The position numbers and the translations under genes are program-made. Shown here piece after piece: positions 1 through 59,364 of a stretch of 59,364 nt of DNA. Where the stretch lies: contig JALOTJ010000002.1 of NCBI GenBank assembly GCA_025457965.1, positions 1-59,364 of the forward strand, read 5' to 3'. Source of the stretch: Spirochaetota bacterium. GTDB taxonomy: Bacteria; Spirochaetota; UBA4802; UBA5368. The stretch's first letter is position 1; every line of letters starts with the position of its first letter. The notes under the pieces are model-generated. The model made no database searches and had not been told where the DNA came from. It was given only the letters and a program-made list of their open reading frames with translations.

Positions 1-696
1 CGGCCCGTGGTGCTCCTGGGGCACAGCCTCGGCGGAGTCATCGCGATGAAGTATGCGCTGACCCACCCTGCTGACCTAAGGGCGCTCGTTTTATCGTCGG
101 CGGGGCTCATCCTCTCCGTTAAGGTCCCCGAGTGGAAGAAGAAGATGGGGCTGTTCTTTGCGCGCCATATCCCCTCGCTGTCGATGCGAAACGAACTCGA
201 CGCCAATGACCTATCGCACGATCGCCTGAGTGTCGATGCCTACGTAAAAGATCCTCTGGTCCACGACCAGGTGACGGCCCGCTGGTATACTGAATTTATC
301 GCGGCCGGGGATGAGTGTCTCAGACGTGCATCCGAACTGCGGATGCCGCTGCTCGTGATCCATGGGAAGGCGGATAAGATGGTGGACTACAGGGGCAGTG
401 AACGCGTTTACGCGGGCGTGTCCACGCCCGCGAAGGACAAGGCGCTCCACATCTTTTCAGGCTTGTATCATGAGACCATGAACGAGACCCCGCCCGAGCG
501 GAAGAAAGTGCTGGATGCCGTGGCGAAGTGGATCGCTGCGCACCTGGGAGCCCGGCCGGCCAGTGCCGCCGGATCCTCAAAGGCGGTTAAGAAAGCGAAA
601 ACAGTGAAAAAAACCGTCGCGAAAACGACGAGAAAATCGCCGGTGAAAAAGGCGGCCGCAAGGCCGGCGAAGAAAAAAACGGCGAAGAAAAGATAA
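1..696 (+). CDS. Alpha/beta hydrolase (lysophospholipase/monoacylglycerol lipase family), 5'-truncated by window edge, with Lys/Ala-rich C-terminal tail
   Basis: GHSLGG nucleophile elbow, HGKADKMV acid motif, YHE catalytic His; frame is open to position 1. Confidence 0.9.
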   Translation, partial: RPVVLLGHSLGGVIAMKYALTHPADLRALVLSSAGLILSVKVPEWKKKMGLFFARHIPSLSMRNELDANDLSHDRLSVDAYVKDPLVHDQVTARWYTEFIAAGDECLRRASELRMPLLVIHGKADKMVDYRGSERVYAGVSTPAKDKALHIFSGLYHETMNETPPERKKVLDAVAKWIAAHLGARPASAAGSSKAVKKAKTVKKTVAKTTRKSPVKKAAARPAKKKTAKKR

Positions 697-720
697 GCGT
701 TTTGTCAAAAGCCCCAAATA

Positions 721-750
721 AAAAAGCCGGGTGGGAGTGCCCGGCTTTTT
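721..750. terminator. Bidirectional intrinsic terminator between the hydrolase and flaB
   Basis: AAAAAGCCGGG-tgggagtg-CCCGGCTTTTT: stem flanked by A and T tracts between convergent genes. Confidence 0.85.
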
Positions 751-778
751 GAATGATACTGCGATGCTGGCTCTGGAC

Positions 779-1627
779 TTATCGTAACAACTGCAAAACC
801 GTCTGCGACTTGGTGTTCGCCTGCGCGAGCATTGCCGTCGCGGCCTGGGTGAGAATCTGGTAGCGTACGAACGACGACATCTGCTCTGCCATGTCGGTAT
901 CGCGGATGCGACTTTCGGATGCCTGCACGTTTTCGTAGGCGTTCATGAGGCCCTTCGCCGCGTGCTCGAGCCGGTTGTAATACGCGCCCAGGTCGGCCCG
1001 CTGCTTGGAGATGATGCGCAACGCCTCGTCGGCGATGCCGATGACCGAGTTGGCCTTGCCGGGCGTCGAAATCGAAATAAAGGTGAGCACGGTGGGGTTG
1101 CGCAGTCCCAGCGCCGCCGTGGTCATGGTCTCAATGAAAACCCGTTCGCGCTGGTGCATGTTCGGACCCATGTGGAACCACATCGACGCCGTCGGGTGCA
1201 GGCGCGCAAACGATCCGGTGAGGAGCTTCATTTTGTTGAATTCCGCCTGCGAGGAGATGCGGTCGATTTCGTCGACGAGTTCGGAAATCTCCACCTGTAT
1301 CTGCTGGCGGTCTTCGGGGGTATAGATGCCGTTGGCCGACTGTACCGCGAGCACGCGTATGCGCTGAAGTATGTCGTGGGTCTGCTGCAGGTACCCTTCG
1401 GCGGTCTGGATCATGGACATGCCGTCTTCGGTGTTGCGTTCCGCCTGGCGGAGGCCGCTTATCTGGGAACGCATCTTTTCGGATACGGCAAGTCCGGAGG
1501 CGTCATCACCCGCCTTGTTGATCCGCAGGCCCGACGACAGCTTCTCGATGTCCTGAGTGATATTCCAGTCGTGGAATTTAAGTGTACGATGGGCGAATAT
1601 CGCGCTCACGTTGTGGTTTATGATCAT
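779..1627 (-). CDS. flaB: Periplasmic flagellar filament core protein FlaB (flagellin)
   Basis: MIINHN start, [28 protein letters not shown]-terminal [12 protein letters not shown]; 282 aa is typical of spirochete FlaB; AAGGAGG SD. Confidence 0.97.
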
Positions 1628-1649
1628 ATCGTTCCTCCTTGAATTTTCA

Positions 1650-1667
1650 GCTATCGTCCCTGATAGC
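1650..1667 (-). promoter_or_regulatory. Putative CsrA-binding hairpin in the flaB leader
   Basis: Minus strand GCTATC-AGGGAC-GATAGC, with GGA in the loop, just upstream of the GGA-containing SD. Confidence 0.6.
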
Positions 1668-2119
1668 AGCTATGGATAGAGTTGTTGCAAAACCTGGGAA
1701 CATCCGGGTATTTTCCGCCGACGGCGGGTTAAAACCTTCGCGTTCTCCAGTCATGCAAAACGTCTAGTACTCATAGTGATCATCCTGAAGGTCGTCAGTT
1801 TAAAAAATATATTAGAGATCGATTACAGTCGATTATAGATTATTATAGGTATTTATAACTGTTTATGGACATTATTCGTCGTATTTCTATTAAGTTGCAA
1901 TTTTTTATTTTTAGTAAAATTTCTGTTTCATGCGACGTGCCCTGTTATTCCGGCGCTGTTGGTAAGTTTATTGAAATCGGTTTTATTCTCAAAATAGTGT
2001 TGGTGTTCTTCCGGTGTGGAGCATTCCCGGAGGCGGTCGTTTTGTTCTTGTAAATAATGGCGGTCGGCTGTTCTGTGCTGTGAAAACGGATCGTACGGGT
2101 ATCGGTAAAGGTTTTGTAA

Positions 2120-4657
2120 ATGGTAAAAAGATTCGGCGGGTACTCTCCGCGGATGAGATCCCCACTTTCGACACGGCGCGGCGCTTCGCGGCTCCCTGGA
2201 ATTGCGCAATGGGTCATGGACACGCTGGGCGGGTTCTCTTCGCGTGTTCAAAATCCGCGCGCGCTCCTTGTCGGGATCGTGGCAGGGGTGTTGTGCGCCT
2301 TCATCATCATACTCGTTGTGGATTTTTTCCGGGTGAGATCGCTGGCAAGCTTCGAACCCAAGGTGCCCACCAAGATATTCGATAAAAACGGCGTGCTGGT
2401 GGCCGAGCTCTTCAGGCAGAAGCGCGAGGTGGTACCGCTTTCGAAGATTCCCAAAAACCTCGCCCATGCCTTTGTGGCCATAGAAGACACCGAATTTTAT
2501 GAACACTTCGGCATCAATCCGAAGGGCATCGCGCGGGCATTCTTCATAAATGTTTTTTCCGGGCGGATCAGGCAGGGCGGAAGCACCATCACGCAGCAGC
2601 TTTCAAAGATACTCCTGACCTCCGGCGAGAGAAGCATCTATCGCAAGGTCAAAGAGGCATTTATTTCCATAATGATGGAAATTTTCTATACCAAGGACGA
2701 AATACTGACGTTGTACCTCAACCAGATATTTCTGGGGCACGGGGCCTATGGCGTACAGTCTGCATCGCAGTTTTATTTCAACAAGAATGTCTGGGACCTC
2801 AACCTGGCCGAGTGCGCGCTCCTGGCATCGCTGCCTTCGTCGCCCAACAATCTTTCACCGATACGCTTTCCGGAGCGCTCACTCGAGCGGCACAAAATCG
2901 TGCTGGCCAAGATGGTGGAGGCTGGCTACGTCACCATTCCGCAGGCGGAGAAGGCGTACCTCGATTTCTGGCCGGATTATCTCTATTATATAAACGAGCT
3001 ACCCCCGACCATGAATACCTGGTCGTCGAGGATTGACAAGGCGCCGTGGTTTACCGAGTACGTGCGCCGCATGCTGGTTAAAAAGTACGGTGAGGAAAAG
3101 GTGTACGAGGAAGGGCTTCTGGTATATACCACCATGGACCTCACCAAGCAGCTGGCGGCCCAGAAGGTGCTGCCTCCGGCCCTCAAGCGTCAGACGGCGG
3201 TTTCGGGCAGCCTCGCGTTCAGGAGGGAGGACCAGATCACGGAACAGTATGGCCCCCTGGTCGACGTGTTTTCGCTCCTGTTTAACTGCAATCCCTTCAG
3301 GCGGACCGGTTCGCTCGAGGTGAAGAAAGTCAACGATGCGCTTAAAGAAAGGGTGATCGACGAGCTGGAAATCATCAACTATTTTACAGGAGGCGATGCC
3401 CTGGGGGAAACCATCCAGCACTACCGAGTAGGGTATGCCGACGACAAGGATTATCAGAAAGTGGAGGGTTGTCTGATCTCGATCGACCATCGGACCGGTT
3501 ATATCGAGGCGATGATGGGAGGCAGCGAGTTTACGAGCGGCAACCAGCTCAATCGCTCCATGCAGTCAATGCGCCAGCCCGGTTCGGCTATCAAGCCCCT
3601 GCTGTATGCCGCCGCCATGGAATCGAAAAAGTTTTCGCCGGCCACCGCCGTGCTCGATTCGCCACTGGTATACCTCGACACCGAGGGCGGGGACTGGGTG
3701 CCGGAGAACTACGAAGGCGAATATTACGGCCTGCTGCGGCTGCGCAAGGCGCTTTCCCTCTCGATTAACGTAATCAGCATCCGCATCGCCGACACGCTCG
3801 GGATCGAGTACGTTATGCGGTTTTACGGCAAGCTCCTGAAGCTCAGTTCGGCGGACACAAAACGGCGTGTGCCCCGGAATTTTTCCATCGCACTCGGGTC
3901 GTTCGAGGTTTCGCCCTTCGAGCTCGCGCGCGCCTACGCGATCATCGCAAACGGCGGCAGGGACGTCATTCCCTTCAGCGTCAGAAGCGTGAAGGACCGC
4001 AACGGCCGGGTTCTCGAGAACAACGAGGAGGAGATCGCCGCATTGATCAGAAAACGCGAAGCGGACGGTACGATGCAGGTACTCCAGCCGGCAACCGCAC
4101 AGATAATGATCAGTCTTCTGCAGTCGGTCATTTCATCGGGAACGGGGTCGGCGGCATCGATCGGCCGCGCGGCCGCGGGGAAGACGGGCACCACGAATAA
4201 CTGGAAGGATGCATGGTTCTGCGGTTTTTCGCCGTCAATCACCACCTGTATCTGGATGGGCTATGATAAACTGGGGCTTTCGCTGGGCATAGGCCAGGCC
4301 GGGGGGGCCGTTGTTGCGCCCGCATGGGGCGATTACATGCGCGATGCGCTCAGGAACGAGGAGGCATACAGCTTCCCGCAATTCGCGGCCCTTTCGGAAA
4401 AACAGGTATGCGCGATTTCAGGCCTCACCCTGTCGTCGAACTGCCGTAACAGTGTGAGCGAGGTTTTTATTCCGGGGACCGAACCGGAGGAGGAGTGTAC
4501 GCTGTGCCGGGACGCCCTTCACGAGGTGAAGGTGCTCCAGAAGGGCCCGAGGGAGAACATCTCGGGCGGACAGAAAAAGTCGATTATGAAAAACATCAAA
4601 AAGAAAAAGGACACCGATCGCATACTCGACAAGGTCGGCAACGATTTGTTAAACTGA
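2120..4657 (+). CDS. mrcA: Class A penicillin-binding protein (PBP1A)
   Basis: TM anchor, transglycosylase motifs AIED..FYEH.G and QGGSTITQQL, transpeptidase motifs QPGSAIKP, SIN, KTGT. Confidence 0.95.
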   Translation: MVKRFGGYSPRMRSPLSTRRGASRLPGIAQWVMDTLGGFSSRVQNPRALLVGIVAGVLCAFIIILVVDFFRVRSLASFEPKVPTKIFDKNGVLVAELFRQKREVVPLSKIPKNLAHAFVAIEDTEFYEHFGINPKGIARAFFINVFSGRIRQGGSTITQQLSKILLTSGERSIYRKVKEAFISIMMEIFYTKDEILTLYLNQIFLGHGAYGVQSASQFYFNKNVWDLNLAECALLASLPSSPNNLSPIRFPERSLERHKIVLAKMVEAGYVTIPQAEKAYLDFWPDYLYYINELPPTMNTWSSRIDKAPWFTEYVRRMLVKKYGEEKVYEEGLLVYTTMDLTKQLAAQKVLPPALKRQTAVSGSLAFRREDQITEQYGPLVDVFSLLFNCNPFRRTGSLEVKKVNDALKERVIDELEIINYFTGGDALGETIQHYRVGYADDKDYQKVEGCLISIDHRTGYIEAMMGGSEFTSGNQLNRSMQSMRQPGSAIKPLLYAAAMESKKFSPATAVLDSPLVYLDTEGGDWVPENYEGEYYGLLRLRKALSLSINVISIRIADTLGIEYVMRFYGKLLKLSSADTKRRVPRNFSIALGSFEVSPFELARAYAIIANGGRDVIPFSVRSVKDRNGRVLENNEEEIAALIRKREADGTMQVLQPATAQIMISLLQSVISSGTGSAASIGRAAAGKTGTTNNWKDAWFCGFSPSITTCIWMGYDKLGLSLGIGQAGGAVVAPAWGDYMRDALRNEEAYSFPQFAALSEKQVCAISGLTLSSNCRNSVSEVFIPGTEPEEECTLCRDALHEVKVLQKGPRENISGGQKKSIMKNIKKKKDTDRILDKVGNDLLN

Positions 4658-4672
4658 CGGTAAAGGGACGCC

Positions 4673-5236
4673 ATGCAGTCTGAAAAATTTATCCTTAAAA
4701 AGGAAAATACCTGTCTTATGGTCATTGACATACAGGAGCGTCTTTTCAATTCGATGGAATACGACATCCGCAAAAACGTGGTACGGAACATCGGGATCCT
4801 GATCGAAACGGCAAGTACGTTTTCAATGCCGGTTGTCGTCACCGAACAGTACGCCAGAGGGCTCGGCCCTACGATACCGGACATCAGAAATCACCTCTCC
4901 GGAATCGAGGCTTACGACAAGACCTGTTTCAACTGTATGCTGGACGGCGCTATCGAGGAGCGAATCAATTCGCTTGGAAGGAAGACGATCATTCTGTGCG
5001 GCATCGAAACCCATATCTGCGTGCTGACTACGGCGCTGACCCTGCTCGCCAGGGGCTTCCATGTGGTTGTGGCCTCCGACGCGGCGTGCTCTCGCAGGAA
5101 GCACGAGTGGAAGATGGCGATAAGCGCCCTGCGCGATGCGGGCGCGGTCATCTTTCCAACAGAGACGATAGCGTTTATGTTCATTGAGCGTTCCGGGACC
5201 GACGAATTTAAACGGCTTTCGCCGCTTTTCAAGTGA
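4673..5236 (+). CDS. Isochorismatase-family cysteine hydrolase
   Basis: VIDIQE, TEQY..GLG.T, DKTCF, GIETHICV motifs. Confidence 0.9.
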   Translation: MQSEKFILKKENTCLMVIDIQERLFNSMEYDIRKNVVRNIGILIETASTFSMPVVVTEQYARGLGPTIPDIRNHLSGIEAYDKTCFNCMLDGAIEERINSLGRKTIILCGIETHICVLTTALTLLARGFHVVVASDAACSRRKHEWKMAISALRDAGAVIFPTETIAFMFIERSGTDEFKRLSPLFK

Positions 5237-5266
5237 TGTGCGAATCGCCGAATGGAGATTGCTGAC

Positions 5267-5773
5267 ATGATACGATATACGGCGTTCGCTTTCGCGCTGG
5301 TGCTGTGCCTGCCTGCTTTTGGAGGGGAGTCGCCGGCGAAAAGGCTGTTCGTAATAGAGAGAAGCCTGAACAGCAACATGGTCGTTTATGACGCCAACGT
5401 GGTTCCGGGAAGCTTTTTTAACCGCGTCCGGCCCGTCGACGCATACTGGATTATGCGCGAACAGGACAGCCGGCGGGAAGAGCTGAATTATGTTGAGAAG
5501 CGAAGGGCCTATGGTTTCGATATAGAGCCGGTGCGGGAGGGGAGTCACTACCGAATTGCACTACGCTCCTTCCGCCAGAGGACCATCAGCGTGGTGCTGG
5601 AGAACAATCGTCCCAGGGCGATCATAGCTATTAACGGACGACGGAGCTATCTCTCGCGCATTTTTATCGCGACCGGCGGATCATCGCTATTCCCGGTGGT
5701 CAATCATGTGGAGCTCTTCGGAATCGACACGGCCAATGGGGAGCGATTGAGCGAAAAAATTATCGCCCGCTGA
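5267..5773 (+). CDS. Secreted DUF4833-like protein
   Basis: Signal peptide; LFVIERSLNSN.VVYD and EELNYVEK..AYG motifs; GGAG upstream of ATG 5267 (alternative start 5252). Confidence 0.7.
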   Translation: MIRYTAFAFALVLCLPAFGGESPAKRLFVIERSLNSNMVVYDANVVPGSFFNRVRPVDAYWIMREQDSRREELNYVEKRRAYGFDIEPVREGSHYRIALRSFRQRTISVVLENNRPRAIIAINGRRSYLSRIFIATGGSSLFPVVNHVELFGIDTANGERLSEKIIAR

Positions 5774-5785
5774 GCGAGCCTGTCC

Positions 5786-6547
5786 CTACGAAAGGGAATC
5801 CCACCTGATCGTGCGCGCATCCATGACGGGACCATCAACGCAGGTGCGCCTGGGCCCTGAATCGGTCTCGATCGTACAGCCCGAGCAGAGCCCCACGCCG
5901 CAGCCGAAATAATTCTCAAGCGACACTTCCATCGGAGCGGGATTGTCCGCGGCGAGGCGGGCCATGCCCGCCATCATCGGAGTGGGTCCGCAGACGTACA
6001 CGCGGTCGAAGCCGCCCCCGGAGAGCCGTTCGCAGCCGGTCTCGGTGCAGTAGCCGCCGCGCCCTTCCGAACCGTCATCCGTTGAGATAATGAATTCGTC
6101 GACCGCCGAGGCGAATCGATCCCTGCAGTAGATGAGGTCGGCAGTGCGCGCACCGTATACGAAGGTAACGGACGTACCGCGTCTTTTAAGCTCCCGTGCC
6201 AGATAGAAAAGCGGGGCATTACCGACGCCGCCTCCGATCAGGAGCGCGCGACCGCCGTTTATCAGGGTGAATCCCTTCCCAAGCGGCCCGAGCATGTCGA
6301 TGTCCTCGCCGGCGGGAACGCCGCTGATGAGCCTGGTGCCTCTTCCGACAATTCTTATAATGATTTCCATTATACCATCGTTGTAATCGAAAACGGAAAA
6401 AGGCCGGCGCACAAGCGGGTCGGTGCCCGAAGCGGCTTTAATATTGACGAATTGCCCGGGCTCGGGCGCGGGTGCACCGTCGGACCTCAGCTTTAATAGA
6501 ACATGGTCTCTTGCTATGGGTAAAGGCTTTTCGATCATCTGTGCCAT
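5786..6547 (-). CDS. pyrK: Dihydroorotate dehydrogenase electron transfer subunit
   Basis: PGQF, RRPFS, GPLGKGF, GGGVG.AP, CGP.PMM and [2Fe-2S] motif CGVGLCSGC...CVDGPV. Confidence 0.9.
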   Translation of the reverse strand: MAQMIEKPLPIARDHVLLKLRSDGAPAPEPGQFVNIKAASGTDPLVRRPFSVFDYNDGIMEIIIRIVGRGTRLISGVPAGEDIDMLGPLGKGFTLINGGRALLIGGGVGNAPLFYLARELKRRGTSVTFVYGARTADLIYCRDRFASAVDEFIISTDDGSEGRGGYCTETGCERLSGGGFDRVYVCGPTPMMAGMARLAADNPAPMEVSLENYFGCGVGLCSGCTIETDSGPRRTCVDGPVMDARTIRWDSLS

Positions 6548-6876
6548 CTATTTACCGCCATCGGGTTGATGATGAAACAAGCATTCCCTCGCATAAAGAC
6601 TAATACAATACTATTTTCTACCGGGAACTCTTTTATTTACGCCCGGCGGCGATCGTGTTTCTGTTTCGACAGGAGTCGGTTTTACCATAGAACAAGGGCT
6701 TGCCAGCCCTTGTTCCTGCCGGGCGCGGTAAACACCCTCATACACTTGTGACAGTGGCGTGGACTCTTCCCTTTTTCCCGCCGCGCCAGGAGCATCCCGG
6801 GCGCCTGTAAAAAGTGAGTGACTTATACTGGCGCGTTTCGTAGGATACGCGGCATAGAGCAGGTCGGAGGAACCGG

Positions 6877-8460
6877 ATGAAAGCGAAGGGCGGCACGAAA
6901 TCGAACGAATACATCCTTGCAATCGACGTCGGCACACAATCGGTGCGCGCCATTCTGATCGACCCCAGGGGCACGCTGCACGACATCGTCAAGACCCCCA
7001 TCGAGCCGTATTTTTCCGAGCAACCCGGATGGGCGGAGCAGCATCCCGACTATTACTGGAAGACGCTCTGCGTTACGTGTAAAAAGCTTCTCTCCTCGAC
7101 GAAAATCCCGAAAAACTCCATTCGGGGCGTCACCATGACGACCCAGCGCGACACCATGGTGAACGTCGACCGAAACGGCAGGCCCCTCAGGCCCGCCATC
7201 GTATGGCTCGACCAGCGGCGCGCCAGCAAGGGAAGCTGGCCGAACCCGGTACTGAAAACGGCCCTTCGCGCGATGAAGCTCCTGGAGGCCGTGGAATACA
7301 CGATCACCGAGAGCGAGTCCAACTGGATCCGCGAGAACCAGCCTGAGATATGGGAGAAGACTCACAAGTTTCTCTTTCTGTCGGGTTTTCTTACGTACCG
7401 GCTGGTCGGTGAGTACGTCGACTCTACGGGCTGCACGGTGGGATTTGTACCCTTCGATTACAAGACCCAGGCATGGGCAAAACGGTCGGATATGAAATGG
7501 AAGATGTTTCCGATGGACCCTTCGGTACTGCCCGCCCTTGTAAAGCCTTCGCAGATGCTTGGCTCTATCACCAAGAAGGCCTCATCGGAAACGGGAATTC
7601 CGGCTGGCCTTCCGCTCGTCGCGGCAGCGGCCGATAAGGCCTGCGAGGTGCTGGGTTCGGGATGCCTGAGCCCCGAGATCGCCTGCCTTTCGTACGGCAC
7701 GACCGCCACGGTTGAAACAACCAACACCAGATACGTGGAGATCGTCCCGTTTATACCGCCCTATCCGAGTGCCGTCCCCGGCGCCTACAACACGGAGGTG
7801 ATGATCTACCGCGGCTTCTGGATGGTAAGCTGGTTCAAGCGCGAATTCGGCATGCGCGAGGAGTTGATTGCGCAGAAGAGGAAGATAAGCCCCGAACAAC
7901 TCTTTGATGATCTGGTGGCGGACATTCCGCCGGGCTCGATGGGTCTCATGCTCCAGCCATACTGGTCGCCCGGCCTGAAGATACCCGGACCGGAAGCGAA
8001 GGGCGCGGTGATCGGCTTCGGCGACGTGCACACCCGGGCGCACATCTACCGCTCGATCCTGGAGGGTCTGGCCTACGCGCTCAAGGAGGGGGCGATGCGC
8101 ACCGAAAAGCGCAACGGTGTGAAGATCGAGCGGGTGCGGGTTTCCGGCGGTGGCTCGCAGAGTGCCGTGGCAATGCAGCTTACCGCCGATATTTTCGACA
8201 TGCCGACGGAGCGGCCCCATACCTACGAAACCTCGGCGCTGGGCGCCGCCATTGATGCAGCGGTGGGCCTTGGAATCTACCCCGATTTTCCCGCCGCCGT
8301 GAAGGCGATGACGCGTATCGGCAAGGTGTTCGATCCGATCCCTAAAAACAGGGACATCTACCGCGAACTCTTCGAGAAGGTTTACCTGAAGCTGTATGAC
8401 CGCCTGAAGCCCCTGTATGAGGATATTCGCGAGATTACTGGCTATCCGCCGAGGCGATAG
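6877..8460 (+). CDS. FGGY-family carbohydrate kinase (YgcE-like)
   Basis: AIDVGTQS, GWAEQ, AIVWLDQR, SGGGSQS, ETSALGAA. Confidence 0.9.
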   Translation: MKAKGGTKSNEYILAIDVGTQSVRAILIDPRGTLHDIVKTPIEPYFSEQPGWAEQHPDYYWKTLCVTCKKLLSSTKIPKNSIRGVTMTTQRDTMVNVDRNGRPLRPAIVWLDQRRASKGSWPNPVLKTALRAMKLLEAVEYTITESESNWIRENQPEIWEKTHKFLFLSGFLTYRLVGEYVDSTGCTVGFVPFDYKTQAWAKRSDMKWKMFPMDPSVLPALVKPSQMLGSITKKASSETGIPAGLPLVAAAADKACEVLGSGCLSPEIACLSYGTTATVETTNTRYVEIVPFIPPYPSAVPGAYNTEVMIYRGFWMVSWFKREFGMREELIAQKRKISPEQLFDDLVADIPPGSMGLMLQPYWSPGLKIPGPEAKGAVIGFGDVHTRAHIYRSILEGLAYALKEGAMRTEKRNGVKIERVRVSGGGSQSAVAMQLTADIFDMPTERPHTYETSALGAAIDAAVGLGIYPDFPAAVKAMTRIGKVFDPIPKNRDIYRELFEKVYLKLYDRLKPLYEDIREITGYPPRR

Positions 8461-8688
8461 CCAGCGGGCGGACCCGGCGGCGCCGTATGCGCGGAAAGGC
8501 CTGCCGGTCGCACAACTGTCGCCCCTTTCCCGCGATGGATTGGCGCCGGCTGGTCCTCCCGGGCCCGCGCCATGCGCGTGCTCTATCCCGCGTGACGGAA
8601 TGAACTCTGCGGCGTACGGTTGCGGCCGGAGCGTCTGTCTCCTTCGCGGGGACGCATAACACGCCTGCGAACCGGCGCCAATTAATGA

Positions 8689-8717
8689 TTGACCTCGATA
8701 TTATCATACAATACTAT
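8689..8717 (+). promoter_or_regulatory. Sigma70-type promoter for the hypothetical gene at 8871
   Basis: TTGACC-17 nt-TACTAT. Confidence 0.55.
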
Positions 8718-8870
8718 TACAGCGAATGTATAGAATCGTAACACGCGCGCCTGTCCGGGCAGTTGCCCGGCCGGGCTTCCGTATTCGCTATTGTCGCAGT
8801 ACCAAAATTTACCGTCACTCCGGGGATGTTTATGAAAACGATAAACAAAATCAGGGAAGGTGAAAACACC

Positions 8871-9626
8871 ATGAAGAGTCTGGTATATGAACTGGAAGAG
8901 GCTTTTTTCACGGTAGTAAAAGGCGCCTATCCCGGTTCATGGGAGGATGCAGGCATTACCCGGTCGCTCATCATGGAGATTGCCGGGATCATGAATGAAC
9001 GACAACTGCGGACTCCCGGTAATCTTGTAAAGACTAACTGGAGACCTCTGCAGCTGGCCGGTGAGCCGGAGAGCGAGCTCTGCTCGATGGCGATGCTTTT
9101 CAGGATACGCTACCACGACGGGCAGGCCGTAGAGGGCGCCTCGTTTATCCAGGCGCGCGCCAAAGACCCCGGAAGGAACAGCTTCTCTTCGATAAAAAAA
9201 GACCAACTGAAGCGCGTACAGTCAATCGCACATCACAGCCAGCTTCTGCTGTATGATTATGACAATATCACGGGTATGGCTTTTCCGGCGACGGCGGAAT
9301 CGGTTCTGGGCGCGTATCCGGCAAGCTGGAACAGGTGGGCCCCTTACACCGTCGCCGCGGTAACGCCTTCCCATTGTGCCCTCGCCCTTGGCTCAAAGGA
9401 CGCAGCTTTGTACAAGACCTCGCTTCCGTGGTCGTACCAGCTCTGCTTCCGGAATTTCTACGGGCTCGATCTCGACTATGGCGATATTGCGGTGGATACC
9501 GCCCGCGGTGTCAGGTTCGAGAAGGGCCGTGCCCGTTATCTCGTTCTGGTTTCCGTCGCGCACGGCGGGGCCGATCTCGACGAGAGCTTCGATTTCGATC
9601 GTGCCGCGTACACGGAGATGAGTTGA
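8871..9626 (+). CDS. Hypothetical protein, possible degenerate PD-(D/E)xK nuclease fold
   Basis: Long ORF with its own promoter and GAAGGTG SD; pattern ESELCSMAMLF...EGASFIQAR resembles E-x-x-x-GD...(E/Q)AK. Confidence 0.7.
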   Translation: MKSLVYELEEAFFTVVKGAYPGSWEDAGITRSLIMEIAGIMNERQLRTPGNLVKTNWRPLQLAGEPESELCSMAMLFRIRYHDGQAVEGASFIQARAKDPGRNSFSSIKKDQLKRVQSIAHHSQLLLYDYDNITGMAFPATAESVLGAYPASWNRWAPYTVAAVTPSHCALALGSKDAALYKTSLPWSYQLCFRNFYGLDLDYGDIAVDTARGVRFEKGRARYLVLVSVAHGGADLDESFDFDRAAYTEMS

Positions 9627-9673
9627 GCGTCGATGCTGACCGCTCCGGATGTGCCTGGGACTGAAGTTTCTTA

Positions 9674-10483
9674 CTAGCCCTTCCGTGTGAGCTTTGAAAT
9701 GCCGAGCGCGGCAAAGTAGACCAGCGTACCCCCCGCCACCATGGTCGCGCCGGTGGGAGTGTCGAGGTTATACGAAAGAAACAATCCGCCGAGCATGATG
9801 ACTACCGTGTAGGCGATTCCCGCCGCGAGCACCAGTCTGAAATCCCTGGACACCAGAAGCCCGAAGCTTGCCGGAAGAACGATGAGCGCCGAGACAAGGA
9901 TTATCCCCACGATCTTAATGCTTACGACGATAATGGCCGCAAGGAAGACCAGCATTGCGTTTTCGAGGAGGGATATTGGCACGCCGCTGACCGCAGCGAC
10001 CTCCTCGTCGAAAGAAGCGAACAGAATGCGATGAAGGAATATTGTGACGAAGGGAAGAAACAGGGCCATGGCGATGATGACAAGCGTACGGTCGAAACCG
10101 GTGATGCCGAGGATGTTGCCGAAAAGATAACCCATCAGGTCGAAAGTGTAGTCCGTGCGAAAGGCGATGAAGAGCGCACCGAGCGCCATGGAGAAGGAAA
10201 AGAATATGCCGATACTCACATCGTAGCTTATTCTGCCCAGCCGGACTATACGCCCGATGACGAGTGCCGAAACGATGCAGAATACGAGGGAGGTGTAGAA
10301 CGGGTTGATGCCGAGCAGAAGCCCAAGCGCGACGCCTGCGAAGGCCGTATGGGCGATGCCGGCTCCCATAAAGGAAAGACCGCGCATTACCACGAAAAAC
10401 GAGAGCGTGCCGAAAAGAATACCCAGAAGAAAACACATGAGAAACGCGTCCTTGAAAAAGACCATCTCGAAAAGTTCCGTCAT
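9674..10483 (-). CDS. znuB: Zn/Mn ABC transporter permease
   Basis: FVVMRGLSFMGAGIAH, LMGYLFGNIL, FDEEVA..SG; multiple TM segments. Confidence 0.93.
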   Translation of the reverse strand: MTELFEMVFFKDAFLMCFLLGILFGTLSFFVVMRGLSFMGAGIAHTAFAGVALGLLLGINPFYTSLVFCIVSALVIGRIVRLGRISYDVSIGIFFSFSMALGALFIAFRTDYTFDLMGYLFGNILGITGFDRTLVIIAMALFLPFVTIFLHRILFASFDEEVAAVSGVPISLLENAMLVFLAAIIVVSIKIVGIILVSALIVLPASFGLLVSRDFRLVLAAGIAYTVVIMLGGLFLSYNLDTPTGATMVAGGTLVYFAALGISKLTRKG

Positions 10484-11271
10484 CGGGCCCGCCGGCAGGT
10501 TTCGCAGTTCTGGTCGTGGTGCAGGAAGTAAACATCCCTGCCGAAAACCTTCTCCAGCGCTTCGGTGGGCATGCCGTCTGACGGTCTCCCGTGGAAATGG
10601 ATCTTCTGCTTGAGGCAGGCAACCCTGTCTACGATGGCCGAAACGCTGCCGATATCGTGCGACACTATGATAATGGTCATGCCTTCGTTATCGCGGAGAT
10701 CGACAAGCAGTCGGTAAAAATTGTCCTGGGCGACCGCGTCCAGGCCGGTCGAGGGCTCGTCGAGGATGAGCATGCGCGGATGCAGGGCGAGCGCACGCGC
10801 GATGAGCACACGCTGGCGTTCGCCGCCGGACAGGCTGCCGAAGTGGCGGTCCCGATGCTGGCTCATTTCGACACGATCGAGCGCGCTGTCGATTTCCTTC
10901 CGGTCTTCGGTGTGGAGACGCTCGACGATGGTGGCGCGCGCATAGCGTGACATGGCGACAACGTCGAAGGCGCTGAGCGGGAAATCCGCATTGTATGCAG
11001 ACCGCTGCGGAAGATAACCGACAAGCCCGCTTCGCCGTATATCGGCCGGAGGGAGCCCGTACACGCGGACCTCTCCGGCAGAGGGCGGCGTAAAACCCAT
11101 CGCCGTACGGAGCAGGGTGCTCTTTCCGCTGCCGTTTGGCCCTACGATGGAAAGTATCTCGCCCGGGTCGACCGTCAGGTATATGTCTTCGAGTACCACG
11201 GCCGAGCCATAGCGGACCCATACTCCTTGCATGGACAGCGCCGGGTGCCCGTTTACGGTATCATTATTCAT
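10480..11271 (-). CDS. znuC: Zn/Mn ABC transporter ATPase
   Basis: GPNGSGKS, LSGGERQR, ILDEP; His/Cys tail HHDQNCETC. Confidence 0.93.
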   Translation of the reverse strand: MNNDTVNGHPALSMQGVWVRYGSAVVLEDIYLTVDPGEILSIVGPNGSGKSTLLRTAMGFTPPSAGEVRVYGLPPADIRRSGLVGYLPQRSAYNADFPLSAFDVVAMSRYARATIVERLHTEDRKEIDSALDRVEMSQHRDRHFGSLSGGERQRVLIARALALHPRMLILDEPSTGLDAVAQDNFYRLLVDLRDNEGMTIIIVSHDIGSVSAIVDRVACLKQKIHFHGRPSDGMPTEALEKVFGRDVYFLHHDQNCETCRRAR

Positions 11272-11287
11272 GATTCAAAATCCCGCA

Positions 11288-12178
11288 TCAGCGCGCTCGC
11301 GGAGCGTCGCCGGCCAGGGCTTTGGCGAGGAGGCGCGCGTTGTGCTCCATCAATCGCGGGTAATCCGACTTTTCCGGGTCGTCAGGATCTCCGAGGCTGT
11401 CAAGTTGCAGCAATACCGCGCCGGTCTCGCGCGCCAGGGCGTTAGCGGCCCCGCTCTGGACCTTGAGGTCGATGATCACGACGCGAACGTGTTCGGAGCG
11501 CGCCTTTTTAACAAGGCGATTAAAATCGCGCACCGATGGTTCATGCCCGTGCCCCTTTTCAATTGTATCGACGATGTTAAGCCCGTAGTCAGCCGCGAAG
11601 TAATTCCATGACGGGTGCCACTGAATCAATTTTTTATCGTGGAGCGGGCGCAGCATGGCGGCAATACGCCTGTCGGTCTCGTCGAGCTTTTTCCCGTATG
11701 ATTCAAGGTTTTGTCTGAAGTATTCCGCACCGTCCGGATAGATTTCCGAAAGCCTGCCGGCGATATGGCGCGCGATCCTGCGGCCGCCGGCGATTGAAAG
11801 CCAGATATGCGGATTGTCGTGACCGCCGCGGTTCATCAAATACGATACGGCGGTCCCTTTTCGAAGATACTTTTCAACCCAGCCGTCGTATTCCGGGTGA
11901 ATGCCGATAAAGATTCGTGACGCCTGCAGCCGCTTCACGGTGGTTGGAAGAGGTTCGAATGTATGGGGATTGGCGCCCGGTGGCACCGCGAAAAACACCT
12001 GGGCGCGGTCGCCGGCGATTGAACGTGCGATATCGCACACGGGATAGATTGAGACGGCGATCAGCGGGTCACCGCCCGGGGCTCCCTCCTCGCGTGCGCA
12101 CGAGATGACCGCGGAAAGCGCAAGCAATGCGGTAAGTGCAGCGGTCGCGCAGAGCGGGCGATGAGGTTTCGATTTCAT
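11288..12178 (-). CDS. znuA: Zn/Mn ABC transporter substrate-binding lipoprotein
   Basis: Lipobox-like AVISC; metal motifs NPHTFEP, NPHIWL, HPSWNYF; start uncertain (12178 or 12190). Confidence 0.9.
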   Translation of the reverse strand: MKSKPHRPLCATAALTALLALSAVISCAREEGAPGGDPLIAVSIYPVCDIARSIAGDRAQVFFAVPPGANPHTFEPLPTTVKRLQASRIFIGIHPEYDGWVEKYLRKGTAVSYLMNRGGHDNPHIWLSIAGGRRIARHIAGRLSEIYPDGAEYFRQNLESYGKKLDETDRRIAAMLRPLHDKKLIQWHPSWNYFAADYGLNIVDTIEKGHGHEPSVRDFNRLVKKARSEHVRVVIIDLKVQSGAANALARETGAVLLQLDSLGDPDDPEKSDYPRLMEHNARLLAKALAGDAPRAR

Positions 12179-12570
12179 TGAATGGTCCATTAATAGGTCG
12201 TCGCGGTTCCTGTATCCGAATCGGTGTCCGCCCCTGGAAGCGCCGATCAGTATGGAGCGGGGATGCACGGTCTCCAACTGTGGGGGGCCTCAATGATTTG
12301 CGCAAGAAAATTATAAATGTGCGGCGGGGCTGGAAATATGCCATGGGAAGACCGGCGTGTTGTTTTACTTGACAAATCGAGGTGTCGGCGCGTAATCAAC
12401 AGAAAAGAATGGATCGTCGCACAGGCGGGTATCGCCGGATTTGCAGTCCGTCGGCCGGAGATAACGAATAATCCGGCCCTCTCGCTGTTAAAATGTTGAA
12501 ATCGGCGATTTTCATGATACCATAGAGTGCAAACACCGCGCCCCTTCGAGCACGACAAAAGGAGTAATCC

Positions 12571-14067
12571 ATGGCGAAAAAAGACGGTTTTCCGGCGGAA
12601 GATCTATTCTGTTCGGACCACGGCCTGACCTATAACGACTTCATCATTCTTCCCGGCTATATAGACTTCGCCCCGGACGACGTGGACCTCGAGGCGAATC
12701 TAACGCGCAACATCATTCTAAAGAGGCCCATCACCTCGAGCCCCATGGATACGGTAACCGAATACCGCATGGCTATCGGAATGGCCCTCCTCGGCGGGAT
12801 AGGGTTCATCCATTACAACAATACGATCGAGGAACAGGCCGAGCACGTTAAAAAGGTAAAACGCTTCGAGAACGGTTTCATCACCGACCCCCTTGTGCTG
12901 TCCCCGAACAATACCATCGCCGATATAGATGAGATCAAGGCGAAATACGGCTTTTCGGGCATTCCTATTACGGAAGACGGAAAGCTATACTCGAAACTGG
13001 TCGGGGTGGTGACCAACCGCGATGTGGACTTTGAGACCGATCGCACCAAGAAGCTTCGGGAGGTTATGACGACCGAGGTGATGACGGCGCGGAAGGGCAT
13101 ATCCCTTACCCAGGCGAACGAAATACTGAAGAAATCGAAAAAGGGGAAGCTCCCAATCGTCGATGAAAAAGCCTGTCTGGTGGCGTTTATGTGCAGGAAC
13201 GATCTCCTGAAGAACCGGGAGTACCCCTTCGCGTCCAAGGATGGCCAGAAACAGCTGATGGTAGGGGCCGCGATATCCACGAAGGAAGAATCGAAGGAAC
13301 GCTTGGATCGCCTGGTGCAGGCGGGCCTTAACGTCGTGGTGATCGATGCGGCGCAGGGTAATTCACTCTACCAGGTCGAGATGATAAAGTACATCAAGAA
13401 AATGCATCCGTCACTCGATGTGATCGGCGGCAATGTCGTCACCGAAGAGCAGTGCAAAAACCTCATAAGGGCCGGGGCTGACGGCCTGCGCATCGGCATG
13501 GGGCCCGGCTCTATCTGCACCACGCAGACCACCATGGCGGTGGGAAGGGCGCAGGCCACGGCGATTTACCGATGTGCTCGCTTTGCCCGCAGGCATGGTG
13601 TTCCGGTAATCGCCGACGGCGGTATCTCGGTTACCGGGCATGTCGCAAAGGCGCTGTCGCTGGGGGCATCGGCGACCATGATGGGCTCGATGTTCGCGGC
13701 GACCGAGGAGGCTCCCGGGGAATACTTCTATGAAAACGGTATACGCCTGAAGCGCTACCGGGGGATGGCATCGCTCGAGGCGATGGAAAAGGGCGGCGCC
13801 AAACGCTATTTCGCGGATGATGCGAAAATCATGGTGGCGCAGGGCGTTTCAGGCGCCGTGGTTGACAAAGGTTCGCTTTTCGATTACGTGCCGTATCTCA
13901 TCCAGGGACTCAAGCATTCCCTTCAGGATATGGGAGCGAACAGCGTCAGGAAACTCCACGAGATGCTGTTTGCCGGAGAGCTGCGTTTCGAGCGGCGATC
14001 GCTATCGGCCCAGATCGAGGGGGGCGTACACGACATGTACTCCTACAAGGAGCCCAAGTACATGTGA
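12571..14067 (+). CDS. guaB: IMP dehydrogenase with CBS pair (eukaryote/Leptospira-type)
   Basis: [49 protein letters not shown]; AAGGAG SD. Confidence 0.97.
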
Positions 14068-14071
14068 GCTG

Positions 14072-14713
14072 TCAGGGCGACGGTGTGCTTCGTTGTTTTT
14101 TTCGCCGGATCCGGATGATTATAAATACCGCCACTCCGACCGCCATGAGCGCCAGCACCGCCGTATTGTAGTTGCGTAGAATCGTACTCATGCGGTCTTT
14201 TACCAGTTCCCAGTTGTCTCCCAGCAGGTAGCCGGTGTGGATCCAGATAAGGTTCCAGATTGATGCGCTGACGATGGCCAGAGCGAATACTTTCGGCAGA
14301 GACAGGCGCGCGATGCCGGACGCAAGCGAGATAACCGATCGGACGCCTGGTAGAAACCTGTTGGCGAGTACTACGAAATAACCATACCGCCTGAACCATG
14401 ATTCTGCCAGCACGATACGCTTTGCCGGGAGATGCCGGTAATCTTTCCCTATAAAATATTCTCGTCCCAGAAGGCGTCCGATCAGAACGAGGCATACGAA
14501 ACCGCAAACGCTGCCAAGCGTAGTGACTGCGTATACCAAAAGGTAATCCAGCCTGCCGGTGCCCACCAGGAACGCGCCGAAAGCGGTTATGGTGTCGCCG
14601 GGAATCGGGGGGAAGACATTTTCCACGAATGCGCTGACAAATAGCAGGGTATAGAGCAAAAAATCGTTCGCACCGGCGAGCGTCGGGAGGATTTCGGCGA
14701 TGTGGTTTTCCAT
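14072..14713 (-). CDS. DedA family membrane protein
   Basis: ENVFPPIPGD, WFRRYG, NRFLPGVR. Confidence 0.9.
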   Translation of the reverse strand: MENHIAEILPTLAGANDFLLYTLLFVSAFVENVFPPIPGDTITAFGAFLVGTGRLDYLLVYAVTTLGSVCGFVCLVLIGRLLGREYFIGKDYRHLPAKRIVLAESWFRRYGYFVVLANRFLPGVRSVISLASGIARLSLPKVFALAIVSASIWNLIWIHTGYLLGDNWELVKDRMSTILRNYNTAVLALMAVGVAVFIIIRIRRKKQRSTPSP

Positions 14714-14854
14714 GGATATCCTTGATAGTAGAGGCTTCCGGTGATTTAAGCAAACTTTTTAGCTGGCAGGCAAAGCGAAAAATCCTTGATTATCGCATCG
14801 GAGCGGATATCATTTTTAGCAATGTGCCGCGCGCTACACCCTGATTGAGAGGTC

Positions 14855-15397
14855 ATGATCGTGAGAAGGTTACTGGTTTTTACCCTTGCCGCAGTGCTGC
14901 TTCTGCTTCCTTCCTGCAAAACAACGGAAGTCAAAGACCCGCTAATGGACCGGATCGACTCGTTTCTGGCGGTGGATCCGAATTCAAGAGAGCTCTTCCA
15001 TGTCGTAATGATGTCGGACCGCTATCTTATAGCGCAGATGCAGCATCCCGATCGGATTCAGCGCAACGACGACTCGGGTGGTGATAAGTACATGACCGAG
15101 GAGTTGAAAAAGTTCGACAAGATCGATGAGGAGCGTGAGGGTGTTATCGCCGTATGGCTGTATCCCGATTCCGGCAGGCTCATGAAGGTTCGGCCTAAAA
15201 AGCTCACCTACCTGATGGAGATCGACAAGCTGATCGTGGAGGACATCCAGCGCTGGAGCTTCCAGTTCCCCAAAAAGGACGTGTATCCGACGCAGTTTGA
15301 CGTCCGGTATCGCGTGATTTTGCGAAAGACGCTTTCAGACGATGAAATCATGAAAGAGGTCCGGGACAAGATAATCGAGAAGACCGGCTCGCGCTGA
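14855..15397 (+). CDS. Lipoprotein with TonB-C-like C-terminal half (resembles Leptospira LA_2219-type lipoproteins)
   Basis: Signal peptide with LLPSC lipobox; DSGGD....EELKKF and EDIQRW motifs recalled from Leptospira lipoproteins; upstream TTGATT-16-TATCAT at 14786-14813. Confidence 0.6.
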   Translation: MIVRRLLVFTLAAVLLLLPSCKTTEVKDPLMDRIDSFLAVDPNSRELFHVVMMSDRYLIAQMQHPDRIQRNDDSGGDKYMTEELKKFDKIDEEREGVIAVWLYPDSGRLMKVRPKKLTYLMEIDKLIVEDIQRWSFQFPKKDVYPTQFDVRYRVILRKTLSDDEIMKEVRDKIIEKTGSR

Positions 15398-17824
15398 TCA
15401 GACGGAGGCCGTATTGATGATCAGGCGTACCGAGTTTTCATCGATCAGGAGCTTTTTGGCGATGTCGTTCGAGCTCCATCCCCTGCTTGAAAGCTCCCTG
15501 ACGGTTTTAATCACTCCATCGTTCAGGTTTTTTCCCAGCGGCAGGTCGCCTTTCATTTGTCGCGAGATGGGATTGTTGTTCTCGACGGCCTGAAGGAAGT
15601 CGGCGAACTGCTTCATCTTGCGGTCGGTCTGGCTGAACATGTCCTTGAGGCGTGAATCGGTGCTGTCGATTTCCGACCGCATCGATTCCATTTTCTGGAA
15701 CATGGCGTGGATCTGGTCGATGCGCTTTTCTATGTGAGCCGTGAGCCCCTCGAGCTCGCCGAACTTGTCCTTGACGTCGCGGATTTCCTGTTCGCGCGAT
15801 TTGAGCACCAGAGTATTCTCCTCTATGGAAGTCAGGTACTGGGTGAGTTTCTGGATGCGCTTGTCGGAGCGCTCGACAACCGCCTGGAACGAGCCGATCC
15901 GGGACTCCATCGATTTGATGAGCATGTCAGCTTTATGGGAGGATTCAAGGTTTTTCGCTATTGTGTCCTCATACTCGCGAAGCTCGGATATCCGCGCCTC
16001 CAGCCCGGCATAGCTCTGCCCGAGCGTCTCGATGCGCGTATTTACCATGTCGATTTTCGAAATCTTGTCCTCGAGCGCGTCCATCTTCTGCGTGACCATG
16101 TCGGTCAGTCCGATGATCCCCGCCAGTTCGTTTTCATAGCTTGAAAGCCGTCCCTTGCGGCCCTCGAAGGCCTTCAGCTCCTTCTCGACGGTCTTTCTCA
16201 GGTCTTTTATCTTTTCGATATCGTCCATGAACTTCTGGATGCCCCTGGCCTCATCTTTGGCCTCCCTGAGCATTCCGCCGAAATTCTGAACGGCGTCCTC
16301 GACCTTGCGTATCATGTCATCGCTCTTGGTGAATATCTGCCGGCTCTCCTCGTACTGGGTTATCTCCTTCCTCATGTCGACAAGGCGCTGTTCCATCTGG
16401 GAGAAGTCTATCTTCACGCGCTGCATCTGGGAATCAAGTGAGTCGTTGAAACGCTCCTCCATGGTCGAGAGCTTCTCGGAAAGCGAATTGAAACGCTGTT
16501 CGACGCCGTGGTATTCGGTGATAAGCGTTGACATCTTTTCTTCGGCCGATTCGGAGAGACGGTTCTCCATTTCGGCGTATTTCTCGTCGAAATCCTCGAT
16601 TTTCGCGATGGTTTCTTCGGCCTCCCTGCGGGCCGCCTTTACGATCTCGTCCTTTTTTGCGATGGAGTGGATGCTCAGGTTGTCGATTTCGGTCCGTATC
16701 TTCTGGACTTCGTCGGCAAAAGACGCGATGAGTTTCGACTTGGAGTCGTCGACGGTGTTCTCCACGTTGCGGAGCTTGCCGTAAACCTTGTCGATGTCGG
16801 TTTCGACCTTCTCGAGGAGGGAGTCGCGGCTGCGATGAAACTCCGCTATGGATTCAGCGATCTCACGTTTTATGTTGGCGGATTTGTCCTTGATATCGGC
16901 GAATACGCTGTTTTCGAGATCGGAGAGGGTCGACTTCAGGGCGCTGACCTTCGAGTTGATATCGGCGATATCGGAACGGGTTTCGGCCAGGGACTGGCTG
17001 CGGGTCTCCTGCAGCGCCAGTTCGAAGTTTTCGATCGCTTTTTCGATATTGCCGATCTTGGTGTTAATGTCGGTGTACACGCGGCGATCGGCCGAATCGA
17101 TCCGGCTTTCGAGCAGGTCGGCAGCGTGGCTAACGGAGTCGATACGGGATTTGATGTTTTCTAGTATCGCCTCGCCGGTGGTGGTGATCCCCTGTTCCAT
17201 GCGGGCGAGCGAATCGGAGAAGGACCTCGTGAGCAGGTCGACCTTTTCCTGGGCGGATCCGAGCAGCGCAGCCTCGTTGTCCCTGAACGATTCCCTCAGC
17301 CTGTTTACCTGGGAGGCGATCTCCTCGCCCATTTCGCGCGACCGTTCGCGCACCTTGTCATTGAATGCCTGTATGAGAAGAGAACTTTCGCGCTCGACGC
17401 GGGCCAGGCCCTCGATAAGGGAGCTGATCTTTTTGGCCATATCCCCGAAGCCCGCCCTCGACGCGGCGATAAATTCGATCTGCTTGTTCACCTCGCGCGC
17501 CGCCTGAGAAACGACCTTGAGGTCGTCCTCGACCTTCTTGAGGCTGGACTTCTCGATGTCGAGGCCCTTTATCCTGGTTTCGATTTCGGAAACCGATTCC
17601 CTTAGGGAGGTCGAGAGCCCCCCCGCCTTTTTGACGAGCAGGTCCATCTCGATGGTTGCGTCGTTGAAGCGGCGGCTCTCGGTGTCGGTGAGTTTCCTGA
17701 AATCGTTGAAGATCTTGGATGAGAAGCGCTTCAACTTGATCATTTTCAGGTTCGATCGGTCGAGCCGGCGAAACGCGAAAAGAATCAGCAGGCACGACAG
17801 GAGTGTGACAATATTCCACGTCAT
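15398..17824 (-). CDS. SpiroCoCo-like coiled-coil protein
   Basis: N-terminal TM followed by RRLDRSN...LKR, about 700 aa of heptad-rich coiled coil, C-terminal HTH-like GWS..DIAKKL. Confidence 0.8.
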   Translation of the reverse strand: MTWNIVTLLSCLLILFAFRRLDRSNLKMIKLKRFSSKIFNDFRKLTDTESRRFNDATIEMDLLVKKAGGLSTSLRESVSEIETRIKGLDIEKSSLKKVEDDLKVVSQAAREVNKQIEFIAASRAGFGDMAKKISSLIEGLARVERESSLLIQAFNDKVRERSREMGEEIASQVNRLRESFRDNEAALLGSAQEKVDLLTRSFSDSLARMEQGITTTGEAILENIKSRIDSVSHAADLLESRIDSADRRVYTDINTKIGNIEKAIENFELALQETRSQSLAETRSDIADINSKVSALKSTLSDLENSVFADIKDKSANIKREIAESIAEFHRSRDSLLEKVETDIDKVYGKLRNVENTVDDSKSKLIASFADEVQKIRTEIDNLSIHSIAKKDEIVKAARREAEETIAKIEDFDEKYAEMENRLSESAEEKMSTLITEYHGVEQRFNSLSEKLSTMEERFNDSLDSQMQRVKIDFSQMEQRLVDMRKEITQYEESRQIFTKSDDMIRKVEDAVQNFGGMLREAKDEARGIQKFMDDIEKIKDLRKTVEKELKAFEGRKGRLSSYENELAGIIGLTDMVTQKMDALEDKISKIDMVNTRIETLGQSYAGLEARISELREYEDTIAKNLESSHKADMLIKSMESRIGSFQAVVERSDKRIQKLTQYLTSIEENTLVLKSREQEIRDVKDKFGELEGLTAHIEKRIDQIHAMFQKMESMRSEIDSTDSRLKDMFSQTDRKMKQFADFLQAVENNNPISRQMKGDLPLGKNLNDGVIKTVRELSSRGWSSNDIAKKLLIDENSVRLIINTASV

Positions 17825-17887
17825 CTCTTGTACTCTCCGCGAGTAAGGTTCAGATCTCTGGCCGCAGGGACTTTATTCCAACTAACA

Positions 17888-17916
17888 ATTCTATATAAAT
17901 ACCATGATATTGTCAA
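17888..17916 (-). promoter_or_regulatory. Sigma70 promoter of the coiled-coil gene
   Basis: Minus strand TTGACA-17 nt-TAGAAT. Confidence 0.75.
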
Positions 17917-18015
17917 TATCTATTTTATGTCTCATTAAAAAAGAATGGAGCAGGAGGTTTTTTTTCTGAGAGATGACGGTTCGGGGGCTATTTTAAACAA
18001 AATGGAGAATGGCTC

Positions 18016-18564
18016 ATGATCAGAAAGGCTGTTGTTTTAGGCGGCATTGCCGGCATTGTTACGATCCTTGCCGCGTTTGTGTTTTCGGAGGCCATGGTGA
18101 AAAAGGAGCCTTACGTCGAGCGCCTCCTGGAGTCGGAGCACTTCCGTAACGGAAGGACGGTGGCCATGGTGTGCGAGTTAACGGCGTATTGTCCCGGCGC
18201 GTGCTGTAACACCGAACATGTCACCGGTGATAACGGCGAATTGGCGATCGACTGGAGCGATCAGCTGGCGGTGGGGGGGCTTTCGATCAGGGCGCTCCTG
18301 GATTCAGGCATCCGACCGGCCGCGGTCGACTCGTCGCTTATTCCCTTCGGTTCAATAATCGACTGCGACGGGGTTCTCTACGTGGCGCTGGACAGGGGAG
18401 GGGCAATAAGGGGAACAAGGATAGATCTCGCGATGGATGCGCATGATGAATGCGTTGAATTCGGGCGCAGGAGGAACCGTACCGTTACGGTGCATGTGCC
18501 GCGCTCGCCCTCGGCGGTGGTAGGCATGATCAGGGAAAAATACGGTTTGCGAGGAGACCGCTAG
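18016..18564 (+). CDS. 3D-domain protein (MltA-like peptidoglycan lytic enzyme)
   Basis: N-terminal TM; LTAYC, AAVD...IPFGS, ALDRGGAIRG.RIDL. Confidence 0.88.
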   Translation: MIRKAVVLGGIAGIVTILAAFVFSEAMVKKEPYVERLLESEHFRNGRTVAMVCELTAYCPGACCNTEHVTGDNGELAIDWSDQLAVGGLSIRALLDSGIRPAAVDSSLIPFGSIIDCDGVLYVALDRGGAIRGTRIDLAMDAHDECVEFGRRRNRTVTVHVPRSPSAVVGMIREKYGLRGDR

Positions 18565-18568
18565 CGCG

Positions 18569-21500
18569 CTATTCCCTGGCGGCCTCGGCCTCGGTGTCGC
18601 TGAGGCGGATATCCCTCGCCGACTGGTTGATGGGAAGCGGAATGCTCTCACCCTGCTCGACGTCCGACTGGTTTCTGGGGTCGGGCATTTTCCAGCGGTT
18701 TTTTTCATCTTCGATCATCACGCCAACTCGCTCGAGGCTCGACTGGATCGCGCAGTCGTTCGGGTCGAGCAGCAGCGCCTTCTCGTAATAGGCCCTGGCC
18801 TCCTGGCTTCTGCCGAGTTTCTCGTGGCAGAGTCCCGTGTAATGCAGAATCGAGGCGGTGTTTTCACTGAGGTCCATCGCCCGGCTGAAATACTCGAGCG
18901 CCTCCCGCGGGCGTCCCATCGCGAAATAGAGAACCCCCATCTGGTAGAGCACCTTGGTGTCGTCGCGCTTGAGCACCATCGCCCGCTGGAGATACTTGAA
19001 AGCATCGTCGAGGTTCTGGACCGTTATCGACAACATGCCCAGCCGGTAGTTCGCCTCGAAATTGTCCGGGTTTATCTGGATGATCGCGCGGTAGAACGTT
19101 CCGGCCTCGTCCCAGCGCCGGTTTTTCTCATAACGCACGGCCTCGGAATAATAATAATGTTCCTTGAAGGTCAATTGTGCATTGATGTAAGTGCGCAGAT
19201 CGGGCATATAATCCCCCATCCTGCGCAGCTGGGCAAGAACCGCAGTCTCGCCGTCGAATTCCCCGCGAACCTCCATAAGCGCGGCCCTTTTAAGCAGGGT
19301 AAATGCCTGGGTGCGCGCCTGGATGCCCGCAAGAACCCCCGCCCTGAAATAAGGCAGCGCGCCCTCGGCGGGAATGAGCTCCGCGATTTTCAGGTTGTTC
19401 GACAGGTAGCTGTTTTCCAGCGATTCGTTTAGGCCGTACCCGGAGCCCTTGTCAGAGCACGGCCACGCGGGCCTGTCCGTTCCGGCAAGATGGACGAGCA
19501 TATCGTCGACATCATTAAAAAGAAGATGGGCGAGCGGCTGATACTCGTTGATAAAGAGCCCGGATAGAGCGGGATTCTCCCTGAACAGGGAGACAAGCCT
19601 GTCCAGGCCCTCGGGTTTAAAGGCAAGGGTGGACTTTTCAGCGGCGCACACGACGACGAGATGGTCGGAAAAAAGGAAACCGGCGAAATGCCGGAATGTT
19701 TTCTTCATCCCGGAAAGGGCCCCGTTGAGCGTGGAGGGTGCGCTGTGAGACAGGTTGAAAACCTGGACGAATAGCCCGTCGTGCGACAGGGAACGGTGTA
19801 CTATCCGATAGTATTCTTCGGTAAACCGGAACCGGTTGCAGGCCAGGTCATATAGGTTGGGAATATCGACGACCATTCTCATTGTGCCGCGCAGGAGGCT
19901 CAGGTGGCGAAGTATTTCACCCCTCTCGGTATAGTAAAAGTCCTTGCCGGTAATCGGTGACTGGCCGAAATCGACGGAACGTTCCGGAACATAGTCGAGG
20001 CATACGGCGCCGGGAAAATAACCGATTGATGGATTTCTATAAAAACGCTGGTTGCCGTCGATAAAGAGTATTCCGGGGTTTCCGTCCGCTGGAACGGGTG
20101 CGAAAAGCATGAGCGGGACAAGCGCGCGCTGCAGATTTTTTATCGAATCGTCACGCGCCGAGAAAATATTCCTTCCGTTATAGCGGACCAGCGAACCCGC
20201 ACGCCCCGGTACCGGGACATCCTCTGGCGAGACAAGATCGACGAAACCGGCGATATGGGTAACGTAGAGTTCCCTGTTGAGCGGAATATCGAAATTGATA
20301 TGGACAAACAGCATAAGCGGGATAAAGGCCGCCGCTCCGGCCAGGTAGACCGCCCTTGCCCATGAACCCGCCTTCGACTGCATAAAATGAATGACGGGAA
20401 TCGCCGTGTTCAGGAGCGCCGCAACGTAAAAGATCACGAAAAACCACAGGTAGGTGAAATCCAGCAGGTGAAGCGCCGCCAGAATCGGGACTGGGAGTAC
20501 AAAAAGTGAAAAATCAATAATCGCGAACCGCCTGCCATGATCGTAGGTCTCGAGGATATCGCGCAGGGTGTGGTAGATGGAAAACCCGAATACGCCCGCG
20601 ACAGGCAGGAAAACCGCGATTCCGGCCGCGATTCCTATCGAGTTCCCGAGCGAGTTTATCGCCATCAGAAAAAGTATGAATGCGGGCGGATAAAGTACCT
20701 CGGTATAAAGGGGGAGATACGCCTTTTTAAAAAAGCGCGCAGCGGCGAAACCGACCAGGAGTGCCGCGGTGCAGGCAAAAACAAAAAGCATCTGCACGTG
20801 GATGAAATCCCCGAAGAATTTAATAACGGTCTGGTAACCGAGAAAGAGATATACGAGAACATAGGAAAAATTCAAATAGGCGAACGCGAGATCTTCCCTC
20901 TTCCGGGCGGCGGTTTTTTCCTCAGGTTGGTGCTCCTGGTATTCCTGGGCGTAGAGCGTCGGAGGGCTGAAGGGAAGCTTTATGAGAAAGATCGTGGGCA
21001 GAAGGATCAGAAACGGAATAAGGCCGAGGTAATAGGCCGGGGAAAGGCGGAAGGCCAGAAATCCGTGCGCCGTTCCGGCCGAAAGAGCGATAAAACTGAT
21101 AACGAAGAAAGCGATGAGACTCTTTTTCTCATCAATGAACTCACCGCATGCGATTTTAAGGAAATAAGCGCCCTTGATTCCCGCGAAAAAGGAAACCCCC
21201 AGCATCGCCGCGTAAAGCGCTCCCCGCGCATTGAAAAAAAGTTCCAGCAGCGGCTCGCCCCCGGCGGGCGCAAAGCACCTTCTTGCTACGAAGAGAGCGC
21301 AACCGATCGTGAAGGCCAGATCGGATATCAAATATATCATCCGGAAACGGCTGATTCTCGCGAAAAGCAAACGCCCCGCGAGGTTGCCCAGAAAAAGGCC
21401 CGCGAGGACGGCGGGGAAAACGAATCTGAACGTTGACTCATAGGGGGCGTAATAATTGAAGGCGAGGGACATGTCCGCGAAGATGAATGATATCAAAAAG

Positions 21501-21577
21501 ACCGTGGCGAAGAGGTTGTAATAGAGCAGTCGCCGCTGTAGGATGTCGGGATAGCTGAATTCCTTTAAAAGGCTCAT
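18569..21577 (-). CDS. Multi-TM protein with degenerate spermidine-synthase-like domain and C-terminal TPRs
   Basis: Many hydrophobic segments in the first ~430 aa; FTEEYY..V.RSL..DGLFVQ resembles the SpeE-like motif; TPRs (AIIQINPDNFEANYRLG, YEKALLLDPN). Confidence 0.7.
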   Translation of the reverse strand: MSLLKEFSYPDILQRRLLYYNLFATVFLISFIFADMSLAFNYYAPYESTFRFVFPAVLAGLFLGNLAGRLLFARISRFRMIYLISDLAFTIGCALFVARRCFAPAGGEPLLELFFNARGALYAAMLGVSFFAGIKGAYFLKIACGEFIDEKKSLIAFFVISFIALSAGTAHGFLAFRLSPAYYLGLIPFLILLPTIFLIKLPFSPPTLYAQEYQEHQPEEKTAARKREDLAFAYLNFSYVLVYLFLGYQTVIKFFGDFIHVQMLFVFACTAALLVGFAAARFFKKAYLPLYTEVLYPPAFILFLMAINSLGNSIGIAAGIAVFLPVAGVFGFSIYHTLRDILETYDHGRRFAIIDFSLFVLPVPILAALHLLDFTYLWFFVIFYVAALLNTAIPVIHFMQSKAGSWARAVYLAGAAAFIPLMLFVHINFDIPLNRELYVTHIAGFVDLVSPEDVPVPGRAGSLVRYNGRNIFSARDDSIKNLQRALVPLMLFAPVPADGNPGILFIDGNQRFYRNPSIGYFPGAVCLDYVPERSVDFGQSPITGKDFYYTERGEILRHLSLLRGTMRMVVDIPNLYDLACNRFRFTEEYYRIVHRSLSHDGLFVQVFNLSHSAPSTLNGALSGMKKTFRHFAGFLFSDHLVVVCAAEKSTLAFKPEGLDRLVSLFRENPALSGLFINEYQPLAHLLFNDVDDMLVHLAGTDRPAWPCSDKGSGYGLNESLENSYLSNNLKIAELIPAEGALPYFRAGVLAGIQARTQAFTLLKRAALMEVRGEFDGETAVLAQLRRMGDYMPDLRTYINAQLTFKEHYYYSEAVRYEKNRRWDEAGTFYRAIIQINPDNFEANYRLGMLSITVQNLDDAFKYLQRAMVLKRDDTKVLYQMGVLYFAMGRPREALEYFSRAMDLSENTASILHYTGLCHEKLGRSQEARAYYEKALLLDPNDCAIQSSLERVGVMIEDEKNRWKMPDPRNQSDVEQGESIPLPINQSARDIRLSDTEAEAARE

Positions 21578-21934
21578 TTTTGTAATATGCTCCGTGGACG
21601 TGCCGGTTGCTTCAGCTTGATTATGGCCGAAAAATTGGCCATAATTACAAGAACTTTTTACCGGCTTTGAAAGCTACGATTCGATCAGGCGCCTTCAAAG
21701 CCGGAAAAAAAAGTAAGAAATCAGGCGTATTTTTCCGTTAATAGAATAGAGTCGTTACATGACGGCAACTGGCTTTTCCCGTCGGCGGAATTTGACTGTT
21801 AAAGGAGTATTTGCCGCCTTTTGCGCGAACCGACGGGGGAATTATTTATTGAACTTTTTAGTTTGATTCCATAAGTTAGTAATGATAATGGACTGCCGCG
21901 GACCGACGGCGGAAAAGAAAGATCAGAGGCGCTC

Positions 21935-22243
21935 ATGAAGGTCGAGAACGTCCCGGAAAATAACCTTATAGTTCTGTTTCTCCTTATGGTGCTTACCGGG
22001 GGCCTGTATTATTTCTGGTGGCTCGCGAGGGTAAGCCGTATATTCAACGATAAGCCGGTATCCAACATAGTGCTCGTGTTGCTTACCCTCGGCCTGTGGA
22101 GCCTTTATATTAATTTAAAGTACATGCAGAAATCGGAGGAGCTTAACGGAAGGGACCTTAAATGGTACATGATTCTGTTTCTCCCCATTTCATTTCTGAT
22201 CGTGCAGCATAACGTCAATGAGCGATACTACCCGGGGAGATAA
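21935..22243 (+). CDS. Small membrane protein, DUF4234-like
   Basis: Duplicated L..LT.GL(Y/W) motifs, VQHNVN end; GAGG SD. Confidence 0.7.
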   Translation: MKVENVPENNLIVLFLLMVLTGGLYYFWWLARVSRIFNDKPVSNIVLVLLTLGLWSLYINLKYMQKSEELNGRDLKWYMILFLPISFLIVQHNVNERYYPGR

Positions 22244-22258
22244 GGTCAGGAGAGCGCG

Positions 22259-24268
22259 ATGATAGTACGGTGCACACATTGCGATGCTGCTTACGCGGTG
22301 GACGATGGAAAGATAACCAACAAGAAATTCGGTTTCTCGTGCCCGAAGTGCGGGACCAATGTGATAATCGACAATCGTCGTGAAAGGCAGGCGGTGACCG
22401 CCGCGACAGCGGAACGCGGCCGCCCGGATGATTTGGACATGGACCTCGGCCTTAACGTAGAGGGCGAAGGGCCGGCTTCGGACGAGCCCCTGCCCACTGA
22501 CGAGGAGCTCGCCAGGGCCCTTGAGGAGTTTGATTCTGTTCCTTCCGGCGACGGGCCGGTGATGAAGGACGACCTCAGCACCGATGATTTCGGGCTGGAC
22601 GCCATCGACAGCCTCATGGCCGAAGAGCCTAAAGGCGGAGGGTCCGCCGGGGACCACGAACAGCTCGAGGATGAGGCGCTGAAACTCGAAGACTTCGGGG
22701 AGAGCCTCGGCGCGGAAATTGAGGAAGTCCCGGGAGAATTCGACGACATCAGCTTCATTGACGATACCGACGTCAAACAAAAATCCTCGCCCGCAAAGCG
22801 AGGCGCGCCCGTTCCGGACGATGGGGTCGATTTCGACTCGATCATGCTGGAAGATGAACCTCCCCCCGTCCGGGCCGGATCCCGAAAGGGAGAAGCCGGA
22901 GGGCCCGTGCGGAACGCGATGGACTTTTCTGATGATATCATCATCGACAGCGAGATAAAATCCGACGAAGTGTTTTCCAGGGATTCCACCGACATCGACG
23001 AGAGTACAACGATAGACCTCGATTCGCTCGACATAGAGCTCGACGAGGGAGCGCAGAAGAAAGGCGCCATGCCGGACAATGCGCTGCCGGGGGATGACTT
23101 TATATTCGACGACCTGGAAGAGTCGGCTCCGTCAGGCAGACGGTCCAGTGCTCCCCGCCCGGCGGACGATGAGTTTGATACGACCATCGATCTCGAAACC
23201 CTGGACATCACCCTTGACGAAGTCGAAGAGCTCAAGAGGGGTGTTGATATCGACGACGACGAGCGCCTTACACTTGAGGATACCGGCCTCTCCATCGACG
23301 AGCTTGGCGTTGAAGAAGCCCCGGCCGCGGCCGGGGCGCGATCGATCGACGACGCCCTTGCCGGTGAGGAGGACATCAAGCTCAATCTCCGCGAGATCGA
23401 CCCGTCGCTGAGCGTCGACGACCTTGCGGGTGAGAGCGACCTTCGAATAATCGACGAGGTCCAGGAGGACAGCCTTCCGGAGATAGACCTCGAGAAGCTT
23501 CAGAAAGAGGAGTTTGCCGAAGACCTTTTCGAGCGCGATAACGGAAGAAGGCCGGCATTGAAACGCTCGAGTTCTTCCGAGGATTATCTCGACATAGAGA
23601 CCAGGCGGGAATTCTCGCGGTATCAGTCCGACCTGGAAAAGGGCGGTCCTGCCGGTGCGGACACCGTGCCCGGCGGGGTAATTAATTTTTCAATCGATTA
23701 CTCGCTTACCTATTCGCGCCTCGGGGCGGTCCTGAGGCTTTCGGGTCTTTATTTACTGGGGCTTCTGCCCCGGCTTTTCGTCAACATGCTGTATTCGGCG
23801 GTCTCGGCGATACTGGGTTTAATCAATACGCTGCTGGTGCTCTTCAGGGGCTATCCCGACGAGGACTTTCTCGAGGTCCAGGAAAACACGCTGCGGGGAG
23901 CGATTTCGCTTGCAGGGTGCGCATTCGATGTGGTTGAGGACATGCCCGGGTTTACCGGGCGCAGGAATATCGATTTCGCCCTTCAGCTTTCGGTCACCTA
24001 CCCCGTGCGCTACTCGCGTTTCCTTGCCTTTCTCCGCCTCACGGGGATCGGCATCGTGCTGGCGCTCCTGCCGCACCTGGTTCTCGTCGCCCTGCTTTCG
24101 CTCGGCGCGCTCCTCATTTATTTCGTCGGCCTCGTGGCCATCCTCGTCACCAGAAGGTGGCCAAACGTGCTATTCGACTTCATGGTGCGCTATTTCAATT
24201 ATATGACGAACGTGAGCGCCTTCATGACGGGGCTCGTGGACCGTTACCCTTCGTTCCGGTTCGAATAA
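22259..24268 (+). CDS. MJ0042-type zinc-ribbon protein with acidic repeat linker and C-terminal DUF4389-like membrane domains
   Basis: MIVRCTHC.AAY.V...FSCPKC; D/E-rich ~400-aa middle; two YSR...LR / TRRWP..LFDF...GLVDRYP.F units; AGGAG SD. Confidence 0.8.
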   Translation: MIVRCTHCDAAYAVDDGKITNKKFGFSCPKCGTNVIIDNRRERQAVTAATAERGRPDDLDMDLGLNVEGEGPASDEPLPTDEELARALEEFDSVPSGDGPVMKDDLSTDDFGLDAIDSLMAEEPKGGGSAGDHEQLEDEALKLEDFGESLGAEIEEVPGEFDDISFIDDTDVKQKSSPAKRGAPVPDDGVDFDSIMLEDEPPPVRAGSRKGEAGGPVRNAMDFSDDIIIDSEIKSDEVFSRDSTDIDESTTIDLDSLDIELDEGAQKKGAMPDNALPGDDFIFDDLEESAPSGRRSSAPRPADDEFDTTIDLETLDITLDEVEELKRGVDIDDDERLTLEDTGLSIDELGVEEAPAAAGARSIDDALAGEEDIKLNLREIDPSLSVDDLAGESDLRIIDEVQEDSLPEIDLEKLQKEEFAEDLFERDNGRRPALKRSSSSEDYLDIETRREFSRYQSDLEKGGPAGADTVPGGVINFSIDYSLTYSRLGAVLRLSGLYLLGLLPRLFVNMLYSAVSAILGLINTLLVLFRGYPDEDFLEVQENTLRGAISLAGCAFDVVEDMPGFTGRRNIDFALQLSVTYPVRYSRFLAFLRLTGIGIVLALLPHLVLVALLSLGALLIYFVGLVAILVTRRWPNVLFDFMVRYFNYMTNVSAFMTGLVDRYPSFRFE

Positions 24269-24370
24269 ACACACCGGCCTCAAATAGTTCTTGATTATTA
24301 ACCCCCGCCGGGCCAGCCTTCGGCCCGGCATGAGCTTGTGCATCCCATCAAATTCGTTCGGTGTTTCTCC

Positions 24371-26311
24371 ATGAAAGAGGTTTTCGGGCAAAACGGCATA
24401 CTTTCGTCGGTCGACGGGCGTTTCGAGCCCCGGGAGGAGCAGTCGCGCATGGCCGATTATATTCTCGAGGCCCTGTGCGACGGGATGGGATGTTTCGTCG
24501 AGGCGGGAACCGGAGTGGGGAAGACCCTCGCCTACCTCGTGCCTGCTGTCAGCTATTGTCTCGAAAACGACAAACGGCTCTGGGTGAGCACCGAGACCCG
24601 GGCGCTGCAGAAGCAGCTTCTGGAAAAGGACATCCCGGTGGCGCTGGAGGTGGTCCGGCGCCTTACCGGACGGGAGTTTACCTACGAGCTCTGCATGGGG
24701 AGCTCGAATTATCCCTGCCGCCGCCGGTTCGAAGGAGTGCTGGAGCGCGGTGAGTTCCATAAGGCCGAACTGCACTGGCTGGAGGACCTGCGAGTGCTGC
24801 TCGACAGGGGGGGGGCGGTCACCCGGTTCGACACGAGGATGCCGCAGGCGCTCTGGTCGCGCCTGGCGCGCGAGAGCGACGCGTGCGGCATGTTCGCCTG
24901 CCCGTTCTCGTCAAGCTGCGCGTTCCAGCTCGCGCGGAGGCGCTGGCAGCAGGCCGACGTACTGATACTCAACCATTATCTTTTTTTCGCGAACATCGCC
25001 TCCGGCAAGACGTACCTTCCGGCCGCGGACGTCCTCATCTTCGACGAGGCCCATTCGCTCGAGGAGGTCGCCTCGGACCAGCTCGGCTTTTCGATAAGCT
25101 TTTCCGACATGATTGATATCGCCGAGCGTTTCCATCGGCGGGGCCGCAGAAAGACCGTGCTTTCGCAGATCACCCGCGAGTCTCTCCGGAAAAAGGTCGT
25201 TGCGAAGCACGAGACCTTCTTCGCCGAGGTGCAGAAGTTTTTTGAGGCGCTTCGGTCCCAACTTCCCGGCGACAGGCTCTCGTGGCGGCTGAAGGAGCCG
25301 CTTCATACGGGGCCGGAAATGCTGTCTGCGTACCGCGAATTCTATGCGCTCCTTGGTGAAATCGACGAGCACATGGACAACGAGCATTTCCGGACCGAAT
25401 TCGAGATCGCCAGGTCCAGGCTATTCACAGCGACGCAGGCCCTTGCGGCGGCCATCGGCTGCGAAGACCCGGACTGGGTGTACTGGCTCGAGCGGGGAGA
25501 TGGAGAGCTCCTGGGCGATGTTACGGTTAAAGGGCAGCCGGTTGACGTGGCCGGTGTCATGGCGCGCGATGTGTCGGGCTCGTACGAGAGCGTGGTGTAC
25601 GTTTCGGCCACCCTGGCGGTAAGCGGCGATTTTTCGTATATCGCCGGGCGGCTGGGCTGCGGGTCGTACCGTTCGCTTCTTCTCGCATCCCCGTTCGATT
25701 ACCGGAAACAGGCGGTGCTTCTGCTCAATCGCGAGGAGGGCGGGCCCGACGGTGCATCATTCGCGGCAGATGCCGCAAGGCTGGCCGCGGAGATTATCGG
25801 TCACCTCAACGGCAATTGCCTGCTTCTGTTCACCTCGTACCGGATGCTCGAAAGCGTGCGTGAACGGCTTATAGATCTCGTGGAACACCCGGTGTTCGCG
25901 CAGGGCGAGTATCCCGCCTCCGAGGCTCTGGAGCGCTACCTTGAAAGCGGCAATGCCGTTCTGATGGGGACGCATTCCTTCTGGCAGGGCATCGACCTGC
26001 CTGGCGATCTCCTGAGAGGCGTGATAATGATGCGCCTTCCATTCGCCGTTCCTGACAGGCCGCCCGTACAGGCCAGGATGGAGCGCCTCGAGGAACGGGG
26101 CGAGAACCCGTTTTACGCCTTTCAGGTGCCTGCCGCGGTACTGCGCTTCAAACAGGGATTCGGCAGGCTCATCCGCGGGAGGGGGGACAGGGGAGTCGTC
26201 GCCGTGCTGGACCCCAGGATTCTGTCGAAAAATTACGGACGGTTCTTCATTAAATCGCTTCCGGAATGCACGGTCGTCCACACCATTGCGGATATGAAGC
26301 GGGCGCTGTAA
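24371..26311 (+). CDS. dinG: ATP-dependent DNA helicase, DinG/YoaA family
   Basis: EAGTGVGKT, Fe-S cysteines, DEAH, SATL, SFWQGID, KQGFGRLIR. Confidence 0.93.
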   Translation: MKEVFGQNGILSSVDGRFEPREEQSRMADYILEALCDGMGCFVEAGTGVGKTLAYLVPAVSYCLENDKRLWVSTETRALQKQLLEKDIPVALEVVRRLTGREFTYELCMGSSNYPCRRRFEGVLERGEFHKAELHWLEDLRVLLDRGGAVTRFDTRMPQALWSRLARESDACGMFACPFSSSCAFQLARRRWQQADVLILNHYLFFANIASGKTYLPAADVLIFDEAHSLEEVASDQLGFSISFSDMIDIAERFHRRGRRKTVLSQITRESLRKKVVAKHETFFAEVQKFFEALRSQLPGDRLSWRLKEPLHTGPEMLSAYREFYALLGEIDEHMDNEHFRTEFEIARSRLFTATQALAAAIGCEDPDWVYWLERGDGELLGDVTVKGQPVDVAGVMARDVSGSYESVVYVSATLAVSGDFSYIAGRLGCGSYRSLLLASPFDYRKQAVLLLNREEGGPDGASFAADAARLAAEIIGHLNGNCLLLFTSYRMLESVRERLIDLVEHPVFAQGEYPASEALERYLESGNAVLMGTHSFWQGIDLPGDLLRGVIMMRLPFAVPDRPPVQARMERLEERGENPFYAFQVPAAVLRFKQGFGRLIRGRGDRGVVAVLDPRILSKNYGRFFIKSLPECTVVHTIADMKRAL

Positions 26312-26325
26312 CCGCCACACCATAA

Positions 26326-26600
26326 ATCTTCGACGCGCTGCGCCAGGAGATGCGGAAGAGGAAACTCGGTATCTGCGTCACTTATGTTTGTCCCGACACG
26401 GTGAATACCGGCATGTTCGAGGGCTCGAAAATGGTGGCGGGTACGAAGATGCTGAGCTTATACGAAGTCACCGCGATGGTCGTGGTGCAGAATGTTTCGG
26501 TTAAGTTCCTGACGCCGCTTACGAAGCTGCTCCTACCGATAAAGGCGATGGACTGGCTGAACGCGACGCTGGGAATGGACGATTCGTGGAAGGGCGGGCG
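26326..26600 (+). pseudogene. C-terminal remnant of an SDR-family oxidoreductase
   Basis: DALRQEMRKRKLGICVTYVCPDTVNTGMF is the SDR segment that follows YxxxK; Rossmann N-terminus is missing; boundaries approximate. Confidence 0.7.
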
Positions 26601-26617
26601 CCCCGTCATTCTACGCC

Positions 26618-27052
26618 ATGAAGGGCGAATACCGGGCGAAAACACTTCCCCTGGGGATAATGGCTGCCGGAGCGGATTTTTTTACCCACAACTTTTTCGG
26701 TCCCGGGCGCTGAGAAGGGAAGGCGTTTTTTCCTTTCGAGAAGGGGAAGGGCTGGGGCTATAATCTTTTCAAAATAAATGGGCGGGACGGGAAGGACTCC
26801 ATTCATCGAACGAGGAAGATAAATACCTTCGTCGGTCCATCGCTTCTCGATGGAAAGCCTTCATTTCATCTGGATTAGAGCCCGTATAACGGCGGGGCCG
26901 TCCGTACCATGCGCGATGAGATTCGCATGATCAACGATAATCTGTATATCGGGATGGGGCACATGGCGCTGGGCGGCGGTTCGATAAATCCCGCCCCGTT
27001 TCTGCTGATCGGGCCGCCCGCGAAATGGATTGGGCTTGACAGGGCGGAATAA
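26618..27052 (+). pseudogene. Hypothetical protein with two nonsense codons
   Basis: One frame reads MKGEYRA...FGPGR*EGKAF...GPSLLDGKPSFHLD*SPYNGG...MRDEIR...LYIGMG...; TGA at 26711 and TAG at 26876. Confidence 0.7.
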
Positions 27053-27055
27053 TTG

Positions 27056-27088
27056 ATGAATAGCGCTCATATAAATAATACTATTCAT
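27056..27088. promoter_or_regulatory. Operator-like inverted repeat upstream of AOR
   Basis: ATGAATAG-17 nt-CTATTCAT; similar to 44654-44691. Confidence 0.5.
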
Positions 27089-27168
27089 TGAGTACACGGA
27101 TCGATGGTGAAGGGTGCTTCCTTTGGAATAGCCCTTCAGCCGGTGATGCATTGCTGGGGGAGCGCGAT

Positions 27169-29082
27169 ATGGCAAGCAGGTACAGGGGATATACGGGAAG
27201 GCTGTTGCAGGTAGACCTTGGCACACGCCGGGTTTCGGAATACCAGGTTTCGGACGAGGACCGGGAACGTTTTCTTGGCGGGAGATTCCTTTCCACCAAA
27301 ATTCTGTGGGACATGCTCGCGACTGGCATTGACCCGCTGTCCCCGGAAAATGTGCTCGTGGTGATGACCGCCCCGCTTACAGGAACGGGGGCTCCCTGCA
27401 CCAGCCGTTTCGATATCTCGGCGAAAAGCCCGCTTACCGGCGCGATCGGCCACTCAAACAGTGGCGGGAATTTTGGCGTGTACCTTAAGCGTTGCGGCCT
27501 CGACGGGCTTGTGGTGCGCGGACGCGCCACGAGTCCGGTGTACCTTGTGATCGACGAAAGCGGTGTTATGATAAAGGACGCCGCGGAGTTATGGGGCATG
27601 GACACGGAAAAGGCCCAGCACAAGCTTATCGAACGTCACGGCAAGGGAGGCACCATGGCGATCGGACCGGCGGGGGAAAACCTCGTCAAGTACGCGGCGA
27701 TCGTCTCCCAGGAGCGCGTGCACGGCCGAACCGGGATGGGCGCGGTAATGGGCTCGAAGAACCTCAAGGGGATGGTGGCCGTCGGGAACAAAAAGATCGA
27801 GCTTGATCGCCCGGCGGAGTACAGGGAGCTTGTCAAAAAATGGACCAGGATGCTGAAGGAGCACCCGGCCACTGGAGAGGCGGCTCCGCGGTATGGTACC
27901 GCGGGCTTCCTCACGACGCTTTCCATCCGCAACGCACTTCCGACTAAGAACTTCAGTGCGGGGAGTTTTAAGGATGCCGCCATGATCGGCGGCGAGCGCC
28001 TTGCCGACGAGTTTCTGGTGAAGAACACCGGGTGCCTCTCGTGCCCGATCCGCTGTGGTCGTGTGGTGATGGTCGATGGCCACGAGGTGAAGGGTCCCGA
28101 GTACGAGATACTCTGTCTGCTGGGGTCGAACATGCTGATCAATGACATCGAGGCCATCTTCCGCTGGAATTATGAGCTGGACCTGCTCGGCATGGATTCG
28201 ATAAGCTCGGGCACGGTGATGGGCTTCGCCGCCGAGCTGAACGAGCGGGGCCTTTGGAAGAACGGAATCGAGTTCGGGAACAAGGAAAACATTTCCGGGG
28301 TGCTTCGAAGCATAGCATATCGCGAGGGGATCGGCGCCGACCTCGCCGAAGGGGTGCGCTTTCTGGCTGACAAGTATGGCGGCGAGGAGTATGCGCCGCA
28401 CGTAAAGGGCCTCGAACTCGCGGCTTACGAGCCGCGCGCCGCGGTTGGGCACGGGCTCGGCTACGCCACGGCGAGCCGCGGCGCGTGCCACCTGGACGGA
28501 GGGTACCTCATCTATTTCGAGGTCACGGGGCCGGTGACGCTGGACCCGTTCCATTATCGCTCGAAACCGGGCTGGGTGGTGCTCGACCAGAACCTGTTGG
28601 CCGCGATCAGTGCGGGAGGGAACTGCCTGTTTACCTCGTGGACATTTGTTCCGCCGGTCGCCTTCAAGGTGCCCGGCAGCAAGTTTCTTTCGTCGCTCAT
28701 CACCGGTATTCTCACGCATTCGTGGGCGCTTGTCGACGCGCTGCTGCGTTATCCTAAAATCCTGAAATTACATCTTCCGATGCTGCCGCACACGAGGGCG
28801 ATTGAGTATGCGACGGGCATGAAAATGGACTTTGGGACCTATTTCAGAGTGGGGGAGCGCGGTTATGCGCTGGAGAGGCTGTTTAATCTTCGCGAAGGGA
28901 TCGGGGGATCACAGGACAAACTGCCGTGGAGGTTTACCCACGAGCAGCTTTTGCAGGGTAACAAACGCTCGGTGGTTCCAATGGACAAGATGCTGCCGAA
29001 GTATTACCGGTTACGCGGGTGGAACCGATCGGGAGTGCCAACCGGGAAAACGCTCCGCAGGCTCGGTCTGGATGGACTGTGA
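27169..29082 (+). CDS. aor: Aldehyde:ferredoxin oxidoreductase (W/Mo-pterin)
   Basis: AKSPLTG, IGPAGEN, GRTGMGAVMGSKNLK, CLSCPIRC, GMDSIS, RGACH, YYRLRGW; GGGGAG SD before ATG 27169. Confidence 0.95.
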   Translation: MASRYRGYTGRLLQVDLGTRRVSEYQVSDEDRERFLGGRFLSTKILWDMLATGIDPLSPENVLVVMTAPLTGTGAPCTSRFDISAKSPLTGAIGHSNSGGNFGVYLKRCGLDGLVVRGRATSPVYLVIDESGVMIKDAAELWGMDTEKAQHKLIERHGKGGTMAIGPAGENLVKYAAIVSQERVHGRTGMGAVMGSKNLKGMVAVGNKKIELDRPAEYRELVKKWTRMLKEHPATGEAAPRYGTAGFLTTLSIRNALPTKNFSAGSFKDAAMIGGERLADEFLVKNTGCLSCPIRCGRVVMVDGHEVKGPEYEILCLLGSNMLINDIEAIFRWNYELDLLGMDSISSGTVMGFAAELNERGLWKNGIEFGNKENISGVLRSIAYREGIGADLAEGVRFLADKYGGEEYAPHVKGLELAAYEPRAAVGHGLGYATASRGACHLDGGYLIYFEVTGPVTLDPFHYRSKPGWVVLDQNLLAAISAGGNCLFTSWTFVPPVAFKVPGSKFLSSLITGILTHSWALVDALLRYPKILKLHLPMLPHTRAIEYATGMKMDFGTYFRVGERGYALERLFNLREGIGGSQDKLPWRFTHEQLLQGNKRSVVPMDKMLPKYYRLRGWNRSGVPTGKTLRRLGLDGL

Positions 29083-29442
29083 TTATTTAGGGGTCTTTAT
29101 ATCGGCAATGGCGTCGTAATCCGAGCTGAAGGTGTTGACGAAGTCGGAGATTCCGACGATGTCCATGACCTTTTGAAAATGTCCTGTAAGGCCTACGAAG
29201 CTGACCTTGCCGCCGACCTCGTTGATATTCTGGATGATGTTTATCAGCGTTGCGATGCCTGCCGAGTTGATATAGTTGGTCTTCTCGAAATTGACAACAA
29301 GGTACTTGGGGTGGTATTTGTCTTTCAACTTCCCGAAAGCTCGCATAACCTCGACATCGGCTTCGGACGTCATGTCGCCCTCGATAATCAGGATGGGAAC
29401 GTCTTCGGTGTATTCGAAAGTAACCTTGTGTGCCATGCCCAT
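29083..29442 (-). CDS. STAS-domain anti-sigma factor antagonist
   Basis: YINSAGIA phospho-Ser motif; 119 aa. Confidence 0.9.
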   Translation of the reverse strand: MGMAHKVTFEYTEDVPILIIEGDMTSEADVEVMRAFGKLKDKYHPKYLVVNFEKTNYINSAGIATLINIIQNINEVGGKVSFVGLTGHFQKVMDIVGISDFVNTFSSDYDAIADIKTPK

Positions 29443-29556
29443 TGCGATCTCCTGCGAGATAATATTTCCGGGTTCAAGTCCTCAGTATGTGTGGTCGCGT
29501 GAAAACCGCGTAATAATTGGACCATTTTCAGGGGAATGTCAAGTAGTATTCTGTGA

Positions 29557-31782
29557 TCAAACCTTTTGAAGCGGGGTATATTTTTCTAGAAAGGTTTTTT
29601 TGTCACCGTTACCGAAGACGATGGTGATCTTAACATTGTCCCCGCCCCCCTCTATCGCGAGAATCCTTCCCCGACCGTATTTCGGGTGAAGTACGGCATC
29701 CCTGGCCCTGAAACGGGATTCGTTATCGACGGCCGGGTTTTCCGTGTCGGTGCGTGCGCCTGCGCCGGAGGACTGGTTTTCGAAACGCACGCTTTCCCGC
29801 GCCGGGGAGCTGAAACCGCCCTCGCCATACTGTCGCAGGTCGAGGGTTTCTGCCGGTATTTCGGCGATGAAGCGCGAGGGCTCCTTGTAGGAAATGCCGC
29901 TGTAGCTGCGACGCACATCGGCGCTGGTGAGGAATATGCGGTCCATGGCCCGCGTTATGCCCACGTAACAGAGCCGGCGCTCTTCCTCTACACCGGCATC
30001 GGTGTCGCTGGAGTTGAAATGCGGGAAAATACCTTCTTCCATCCCCGTGAGGAAGACGACGGGGAACTCCAGTCCCTTGGCGTTATGCACCGTCATTAAC
30101 GTGATCGAGTTTTTCGGGTCGGCACCGTCGGCGTCGGGCGATTCTTCGGAGGTGAGCAGTGAAATTTCCTGTAAAAACCGGTCGAGCGCGGCGTCGGGAT
30201 TGCGCGCTTCGTACTCGTAGACGCTGTTGACGAATTCCTCGATGTTCTCAAGCCTGGAGCGGCTCTCGATCGAGTTTTCTTCCTCGAGTGCCTCGCGGTA
30301 GCATGTCGCCTCGATCAGGTCGCGGACCATGGCCGATAGCTTCATCGATTCGGGTGCCATGGCCGAGGCGGCCATGCCGCGCTCGATTATTTTCCTGAAG
30401 GAGGCGATGCCCGCAGGGATCTTGCCCTTGAGGGCTATTCCCCTTGCGATGACCTCCCATTCGGAGACGTTTTCTGTGTAGGCGGTGTCGCGAAGACGCT
30501 CGATCGTCGCCGCGCCTATGCCGCGAGCCGGTACGTTGATGATGCGCATAAGTGAAACGCCGTCGGCGGGATTGGCGATGAGCCTGAGGTAGGCCAGTAT
30601 GTCCTTGATCTCCCTGCGGTCATAAAACTTCAGGCCACCGAGTACGCGGTAGGGCATGTTCTCCCTGCGAAGCATCTCCTCGAACACGCGCGACTGGGCG
30701 TTGGTGCGGTAGAACACCGCGAAGTCGCGGTTGCGGAGCGCCTCCTGTTTTTTCAGAGACATTATGGCGCTCACGACGTACTCGGCTTCGCCGTACTCGT
30801 TATTGGCCCGGCACCAGGTGACCGGCTCGCCGTCGCCTCGAACGGCGCGCAGGCGTTTTTCCTTGCGGTTGACGTTGTTGCGGATGACGCGCCATGCCGC
30901 GTCGAGTATCGGGACGGTGGACCGGTAGTTCTCCTCGAGCTTTACGACCTTCGTCTCGTCGAAATCGCGCTCGAATTCGAGAATGTTGCGGATATCGGCG
31001 CCGCGCCAGGAGTAGATGGACTGGTCGTCATCGCCGACGACGCAGAGGTTCCGCGTTGAGGACGAAAGGTATTTACAGATAAGGTATTGCGCGTGGTTGG
31101 TGTCCTGGTACTCGTCGATCATGAAGTAGCGCCAGCGCCGCTGAAGCTCGGCGAGTGCTTCGGGGCTCCTGCGCACCAGCACGACGGTTTTTATAAGGAG
31201 GTCGTTGAAATCGAGCGCTCCCGAGCGGGAGAGGCGTTCCTGGTATTCCCGGTACAGGTCGGGGAAGCTGAGGCCAGGATATTTCGGCATGAGATGCGAG
31301 AGGTCGGCGCCGTCGATCATCTCGGCACGGTCCTTGATCTCGGAGATTTTCGAGGCGAGCGCGGACGGCTTCAGTTTTTTAGGATCCAGCCTCATCTCGA
31401 GGAGTATGTCCTTGATGAGCGTCTCCTGGTCCTTCGCGTCGTAGATGGTGAATGCGCGCGGCACGCCGATACGGTCGCCGTAGCGGCGCAGGATGAACAC
31501 CGCGGCCGAATGGAAGGTCCGTACGAACACGTTCTCACCGATGGGCCCGATGAGATCGATGACGCGGCGCTTCATCTCTTCGGCCGCCTTGTTGGTGAAG
31601 GTTACGGCAAATATCTCGAACGGCGGAACGCGTTTTGCCCGGATGAGATGGGCGATGCGGTACGTGATCACGCGCGTCTTGCCAGAACCCGCCCCGGCCA
31701 GGATCAGGAGCGGGCCCTCGGTATGAGCGACCGCTTCGCGCTGGCTTGGGTTGAGGTCGTCGAGTGGGTCGCGTTGTGTCAT
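29557..31782 (-). CDS. pcrA: UvrD/PcrA DNA helicase
   Basis: AGAGSGKT, TFTNKAA, DEYQDTN, VGDDDQSIY, TVHNAKGLEF, EERRLCYVGITRA, C-terminal Tudor-like domain. Confidence 0.96.
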   Translation of the reverse strand: MTQRDPLDDLNPSQREAVAHTEGPLLILAGAGSGKTRVITYRIAHLIRAKRVPPFEIFAVTFTNKAAEEMKRRVIDLIGPIGENVFVRTFHSAAVFILRRYGDRIGVPRAFTIYDAKDQETLIKDILLEMRLDPKKLKPSALASKISEIKDRAEMIDGADLSHLMPKYPGLSFPDLYREYQERLSRSGALDFNDLLIKTVVLVRRSPEALAELQRRWRYFMIDEYQDTNHAQYLICKYLSSSTRNLCVVGDDDQSIYSWRGADIRNILEFERDFDETKVVKLEENYRSTVPILDAAWRVIRNNVNRKEKRLRAVRGDGEPVTWCRANNEYGEAEYVVSAIMSLKKQEALRNRDFAVFYRTNAQSRVFEEMLRRENMPYRVLGGLKFYDRREIKDILAYLRLIANPADGVSLMRIINVPARGIGAATIERLRDTAYTENVSEWEVIARGIALKGKIPAGIASFRKIIERGMAASAMAPESMKLSAMVRDLIEATCYREALEEENSIESRSRLENIEEFVNSVYEYEARNPDAALDRFLQEISLLTSEESPDADGADPKNSITLMTVHNAKGLEFPVVFLTGMEEGIFPHFNSSDTDAGVEEERRLCYVGITRAMDRIFLTSADVRRSYSGISYKEPSRFIAEIPAETLDLRQYGEGGFSSPARESVRFENQSSGAGARTDTENPAVDNESRFRARDAVLHPKYGRGRILAIEGGGDNVKITIVFGNGDKKTFLEKYTPLQKV

Positions 31783-31913
31783 TATCGTTTCCGGTTTAGA
31801 ATTGGTTGAGTACTATCCGCCACGAGGTCGCGTACGGGCAAGCAATTTTTAATGAAGCGGGTTATTGAAGCGGTCGATTTCGTGCAAAGGTACAGAGGGG
31901 CACCCCGGGATTG

Positions 31914-32651
31914 TTATTCGGGAATCTCGATGTGGTCTCCCGGTTTAACATAGCGTATCCTCCCAGGCCCGGTCTTTTTGTGCTGCTTGAGGTGCGTACC
32001 GTAAAAGACGACATCATCGCCGCATCGCGGGAGGGCCATCTCTATCAAATCGGCCTCCGAAAGATGCACCTTGTGCGTATCGCCGGGCTCGCCGTTCAGG
32101 TCGATAAGGATGGTTCTGCCGCCGTTCTGAATAAACGGAAGCAGATTCTCGTTCCACAGCGTGTCGGGCATGTAGGTGAAAAGCGGCGCCTGGGATCTTC
32201 TCAGGGTGAAGCCGAGCGTCTCGACGGGGTGATCCATCGGGATCGTCTTGATCGAAAGCCCGTCTCCCAGGTCGATCTCGCTGTCCGGACCGGTCTCGAT
32301 GAATTCCATCACACCTCCGAGCCATTCGCGCAGGGGGTGATCGTTGCCGAAGGCGAGCGCGCACAGATCAAGCATCCTCGACTCGAGTCCGAGCGGGCCG
32401 AATGTTTTTATCACGCCCGGCGCGCCGTTATAAAAAAGGCGCAGGGCGAGAAAGGGGAATCCGAAGCAGTGGTCGGCATGGAAATGGGAGATGAATATAT
32501 TTCGTATGCCGTCCAGTTTTATTCGCTCCCTGAAGAGGCTCGACATTATATCGGGCGGTACTTCGCCGAGCAGTCGGTCGTCGACCAGGAACGCGTTGTA
32601 GGGGAGGCCGTCGCTGATGCCGCCGCCGTTACCGAGAATCGTAAGCCGCAT
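31914..32651 (-). CDS. Metallo-beta-lactamase-fold hydrolase (RNase Z-like)
   Basis: MRLTILG.GG, SHFHADH, later H and D ligands; AAGGAG SD before ATG 32651. Confidence 0.85.
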   Translation of the reverse strand: MRLTILGNGGGISDGLPYNAFLVDDRLLGEVPPDIMSSLFRERIKLDGIRNIFISHFHADHCFGFPFLALRLFYNGAPGVIKTFGPLGLESRMLDLCALAFGNDHPLREWLGGVMEFIETGPDSEIDLGDGLSIKTIPMDHPVETLGFTLRRSQAPLFTYMPDTLWNENLLPFIQNGGRTILIDLNGEPGDTHKVHLSEADLIEMALPRCGDDVVFYGTHLKQHKKTGPGRIRYVKPGDHIEIPE

Positions 32652-32954
32652 GATTTTCTCCTTGTGCCGTCCCCACTTTCGCGGTGCATATGAGTCCGGC
32701 GGAACGGGTGCCGTTGCGAAATAACCAGACCGGGTAACCGGGTTTGAGCTGGCCGCCGAGGCAATTTCCGGCCCCTGCATGGGGCGAAGTCAAGCCGGCA
32801 TGCCTGGAAACACCAATATACCTACTATACCATCGTGAAATGAATTACAGGTGTTTTTTTCTTGACTTTTAGAATCTGGAAATTAATTTGATATTCATTC
32901 CGAATATTATGAAGTTCAATACATCAGGCGATTCATTTTATGGGTAAATAACCG

Positions 32955-33341
32955 ATGGAGACGCGATATAAAAAAAGCAGGCAGCGAGAGAAGATACTCG
33001 AGTTGCTGCGGGATACCGAGACGCATCCGTCGGCTGACTGGATATACGAACGGCTCAAAAAGAATTTTAAAAACCTGAGCATGGGTACCGTTTATCGCAA
33101 CCTTGGTATTCTGATCGACCAGGGGTTTGTAAGGAAAATCGATTTCGGGAGCACCTTCGATCGATTCGACGCGAATGTGACGAAACACTACCACTTTATC
33201 TGTGAGAGATGCGGCGCGATTTCGGACCTCGAGATGCCCTTCGATGATATGTTGAACCGGAAGGCTGCCATGGCGGGACGCTTCGAGGTGCGCCACCACC
33301 GGATTGAATTTTTCGGCGTATGTGAAAAATGCGGTAAGTAA
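32955..33341 (+). CDS. perR: Fur-family regulator, PerR-like
   Basis: HPSADWIY, TVYRNL, RFDAN...HYHFICERC, CEKC; upstream of a peroxiredoxin remnant and bfr. Confidence 0.85.
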   Translation: METRYKKSRQREKILELLRDTETHPSADWIYERLKKNFKNLSMGTVYRNLGILIDQGFVRKIDFGSTFDRFDANVTKHYHFICERCGAISDLEMPFDDMLNRKAAMAGRFEVRHHRIEFFGVCEKCGK

Positions 33342-33378
33342 TTTTTTTTATAGCTAAAAGTAAATAATTTCGGGTTTT

Positions 33379-33680
33379 GCGGTCGATGGGCTCTACAGCC
33401 ATATTGCCTGGCCCGGGACCATCAAGGAAAAGATCGAGCACAGTGGGATGAAAAACGTCGCGGTGACACTTCCCCTCATCGCGCTTCAGACGGCGGACGC
33501 GTTTTGGGTGGCCATGCCCGCCGCTTGGCGGCCCCGCGACGAGGCTATCGTTCCTAGGGCCGGATCATGCGGTCGGTGTTGCTAACGACCTCATAGGAAG
33601 AAATGACCTGTCACGACTGGTTTTTTGGGACGAAGAAGCTGGACAAGGATACGGTGATGACGGCCATACAGAAAAAATAA
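33379..33680 (+). pseudogene. Peroxiredoxin (Prx6/TPx type) remnant
   Basis: Fragments VDGLYSHIAW.GTIKEKIE.SGMKNV.VT.PLI, LQTADAF.VA.PA.WRP.DE.IVP.AGSCG, MTCHDWFFGTKKLDK; N-terminus and middle deleted, frameshifted. Confidence 0.85.
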
Positions 33681-33684
33681 TTGC

Positions 33685-33713
33685 TTCACATGCGCCGCAA
33701 TCCGGGGTATGCT
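33685..33713 (+). promoter_or_regulatory. Possible sigma70 promoter for bfr
   Basis: TTCACA-17 nt-TATGCT. Confidence 0.45.
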
Positions 33714-33891
33714 GTTTCAGCCTGTAGATGGATTCGGTGCCGGGGGTAACGGCCGCAGCGAGGGAAATTAAAACGTACCGGGCGTGTGATAGAATTGCCG
33801 CCGGAGACCTGTCAGGCCGGCATCCTTTACATGCGATCGGGGGGCAGGCGTTCGATTTTACCACTACTAATAAAGATAATGGAGGTAATAA

Positions 33892-34428
33892 ATGGCGCAG
33901 ATTTCACGTGAGGAACGGAAAAAAAAGGTGGTCGACGTGTTGAATCAGGCCCGGGCGATGGAGCTCCAGGCGATATACCAGTACATGAACCAGCACTACA
34001 ATCTCGACAGTATGGACTACGGCGATCTGGCGAAGAACATCAAGCTGATCGCAATCGACGAGATGCGTCACGCCGAAGCGTTCGCCGAAAGGATCAAGGA
34101 ACTCGGTGGGGAGCCCACTAGTGAGATGTCGGGTAAGGTCGAGAAGGGCCAGCCGGTAGAGAAGATATACCCGTCCGACTCGAAGGCCGAGGAGGATGCC
34201 ATAGAGGCCTACAACAGGTTTTTAGGCGTATGCACGGAGAATGGCGACAGCATTACGGCCAAGCTTTTCGAAACGATCATCGACGAGGAGCAGAAGCACC
34301 TCAATTACTTCGACAACGTCAATGACCACCTCGAACGGCTGGGTTCCGCCTACCTCGCCAAGATAGCCGGCACCTCCGCCTCGACGGGACCAGCCACAAA
34401 AGGGTTCGTTATCGGCACCGGGGAGTAG
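33892..34428 (+). CDS. bfr: Bacterioferritin (Desulfovibrio-type)
   Basis: ARAMEL.AI.QYMNQHY, IAIDEMRHAE (heme Met), EEQ.H; GGAGGT SD. Confidence 0.93.
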   Translation: MAQISREERKKKVVDVLNQARAMELQAIYQYMNQHYNLDSMDYGDLAKNIKLIAIDEMRHAEAFAERIKELGGEPTSEMSGKVEKGQPVEKIYPSDSKAEEDAIEAYNRFLGVCTENGDSITAKLFETIIDEEQKHLNYFDNVNDHLERLGSAYLAKIAGTSASTGPATKGFVIGTGE

Positions 34429-34786
34429 GCAGCCCCGCTCGTCCTTCAGCTTCCAGCGGGCGCATGAATAAATCTGCGTCCGCCGCCCCGTTTCATTGAA
34501 GAAATAAGCGGCCTTAATTTTTCCGTCCACTTCCAATTAATATCAGCCGGGGTTTTTTGAAACACGGATCGAAAGCGCTTCGACGCGTGCGGTCAAACAA
34601 TGCTTGACAAACGTGGCCTGCCGTGCGAGGCCATACCGGTTTTGTATTACAATAGTACACGGGTTATGTGCATCTGATGTTTCGACGATGTGCGTCATCC
34701 CTCCTTCGCGGGCTCCGGGGCGGACACTGCCCGGACCGGTTTTCGCCGCTGATCGATTATGTTAATTTTAATTCATGGAGACGCAT

Positions 34787-36025
34787 ATGAGCGAATCGAA
34801 TGCCGTGCCGTACGCTTTCCCCCGGGTGATCCCGCTTATCGGAGGGGTGCTCGGAAGCACCACCTGCGGGGCGCTGTTGTACGCGTGGAGCGTGTTCATC
34901 CGCCCCCTCAACGCCGAGTTCGGATGGAGCAGGGCCGACATCGCCCTTGCGTTCGCGATCGCCTGCCTGATATTCGGGCTTATGACCTTCCCGGCCGGAA
35001 AGCTGTCTGACAGGTTCGGTCCGCGGATAGTGGTGCTTGTCGGCGCGGTAATCCTCGGAATCGGGTTTACCATCTCGGGCTTCATCACTGAAAAATGGCA
35101 TCTGTACCTCACCTACGGGGTGATCGCCGGTTTCGGCGGCGGCCTGATTTATCTACCGCCGATAGCGACGGCGCCGAAGTGGTGGCCCGACCGGCGTGCG
35201 CTGGCGACGGGCTTCTCGGTGGTGGGACTCGGACTCGGCTCCTTCATCATGGCGCCGCTTGCGACCTATATCATCCAGAATGTCGGATGGCGTTACGTCT
35301 TCATCTACGCGGGTGTCGTTATGTTCATAATGGCGGCCATAGCGTCGCTCTGCCTGAAAAATCCCCCGGCGGGATGGAGGCCGGCCGGCTGGGCTCCCGT
35401 CGAGAAGGCCGGAAAGGGCTCCGCCGCTGAATACCGCGATTTCACCCACAGAGAAACGTACCACACGCCCCAGTTCTGGTTGATGTACCTGGCGTATTTC
35501 GGCGGTTCATTCGCGGGCCTTATGGTTATCGGGCACATCGCCGGTCACGGGATCGACAGCGGTCTGGCGCCGATGACCGCCGCCGGCGCCGCGAGCTGGC
35601 TTGCGGTTATGAACGCGGCTTCCCGCGTGCTGATAGGGCAGGTGGCCGATAAAATAGGAACGAGGATCAGCTTTATCATCGTTTTCGCCCTGCAGGCGGT
35701 CGCGATGCTGCTGCTCTTTCCTTCGGGAGGAATGTACTGGGCGCTGTGGGCGGTGGCGGCGCTTATCGGCTGGAATTACGGCTCGATGTTTACGCTGTTT
35801 CCGGCCACCTGTCTGCAGTATTTCGGGCCGACGGCGCAGGGCTCCAATTACGGGCTTCTGTTTACGGCCTGGGGTTTCGCGGGATTCGCCGGTCCCTGGG
35901 TGGGGGGCTGGTTGAAGGACGCCAGCGGAACGTATCTGGCGCCATTCGCGATCGCCGGCGGCATGGTGGCCATGGCCGTTGTGATCCTGGCGCTGATGCG
36001 GCCGCCTGAAAGAAAAAACAGTTGA
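34787..36025 (+). CDS. OFA/SLC16-like MFS monocarboxylate (L-lactate) transporter, SfMCT-like
   Basis: [50 protein letters not shown]; 12-TM pattern. Confidence 0.9.
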
Positions 36026-36036
36026 GGACGAGGGGC

Positions 36037-37968
36037 TTACCAGCCCCCGCCTCCACCTCCGCCTCCGCCTCCGCCGGAAGACCCTCCGCCTCCGCCGCCG
36101 GAACTCGAGCCCGGCGCGGTAGCGGAAGACGAGATGGCGCTGCTGAAGGAGTTTCCCAGCGACGAGGCGAATTCCCCGGTGCCGATGTGCGCGAGGGACG
36201 CCCCGCTGTACCAGGATGGTGAGTAGGCTCCGGCCGCGGCCGATTCCGCAAGCATGCCTGAGAAATATTCCGCCCAACGGTTTTCAACGCCGAGGGCGAT
36301 TGCGTAAGGAAGGAACCGTTCGAATGTCGCCGGTGTTTTCTCGGGCGGCATAACCGCGTTGAGGCGGTCGCGCTCGGCAACGTTCAGGAAGAGCCTGAAT
36401 CCTTCGATTTTATCCATAAGGGCTCGCCCGGTCCGGGTGGGCGCCTTAAGGAGATGATAAAACAGGAAGTTTACCAGCGCCAGGCAGATCGTTGTAAGCA
36501 AAATCCACGGGCTCCCCGATTGTAGATAAATTACAAGAACGACGATCTCGGCGCCGACAAACGGCAGCGCGAAGAGCGTCAGGAATACGGCCCCGCCCGA
36601 GGCGAAGACCTTCCTGATACCTCCCCTCATTCGCACCGCCTCACGCCAGGCGGCCGTCACTTTCCAGAGCAGCAACACGACGCCGATGCTCCAGAACGCG
36701 AGCCAGATCAGCAGGAAGGTCTCCGGAGACTCGAGGAATCCGAAGACGATTGAGATGGCTATAACGGTGACTGACAATAGAAGCCCCGGCACGAAATACG
36801 CCACGTTTCTGAGGAAATACTGCTTCTCGTAATTAAGCGATAGTGTCCGACGCGCCGCCTTGATGGCCCCGGAGATGCGGGAGTGGTTTGCGGTTTCCAG
36901 TGCGATGCTTTTATCCTTCCCGAACAGTTTTTCGAGTATCTTCTTTTCCTCCGGGGTCAGGTCGGAGCCTTCCCCGTCGAGCTTCCGCAGGGTGTACACG
37001 CCATCGTCGTCGCTGATTGTGCAATGGCCCCGGACCGCCATTCCCACGATGGCGGCGGCAAATGCGCGGTTATCGTAGCCCATTTGCGATACGAAACGCA
37101 GGGCGGCGGGAGAGAGGCCGTCGGGAGCTGCGTACAACGGTATGATGACACCCTTGCGCGGATCCCGCCCTGCGAGCACCCAGGCAACCATATAATATAA
37201 AAGAACAAGGAAGAATCCTCCAATGCCCGTGACCGCTCCCATGTTGTCATGAAGGAATCGCTCGCGTTGGCGCAGGTGATCCGGAGGATCTATCAGGTCC
37301 GCCGGCCAGCGGACCGCGATAGTGAGCCCCTCGCCGGGGGCGAACATTTTCGATGAAGAAAAGTGAACCGCGCCTGAGGCATTGATTGAAGAAGAATAGC
37401 TCCGGCCCTTTTCACCCTCCACGCCCGTATAAGCCTCGTGCGAAATAACGTGTCCCCGTGCGCCACGGGGCAGGATAAGCTCGGCGGTGGCCGAATCGAT
37501 TGTGAATTCCCACTGGTTTCCGGTGACGTTCCAGTACAACTCGGTAAAATCGTGAGAGAAACCGAGCTGGAAATCGGTCGTATAGGTCAGAGAGTAGGTG
37601 TAAATATCCGGGTCCAGGTAAACGTTTTCACTGCCGATATAGACACGCTTTCCGCGATCAATGCTTTCAACGTGGAAAGGCTCGGGATGTCCGTCCCTCT
37701 GCACCTCGACTACATCGAACGGTACGGACTTGTTGAATCCGAATTTTCCCCTGTATATGGTCGGGAAGTCGCGGTAAATGCCGCGCTTTATGCGATCGCT
37801 CGCGCTGCGGACGGTGATGATCTCGGTCACCCTGAGGCTGCCGTCCTCGCGCACAATGATGGTGCTGTCGAAACGAAGTATCCGCTCGTCGCCCTGGCCG
37901 CGGACACTTGTGCCACCAAGTGTTACCGCGACGGCCAGGAGGAGAATTATCAGTTTTTTTCCGTTCAT
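36037..37968 (-). CDS. DUF2207 membrane protein
   Basis: Signal peptide, GIYRDFP, ELYWNVTG..W, FERFLPYAIALG, Gly-rich GGGGW end; downstream of lemA. Confidence 0.92.
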   Translation of the reverse strand: MNGKKLIILLLAVAVTLGGTSVRGQGDERILRFDSTIIVREDGSLRVTEIITVRSASDRIKRGIYRDFPTIYRGKFGFNKSVPFDVVEVQRDGHPEPFHVESIDRGKRVYIGSENVYLDPDIYTYSLTYTTDFQLGFSHDFTELYWNVTGNQWEFTIDSATAELILPRGARGHVISHEAYTGVEGEKGRSYSSSINASGAVHFSSSKMFAPGEGLTIAVRWPADLIDPPDHLRQRERFLHDNMGAVTGIGGFFLVLLYYMVAWVLAGRDPRKGVIIPLYAAPDGLSPAALRFVSQMGYDNRAFAAAIVGMAVRGHCTISDDDGVYTLRKLDGEGSDLTPEEKKILEKLFGKDKSIALETANHSRISGAIKAARRTLSLNYEKQYFLRNVAYFVPGLLLSVTVIAISIVFGFLESPETFLLIWLAFWSIGVVLLLWKVTAAWREAVRMRGGIRKVFASGGAVFLTLFALPFVGAEIVVLVIYLQSGSPWILLTTICLALVNFLFYHLLKAPTRTGRALMDKIEGFRLFLNVAERDRLNAVMPPEKTPATFERFLPYAIALGVENRWAEYFSGMLAESAAAGAYSPSWYSGASLAHIGTGEFASSLGNSFSSAISSSATAPGSSSGGGGGGSSGGGGGGGGGGGW

Positions 37969-37984
37969 ATCCGGTGTCTCCGCT

Positions 37985-38536
37985 TCAGAACCTGACCTGC
38001 GGCGCCTCTCGCTCCACGGCCGATTCGATTTCGAAGAAGGCCGCCGGCTGGAATCCGAACTTTTTCCCGACGAGCGAACTGGGAAAAGACTCGAGCAGGA
38101 TGTTGAAATCGCGGGCGGTGCCGTTATAATAGCGGCGCGCCAGCTGAAGCTGGTCCTCAATTTCAGAAAGCGAGTTTTGCAGGCCGCTGAAATTTTCACT
38201 TGCACGGAGCTGGGGATATGCCTCGGCGACAGCCAGGAGTTTTCGGAGCCCGAGGGAAAGGGCGTTTTCCGCATCGACCTTCGCGTCCGGTCCCTCTGAG
38301 CCCATGCAGCGGCTGCGTAGGGCGGCAACCTCTTCCATGAGCTTTTTCTCGTGTGAGGCATAGCCTTTGACCGTCTCGACCAGGTTGGGGATGAGGTCGT
38401 AACGGCGCTTCAGTTGAACGTCGATACCGCTCCATGCCTCACGGAGCATGTTACGAAGGGCGACGAAACGGTTGTAGGTGATGATGACCCAGAGGATGAG
38501 GACGGCGAGTGCTCCCGCCGCTATGATGACGTACAT
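37985..38536 (-). CDS. lemA: LemA family protein
   Basis: WSGIDVQLKRRYDLIPNLVETVKGYA.HE, EAYP.L.A..NF, RRYYN. Confidence 0.95.
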   Translation of the reverse strand: MYVIIAAGALAVLILWVIITYNRFVALRNMLREAWSGIDVQLKRRYDLIPNLVETVKGYASHEKKLMEEVAALRSRCMGSEGPDAKVDAENALSLGLRKLLAVAEAYPQLRASENFSGLQNSLSEIEDQLQLARRYYNGTARDFNILLESFPSSLVGKKFGFQPAAFFEIESAVEREAPQVRF

Positions 38537-38665
38537 TGGCTACCCCCTTGGCGATAGTATCCGCGTATGCTAGCACAGGCCTTCGCGGAAGGCAAGACTA
38601 AATCAAAAAAGATATTGCGCGGAAGCGGCCCTGACGCTGATACTGCGCGTTGACGGTGACAGATA

Positions 38666-39625
38666 GTGCCAATGGAAGAGCGCATCAACGAAACGACGGT
38701 ACCGCGCGAACACAAACGGGAGAGGCTCGACGTCTACCTCTCCAGGCGCTTCACCTACCTCAGCCGTTCGGCATGGCGGAGGGAAATAGAGCGGGGGAGC
38801 GTTTTCCTGAACGCCGCGAGGGTTGAATCGCCGAACACCCGCGTGAGAGGCGGTGACATCCTGCGCTTCGACGGCAGGGGGTACGCCGAACCCGCGGTGG
38901 ACGAGCGCATAACGGTGCTCTACGAGGACGACCATCTGGTATGCGTCGACAAGCCGGGGGACCTCCCCGTACACCCCGCGGGAAGGTATTTTAACAATAC
39001 GCTGGTGCGCATAATGGAGGCGCGGCACGGCGGAACCTATTTCCCGGCCCACCGGCTCGACCGGGAGACGTCGGGAGTGATTCTGCTGGCGAAGCGTCGT
39101 GATGTAGCCTCGAAGATCCAGCGGGAGTTCGGGAACGTGACAAAGAGCTATGTTGCGATCGTTTACGGCAGGCCGACCGAACGGGAATTCGAGGTTGATA
39201 TTCCGATAGGGGACGACCCCGTAGCCGAGATTAAAAAAAAGCGTATCGCCTCACCGGGCGCCGCCGAGAGGGCTCGCACGCGTTTCAGGACACTCTTCAC
39301 CTTCGGCGATTATTCACTGGTGCGGGCGTTTCCAGAAACGGGCAGGCTTCACCAGATTCGCGTGCATCTGTTGCACGCGGGTCACCCGATCGTCGGGGAC
39401 AAGTTGTACGGCCGGGACGAACAACTCTTCGTACGTTTTGTAAAGGAGGGCCTGAGCGATGAGCTGCTGGCCCTGCTCGAGATGCCGCGTTCGGCGCTTC
39501 ATTCCCGTTCGCTTCTTTTTTATCATCCCGTGCTGAAAAAGGATCTCATGATCAAAGCTCCGGTGCCGAGGGATTTCAGGGAATTCATTTCATCAAAGGG
39601 CGTGCGACCATGGCCGAGCCGGTAA
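38666..39625 (+). CDS. RluA/RluD-family pseudouridine synthase with S4 domain
   Basis: RLDVYL, DKPGDLPVHP, HRLDRETSG, TGRLHQIRVH, HPIVGD.LY. Confidence 0.93.
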   Translation: MPMEERINETTVPREHKRERLDVYLSRRFTYLSRSAWRREIERGSVFLNAARVESPNTRVRGGDILRFDGRGYAEPAVDERITVLYEDDHLVCVDKPGDLPVHPAGRYFNNTLVRIMEARHGGTYFPAHRLDRETSGVILLAKRRDVASKIQREFGNVTKSYVAIVYGRPTEREFEVDIPIGDDPVAEIKKKRIASPGAAERARTRFRTLFTFGDYSLVRAFPETGRLHQIRVHLLHAGHPIVGDKLYGRDEQLFVRFVKEGLSDELLALLEMPRSALHSRSLLFYHPVLKKDLMIKAPVPRDFREFISSKGVRPWPSR

Positions 39626-40131
39626 TACCGCACAGGGCGAAACTCTTCGCCGGCATCATCACCGCCTCGGGCGAGCTCGCTCAGTCAGCCGAGGCGGTGA
39701 TGGTAAAAAAATATGGCGAAATAGATTTTAAAACGGCGAAGATTCCCTTTACTCATACCGAATACTACGGCGGCATGGGGCGGGATCTGTTCAGGGTGTT
39801 TCTCTCGTTCAGAAAACTCGTCCGGCGCGAGGACATAGTGGAGATCAAACTCTTCAGCAACCGGCTGGAGAAAAAGCTGTCGGGCCGGGAGAAGCGAATC
39901 ATCAACATCGATCCGGGATATCTTACCTTGTCGAATGTCTTTCTTGCCTCGTGCAAGGAGTATTTTCACAGGGCCTATCTTCGCGAGGGAGTCTATCTTG
40001 AAAATGAATACAGGTTCGTGGCCCGACATTACGAGCCGTGGGACTGGACATATCCCGATTATCGATCGCGGGAGTATCTCGATTTTTTCCACGGGGTGCG
40101 GAGATTGTATGTACAGCAGCTTAAGAAATAA
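39610..40131 (+). CDS. DUF4416 family protein
   Basis: F.HT.YY..MG, NIDPGYL, H RAYL..GVY, WTYPDY. Confidence 0.85.
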   Translation: MAEPVIPHRAKLFAGIITASGELAQSAEAVMVKKYGEIDFKTAKIPFTHTEYYGGMGRDLFRVFLSFRKLVRREDIVEIKLFSNRLEKKLSGREKRIINIDPGYLTLSNVFLASCKEYFHRAYLREGVYLENEYRFVARHYEPWDWTYPDYRSREYLDFFHGVRRLYVQQLKK

Positions 40132-40313
40132 TGACCTGGCCATGTCATTATTATGACGAAAATATATATCTTGACTAAAATCAGCGGCTCCCGTTTACTT
40201 TACCCTGAAATTTTCGGAGCCGTCCGGAGGCGCGTCATGCGTGATGCTTCCGGAAAAAACGGAAATTCGCGGCGATCGGCACACGAATCTCGTGCGGGCT
40301 ACGACAGCAACCC

Positions 40314-40784
40314 ATGATCCTATCGGAATACCTTAAAAAGAGCAATATCATCATCGGCTCGCAGTCGAAAACGCGCTGGGACCTGATCCAGGAGATGCTC
40401 GAACTCGCGGTCAGGAACAAAGACGTCAGGGAGGAAGACAGCGAGGCTGTAAAAAAGGCCCTGGTTGAGCGCGAAAAGTCCATGAGTACGGGGATCGGCA
40501 AGGGCGTGGCTATCCCGCACTGCACTTCGGCGCGGGTGGAGGACATCATCATAGTCCTCTCGCTCTGTGAAAACGGCATCGATTTTGACGCCATCGACAA
40601 CCTTCCGGTGAAGATCGCTATTCTGCTGCTCGTTCCCAAGAACAAGCTGACGCAGCACATCAAGACGCTCGCCAATATCGCCCGCATCATGAACAATGAC
40701 GTAATACGCGAAGAGCTTCTCGCCCAGAAGACCGCCGACACCGTGCTTAGAACGATCAAGAAGTACGAAACCGTTAAGAAGTAG
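40314..40784 (+). CDS. ptsN: PTS EIIA (nitrogen/fructose-type) component
   Basis: EREKSMSTGIGKGVAIPH (phospho-His), GIDFDAID. Confidence 0.85.
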   Translation: MILSEYLKKSNIIIGSQSKTRWDLIQEMLELAVRNKDVREEDSEAVKKALVEREKSMSTGIGKGVAIPHCTSARVEDIIIVLSLCENGIDFDAIDNLPVKIAILLLVPKNKLTQHIKTLANIARIMNNDVIREELLAQKTADTVLRTIKKYETVKK

Positions 40785-40790
40785 CGCCAC

Positions 40791-41840
40791 ATGGAAAACC
40801 TTTCACGCCTCGTGAACGCGGACAGGCTCTCCGAGGACAGGGAAGAGCAGTCGTTGCGCCCGTCAAGCCTCGATGAGTTCGTGGGCCAGCGGAAGATCGT
40901 CGATAACCTCCGCGTTTTCATACAGTCGGCCCGTATGCGTAAAACCCCGCTCGACCATGTGCTCCTCGCCGGGCCCCCGGGGCTGGGGAAGACCACGCTC
41001 GCGTTTATAATCGCGAAGGAGCTGGGGGTGAACCTCCGCGCGACCTCCGCGCCGGTTATCGACAAGGCGGGCGACCTTGCCTCCATCCTCACGGGACTCG
41101 AGGAGAACGACGTCCTCTTCCTCGACGAAATTCACCGCCTTTCTCCCGCCATAGAGGAGATACTCTATCCCGCGATGGAGGATCGCTCGCTTGATATCAT
41201 CATCGGTCAGGGCGTGGGCGCGAAGACCATCAAGATCAACCTGGCGCCGTTCACGCTGGTCGGCGCGACGACCCGAACGGGTCTGCTCACCTCGGCGCTC
41301 CGCGACCGCTTCGGTATCCCGCTGCGGCTCAATTACTACGAAATCGAAGATCTTAAAAACATCGCCGACCGTTCGGCCCGCATCCTCGGCTGCCCCATAC
41401 GGGACGACGCCGCCGCTGAGCTGGCGAAGCGCTCGCGCCGTACGCCGCGCATCGTAAACCGCCTGCTCAAGCGAGTGGCGGACTTTGCCGTCGTTGAAAA
41501 ACGCGACACGATCGACCTGGAGATAACCAGGTTCGCGCTGGACAGGCTCGACATCGACGTGCTGGGCCTTGACGACATGGACCGAAAAATCCTGTCGGTC
41601 ATCATCGATAAGTACGACGGCGGACCGGTTGGCGTTAAAACTATCGCGATTTCCGTTGGAGAGGAAATCGATACGATTGAGGACTTCTACGAGCCCTTCC
41701 TGGTGCAGAGCGGTCTCCTGAACCGAACGCCCAGGGGCAGGGTCGCCACTCGAAGCGCGTATGAACACCTGCGAAAAAAATACACGGGCGCGTGCGGCCA
41801 GACTGCCCAGGGCGGACTGTTTCAGGAAGAGGAGGAGTAA
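40791..41840 (+). CDS. ruvB: Holliday junction branch migration helicase RuvB
   Basis: [40 protein letters not shown]. Confidence 0.97.
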
Positions 41841-41844
41841 TACC

Positions 41845-42207
41845 GTGGCGACGTATCTGATCGCGATTGCAATAGGGACCGTCGCCGGTATGGCGAGCGG
41901 TCTTATGGGCATCGGCGGGGGCGTGGTTATCATTCCCGCCCTCATTCTTATGCTGGGCTTCGATCAGCATCTGGCGCAGGGCACCTCGCTTGCCGCAATG
42001 GTTCCACCGATCGGTTTACTGGCGGCGTACGTGTACTATAAAAGCGGCCATGTCAACATACCGGTATCCGCGCTCATCGCCGCGGGTTTCATCGCAGGCG
42101 GCATGTTCGGGGCAAAGATCGTGGTGAATATCGATGCGGGCGTTCTACGGAAGGTGTTCGGTGTGGTGCTGCTCCTGTTGTCGCTCAAGATGATACTTGG
42201 GAAATGA
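41845..42207 (+). CDS. TSUP/TauE-SafE family membrane protein (half-size)
   Basis: SGL.GIGGGV..IPAL, QH.AQGTSL; GTG start after GGAGGAG. Confidence 0.85.
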   Translation: MATYLIAIAIGTVAGMASGLMGIGGGVVIIPALILMLGFDQHLAQGTSLAAMVPPIGLLAAYVYYKSGHVNIPVSALIAAGFIAGGMFGAKIVVNIDAGVLRKVFGVVLLLLSLKMILGK

Positions 42208-42211
42208 GGCT

Positions 42212-42889
42212 TCAGTGCGCGCGCACGGCGGCCGTTTTTTTTGCCGTTGGACGTCCCTGGTCCACTGCGAGGCGTGAAAGGCCCTGGATAAAGTGCCTGG
42301 CGGCGTAGCGGTACAGTTCCTCGAAGTTTTCATGCCGGTACATCGTGTTCTTGAGTTTCCTGAACTGTATCAGTCCATGCAGCGAGCCCCAGAAATAAAG
42401 CGCGGAGTTCTTGATATTCACCTCCGCGAAATCGCCGTCGGTGATGCCCTGTTTGATCGCATCCTCCACCATCATGAGAATCCTGTTGCCGTGCTTGTCG
42501 ATCCTGTTCTTTAGGTTCGGGGGGAAGATGACGTCGGGCGATGATATGAAATAATTAAAGATGTCGAAATACTTTTTGTGGTTGCGTGAGAAGTCGAGAT
42601 AGGCCTGCGCCATCCTGACAAGCCTTTCGGCGGCGCGGTCGCCACTTTTCCCGGCTTCTTCCACCTCCGCATAAAGGATATCGAGTCCCTCCTCCTGAAG
42701 GGTGGCGAATATCTCCTCTTTGCTGGAAAAATACAGGTAGATCGTACCGACCGACAGTTCGGTGAGTTTCGCTATCTGGTGTACCGAGGTGGACGTGATT
42801 CCTTCCTGGAAGAGGAGGGTGCGCGCGGCGTCGAGGATCGCGATCCGCCGCTCCTCTTTTTCGCGGGTCTTTCTTTCTTTAATTCCCAT
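42212..42889 (-). CDS. TetR/AcrR family transcriptional regulator
   Basis: ERK.REK..RR..ILDAA..L, IA...ELSVGTIYLYF.SKEEI. Confidence 0.93.
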   Translation of the reverse strand: MGIKERKTREKEERRIAILDAARTLLFQEGITSTSVHQIAKLTELSVGTIYLYFSSKEEIFATLQEEGLDILYAEVEEAGKSGDRAAERLVRMAQAYLDFSRNHKKYFDIFNYFISSPDVIFPPNLKNRIDKHGNRILMMVEDAIKQGITDGDFAEVNIKNSALYFWGSLHGLIQFRKLKNTMYRHENFEELYRYAARHFIQGLSRLAVDQGRPTAKKTAAVRAH

Positions 42890-42938
42890 GATGGAACAAC
42901 CCTTACGGGGAATGGCCTTCGGCGGTTCCCCGTGTTCG

Positions 42939-43316
42939 TTATTTATCTACATATTCTATCAGCTGTATGAACTCGCCGTCCGGCCCCTGGATGAACGAAG
43001 TCCAGCGATCGGGCCTGGGCTGGAGAGGGTCGAAGGCGACGGTTACGCCCCGTTCCCTCAGCATGGCCACGAGCCCCTTTATATCATCCACCGTGAGGCT
43101 GAAGTGGTACATCCCGGTCTGGACGCTCGCATTGGCCTGGACGTCGCCGGGATTGCCCGGTTCGATCTCGATGCTGAAATCGTCGTTTCCGACAAAGTAA
43201 AATTTCTTGCCGAGGATGTCAACTTCATCTACTATTCGAAGTCCCAGGATATCGCAGTAAAATCCGAGCGATTTCGAGAGATCGGCCGCCTTTATTCCGA
43301 GGTGGTTCCACTTCAT
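42939..43316 (-). CDS. VOC/glyoxalase family protein
   Basis: NHLGI, FY.DILGL, IE, YHFSL.VDD, GPDGE.IQL. Confidence 0.9.
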   Translation of the reverse strand: MKWNHLGIKAADLSKSLGFYCDILGLRIVDEVDILGKKFYFVGNDDFSIEIEPGNPGDVQANASVQTGMYHFSLTVDDIKGLVAMLRERGVTVAFDPLQPRPDRWTSFIQGPDGEFIQLIEYVDK

Positions 43317-43318
43317 CG

Positions 43319-44557
43319 TCAGCCCCCGATCTTCTTTTTCACCAGCCCGAAACATACGGCGGCGACGTCGAAGGTCTTTTTGAGGTCCTCGTCGGTTATG
43401 GCAGCGCAGACGAACCAGTTATGGTGCGGATGGAAGAAAATGCCCCTGCGTGCCGCCTCCCCGCAAAAGTAGCGGTTGGTCTCGAAAGACGCGTCGTTTT
43501 CAAAGGTCATGTAGGGCATGGCGGGAGGGCCCGAAAGCGTGACCTTTACACCGGCCGTGGAAGCCGCCTCTTCGAGTCCCTTCATGAGCTTTTTGCCCAT
43601 GGTGTCGATCTTCTCAATGGCACCGCTCGATTTGATCTCGTCGATCGTGGCGATGGCCGCGGCAAACGGGACCCCCGAGAAAAAGTGAGTGCCGGAAAAG
43701 TAGACCTTCTCGGCGGAGGGCTTGAGATCTGAGAGCCCGGCCGCAACCGCTATCGGATACCCGTTTGCCATTGCCTTGCCGAAGGTTTGCAGGTCGGCGT
43801 TGAATCCGTAATGCTTCGCGCTTCCCGACAGGTCGAGACGAAATCCGCAGCGTATGTCATCGACGATGATGTCGAAGCCCTCGCTCTTCGCGGTCGCGTT
43901 GACGGCGTCGACGAATTCTTTCGCGGGGAGGTCCTGGTCGCGGAGCGCGTCATGCCGGTGCGGCGTGAGGATGACGGCGGCGACTTTCCCCCTGTTCTCG
44001 TTGACGACGCGCTTGAAGTCGGCGACGTCGTTGTATTCGAAATACGCCAGGTGCGTTTTCCACTCGGCCGGGACGCCCTCGCCGTGGGTCTGGCACCAGA
44101 AGTGCGAGCCGTGGTAAGAGCCATGTGCAATCAGGATGACCGTTTTGCCGGTGTGTGCGCGCGCGACGGTGATCGAGTACGAGGTTACGTCTGAACCGTT
44201 CTTGCCGAAAACGCACCAGTCGGCTCCGTGTATGGTCTGCACCATTTTCTTCGCCAGCGGAAGCCAGAGGTCAGAGGGAAGCGTGAAGCAGTCGGCGTTC
44301 TCCTGCTGCTTGCGCGCGGCCGCATCAATTTTTGGGTGCTTGAGTCCGAGAAGGTTCGTTCCGAACGAACACATGTAGTCGATATATTCATTGCCGTCGA
44401 CGTCCCAGATGTGGCAGCCTTCGCCGTGTTTGAGGAACGCGGGGTATGAGCCGAAAGTGAGGAACATCGGGCTTCTGGGGCCGTAAATGCCGTTGGGAAC
44501 GTATTTTTTCGCCTCCTCGAACATTTCATACGATTTGGTGAATTCATAGAGCTTCAT
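43319..44557 (-). CDS. Class III PLP aminotransferase (GSAM-like / beta-amino-acyl aminotransferase)
   Basis: WDVDGNEYIDY, KNGSD, YHG, DDIR.GFR, FGKAMANGYP, SGT; GGAGG SD. Confidence 0.9.
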   Translation of the reverse strand: MKLYEFTKSYEMFEEAKKYVPNGIYGPRSPMFLTFGSYPAFLKHGEGCHIWDVDGNEYIDYMCSFGTNLLGLKHPKIDAAARKQQENADCFTLPSDLWLPLAKKMVQTIHGADWCVFGKNGSDVTSYSITVARAHTGKTVILIAHGSYHGSHFWCQTHGEGVPAEWKTHLAYFEYNDVADFKRVVNENRGKVAAVILTPHRHDALRDQDLPAKEFVDAVNATAKSEGFDIIVDDIRCGFRLDLSGSAKHYGFNADLQTFGKAMANGYPIAVAAGLSDLKPSAEKVYFSGTHFFSGVPFAAAIATIDEIKSSGAIEKIDTMGKKLMKGLEEAASTAGVKVTLSGPPAMPYMTFENDASFETNRYFCGEAARRGIFFHPHHNWFVCAAITDEDLKKTFDVAAVCFGLVKKKIGG

Positions 44558-44653
44558 AATGACAACCTCCACAGGGTAAACGCCCATCACCGCACTGTCC
44601 GCGCCGCTTCTGTAATGGCGGGGGAGCGGGAGTACTATGCATGAGGCATTATT

Positions 44654-44691
44654 ATTAAATAGTCACTATTTATTAAATGAATACCATTCAT
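44654..44691. promoter_or_regulatory. Tandem palindromic operators, likely bound by the operon's TetR
   Basis: TAAATAG-tca-CTATTTA (44656-44672) and ATGAAT-acc-ATTCAT (44677-44691), just downstream of a minus-strand TTGACA overlapping the copA stop. Confidence 0.6.
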
Positions 44692-44699
44692 GTATTGTG

Positions 44700-46922
44700 T
44701 CAAGAGTTTTTTCCGGGCCTGTACGCCCCGGGCGTAAAGCGTTTTAGAAGAAGCGAGAAGCTCACCACGGTTACAGAGCTTGCCGCCATCGCAAGACCCG
44801 CGAGCTCCGGCTTGAACGCGATGCCGAACAAGGGATGAAGCAGGCCTGCCGCAACTGGCACAAGGAGCATGTTATAGGCGAAGGCCCAGAAGATGTTCTG
44901 CCTGATGCGCGTCATCACGGCGCGGCTCAACTGCAGGGCGGCAGGTACGTCAAGCAGCTGCTCCTTCATGAGCACGATTCGACCGCTCTCAACGGCGATG
45001 TCGGTGCCGCCCCCGACTGCGATTCCGATATCGGCGGCGGCGAGTGCCGGGGCATCGTTGATCCCGTCTCCCGCGAAGGCGACCGTCAGACCGTCCTTCT
45101 GCAGGCGTCGGACCTCTTCGGCCTTGCGCTCAGGCAGCACTCCGGAGATAACATCGAAGATACCCACCTCGCGGGCTACCGCTTCGGCGGTGCGCCGGTT
45201 GTCTCCGGTAATCATGGTTACCTGTATTCCCATGCGGCCAAGCTCCTCCACGGCGGCGGCCGCATCCTCGCGCGGGGAATCAGAGATGCCGGCGATGCCG
45301 ATAACGTTTCCGTCTAACGCACAGGCGACAACCGTCCTGCCGGCTTCTTCCAGTTTTTCGATGGCCGCCCTTGCCTCATCGCCGATGGGGAGGCCCTTTT
45401 CCATAAGAAAATCCACGCTTCCGGCGAGGACCGTTGCGCCATCGAGATGTCCGCTTACCCCCCTGCCGGCGTGCGTATCGAAAGAGCTGACTTCCCTGGC
45501 CACGGTTCCACGACGCCGTGCCTCGGCGATGATTGCCGCGGCGAGCGGATGGAGCGAGTCCTTCTCGACACCCGAGAGTATTTCCAGCAGTTCCGTTCGA
45601 TCGGTCTTGAGCGGCACGAGATCGGTTACGGCAGGCCGGCCGCGGGTAATGGTCCCGGTTTTGTCCAGGAGGATACTGTTGACGCGAGCCGAGGTCTCGA
45701 GCGCCTCGCCGTCGCGTATAAGGATGCCGAGCTCGGCGCCCCTTCCGATGCCGACGGTAACGGCCGTTGGTGTTGCCAGGCCGAGAGCACAGGGGCAGGC
45801 GATAACAAGGATCGATACCAGTGTGGTGAAGGCGAACAGGAGCGACTCGCCGGCGATGAAATACCATCCCGCGAATGAGAGCACCGAGATGGCGAGTATG
45901 GCGGGGATGAACCATCCGACGACGGCGTCGGCAATGCGCTGAACGGGCGGGTGCGACCCCTGTGCCTCTTTAACCAGACGGATGATCCCGGCGACAATGG
46001 TCGCGCTGCCGGTCCGCATCGCCTTCAGGCGCAGTACGCTGTTCAGGTTGAGCGTGCCTCCCGTGACCGGGTCGCCCTGTTTGCGGAAAACGGGAATGGA
46101 TTCGCCCGTGAGCATCGATTCGTCTACGGAGCTCTCGCCGGAGAGTACCTCGCCGTCAACCGGCACGCGCTCGCCGGGACGCACGAGGAGGATGTCGTCC
46201 GGTACGACCGAGTCGAGCGGCACCTCGGTTTCGCGGCCGTCACGGACCAGGATGGCGGTATCGGGATTAAGGGCCATGAGCTTTTTTATTGTGTCCGATG
46301 TACGGCCACGGGCCCGCCCCTCGAGATATCGACCCAGCATGAGGAACCCGGCAAGCATGAGCGCTGTTTCGTAGAACATGAAGTCATGCGGAAGCACCCC
46401 GAAGGTGCCGAGGAGGCTTGCGCCATAGGCCGCGCCGATTCCCATGGAATACATTACGTCCATGGTCAGGTTCCGGTTCCTGAGCGCGTGAGCGGCCGCC
46501 GAAAAGATCGGTGCGCTTACGTAGACGAAGAGCGGGGTGGCGACGATGAGCATGATCCATGAAAGCGGAAGGGCGTGCAGTCCGGGCGCATACATCATGC
46601 CCATCAAAATAAAACCCGAAACAAGCCCGATTATGAAGCGCACCCGCTTGGCCGACAGGTCGCGCTCGCGCCATTCTTCTCCGCGTTGCCGGTCCTCTTC
46701 GGAGTCCGTGCCGAGATACTCATACCCGGCATCCCGGATTGCCGCCTCCATGAGATTCAGATGCGCAGCGTCTGCGGTGCTCACGCTGGCGATCCCCGTG
46801 GAGTGGTTGACCGAAACGCCGCTGACCCCGTCAACCTTCAAAAGTGCATTCTCCACTGTGCGTGAACACATGACGCAGCTCATCCCGCCCACATGCAGCT
46901 CGATGGTTTTTTTTTCGCTCAT
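44700..46922 (-). CDS. copA: Cu(I)-translocating P1B ATPase
   Basis: [39 protein letters not shown] and MAASS. Confidence 0.95.
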
Positions 46923-47123
46923 ACCGCTTCCCTCCGGAGCAACCAATGTAATAATATAGCCCTGCCGGGTGGGGAAATCAAGCGGTCCGGGATGGATCAT
47001 TGAGGCGTCCGGCATTTTACCATTTTTACAGTACAGTGGTTGATTTTTTATGCATATGCCTGTATGCGGAGAGTGGGCGGGCGCCGCTGAGTCCGTTCGA
47101 AATGTCGGGAGTCAGGAGGCCGT

Positions 47124-48002
47124 ATGATGAAAATGACGAACGAGATCAGGGTGGGTCTAGTCATCACCGTGAGTTTTACCCTCTTTCTCCTGCTTGTGGG
47201 GATACTCGCCAAGGTAAACATCGCCCAGAGCGGTTACCGCCTGAGGGTTTATTACGGATTTCTGAATGATCTGCGTATCGGGGCTCCGGTAAAGATCGCC
47301 GGAGGCATTCGGATCGGCCAGGTCGAAGCGATCCGGCAGTCGTCAGAGAAGACCGAGGTGACGGTCTGGATCGACAAAAAGTTCCGTCTTATCCGTCCCA
47401 GCCAGTTCGCCATCTTCACCACCGGGATCATCGGCGAGAAATATATCAACGTATTCGTGCCTCCCTCGCGCGATATGGACGACTACCTGAAAGACGGGGA
47501 CAGGGTCTACGGTATCGACCCGCCCAGTTTCGACCAGATGATGCTGACATTCCAGGGCTTCATGCAGGACAAGAGCGGCGGCCAGATACTGGCCGAGATT
47601 TTCCAGAACTCCAACAGCTTCGTCGCCAACCTCAACAAGATGGTCGAGGAAAACCGTTACGACGTACGCCAGACCGTTTCGGTGAGCCGGGCGACCGTCG
47701 CCACGCTTTCGGTCCAGAGCAAAATACTGGTCGACCAGCTCAACCTGCTCACCAGGAACCTGGCCCAGATATCCGAGACCAACAAGGAGGACATCAACAT
47801 CACCCTTAAAAACCTTTCAGAGACATCGAGCCAGCTCAACAAGGTGATGTTCAGGCTCGAGAACGGGCGGGGCACGCTCGGCAAGCTGCTCAACGACGAG
47901 GAAGTGTATAACAACATACGCGACGCTTCGATCCTCGCCAAGGACCTTTTCTATACGCTGAAGATGGACCCCTCCAAGCTCCTTTTCAGGCCCAAGCAGT
48001 AA
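47124..48002 (+). CDS. MCE/MlaD-domain protein
   Basis: NEIRVG plus TM, L.IGAPVKI.G.IG.V, TGIIGEKYI, helical tail G.GTLGKLLND. Confidence 0.88.
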   Translation: MMKMTNEIRVGLVITVSFTLFLLLVGILAKVNIAQSGYRLRVYYGFLNDLRIGAPVKIAGGIRIGQVEAIRQSSEKTEVTVWIDKKFRLIRPSQFAIFTTGIIGEKYINVFVPPSRDMDDYLKDGDRVYGIDPPSFDQMMLTFQGFMQDKSGGQILAEIFQNSNSFVANLNKMVEENRYDVRQTVSVSRATVATLSVQSKILVDQLNLLTRNLAQISETNKEDINITLKNLSETSSQLNKVMFRLENGRGTLGKLLNDEEVYNNIRDASILAKDLFYTLKMDPSKLLFRPKQ

Positions 48003-49330
48003 TGGCGCGCAAGGCAAGCCCTTTCGTCTGTTCATCGTGCGGCGCCCAGACGCCCAAGTGGGCCGGGCGCTGCACCGCCTGCGGGGAATGGAACACGATC
48101 GTGACGGCGCGGCCCGCGGCGGGGGAAAAGCGTGAGGCAGCCCGTGTCATGGCGCTTTCGGATGTTGGTGAGGACGGGTTCGCCCGTATCGCCACCGGCA
48201 TAACCGAGTTCGACATGGTGACCGGAGGAGGGATCGTCCCCGGTTCGGTGATACTCGTCGGCGGTGATCCGGGCATCGGCAAATCGACCCTCGCGCTGCA
48301 GGTGGCGAACTCGTTCCGGACCTTTTATTTTTCGGGAGAGGAGTCGCCGGCGCAGATACGGCACCGCGCCGAGAGACTGGGGGTGGATGTCGGGAGGATA
48401 TCGGTCTCCACCGTCACTTCGGTGGAGGAAATCATCTCGGCGGCGGAAGCGGCCAGACCCGACTGCGTGGTGGTCGATTCGGTGCAGACGCTCTATTTCT
48501 CGGAGGTCCCCGGATACGCCGGTTCCGTCAGCCAGATCCGCGAGGCGACCTCCCGACTGGTGGACATGGCCAAGCGTACGGGTATACCCGTCATTCTGAT
48601 CGGCCATATCACCAAGGACGGGGCCATCGCCGGGCCGAAGCTCCTCGAGCATCTGGTCGATACGGTGCTGTATTTCGAGGGTGATTTTTCAAAGGACTAC
48701 CGGGTGCTTCGCGCCTTCAAGAACCGTTACGGATCGGTAAACGAGATCGGCCTCTTTCGCATGGAGGAAAAGGGCCTTGTCGAGGTGAAGGACAAAAACA
48801 GCCTGTTCCTCAATCCGTATCTTTCATCCTCGCCCGGCAATGCCGTCTCCGCGTCGCTCGAGGGCAGCCGCATCATCCTCTTCGAGGTGCAGTCGCTGGT
48901 AAGCTTCACCAGCTTCTCGAACCCGCGCCGGATGGCCGACGGTTTCGACCTGAACCGGCTCATTCTTCTCGTGGCGGTGCTCGAAAAGCACGGGCTTCTC
49001 AAGCTCGGCACCTTCGATGTTTTCATTAATGTCGCCGGAGGTTTTCATATAACGGAAACGGCGTCGGACCTCGCCGTCGCGATGTCGATCGCCTCGAGCC
49101 TTAAAAGTATGGAGATTCCGCCATCCACGGGGTTTATCGGCGAGATCGCGCTTTCGGGAGAGGTGCGGCACGTGGCGCAGTGCCACCGGAGGATCCAGGA
49201 GTTCGCGCGCTCGGGTTTCGCGAGGATCGTACTGCCGAAGGGCGGGCTGGATGAGGCGCGTCGAGCCGGCTTCGTCGGCGAGGTCGTAGAGGTCGGCACT
49301 ATTGCCCAGGCGATGGATCGTCTTTTTTAA
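48002..49330 (+). CDS. radA: DNA repair protein RadA/Sms
   Basis: C4 zinc finger, GGDPGIGKST, DSVQ, KNRYG, Lon-like C-terminus. Confidence 0.96.
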   Translation: MARKASPFVCSSCGAQTPKWAGRCTACGEWNTIVTARPAAGEKREAARVMALSDVGEDGFARIATGITEFDMVTGGGIVPGSVILVGGDPGIGKSTLALQVANSFRTFYFSGEESPAQIRHRAERLGVDVGRISVSTVTSVEEIISAAEAARPDCVVVDSVQTLYFSEVPGYAGSVSQIREATSRLVDMAKRTGIPVILIGHITKDGAIAGPKLLEHLVDTVLYFEGDFSKDYRVLRAFKNRYGSVNEIGLFRMEEKGLVEVKDKNSLFLNPYLSSSPGNAVSASLEGSRIILFEVQSLVSFTSFSNPRRMADGFDLNRLILLVAVLEKHGLLKLGTFDVFINVAGGFHITETASDLAVAMSIASSLKSMEIPPSTGFIGEIALSGEVRHVAQCHRRIQEFARSGFARIVLPKGGLDEARRAGFVGEVVEVGTIAQAMDRLF

Positions 49331-49940
49331 AAGCCCCTCCGGCGATAAACTCGTCCATCATGATGGTGAGCACGCCGTTCACCTCGAGCGACGGGTCCAC
49401 TTTTACAGCGATTTTCTGGACCAGTATACGAAAGAGCTTCTCGGCGTCGGTGAGCAGGGGAAGCTCGGCGACGTTACGGACAGGCCGGCTGCAGTGTTCG
49501 GGATCCTCCAGCGAATGATAGATGCGGCACGAAAGGGGACGTCCGTCATACACCGTGCAGATGTCGGTTTCGAGGAAGGGGCACGGAACGTTCTTCTCGA
49601 ACCAGACGGCGTTTTCGTCACCCCCCATGCTCCGTTCGTCAAGGAAGGTCCGTAGCAACGCGGCGTGTTCGGCGATGCGGCGGTTGATCTGGTCACGGTC
49701 GTAATCCGTGAAGGCGTATACATAGTCGATGAGCGCGAGCGCCTCGGCCCGGCTGGCAACGACGATGCGGGAACAGCAGCGCGAACAGCCCTTGAAGCAT
49801 GAAATGCTCCCCTGCGCTTCGCCGAGGATTCCCTGCAGGGGGGCATAGAGCGCGTAATGAAGCAGGGGAAAGTACGAGTCGTATTTTTCGAAGGCCTCGT
49901 CGATTCGCTTCTCGAGCATGCTGAACAGGTCGCCGGGCAT
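49299..49940 (-). CDS. YkgJ family CxxCxxCC cysteine-cluster protein
   Basis: SC.KGCSRCC, CPFL...CTVY..RPLSCR. Confidence 0.85.
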   Translation of the reverse strand: MPGDLFSMLEKRIDEAFEKYDSYFPLLHYALYAPLQGILGEAQGSISCFKGCSRCCSRIVVASRAEALALIDYVYAFTDYDRDQINRRIAEHAALLRTFLDERSMGGDENAVWFEKNVPCPFLETDICTVYDGRPLSCRIYHSLEDPEHCSRPVRNVAELPLLTDAEKLFRILVQKIAVKVDPSLEVNGVLTIMMDEFIAGGAFKKDDPSPGQ

Positions 49941-50247
49941 GGTCCGCTCCTTTTCCAGGGGGGTCGCCCCCGTTAATGGTTACACAATCGGGCCGTGTCA
50001 TGCCTCTGGCAAGTATTATTCCCGCTCATGCTCCGGCCGGCAGCGGGGAGCGGGAAAAAAGAGTTGCATTTAGGGTTTCGCTTCTCGATACTTATCATGA
50101 TGCGGGCGCATGCCGTAATCAAGACGTTATGGGCCTGTTTGTCTAGATCCTCTTTTCCGCCGTTCCATTCAAGAATCGCTCGCCTTGCGGCGTTTCGGCG
50201 GGACCGCATCGTTTGGCTTTACGACTTATATTTATTACTGGAAAGGA

Positions 50248-51249
50248 ATGATGAAGTTCAAGATACGACAGTACCAGAGCGGCTTCAGGATGCGCTTTAC
50301 CGAACGCTATCATATCTGGAAGAAGAAATACGGGAAATGGTGGGATGGATTCCGCGAAAAGGGGCACGAGCGGATGACGGTTATGTTCATCCCTCATAAC
50401 GAAAAGAAGATTTTCAATTTCCAGATTTCCAAGTTCACCATATCGTTCTTCGTTCTGCTCTTCATGGTCGTGGTTGTCACCTCGTCCTATGCCGTCATAA
50501 AGAACGCGAGCTCCAAGCGCGAGGAAGCGCGGCTGATGATGAACTACAGGGACGTCAAGTCCAGTCTTCTGCGTTTCGAGAAGCTTACAAATAATATCGC
50601 CGATCTGATGGAGGAGATGAAGCCCGATATCGAGGAGCTCTACGAGCTTTCCGCCGGAGACAACGCCAATGTGGGCAAAATATGGAAGCTCGAGACCGGG
50701 CAGATGGAGGCCGTGGTCGAAGATAAGAGCATGAAGCCGCTTCTGCCCGAGGAGATAGAGACGCTAAGGGAGCTTCAGAGAAACCTCATCTGCACCACCA
50801 ACACGATCAAGACCGTGAAGAATTTCGTCGACGTGCGCAGCAAGGTGATCAACGATACGCCGTCGATCGTTCCGACGCAGGGGCACATCACCTCGCTTTT
50901 CGGATGGAGGCGCTCACCCTTCGGTTTCGGCAGGGACTTTCATACCGGGATCGACATAGCGGCGCCCCACGGCGCGGAGATACGGGTGACGGCCCCCGGC
51001 ACCGTTCTGTCGACCGGATGGTCCGGCGGCTACGGTTACATGGTGAGGGTGCGCCACAAGTACGGTTTTGAGACGATATACGGGCACTGCTCGCGTGTCG
51101 TTGCCGGTGTGGGTGAAAATGTGCGGAAGGGCCAGATTGTCGCTCATGTCGGCCAGACCGGTTCGGCGACCGGAAACCACTGCCATTACGAGATACGCCT
51201 CGGTACCGTCGCGATAAATCCATACCCCTACATGAGCAGGATCTGGTAG
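50248..51249 (+). CDS. M23 family metallopeptidase
   Basis: T.MFIPH spirochete-type N-terminus, TM, coiled coil, HTGID, YGH, HCHYE. Confidence 0.93.
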   Translation: MMKFKIRQYQSGFRMRFTERYHIWKKKYGKWWDGFREKGHERMTVMFIPHNEKKIFNFQISKFTISFFVLLFMVVVVTSSYAVIKNASSKREEARLMMNYRDVKSSLLRFEKLTNNIADLMEEMKPDIEELYELSAGDNANVGKIWKLETGQMEAVVEDKSMKPLLPEEIETLRELQRNLICTTNTIKTVKNFVDVRSKVINDTPSIVPTQGHITSLFGWRRSPFGFGRDFHTGIDIAAPHGAEIRVTAPGTVLSTGWSGGYGYMVRVRHKYGFETIYGHCSRVVAGVGENVRKGQIVAHVGQTGSATGNHCHYEIRLGTVAINPYPYMSRIW

Positions 51250-51335
51250 TGGCTGCGGTGCGTACCGGTCTCCCGTTGCGGGCCCCAAAGATACAGCTTT
51301 CATATAAAATCTGGTGATAAACCGAAACCACGCCC

Positions 51336-54300
51336 ATGTTCCCGCGGCTTTCTCTCTACTGCAAGGTCCTCGCCGTGGGCGCCTCCCTCTATGTCATTAC
51401 CGCAGCGCTTTCGCAGGAGTTCGATGAAAACGCCGGTTTCCGCGAATCACTTTTAAAGTATATCGAAACACACGAAAAGGGCGAGGCACCGCGCGTCTAT
51501 GTGGAGCGGGAGCTTCATCCTGAAGCGGACGGGGAGCTGGAGCCCGCGCCGCTGACATACCGTAAGGGCGACTGGGGGAAATATATCATCGCCCCGCGCT
51601 ACCGCCTCCTTACGGAGGACGGTCGTTACGAGGATTTCCACATTGAGGAGCGAGACGAGGTTGACATCAACTCCTACGGCTCTTCGAAACTCAATCTCAA
51701 CTACGGGAAGTCCAGTTTTACCAAATCGCGCTACAAGCAGTTCGACCAGGACAGGCCCGTTTCGCGCGTAATCACAAGCGGCTACAGTCCCGAACATGAA
51801 ACGCAGCTTCACGTGGAGGGTCGCATCGGCCAGCGCTTCTCTGTATACATAGACCACGACAGCGCCAAGGCCGACAACACCTACCGCATGCAGTACCGGG
51901 CCGTTCGCGACGACGAGGTGATCCGCGAGATAAACGCCGGCCAGATCGACATCAAGATGAACAACTCGAAGTACGCCGTGTACGACGACACCGACGCCAA
52001 GGGGATGGGGATGGACACCACCATCCGCAAGGGGAATCTGCAGGTGAAGGCGTTCGGGAGCGTCACGCGCGGGGAGACCGAGGTGGAGTACTTCCGCGGA
52101 AATTCCTCTCCCGGGAGTGTTGCGCTCAGGGAATACCAGTTCGTTCGAAAGACCCATTTCCAGATCGAACCCTTCAAGCGTTACGACAACCTGATGATTC
52201 CGCCGGCAGATCCGTACACGACGATAGCCATGACCTCGGAGCCCGCGGACCCTCAGGCATACCTGCCCTTCCCGGTGAATATCGATACGTCCGGGTTTGA
52301 ACTCTACATGGACGATCAGAACCCGCTGAACAACCTTAACGCGATCCAGCTGTCCATGGACGGCGGTTATTATACGCGAATGGTCGCCGGTTCCGATTAT
52401 ACGATCAACTTCAACACCGGTATGATAAGCATCCTGCGCGCGGTTCCGCACTCCGCCCGTATCTTTGCCGTCTATACGATCGGCGGTGGTACGGCCACCT
52501 CGGACCCGGCGGCCCTCGTCCCCGGCGATCCGGCTCATCCGGGCGGAGTGTTCTCCGGGAAGGTATTCGTTTTCATCAAATACGGCTATTCGATTCACGA
52601 GGAGATCGGTGACGACAGGAACAACGACGGAAAACAGAACTTCGACATCTATGAGGTGAGATCCGTTTATTATATCGGCCAGAGGCAGGTGCTGCAGGAA
52701 AACTTCAAGCTTCAGTTTTTCGGCAACAACCAGCTCCTGACCAGGGGAGAAACGCTGAAGCTCGGGAAGTACACCGTTGACTATTCGAAAGGGACCGTGA
52801 GTTTTCACCTGAGAGAACCGTTCAAACAGGTGCTACCCGATCCGCCCGATACGATCCAGTCGCTTGTTTACGCGGAAAGCCAGTCGGCCCTGGTGGTCGA
52901 TCGCTCGGTCTACAGCATTCGCGTCGATTATTACCGCGAGGCCCGGAGCTTCCAGCTTAAACATTTTAATATAATCCCCGACAGCGTGCGCATCAAGGTG
53001 GACGGGCGCGAGATCGCCAGGTCCCTCTATTCAATCGACCACACGTCGGGTTATTTAAGTTTTGCAAATCCGAACAATCCACTCATCGGTTCGGAAACGA
53101 ACATAGAGGTGAAGTACGAATACCTTCCCTTCACGGCGGAGTCGCAGTCCTTTATCGGCGGACTCAGGGCCGATTATCGGCTGAGCAGGGACCTGGGCGT
53201 CGGTGGCACCTTCCTGTACACGCGCTCCTCCGGGGGAGAGATCATACCAATGGTGGGGAGTGAGCCCTCTCAGACAATGGTCTTCGAGGGCGACGCTTCG
53301 CTCAAGCTCTCCGAGGGACGTATAAAGGACATGCTCAACGCCGTGCCGGGGGTATCGCTAAACGCGGCGCCTTTCGACCTCAAGGCGTATGCCGAGTACG
53401 CCCGCAGCTATAAAAACATCAACACCTTCGGTAAGGGTCTTGTCGACGATATGGAATCATCGGAGGAGATAACCGGGGTTTCGCTGTCGGACAAGGACTG
53501 GATACTCGCCTCAATGCCCGATTCCCTACCCCAGGCCGAGCGGGGAAGGCTATACTACAAGTATTACCGTGATCCCTCGAACGCTGGTTCGCTGAAAGGG
53601 ACCGGCTTTACGCCTTATAACGTTCCCTACGAAAAGAAGCCCGGGCCCTACAATGTCGCGACCGGGCATGTCGAGAATTCGGTACGCGACCTCGATACCC
53701 AGCGTTCACTGGTGTTTGAGTTCGAGTTTGCCGGAGCCGAGTCGCGCGCTCCTGTCGTTACCCGGCGCCTCTCGTCGGAGGCGGTTGATTTTTCGGGCCT
53801 GCAGTACGTGGAAGTCTGGTATCGCGGAGAGGCGCTCAGCGCACCGGTCGATCTGTATATCGATCTGGGGAAAATCGATGAGGATTCAGATGGAGACGGG
53901 AGCCTGGATACCGAGGACCTCAATCGCAACGGTTTCCTTGATTTCGATCCCTCGGCGGGCATTCACGAGGATCGCGGGTATCCGTTCAACCCTGCCGGTG
54001 GCTACAATACCTGGGTAGGCACCGGGCCGCAACTCGGCGATTCCACAATGGGTGACGGGGTGCTGAACACCGAGGATATAAACGGTAACGGCGTGCTCGA
54101 CCGCTATGAGAGCGTGGTGCGCCTGCCGGGCGCGGCAACGCAGGGCGGTCCCATATCCGTCGCTCTGGGCACCGGAGACTGGCAAATGGTCAGGATCTAT
54201 CTTTCGCGCAGTACGATCACCGCAGAGCAGATTGAAATATTGAAACAGGTAGAGGCGGTGCGGCTTTTCGTGCACTCATTGTCTCCGGCCACGGGCAGAA

Positions 54301-57029
54301 TTTACATCGACAGTCTCAAGTTTGTCTCGTCTCGCTGGCGGAACGTAAAGATCAACGGAGTCGCCGACGAGGACCCGGCGCGATTCAAGATCACCATGGT
54401 CGACACCCAGAACGATCCCGATTACAGGCTAAACGCCTTTGCATTTCTGAGAAGCGATATTTACCAGTCCCTGCACGGGGATAAGAGCGATAAGGAGCTC
54501 AGGGCCGAGATCGAGACAGCGCTGCAGATCGACTATAACCTGGCAGGCACGGGATCGGTAACGAGAAAGTTTTCAAAGCCGATGGACCTGCGGTTTTATA
54601 AAAAGATGAATATCTGGATCAACGCGCGAACAGCAAGTCCCGGGGACGCAATTCGCGTGCGGATCGGATCGACCGAGAGCGATTACTACGAATATCAGTT
54701 TCTGAATGATTACGGACCGGTATGGCGCGAGGTGATGCTCAACCTGCGTGACGGATCGGGAGGCATTAATAAAACGCTGTCCGAGGGGAACCCCGACCTG
54801 AAGCGCATTAATTATATGGAAGTCATAGTCAACAGCACCGGAACCGGCAAGCTCTGGGTGAACGATATGTACGCGAGCGATCCGGACACCCTTACCGACA
54901 GTGCGCACTGGTACGAGGTGGAGATCCGCGGGAAGCGACCGCTCTTTCGCACCAAATCCGGAGTGCCCGTGATCTCCGACCTCTACATTAAATATATCGA
55001 AAAGGGGCACGGATCTCAGTTCAGTACCGTCGGTAAAACCGCGACGGACATCGCTGAAAAATACCGCCAGCTTTTCACCTCGGTGAGCATCCTCCCCGAG
55101 TGGCGCATGCGCCTGGATTTTATCCAGGAAAAATCAGAAACCGATTCGTTCAACAACGAGGTCGCGGAGAACAGGCGAGGGCGGGCAGAAAAGCGGAGTT
55201 TTTACCTTGAATCCGATTACGCGCCAACGGCATCCATGGTGCCGAAGATCAAGCTCGTCTATAAAAACGACGCGTACGAAAACGAGCGTGGAGAGGATAT
55301 TACCGTGGGCTCGGATACGTATCGCGTTCAGCACCTGGTAAAAAACCGCGCGCACAGCCCGGCAATCCTGGTGAAAGATGAAATCGCCGAACTCTTCGGC
55401 GGAAAGCTATCAACAAGCCTCCAGATGGACATGTCCTTCAAGAAGGAGACCGTGTCAAGAAGCGCCGATGGTCTCGATCCGCCCACGCTCGAGACCTATC
55501 TGCCGCTCCACGAAAGCGAAAAGCGCCAGAAGGGCACGACGGAACTCAGCATCGACTACCAGTCGAGTAAGTTTCATGTGCGGCCGACCTTTCTTGTCGG
55601 TTCGCACGAAATAGTGGAGCTTTCGGGCAAGTCGGGACTCAGCGACACGGAGGTGCTCGGCGACGTGCGCGGCGACTATCACCTGCCGTTCGTGTACAGC
55701 GGGGACCATAAATTTGTCGAGCGAAACAGCAAGACCACGCTCTATGCGGGTCTCCGAAGACTGTGGATTTTTTCCCCTTCGGTCCGTACCGAGTTCCAGT
55801 ATTTCGAGAACCGTTTCCGCGACTACCAGGAAGCCGAACGTGTCACTTCCGGTCCTTTCGAGCGATCCAAAGACGCCCGGGGATTCGTATCGAACGGATT
55901 TACGCTGCCGGTTGATTTTCACGGGGTGCCCGCTCTCTCTTTTGTAAAGGGCTGCAATTTCTCATATACCAGGTCGCTCCTCCTTCAGGAGGCTGCCATT
56001 CCCTATGAGGGCGAGGGGGTGGGGGCCTTGCGTGAAGAATACGGCATCAACAGGGCGTTCAGGGGCCTTTCCGATGCCGGCTTCGACATGTTCTCCTATC
56101 CTCCATGGCATTTTTTTACCGGGCGCGGGAATTTCGCCAATGGCAGGGATTTCGCGTATAACCGACTCAATCGAAAAATCGTTTATCCCGGCGGGGAGCA
56201 GGCGGGTAATTATACAAACAGCCTGAAACTCGTCGATAGCTATTCGCTGAATACGACCATGGACTTCGAAAAGGTCATCGTGACCGGCGGAGGAAACCTG
56301 AGTCAGGTGAGCGAGCGGCAGACGGTCGAGGGCATTCCACAGCAGGTGGTGACGCTCAGTGCGAACACAAATATAAACCTGGACCTCATGCGCATTTTCT
56401 CTTTCGGTTTCTTCCGCCCCAACACTCCGGGACTGCCCTATCACGCGGCCACCTTTTTCATCGGTTACGATTACGGGCGCAACATGCTTATCACCTACAA
56501 TATAGAGGAGAATGTCCATACGCCCAGGGTGGGGGTAACGCTGAAGCGTGACCGTTCCAGCCTCAGTCTGCGCTCGGGCGTCGATTACCGCCACAGGACG
56601 CGCAAGGAATATATTGAGTACGACGAATCTCAGCGCGATCGCAGGGACGATATTTTCATCGCCAACATGGCAATATCGCCGCCGTTCAAGGAGGTCGACA
56701 GGGGTTACAGCTTTTCAGCGTTATATGAAACGGACGTGCTGTGGCTCTATGCCGCGTTCTCGAGCCTGTACAAGCTGGTGGCCTTCCCGATTTTCAGCAT
56801 CGAATACTCGCTTTTGCTCAACCGCTACGACTATACACGCACGGTATCTCCGGAACCCTACGACCAGCATCTCGTATCGGCAAAGCTTACCATGGATCTT
56901 CATAAAAACGTACAGGGAGGGCTCGTCGCGCGGTGGGCTCTGGAGCGTTACCGCAACAGGGAAACCGAAGGGATCGCCCGCGAGATTGTATCCTATCAGG
57001 TGGGTCTGAATTTTACCCTGGTGTTCTAA
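51336..57029 (+). CDS. Large outer-membrane protein, SprA/Sov-like
   Basis: Signal peptide; SprA-like blocks LHVEGRIG..F.V..D, Y....DEVIREINAG.I, NII.DSV...DG...YSID...G, G.EP, G.G.VDDME.S, LYIDLG.IDED, TED.N.NG.LD; amphipathic beta C-terminus ending in F. Confidence 0.75.
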   Translation: MFPRLSLYCKVLAVGASLYVITAALSQEFDENAGFRESLLKYIETHEKGEAPRVYVERELHPEADGELEPAPLTYRKGDWGKYIIAPRYRLLTEDGRYEDFHIEERDEVDINSYGSSKLNLNYGKSSFTKSRYKQFDQDRPVSRVITSGYSPEHETQLHVEGRIGQRFSVYIDHDSAKADNTYRMQYRAVRDDEVIREINAGQIDIKMNNSKYAVYDDTDAKGMGMDTTIRKGNLQVKAFGSVTRGETEVEYFRGNSSPGSVALREYQFVRKTHFQIEPFKRYDNLMIPPADPYTTIAMTSEPADPQAYLPFPVNIDTSGFELYMDDQNPLNNLNAIQLSMDGGYYTRMVAGSDYTINFNTGMISILRAVPHSARIFAVYTIGGGTATSDPAALVPGDPAHPGGVFSGKVFVFIKYGYSIHEEIGDDRNNDGKQNFDIYEVRSVYYIGQRQVLQENFKLQFFGNNQLLTRGETLKLGKYTVDYSKGTVSFHLREPFKQVLPDPPDTIQSLVYAESQSALVVDRSVYSIRVDYYREARSFQLKHFNIIPDSVRIKVDGREIARSLYSIDHTSGYLSFANPNNPLIGSETNIEVKYEYLPFTAESQSFIGGLRADYRLSRDLGVGGTFLYTRSSGGEIIPMVGSEPSQTMVFEGDASLKLSEGRIKDMLNAVPGVSLNAAPFDLKAYAEYARSYKNINTFGKGLVDDMESSEEITGVSLSDKDWILASMPDSLPQAERGRLYYKYYRDPSNAGSLKGTGFTPYNVPYEKKPGPYNVATGHVENSVRDLDTQRSLVFEFEFAGAESRAPVVTRRLSSEAVDFSGLQYVEVWYRGEALSAPVDLYIDLGKIDEDSDGDGSLDTEDLNRNGFLDFDPSAGIHEDRGYPFNPAGGYNTWVGTGPQLGDSTMGDGVLNTEDINGNGVLDRYESVVRLPGAATQGGPISVALGTGDWQMVRIYLSRSTITAEQIEILKQVEAVRLFVHSLSPATGRIYIDSLKFVSSRWRNVKINGVADEDPARFKITMVDTQNDPDYRLNAFAFLRSDIYQSLHGDKSDKELRAEIETALQIDYNLAGTGSVTRKFSKPMDLRFYKKMNIWINARTASPGDAIRVRIGSTESDYYEYQFLNDYGPVWREVMLNLRDGSGGINKTLSEGNPDLKRINYMEVIVNSTGTGKLWVNDMYASDPDTLTDSAHWYEVEIRGKRPLFRTKSGVPVISDLYIKYIEKGHGSQFSTVGKTATDIAEKYRQLFTSVSILPEWRMRLDFIQEKSETDSFNNEVAENRRGRAEKRSFYLESDYAPTASMVPKIKLVYKNDAYENERGEDITVGSDTYRVQHLVKNRAHSPAILVKDEIAELFGGKLSTSLQMDMSFKKETVSRSADGLDPPTLETYLPLHESEKRQKGTTELSIDYQSSKFHVRPTFLVGSHEIVELSGKSGLSDTEVLGDVRGDYHLPFVYSGDHKFVERNSKTTLYAGLRRLWIFSPSVRTEFQYFENRFRDYQEAERVTSGPFERSKDARGFVSNGFTLPVDFHGVPALSFVKGCNFSYTRSLLLQEAAIPYEGEGVGALREEYGINRAFRGLSDAGFDMFSYPPWHFFTGRGNFANGRDFAYNRLNRKIVYPGGEQAGNYTNSLKLVDSYSLNTTMDFEKVIVTGGGNLSQVSERQTVEGIPQQVVTLSANTNINLDLMRIFSFGFFRPNTPGLPYHAATFFIGYDYGRNMLITYNIEENVHTPRVGVTLKRDRSSLSLRSGVDYRHRTRKEYIEYDESQRDRRDDIFIANMAISPPFKEVDRGYSFSALYETDVLWLYAAFSSLYKLVAFPIFSIEYSLLLNRYDYTRTVSPEPYDQHLVSAKLTMDLHKNVQGGLVARWALERYRNRETEGIAREIVSYQVGLNFTLVF

Positions 57030-58120
57030 CCGCCTAGAATGCTTTCGATTTTTCCTTTCATTCGCCGGTAAAAGCCACGCAGCTCGATGAATCGTACGTT
57101 GTCGCGGGCCGCCTTCAGTGTCTCAATCGTCGTAAGCCGAACCGCCTTCCAGAGCAGTTCCCTGTCGGGGCAGGAGGCGAAATAATCCAGGTTCACCTGG
57201 TAGGCTCCCTTGTAGGCGCGACCGCCCCCGTTGGGTGTTATGCTCTTGATGAGGCCGTTCAGATCGAGATCGGAATTAGATGTGCGAAATGAGACATCCA
57301 GGGAAAGTCCTCCCCGGCTTTTTTTTTCAATGATGGCGAATACCGCGACGGTTTCGGCCTCCCCGCTCACGAGCAGGAAATCGGCGACGATGGCGATATT
57401 GTCCCTTTTGGATTCGTCAATGAACGAAAGGCCGGCGAAGAACCAGTCGCGGTACGTTTCATGGTCGGACATGGCGGTACTGATGAGCCTGAGTGCGTCC
57501 TCCGAAAGCGGCAGGTTCGATATCTTTTGAACGATCCGTTCGTCGACCATCATGGAAAGAAACTGAAGCGCCTCGTAATCGAGCTTAGTCGCATGGCGCA
57601 GATTGTCCGTATCGGTTTGGATGCCAAGAAGCAGGGCGGTGGCAACGGCCTTGCGCATGGAGCCGCGCGGTGGCAGATCGAGCTCGCGGAGAATGAGTGT
57701 CATGTAGGTGCTTGCCGCGCCCGCCTGGTCCGAGACCAGGCGGAAATCGGCCTTAACATCGTCTTCCTCCTCGGCATGATGATCTATATGCACGGCGCAC
57801 GGAAGTTTTTCCGAAACGCCTTTTGTATATGCCGACTGGAAGTCCAGCACCGCATACGCGTCGTAACCGTGCGGCGAAGGCGCACCCTTTTCGATGGTCA
57901 GGGGAATCTCGAGACTTTTAACGATCGCCCTGTTCTGCGGATGCGAAATTTCGGCAAGCGCCACGATTGATGATTTGAGGCCGATATGGTCGCATACCGC
58001 CATGAGAGCGAAGGAAGAGGCGATAACATCAGGATCCGGCGAGCCCTTGATGAGGATGAGGAGATTGTGATACCGGGCGAGAGCTTCGAGCAACCGGTCT
58101 GAAGATTTGCGCGCGTTCAT
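57026..58120 (-). CDS. DHH family phosphoesterase
   Basis: PDPD, VLD, IDHH, GI.TDT, S.R, GGG motifs. Confidence 0.88.
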   Translation of the reverse strand: MNARKSSDRLLEALARYHNLLILIKGSPDPDVIASSFALMAVCDHIGLKSSIVALAEISHPQNRAIVKSLEIPLTIEKGAPSPHGYDAYAVLDFQSAYTKGVSEKLPCAVHIDHHAEEEDDVKADFRLVSDQAGAASTYMTLILRELDLPPRGSMRKAVATALLLGIQTDTDNLRHATKLDYEALQFLSMMVDERIVQKISNLPLSEDALRLISTAMSDHETYRDWFFAGLSFIDESKRDNIAIVADFLLVSGEAETVAVFAIIEKKSRGGLSLDVSFRTSNSDLDLNGLIKSITPNGGGRAYKGAYQVNLDYFASCPDRELLWKAVRLTTIETLKAARDNVRFIELRGFYRRMKGKIESILGG

Positions 58121-58147
58121 TGTAGAGACCGGCCCTTATCCGCAGTT

Positions 58148-59364
58148 TCAATCGCACCTGAACGCGATCAGGCTGACGTCGTTGGTCAGCGTGCTCCCGC
58201 GGGTAAAGCTCTTGAAATCGTCGTAGATTTTCCGGACGAGTACCGCCGGCGAGTCACCCCGGTTTAGACGGATAATATCCTTGATCCTGCCGGTCGAGTA
58301 GGCTGCGCCGGAGGTGTTAAGGGCCGACTCGATACCGTCGGAATGGAGTATGCCGATGCTGCCCGGGGCCACGGGGATGGTCCGCGATTCGTAGGTAAAA
58401 TTTTTATCGATACCGACCGGGATTCCCCTGGTGTCGAGGTCGGTGAATGACTCGCGGCCGGCGTCGAAGAATATTAGCGGGCGCATCGCCGCGTTCGAGT
58501 ACGTGAACGCCCGCGAGGTCGAGGAATAGATAGCGTAAAAGGCCGGTGTGTAGTGATCGGAAAAACGCGAGGAGGCGATCACCCAGTTCATGATGTTCAG
58601 GAGCTTCTCAGGGCTTTCGTAGGTGGCCGGTTGCGTATGGAGCACTGAAAAAAGCTCCAGTGCGAGGACAACGGAGTCCACACCCGCATCGGAGGTGTCA
58701 GCGATAAAAATTCCCAGGCGGTCGGGCCGCACGATGACCGAATCGAAATAGTCGCCCCCGTACTCCGAGTTGTTGAGGTAAAAGGAGCTGATACGGATTC
58801 CCTCGACCTGCTTCATGCTGGAGGGAATGATCCTCTTTTTGACGTTTTCCACCAGCATTCGGTCGTGCTCGGAAACCTGGGAGGCCTTGATCTCGTCGAG
58901 ATAGATTGAGTTGGCAAGCGTCACCTCGAAGTGAATGCGATAGAGATCGAGAGCCGAAACGAGGTCGACCGGGTAGGGCTTGCCGTCCGCGAGCTCGCCA
59001 AGCAACAGGATCGCTATCAGCCGTTTCTCATGGTTAAAAAAGGGCAGCGCCACCCTGATCCGATGTTCGCGGAAAAAGGGAAGCAGGCGTTCTCTGTATT
59101 CGGCGAGCTTGTAGTCGGTGAAGAGCATCGACTGCTCGAGAAGTCCCGGGAAGCGCTTCAGGCAGGCCGTGAGGTCGTGGTTACCCCCGATCGATCGGAT
59201 GTCAATCCCTTCGCCGAAACCATACTTGAAGTGGTATGCGCCATCGTCCTCGCGGTGCATGTAAAGTGACGCCGTACCTATGCCGAATCGCGGTCCGAGT
59301 GCGTCGATAGTATTGTGAAAAAAATTGTCCCAAAATCCGGCCTGGTCTTTGAGGTCGGAAAGCG
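58148..59364 (-). CDS. SpoIIE/RsbU-type PP2C phosphatase with upstream GAF-like region, 5'-truncated by window edge
   Basis: GGDYFD, IAD, YSNA, GIPVG, SDG motifs; frame stays open to the window end. Confidence 0.85.
   Translation of the reverse strand, partial: LSDLKDQAGFWDNFFHNTIDALGPRFGIGTASLYMHREDDGAYHFKYGFGEGIDIRSIGGNHDLTACLKRFPGLLEQSMLFTDYKLAEYRERLLPFFREHRIRVALPFFNHEKRLIAILLLGELADGKPYPVDLVSALDLYRIHFEVTLANSIYLDEIKASQVSEHDRMLVENVKKRIIPSSMKQVEGIRISSFYLNNSEYGGDYFDSVIVRPDRLGIFIADTSDAGVDSVVLALELFSVLHTQPATYESPEKLLNIMNWVIASSRFSDHYTPAFYAIYSSTSRAFTYSNAAMRPLIFFDAGRESFTDLDTRGIPVGIDKNFTYESRTIPVAPGSIGILHSDGIESALNTSGAAYSTGRIKDIIRLNRGDSPAVLVRKIYDDFKSFTRGSTLTNDVSLIAFRCD

What the first reader, a model, noticed from the sequence alone, without database searches (positions are those of the whole stretch)
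51336..57029. SprA/Sov-like giant beta-barrel in a spirochete: candidate non-canonical type IX-related secretion translocon
Seen: 1897 aa, signal peptide, terminal Phe, and collinear blocks matching recalled SprA sequences (QLHVEGRIG..FSVYID; MQY....DEVIREINAG; NIIPDSVRIKVDG...YSIDHTSG; IPMVGSEP; GKGLVDDMES; DFSGLQYVEVW..LYIDLGKIDED; TEDINGNGVLD; W...RI.L). Known: SprA is the 36-strand T9SS translocon of Bacteroidota and relatives, working with PorV/Plug and the GldLM/PorLM motor; spirochetes are not known to have a T9SS. No porV or porKLMN is in this window. Inference: an undescribed protein-export system built on an SprA-like pore, possibly with different partners and energiser.
Basis: partly seen in the sequence, partly recalled or inferred. 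Interest (0 to 1): 0.85.

Follow-up and report, generated by a model that had tools for sequence, protein, structure and literature searches.

The report
SprA-like secretion pore in spirochaetes
An uncultured spirochaete encodes a giant outer-membrane barrel related to the type IX secretion pore of Bacteroidota but shows no sign of that system's motor, which points to an undescribed, simpler relative of this secretion machine.

Summary
The 1897-aa ORF at 51336-57029(+) is real. It is a divergent homologue of the T9SS translocon SprA/Sov. TIGR04189 matches at E 1.2e-39 but only 135.5 bits against a 200-bit cut-off, and Pfam SprA_N does not match. AlphaFold models of both halves have solved SprA chains as their four best Foldseek matches (E 6e-25 and 1.7e-35; next hits 2e-6 and 2.9e-5). 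The alignment is collinear from SprA residue 132 to 2401. The genome is spirochaetal. The family occurs in 105 of 301 sampled Spirochaetota genomes. No GldL, GldM, GldN, GldK or PorU reached its cut-off in any genome searched. PorV/PorQ-family barrels and CTD-like domains do co-occur with it. The window's own genome and 11 of 12 relatives carry a cassette of a CTD-only protein followed by a PorV-like barrel, and the two are predicted to bind. Best reading, at 0.6: this is the pore of a motor-less, T9SS-related export route. Function is inferred, not shown. My paper searches found no description of it.

The parts
51336..57029 (+). Gene for the 1897-aa SprA-family giant outer-membrane beta-barrel (stop codon included)
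   Evidence: ORF and translation. TIGR04189 E 1.2e-39, 135.5 bits. Foldseek and VIA matches to SprA chains 8gl6_A, 8gl8_A, 6h3i_A and 6h3j_A.
51336..51413 (+). Signal-peptide-like N-terminus (residues 1-26)
   Evidence: Read from the sequence. AlphaFold gives a helix at residues 5-28. No signal-peptide predictor was run.
51414..51653 (+). Low-confidence, probably flexible N-terminal stretch (residues about 27-106), in the place where SprA has its periplasmic N-terminal extension
   Evidence: pLDDT below 50 for residues 27-35 and 47-106. The VIA alignment to SprA starts at model residue 90-108. The SkpA-binding role of the SprA N-terminus comes from passages of PMC10994853 and was not tested here.
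51765..53915 (+). Region with direct sequence-profile similarity to SprA (residues about 144-860)
   Evidence: Three collinear TIGR04189 stretches: 51765-52193 against profile 125-267, 52767-53522 against 525-789, and 53706-53915 against 886-959.
53433..54890 (+). Jelly-roll / carbohydrate-binding-module-like domain region with two acidic Asp/Asn-rich motifs (residues about 700-1185), matching part of the SprA extracellular cap region
   Evidence: VIA gives CBM11/CBM27/CBM30-like matches at Z 11-15 with 139-168 aligned residues inside model ranges 1..485 and 708..1000. The motifs DSDGDGSLDTED at 850 and DINGNGVLD at 914 were found. Calcium binding is only recalled from similar motifs.
55053..57026 (+). 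C-terminal strand-rich barrel wall (residues about 1240-1897) ending in Phe
   Evidence: DSSP of model m8e7cda39a7b9 shows 23 strands of 12-27 residues between model residues 541 and 1196, with mean pLDDT 87.7 for the whole model. The model aligns through to SprA residue 2401.
50185..51249 (+). Upstream M23 (LytM-type) peptidoglycan metallopeptidase gene with a predicted membrane anchor; conserved same-strand neighbour and probable operon partner
   Evidence: Peptidase_M23 at 97.8 bits. It lies immediately upstream (under 600 nt, median gap 88 nt) in 61 of the 70 related loci that have more than 1.5 kb of upstream sequence. The 86-nt gap in the window was read.
57026..58120 (-). Convergent DHH-family gene that overlaps the stop of the barrel gene by 4 nt; a conserved neighbour on the opposite strand, probably unrelated in function
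   Evidence: DHH at 31.7 bits. Immediately downstream in 55 of 72 loci with more than 1.5 kb of downstream sequence.

Best explanation
The gene encodes a divergent member of the SprA/Sov family, the giant single-chain outer-membrane barrel that forms the type IX secretion translocon. The proposed mechanism is as follows. Sec-exported proteins that carry a T9SS-type C-terminal Ig-like domain (CTD) enter the barrel from the periplasm. There they are captured by a PorV/PorQ-family 14-strand carrier barrel docked on it, and they leave bound to that carrier, as in Bacteroidota. The GldLM/PorLM proton-driven motor, the GldKN ring and the PorU sortase are not part of this system. Release must therefore be spontaneous or driven by an unknown energiser. 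Shown here: homology and fold; spirochaetal origin; conservation; co-occurrence with PorV-like barrels and CTD-like domains; no detection of motor or ring genes. Inferred: that the protein conducts proteins, that the PorV-like barrels dock on it, and that the co-transcribed M23 peptidase opens the peptidoglycan locally for it.
For: Homology. TIGR04189 matches at E 1.2e-39. 25 of 30 ESM Atlas neighbours fall in a set that carries SprA_N. For the C-terminal model (pLDDT 87.7), the top four Foldseek hits are SprA chains at E 6.2e-25 to 1.3e-20 with TMq 0.47-0.55, and the next hit is at 2.3e-6. For the N-terminal model (pLDDT 77.2), the same four chains score 1.7e-35 to 4.0e-22 and the next hit 2.9e-5. 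VIA aligns 909-966 residues of model 1..1198 to SprA 855..2401 at Z 14.0-15.3. It aligns 612-755 residues of model 90-108..1000 to SprA 111-134..1263 at Z 15.1-16.7.

Continuum with annotated SprA. 3 of 5 distant relatives tested pass the 200-bit cut-off.

Partners. Same-genus genomes encode 398/399-aa proteins that pass the PorV/PorQ family model (131-132 bits, cut-off 90). PorV_fam is over cut-off in 74 of 301 phylum genomes, and by my reading, 69 of those 74 also have the SprA-like gene. Contig C56 of the window's own genome carries a 166-aa ORF (about 118 aa from the second Met that begins its signal peptide) that is little more than a signal peptide plus a CTD-like domain. It scores Por_Secre_tail 25.7-26.8 bits against a cut-off of 23, and 32.8 bits against the PorZ tail. 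It is followed at once by the start of a PorV-like gene that the contig end cuts off. The same cassette is complete in 11 of 12 relatives' loci; the 12th is cut by a contig end. The two proteins of the cassette are predicted to bind: ipSAE 0.92, best of 3 controls 0.01, a mark reached by 58 of 80 solved complexes and 2 of 110 mismatched pairs, runs agreeing in at least 96% of contacts, partner pLDDT at least 89.

Cargo. Por_Secre_tail occurs in 97 of 301 phylum genomes. 27 genomes have 3 or more matches, and 24 of these have the SprA-like gene. In 13 listed cases a CTD ends about 70-260 nt upstream of a PorV-like gene on the same strand.

No motor. See the T9SS rows of the membership test.
Against: The protein fails the curated SprA cut-off (135.5 against 200 bits) and has no Pfam SprA_N match. 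A profile of 39 family members finds no PDB sequence at E up to 1.

The window's own order has very little cargo. Most genomes have one small CTD-only protein, plus an 850-900-aa protein with a weak CTD-like tail.

In Bacteroidota, release of substrate from SprA needs motor energy (passages of PMC10994853), so a motor-less version has no known way to complete transport.

PorV/PorQ-family barrels are not specific to T9SS. Bacteroides thetaiotaomicron, which as I recall lacks a T9SS, rang over the cut-off in the controls. 177 of 301 spirochaete genomes have weaker matches, including families that lack the SprA-like gene.

The PorV-CTD complex pass may reflect the model's memory of solved PorV-CTD complexes such as 8gl6.

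No docking of any PorV-like barrel on the SprA-like protein was tested. No expression data were found.

The GldL, GldN and PorP searches had no positive control: nothing rang anywhere. The window's genome is only 77.57% complete.
Confidence: 0.6

Rival explanations
1. The protein has the SprA fold but serves another, housekeeping envelope function, such as outer-membrane biogenesis, surface-lipoprotein or polymer export, or uptake, and not CTD-directed protein secretion.
For: It is single-copy and nearly universal in its order: 39 of 43 sampled order genomes, G000 included. It is tightly linked to an M23 peptidoglycan hydrolase gene (61 of 70 loci). In two distant spirochaete lineages the homologue sits directly after dxr-rseP. 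As I recall, that is where bamA sits in many diderm bacteria. Genomes of the order have only one or two CTD-like proteins. No motor was detected.
Against: In the phylum sample it co-occurs with strong PorV-family barrels (69 of 74) and with genomes rich in CTD domains (24 of 27). The only known function of the fold is protein translocation. The CTD-only plus PorV-like cassette is conserved in the same genomes.
Confidence: 0.25
2. It is the pore of an essentially canonical T9SS whose motor and ring genes were missed, either because they are too divergent for the NCBIfam models or because they lie in unassembled parts of the genome.
For: The GldL, GldN and PorP searches had no positive control. 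The window's genome is 77.57% complete. SprA and PorV themselves are so divergent here that they fall below the equivalog cut-offs. One genome has a small secreted protein with a GldM C-terminal-like domain (81.6 bits).
Against: GldM gave 0 of 301 over cut-off, in a sample that includes 246 genomes at least 90% complete. GldL and GldN gave no match at E 0.001 or better in 46 order genomes, 38 of them high quality. GldL gave 0 of 5 in the CTD-richest genomes. The GldK matches cover only the generic sulfatase-modifying-enzyme-like part, profile positions about 210-407. The same search pipeline did detect divergent SprA, PorV-family and CTD members.
Confidence: 0.1
3. It is a contaminant contig from an FCB organism, a recent horizontal acquisition, or a decaying relic without function.
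For: The source is a metagenome-assembled genome with 174 contigs. Some CTD hits in relatives lie on very short contigs.
Against: The flanking genes (M23, DHH, SpoIIE, RadA, MlaD) are syntenic in dozens of independent Spirochaetota assemblies. In a 30-row tree the spirochaete proteins form one clade (support 99) apart from the canonical SprA clade and the Elusimicrobiota/Firestonebacteria/FCPU426 clade. The frame is intact and conserved, with a mean column identity of 52%. Estimated contamination is 0.18%.
Confidence: 0.03

Closest known systems
SprA (Flavobacterium johnsoniae) / Sov (Porphyromonas gingivalis), the T9SS outer-membrane translocon (PDB 6h3i, 6h3j, 8gl6, 8gl8; NCBIfam TIGR04189)
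   Same: Both are giant single-chain outer-membrane barrels. The alignment is collinear from SprA residue about 132 to its C-terminus at 2401. It includes the jelly-roll domain region and a long strand-rich C-terminal wall. The N-terminal third shares sequence-profile blocks. Both have a signal peptide and a terminal Phe.
   Different: The protein is about 500 residues shorter (1897 aa; TIGR04189 has 2319 profile positions, and the VIA alignments run to SprA residue 2401). Structure-based identity is only 14-19%. It falls below the curated family cut-off and lacks a Pfam SprA_N match. It is encoded in Spirochaetota with no detectable GldKLMN or PorU, next to an M23 peptidase gene. Strand number, cap and lateral opening were not verified.
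PorV / PorQ carrier and anchor barrels with the CTDs of PorU / PorZ and of cargo (T9SS attachment and shuttle modules)
   Same: Relatives encode barrels that pass the PorV/PorQ family model. A second paralogue is encoded right after a protein that consists only of a CTD-like domain, whose best matches are the PorZ and PorU tails. The pair is predicted to bind.
   Different: None reaches the PorV, PorQ or PorV2 equivalog cut-offs. The 398-aa form has a C-terminal TPR-like tail. The CTD protein has no passenger domain. No sortase was found.
Type B CTD cargo genes paired with porP/sprF-like genes in Bacteroidota (listing and abstract of PMC9143113; the gene adjacency is recalled)
   Same: The gene logic is the same: a cargo gene ending in a CTD is followed by the gene of its cognate outer-membrane barrel. 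13 such pairs were seen in Spirochaetota.
   Different: Here the barrel is PorV/PorQ-like, not PorP/SprF-like (TIGR03519 was not found in the window's genome), and the CTD matches the type A model.
SprA-like 1700-2200-aa proteins of Elusimicrobiota, Firestonebacteria, candidate division FCPU426 and Coatesbacteria (all 'hypothetical protein' where a source names them)
   Same: They are shorter SprA relatives outside the FCB group. They were found as intermediates between the spirochaete family and canonical SprA.
   Different: They form a clade separate from the spirochaete proteins in the 30-row tree. Their partners were not examined.

Membership tests
SprA/Sov translocon family (NCBIfam TIGR04189) | Whole-protein score over the curated cut-off of 200 bits | tested here: not met
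   135.5 bits, E 1.2e-39, 4 stretches. 0 of 1 over cut-off in the genome search.
SprA/Sov translocon family | Pfam SprA_N (PF14349) domain | tested here: not met
   No PF14349 match at E up to 1. Distant relatives and Atlas neighbours do carry it.
SprA/Sov translocon family | SprA fold over the whole length, collinear with the solved structure | tested here: met
   For both half-models the top four Foldseek hits are SprA chains, with a gap of 14 or more orders of magnitude to the next hit. VIA aligns 909-966 and 612-755 residues, covering SprA residues 132-2401.
SprA/Sov translocon family | 36-strand barrel, extracellular cap and lateral opening | tested here: inconclusive
   Only the DSSP strings of two half-models were available. 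They show 23 long strands in the last 660 residues and further strands at residues 109-265 and 526-703. No coordinates and no full-length model were available, so the strand count and the opening could not be read.
SprA/Sov translocon family | Outer-membrane targeting: N-terminal signal peptide and C-terminal aromatic residue | tested here: met
   Read from the translation. No predictor was run.
Type IX secretion system (whole system) | GldL/PorL-GldM/PorM proton-driven motor | tested here: not met
   Own genome: GldL best 15.6 bits against a cut-off of 68.3; GldM none. GldM over cut-off in 0 of 301 phylum genomes, with 2 weak hits. GldL matched in 0 of 46 order genomes and 0 of 5 CTD-rich genomes. 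The GldL searches had no positive control.
Type IX secretion system (whole system) | GldK/PorK-GldN/PorN periplasmic ring | tested here: not met
   GldN matched in 0 of 46 (no positive control). GldK over cut-off in 0 of 46. 31 of 46 have partial matches to profile positions about 210-407 only, best 118 bits against a cut-off of 350.
Type IX secretion system (whole system) | PorV carrier protein (equivalog NF033710) | tested here: inconclusive
   NF033710 over cut-off in 0 of 301. The broader PorV/PorQ family model NF033709 is passed in 74 of 301 genomes and in same-genus genomes at 131-132 bits. The window's own genome holds only an N-terminal fragment at a contig end, at 26 bits.
Type IX secretion system (whole system) | Cargo with a C-terminal sorting domain (TIGR04183 / PF18962) | tested here: met
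   Own genome: 1 match at 26.8 bits, cut-off 23. Order: 23 of 46 over cut-off. Phylum: 97 of 301, with up to 18 scored matches per genome, the scoring cap.
Type IX secretion system (whole system) | PorU sortase that removes the CTD | tested here: not met
   0 of 46 over the 420-bit cut-off. Nearly all matches are to the CTD tail only, best 83.9 bits.
Type IX secretion system (whole system) | Restriction to Bacteroidota / FCB group | tested here: not met
   The host is a spirochaete. TXSScan found T9SS in 60 of 97 Bacteroidetes genomes and in no other clade (passages of PMC4793230).

The most novel reading that the evidence does not exclude
SprA, a PorV-like carrier barrel and a CTD signal together form an ancient secretion core that works without a motor. 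This core is widespread outside the FCB group: in many Spirochaetota lineages, and also in Elusimicrobiota, Firestonebacteria, FCPU426 and Coatesbacteria. The Bacteroidota T9SS would then be this core with the GldKLMN motor-ring and the PorU sortase added. The spirochaete version would work with cargo-specific PorV-like barrels encoded next to their cargo, and would take the energy for release from an unknown source or need none.
Probability: 0.4. Interest if true: 0.9.

Novelty: new variant of a known kind. Interest (0 to 1): 0.8.

Why it matters
Every paper seen here calls type IX secretion specific to Bacteroidota or the FCB group (listings, abstracts or passages). All named database homologues of this protein are 'hypothetical protein'.

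If the pore is functional alongside PorV-like carriers and CTD tags but has no GldLM motor, two consequences follow. First, it extends the reach of this secretion mechanism to Spirochaetota and probably several candidate phyla. Second, it gives a natural 'motor-deleted' system in which to ask what the energy-requiring step of T9SS transport really is, and how the machine evolved.

It would also nominate a route for surface display of proteins in free-living spirochaetes, where export across the outer membrane is, to my knowledge, poorly understood.

Tried and rejected
Sequence searches against solved structures gave nothing. phmmer of the protein and a profile of 39 family members found no SprA chain at E up to 1. 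The link to SprA therefore rests on TIGR04189 and on fold comparison.

By VIA Z-score alone SprA is not separated from TonB-dependent transporters for the C-terminal half (Z about 15 for both). Only the aligned length separates them: 909-966 residues for SprA against 376-506 for the others.

An own-genome jackhmmer search for CTD-like tails found only the seed. phmmer linked the tail of the C167 840-aa protein and the C56 CTD-only protein only weakly, at E 0.0028 and 0.026.

Genes around the 398-aa PorV-family gene of relatives gave no T9SS-like partner. They are an unknown 395-aa protein, RNase PH, a LysM-M23 peptidase and a TPR protein.

The 'GldM' hit in G273 is a 215-aa secreted protein with only a GldM C-terminal-like domain.

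No RNA holder was listed for the locus. The DNA holders are wetland, soil and sediment metagenomes.

The promoter and terminator scans were at chance level for promoters and uninformative.

PF27067.1, precomputed on 3 homologues, is not in the local Pfam copy: P0011 gave 0 families. I could not find out what it is.

Six paper searches for SprA or T9SS together with Spirochaetes, Spirochaetota, Leptospira, spirochete, Elusimicrobia or Fibrobacterota/Gemmatimonadota found no description of this family. The nearest is a Brachyspira preprint that reads a PorV/PorQ-family protein as FadL-like (passages). I did not open supplements of papers. TXSScan's tables may hold sub-threshold SprA hits outside Bacteroidetes.
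Full report
THE OBSERVATION. The window holds an uninterrupted 1897-codon frame at 51336-57029 on the + strand. Its product starts with a hydrophobic, signal-peptide-like segment and ends in ...NFTLVF. The frame is conserved. 147 proteins match at E 0.001 or better, and the 120 listed are 1568-1930 aa long and 42-99% identical. 75 of 80 related genomic loci gave an uninterrupted frame, and 66 of them are 1800-1990 aa. The shorter ones lie at contig ends. Five loci were dropped by my script because of a stop in the extended frame; I did not inspect them. A 39-sequence alignment has a mean column identity of 52%.

IS IT SprA-LIKE? By sequence, only partly. Pfam finds no SprA_N. The curated NCBIfam model for the T9SS translocon (TIGR04189) matches at E 1.2e-39, but at 135.5 bits it is below the 200-bit cut-off. 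The match is in collinear stretches confined to residues about 144-860. Neither the protein nor a family profile finds any PDB sequence.

By structure the answer is clear. I folded residues 700-1897 (67-row alignment, mean pLDDT 87.7, pTM 0.60) and residues 1-1000 (pLDDT 77.2, pTM 0.38). For each model the four best Foldseek matches in the PDB are the four SprA chains 8gl6_A, 8gl8_A, 6h3i_A and 6h3j_A. For the C-terminal model they score E 6.2e-25 to 1.3e-20 with TMq 0.47-0.55, and the next hit scores 2.3e-6. For the N-terminal model they score E 1.7e-35 to 4.0e-22, and the next hit scores 2.9e-5; TMq is only 0.23-0.26 because the half-barrel is not globally well placed.

VIA-align gives the register. 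Model 1..1198 aligns to SprA 855..2401 over 909-966 residues (Z 14.0-15.3, rmsd 8.0-8.7, 14% identity). Model 90-108..1000 aligns to SprA 111-134..1263 over 612-755 residues (Z 15.1-16.7, 17-19% identity, rmsd 29-34). The protein is therefore collinear with SprA end to end and about 500 residues shorter. In the C-terminal half other barrels reach the same Z, but over only 376-506 residues, so the length and register of the alignment carry the argument there.

DSSP shows 23 long strands in the last 660 residues. Without coordinates or a full-length model I could not count strands or see a lateral opening. The language-model neighbours agree with the homology: 25 of 30 fall in a set carrying SprA_N.

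WHOSE GENE IS IT? Every source name that gives a taxon for the 120 listed homologues says Spirochaetota, Spirochaetes or Leptospirales, apart from one that says only 'bacterium'. All are 'hypothetical protein'. Of the 80 best loci in one-genome-per-species contigs, 79 carry Spirochaetota-lineage titles and 1 says 'uncultured bacterium'. The flanks are syntenic across these assemblies. The window's genome (3.23 Mb, 174 contigs, 77.57% complete, 0.18% contamination) encodes the spirochaete flagellar sheath protein FlaA at 50.6 bits, and none of the 14 control genomes rang. Contamination from an FCB organism is therefore not the explanation.

HOW WIDE IS THE FAMILY? A profile of the N-terminal 1000 residues finds the gene in 105 of 301 sampled Spirochaetota genomes, and in 85 of the 246 high-quality ones. 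It is in nearly all genomes of the window's own order and in many other families, with frames of about 1600-2340 aa. Three large families lack it almost entirely (0 of 45, 1 of 38 and 0 of 28).

Against 1.84 billion representative proteins the same profile has 1555 hits at E 0.001 or better and 559 at 1e-30 or better. Of five distant hits tested, three pass the SprA cut-off at 265, 215 and 212 bits. Relatives of one of these are named as candidate division FCPU426, Firestonebacteria, Coatesbacteria, Elusimicrobiota and Endomicrobium, all 'hypothetical'. Further out come canonical SprA_N proteins of 2275-2507 aa, such as that of Melioribacter roseus.

I built a FastTree tree of 30 hand-picked rows (1738 columns, SH-like support only, unrooted). 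It separates a spirochaete clade (99), a canonical SprA clade (100) and an Elusimicrobiota/Firestonebacteria/FCPU426/Coatesbacteria clade (99). This pattern fits old inheritance within phyla better than a recent transfer.

THE REST OF A T9SS. In the window's genome the results were as follows.
- GldL: best 15.6 bits against a cut-off of 68.3.
- GldM: none.
- PorV equivalog: none.
- GldK: best 50.3 against 350, covering the generic domain only.
- PorU: best 19.2 against 420, covering the tail only.
- PorP/SprF: none.

In 46 genomes of the order (38 high quality), GldL matched in 0 and GldN in 0. GldK was over cut-off in 0, although 31 have partial matches to profile positions about 210-407. PorU was over cut-off in 0.

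In the phylum sample GldM was over cut-off in 0 of 301, with two weak hits. One of these is a 215-aa secreted protein with only a GldM C-terminal-like domain. GldL matched in 0 of 5 of the most CTD-rich genomes.

There is a caveat. For GldL, GldN and PorP nothing rang in any genome, controls included, so those negatives lack a positive control. I could not obtain a handle on a genome known to have a T9SS.

WHAT IS PRESENT. Same-genus genomes encode 398/399-aa proteins that pass the PorV/PorQ family model over its full length (131-132 bits, cut-off 90), and they also match Pfam UPF0164. In the phylum sample this family is over cut-off in 74 of 301 genomes. By my own reading of the two tables, 69 of those 74 also have the SprA-like gene; the exceptions are G073, G079, G176, G213 and G244. 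Weaker matches are much more widespread (177 of 301), and Bacteroides thetaiotaomicron also rang, so the family alone is not diagnostic of a T9SS.

The window's own genome has, on contig C56, a 166-aa ORF (about 118 aa from the second Met, which begins its signal peptide) that is little more than a signal peptide and one CTD-like domain. It scores Por_Secre_tail 25.7-26.8 bits (cut-off 23), 32.8 bits against the PorZ tail, and sub-threshold against CHU_C and FlgD_ig. Directly after it comes the start of a PorV-like gene, which the contig end cuts off.

In 11 of 12 relatives' loci the same small gene is followed immediately by a complete PorV-like paralogue of about 340 aa; the 12th locus ends at a contig end. 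Alignments of the two proteins were sent to complex prediction. The result was ipSAE 0.92, with the best of 3 controls at 0.01. That mark was reached by 58 of 80 solved complexes and 2 of 110 mismatched pairs. The runs agree in at least 96% of contacts, and the partner's pLDDT is at least 89. Because PorV-CTD complexes have been solved, this pass shows likeness to them and does not prove binding.

CARGO. In the order, 25 of 46 genomes have a Por_Secre_tail match and 23 are over cut-off. Mostly this is the single small protein. One genus has 1-6 matches (4-6 in three of its six sampled genomes), including larger proteins, some of them on short contigs. A protein of about 850-900 aa with a weak CTD-like tail recurs in the order. 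Its counterpart in the window's genome is an 840-aa fn3 protein on C167, whose tail scores only 16.6 bits.

Across the phylum, 97 of 301 genomes match. By my reading, 24 of these 27 have the SprA-like gene; the exceptions are G017, G079 and G244. In 13 listed cases a CTD ends about 70-260 nt upstream of a PorV-family gene on the same strand. These are cargo-carrier gene pairs, comparable with the type B CTD / PorP-like pairs of Bacteroidota (that comparison is recalled, and backed by the listing of PMC9143113). Related genomes are not independent, so these counts are descriptive and not a statistical test.

NEIGHBOURHOOD. An M23 metallopeptidase gene (97.8 bits) lies immediately upstream on the same strand in 61 of the 70 loci with enough flank. 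In the window the gap is 86 nt. Reading the sequence, the HxxxD and HxH motifs are present; the motif names are recalled. The downstream DHH and SpoIIE genes are conserved but convergent. In two distant spirochaete lineages the 2285-aa and 2342-aa homologues follow dxr-rseP instead.

MECHANISM. Passages of PMC10994853 describe the Bacteroidota translocon. SprA is a 36-strand barrel, capped outside, with a lateral opening. PorV docks across the opening with its loops inside the pore. The substrate's CTD binds those loops. Energy from the GldLM motor is needed to extract the PorV-substrate complex.

The spirochaete set keeps the pore, PorV-like barrels and CTD-like domains, but none of the motor, ring or sortase was detected. 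My best reading, at 0.6, is a T9SS-related export route that works with cargo-specific PorV-like carriers and without the known motor. The M23 enzyme may clear peptidoglycan for the periplasmic side of the machine.

The main rival, at 0.25, is an SprA-fold barrel with a different, housekeeping envelope role. That reading is favoured by the near-universal single copy in the order, the envelope-gene neighbourhoods and the scarcity of cargo in the order. A canonical system with undetected parts is at 0.1. A contaminant or relic is at 0.03.

NOVELTY. TXSScan found T9SS in 60 of 97 Bacteroidetes genomes and nowhere else (passages). The reviews and structural papers listed call it specific to Bacteroidota or the FCB group (abstracts). 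Six searches found no paper on SprA homologues in spirochaetes or Elusimicrobia. The nearest item reads a Brachyspira PorV/PorQ-family protein as FadL-like (passages). I rate this a new variant of a known kind.

LIMITS. No RNA run holding the locus was listed.

Noticed in passing
own genome G000 contig C56:22235-22947 (outside the window; locus L117:8236-8948): A cassette of a small protein that is only a signal peptide plus a T9SS-type CTD-like domain, followed at once by a PorV-like barrel gene cut off by the contig end. The cassette is complete in 11 of 12 relatives' loci, and the pair is predicted to bind (ipSAE 0.92, best control 0.01).
   Followed up: yes
Spirochaetota genomes G004, G006, G020, G034, G046, G058, G069, G078, G079, G105, G244, G264: Some spirochaete families carry 9 to 18 or more CTD-bearing proteins (18 is the scoring cap) and dozens of PorV-like paralogue candidates. 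13 listed cargo-then-PorV-like gene pairs were seen, for example G034:C199, G020:C81 and G086:C59. No GldM or GldL was detected in them.
   Followed up: partly
proteins P0185, P0206, P0271, P0272, P0295, P0303, P0319, P0324-P0340, P0346: SprA-like proteins of 1700-2200 aa, all 'hypothetical', occur in Elusimicrobiota, Endomicrobium, Firestonebacteria, candidate division FCPU426 and Coatesbacteria. These are further non-FCB phyla. They form a clade of their own in a 30-row tree.
   Followed up: partly
L105:4459-13866 (G003) and L106:1599-11576 (G078): In two distant spirochaete lineages the 2285-aa and 2342-aa SprA-like genes sit directly after dxr and rseP. As I recall, this is the place where bamA lies in many diderm bacteria.
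   Followed up: partly
L107:1414-2061 (G273:C89): A 215-aa secreted protein matches only the C-terminal domains of GldM (81.6 bits). It has no membrane anchor, and no GldL or GldN was found in that genome.
   Followed up: partly
own genome G000 contig C84:38150-40588 (-), locus L116: An 812-aa Lsa66-like OmpA-family protein (266 bits, below the cut-off) with a barrel-like N-terminal 250 residues and internal CHU_C-like and FlgD_ig domains. T9SS-type Ig domains are used here inside a protein, not as a tail.
   Followed up: partly
relatives of the order, e.g. G309:C83, G233:C21, G157:C55, G100:C29; own genome C167:22820-25342 (-): A recurrent protein of about 850-900 aa whose last 130 or so residues weakly match the PorU CTD tail. 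The 840-aa copy in the window's genome has an fn3 domain. It is a candidate second cargo or anchored surface protein.
   Followed up: partly
L100:7894-9090, L101:3810-5009: The 398/399-aa PorV/PorQ-family barrel of the genus has a C-terminal tail of about 70 residues that weakly matches a Leptospira TPR protein (BatC, 18.4 bits). It also matches Pfam UPF0164, which as I recall is the Treponema pallidum FadL-like family.
   Followed up: no
window 36037-38536 (-): A 774-aa ORF ending in a run of about 25 Gly/Ser residues overlaps the 3' part of a 183-aa ORF on the same strand (37985-38536). My labels for them in a script (DUF2207, LemA) were recalled and not tested.
   Followed up: no
homologues P0011, P0052, P0063: A precomputed Pfam label, PF27067.1, sits on 3 of the 120 listed homologues. 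The family is absent from the local Pfam copy, so its meaning is unknown to me.
   Followed up: partly
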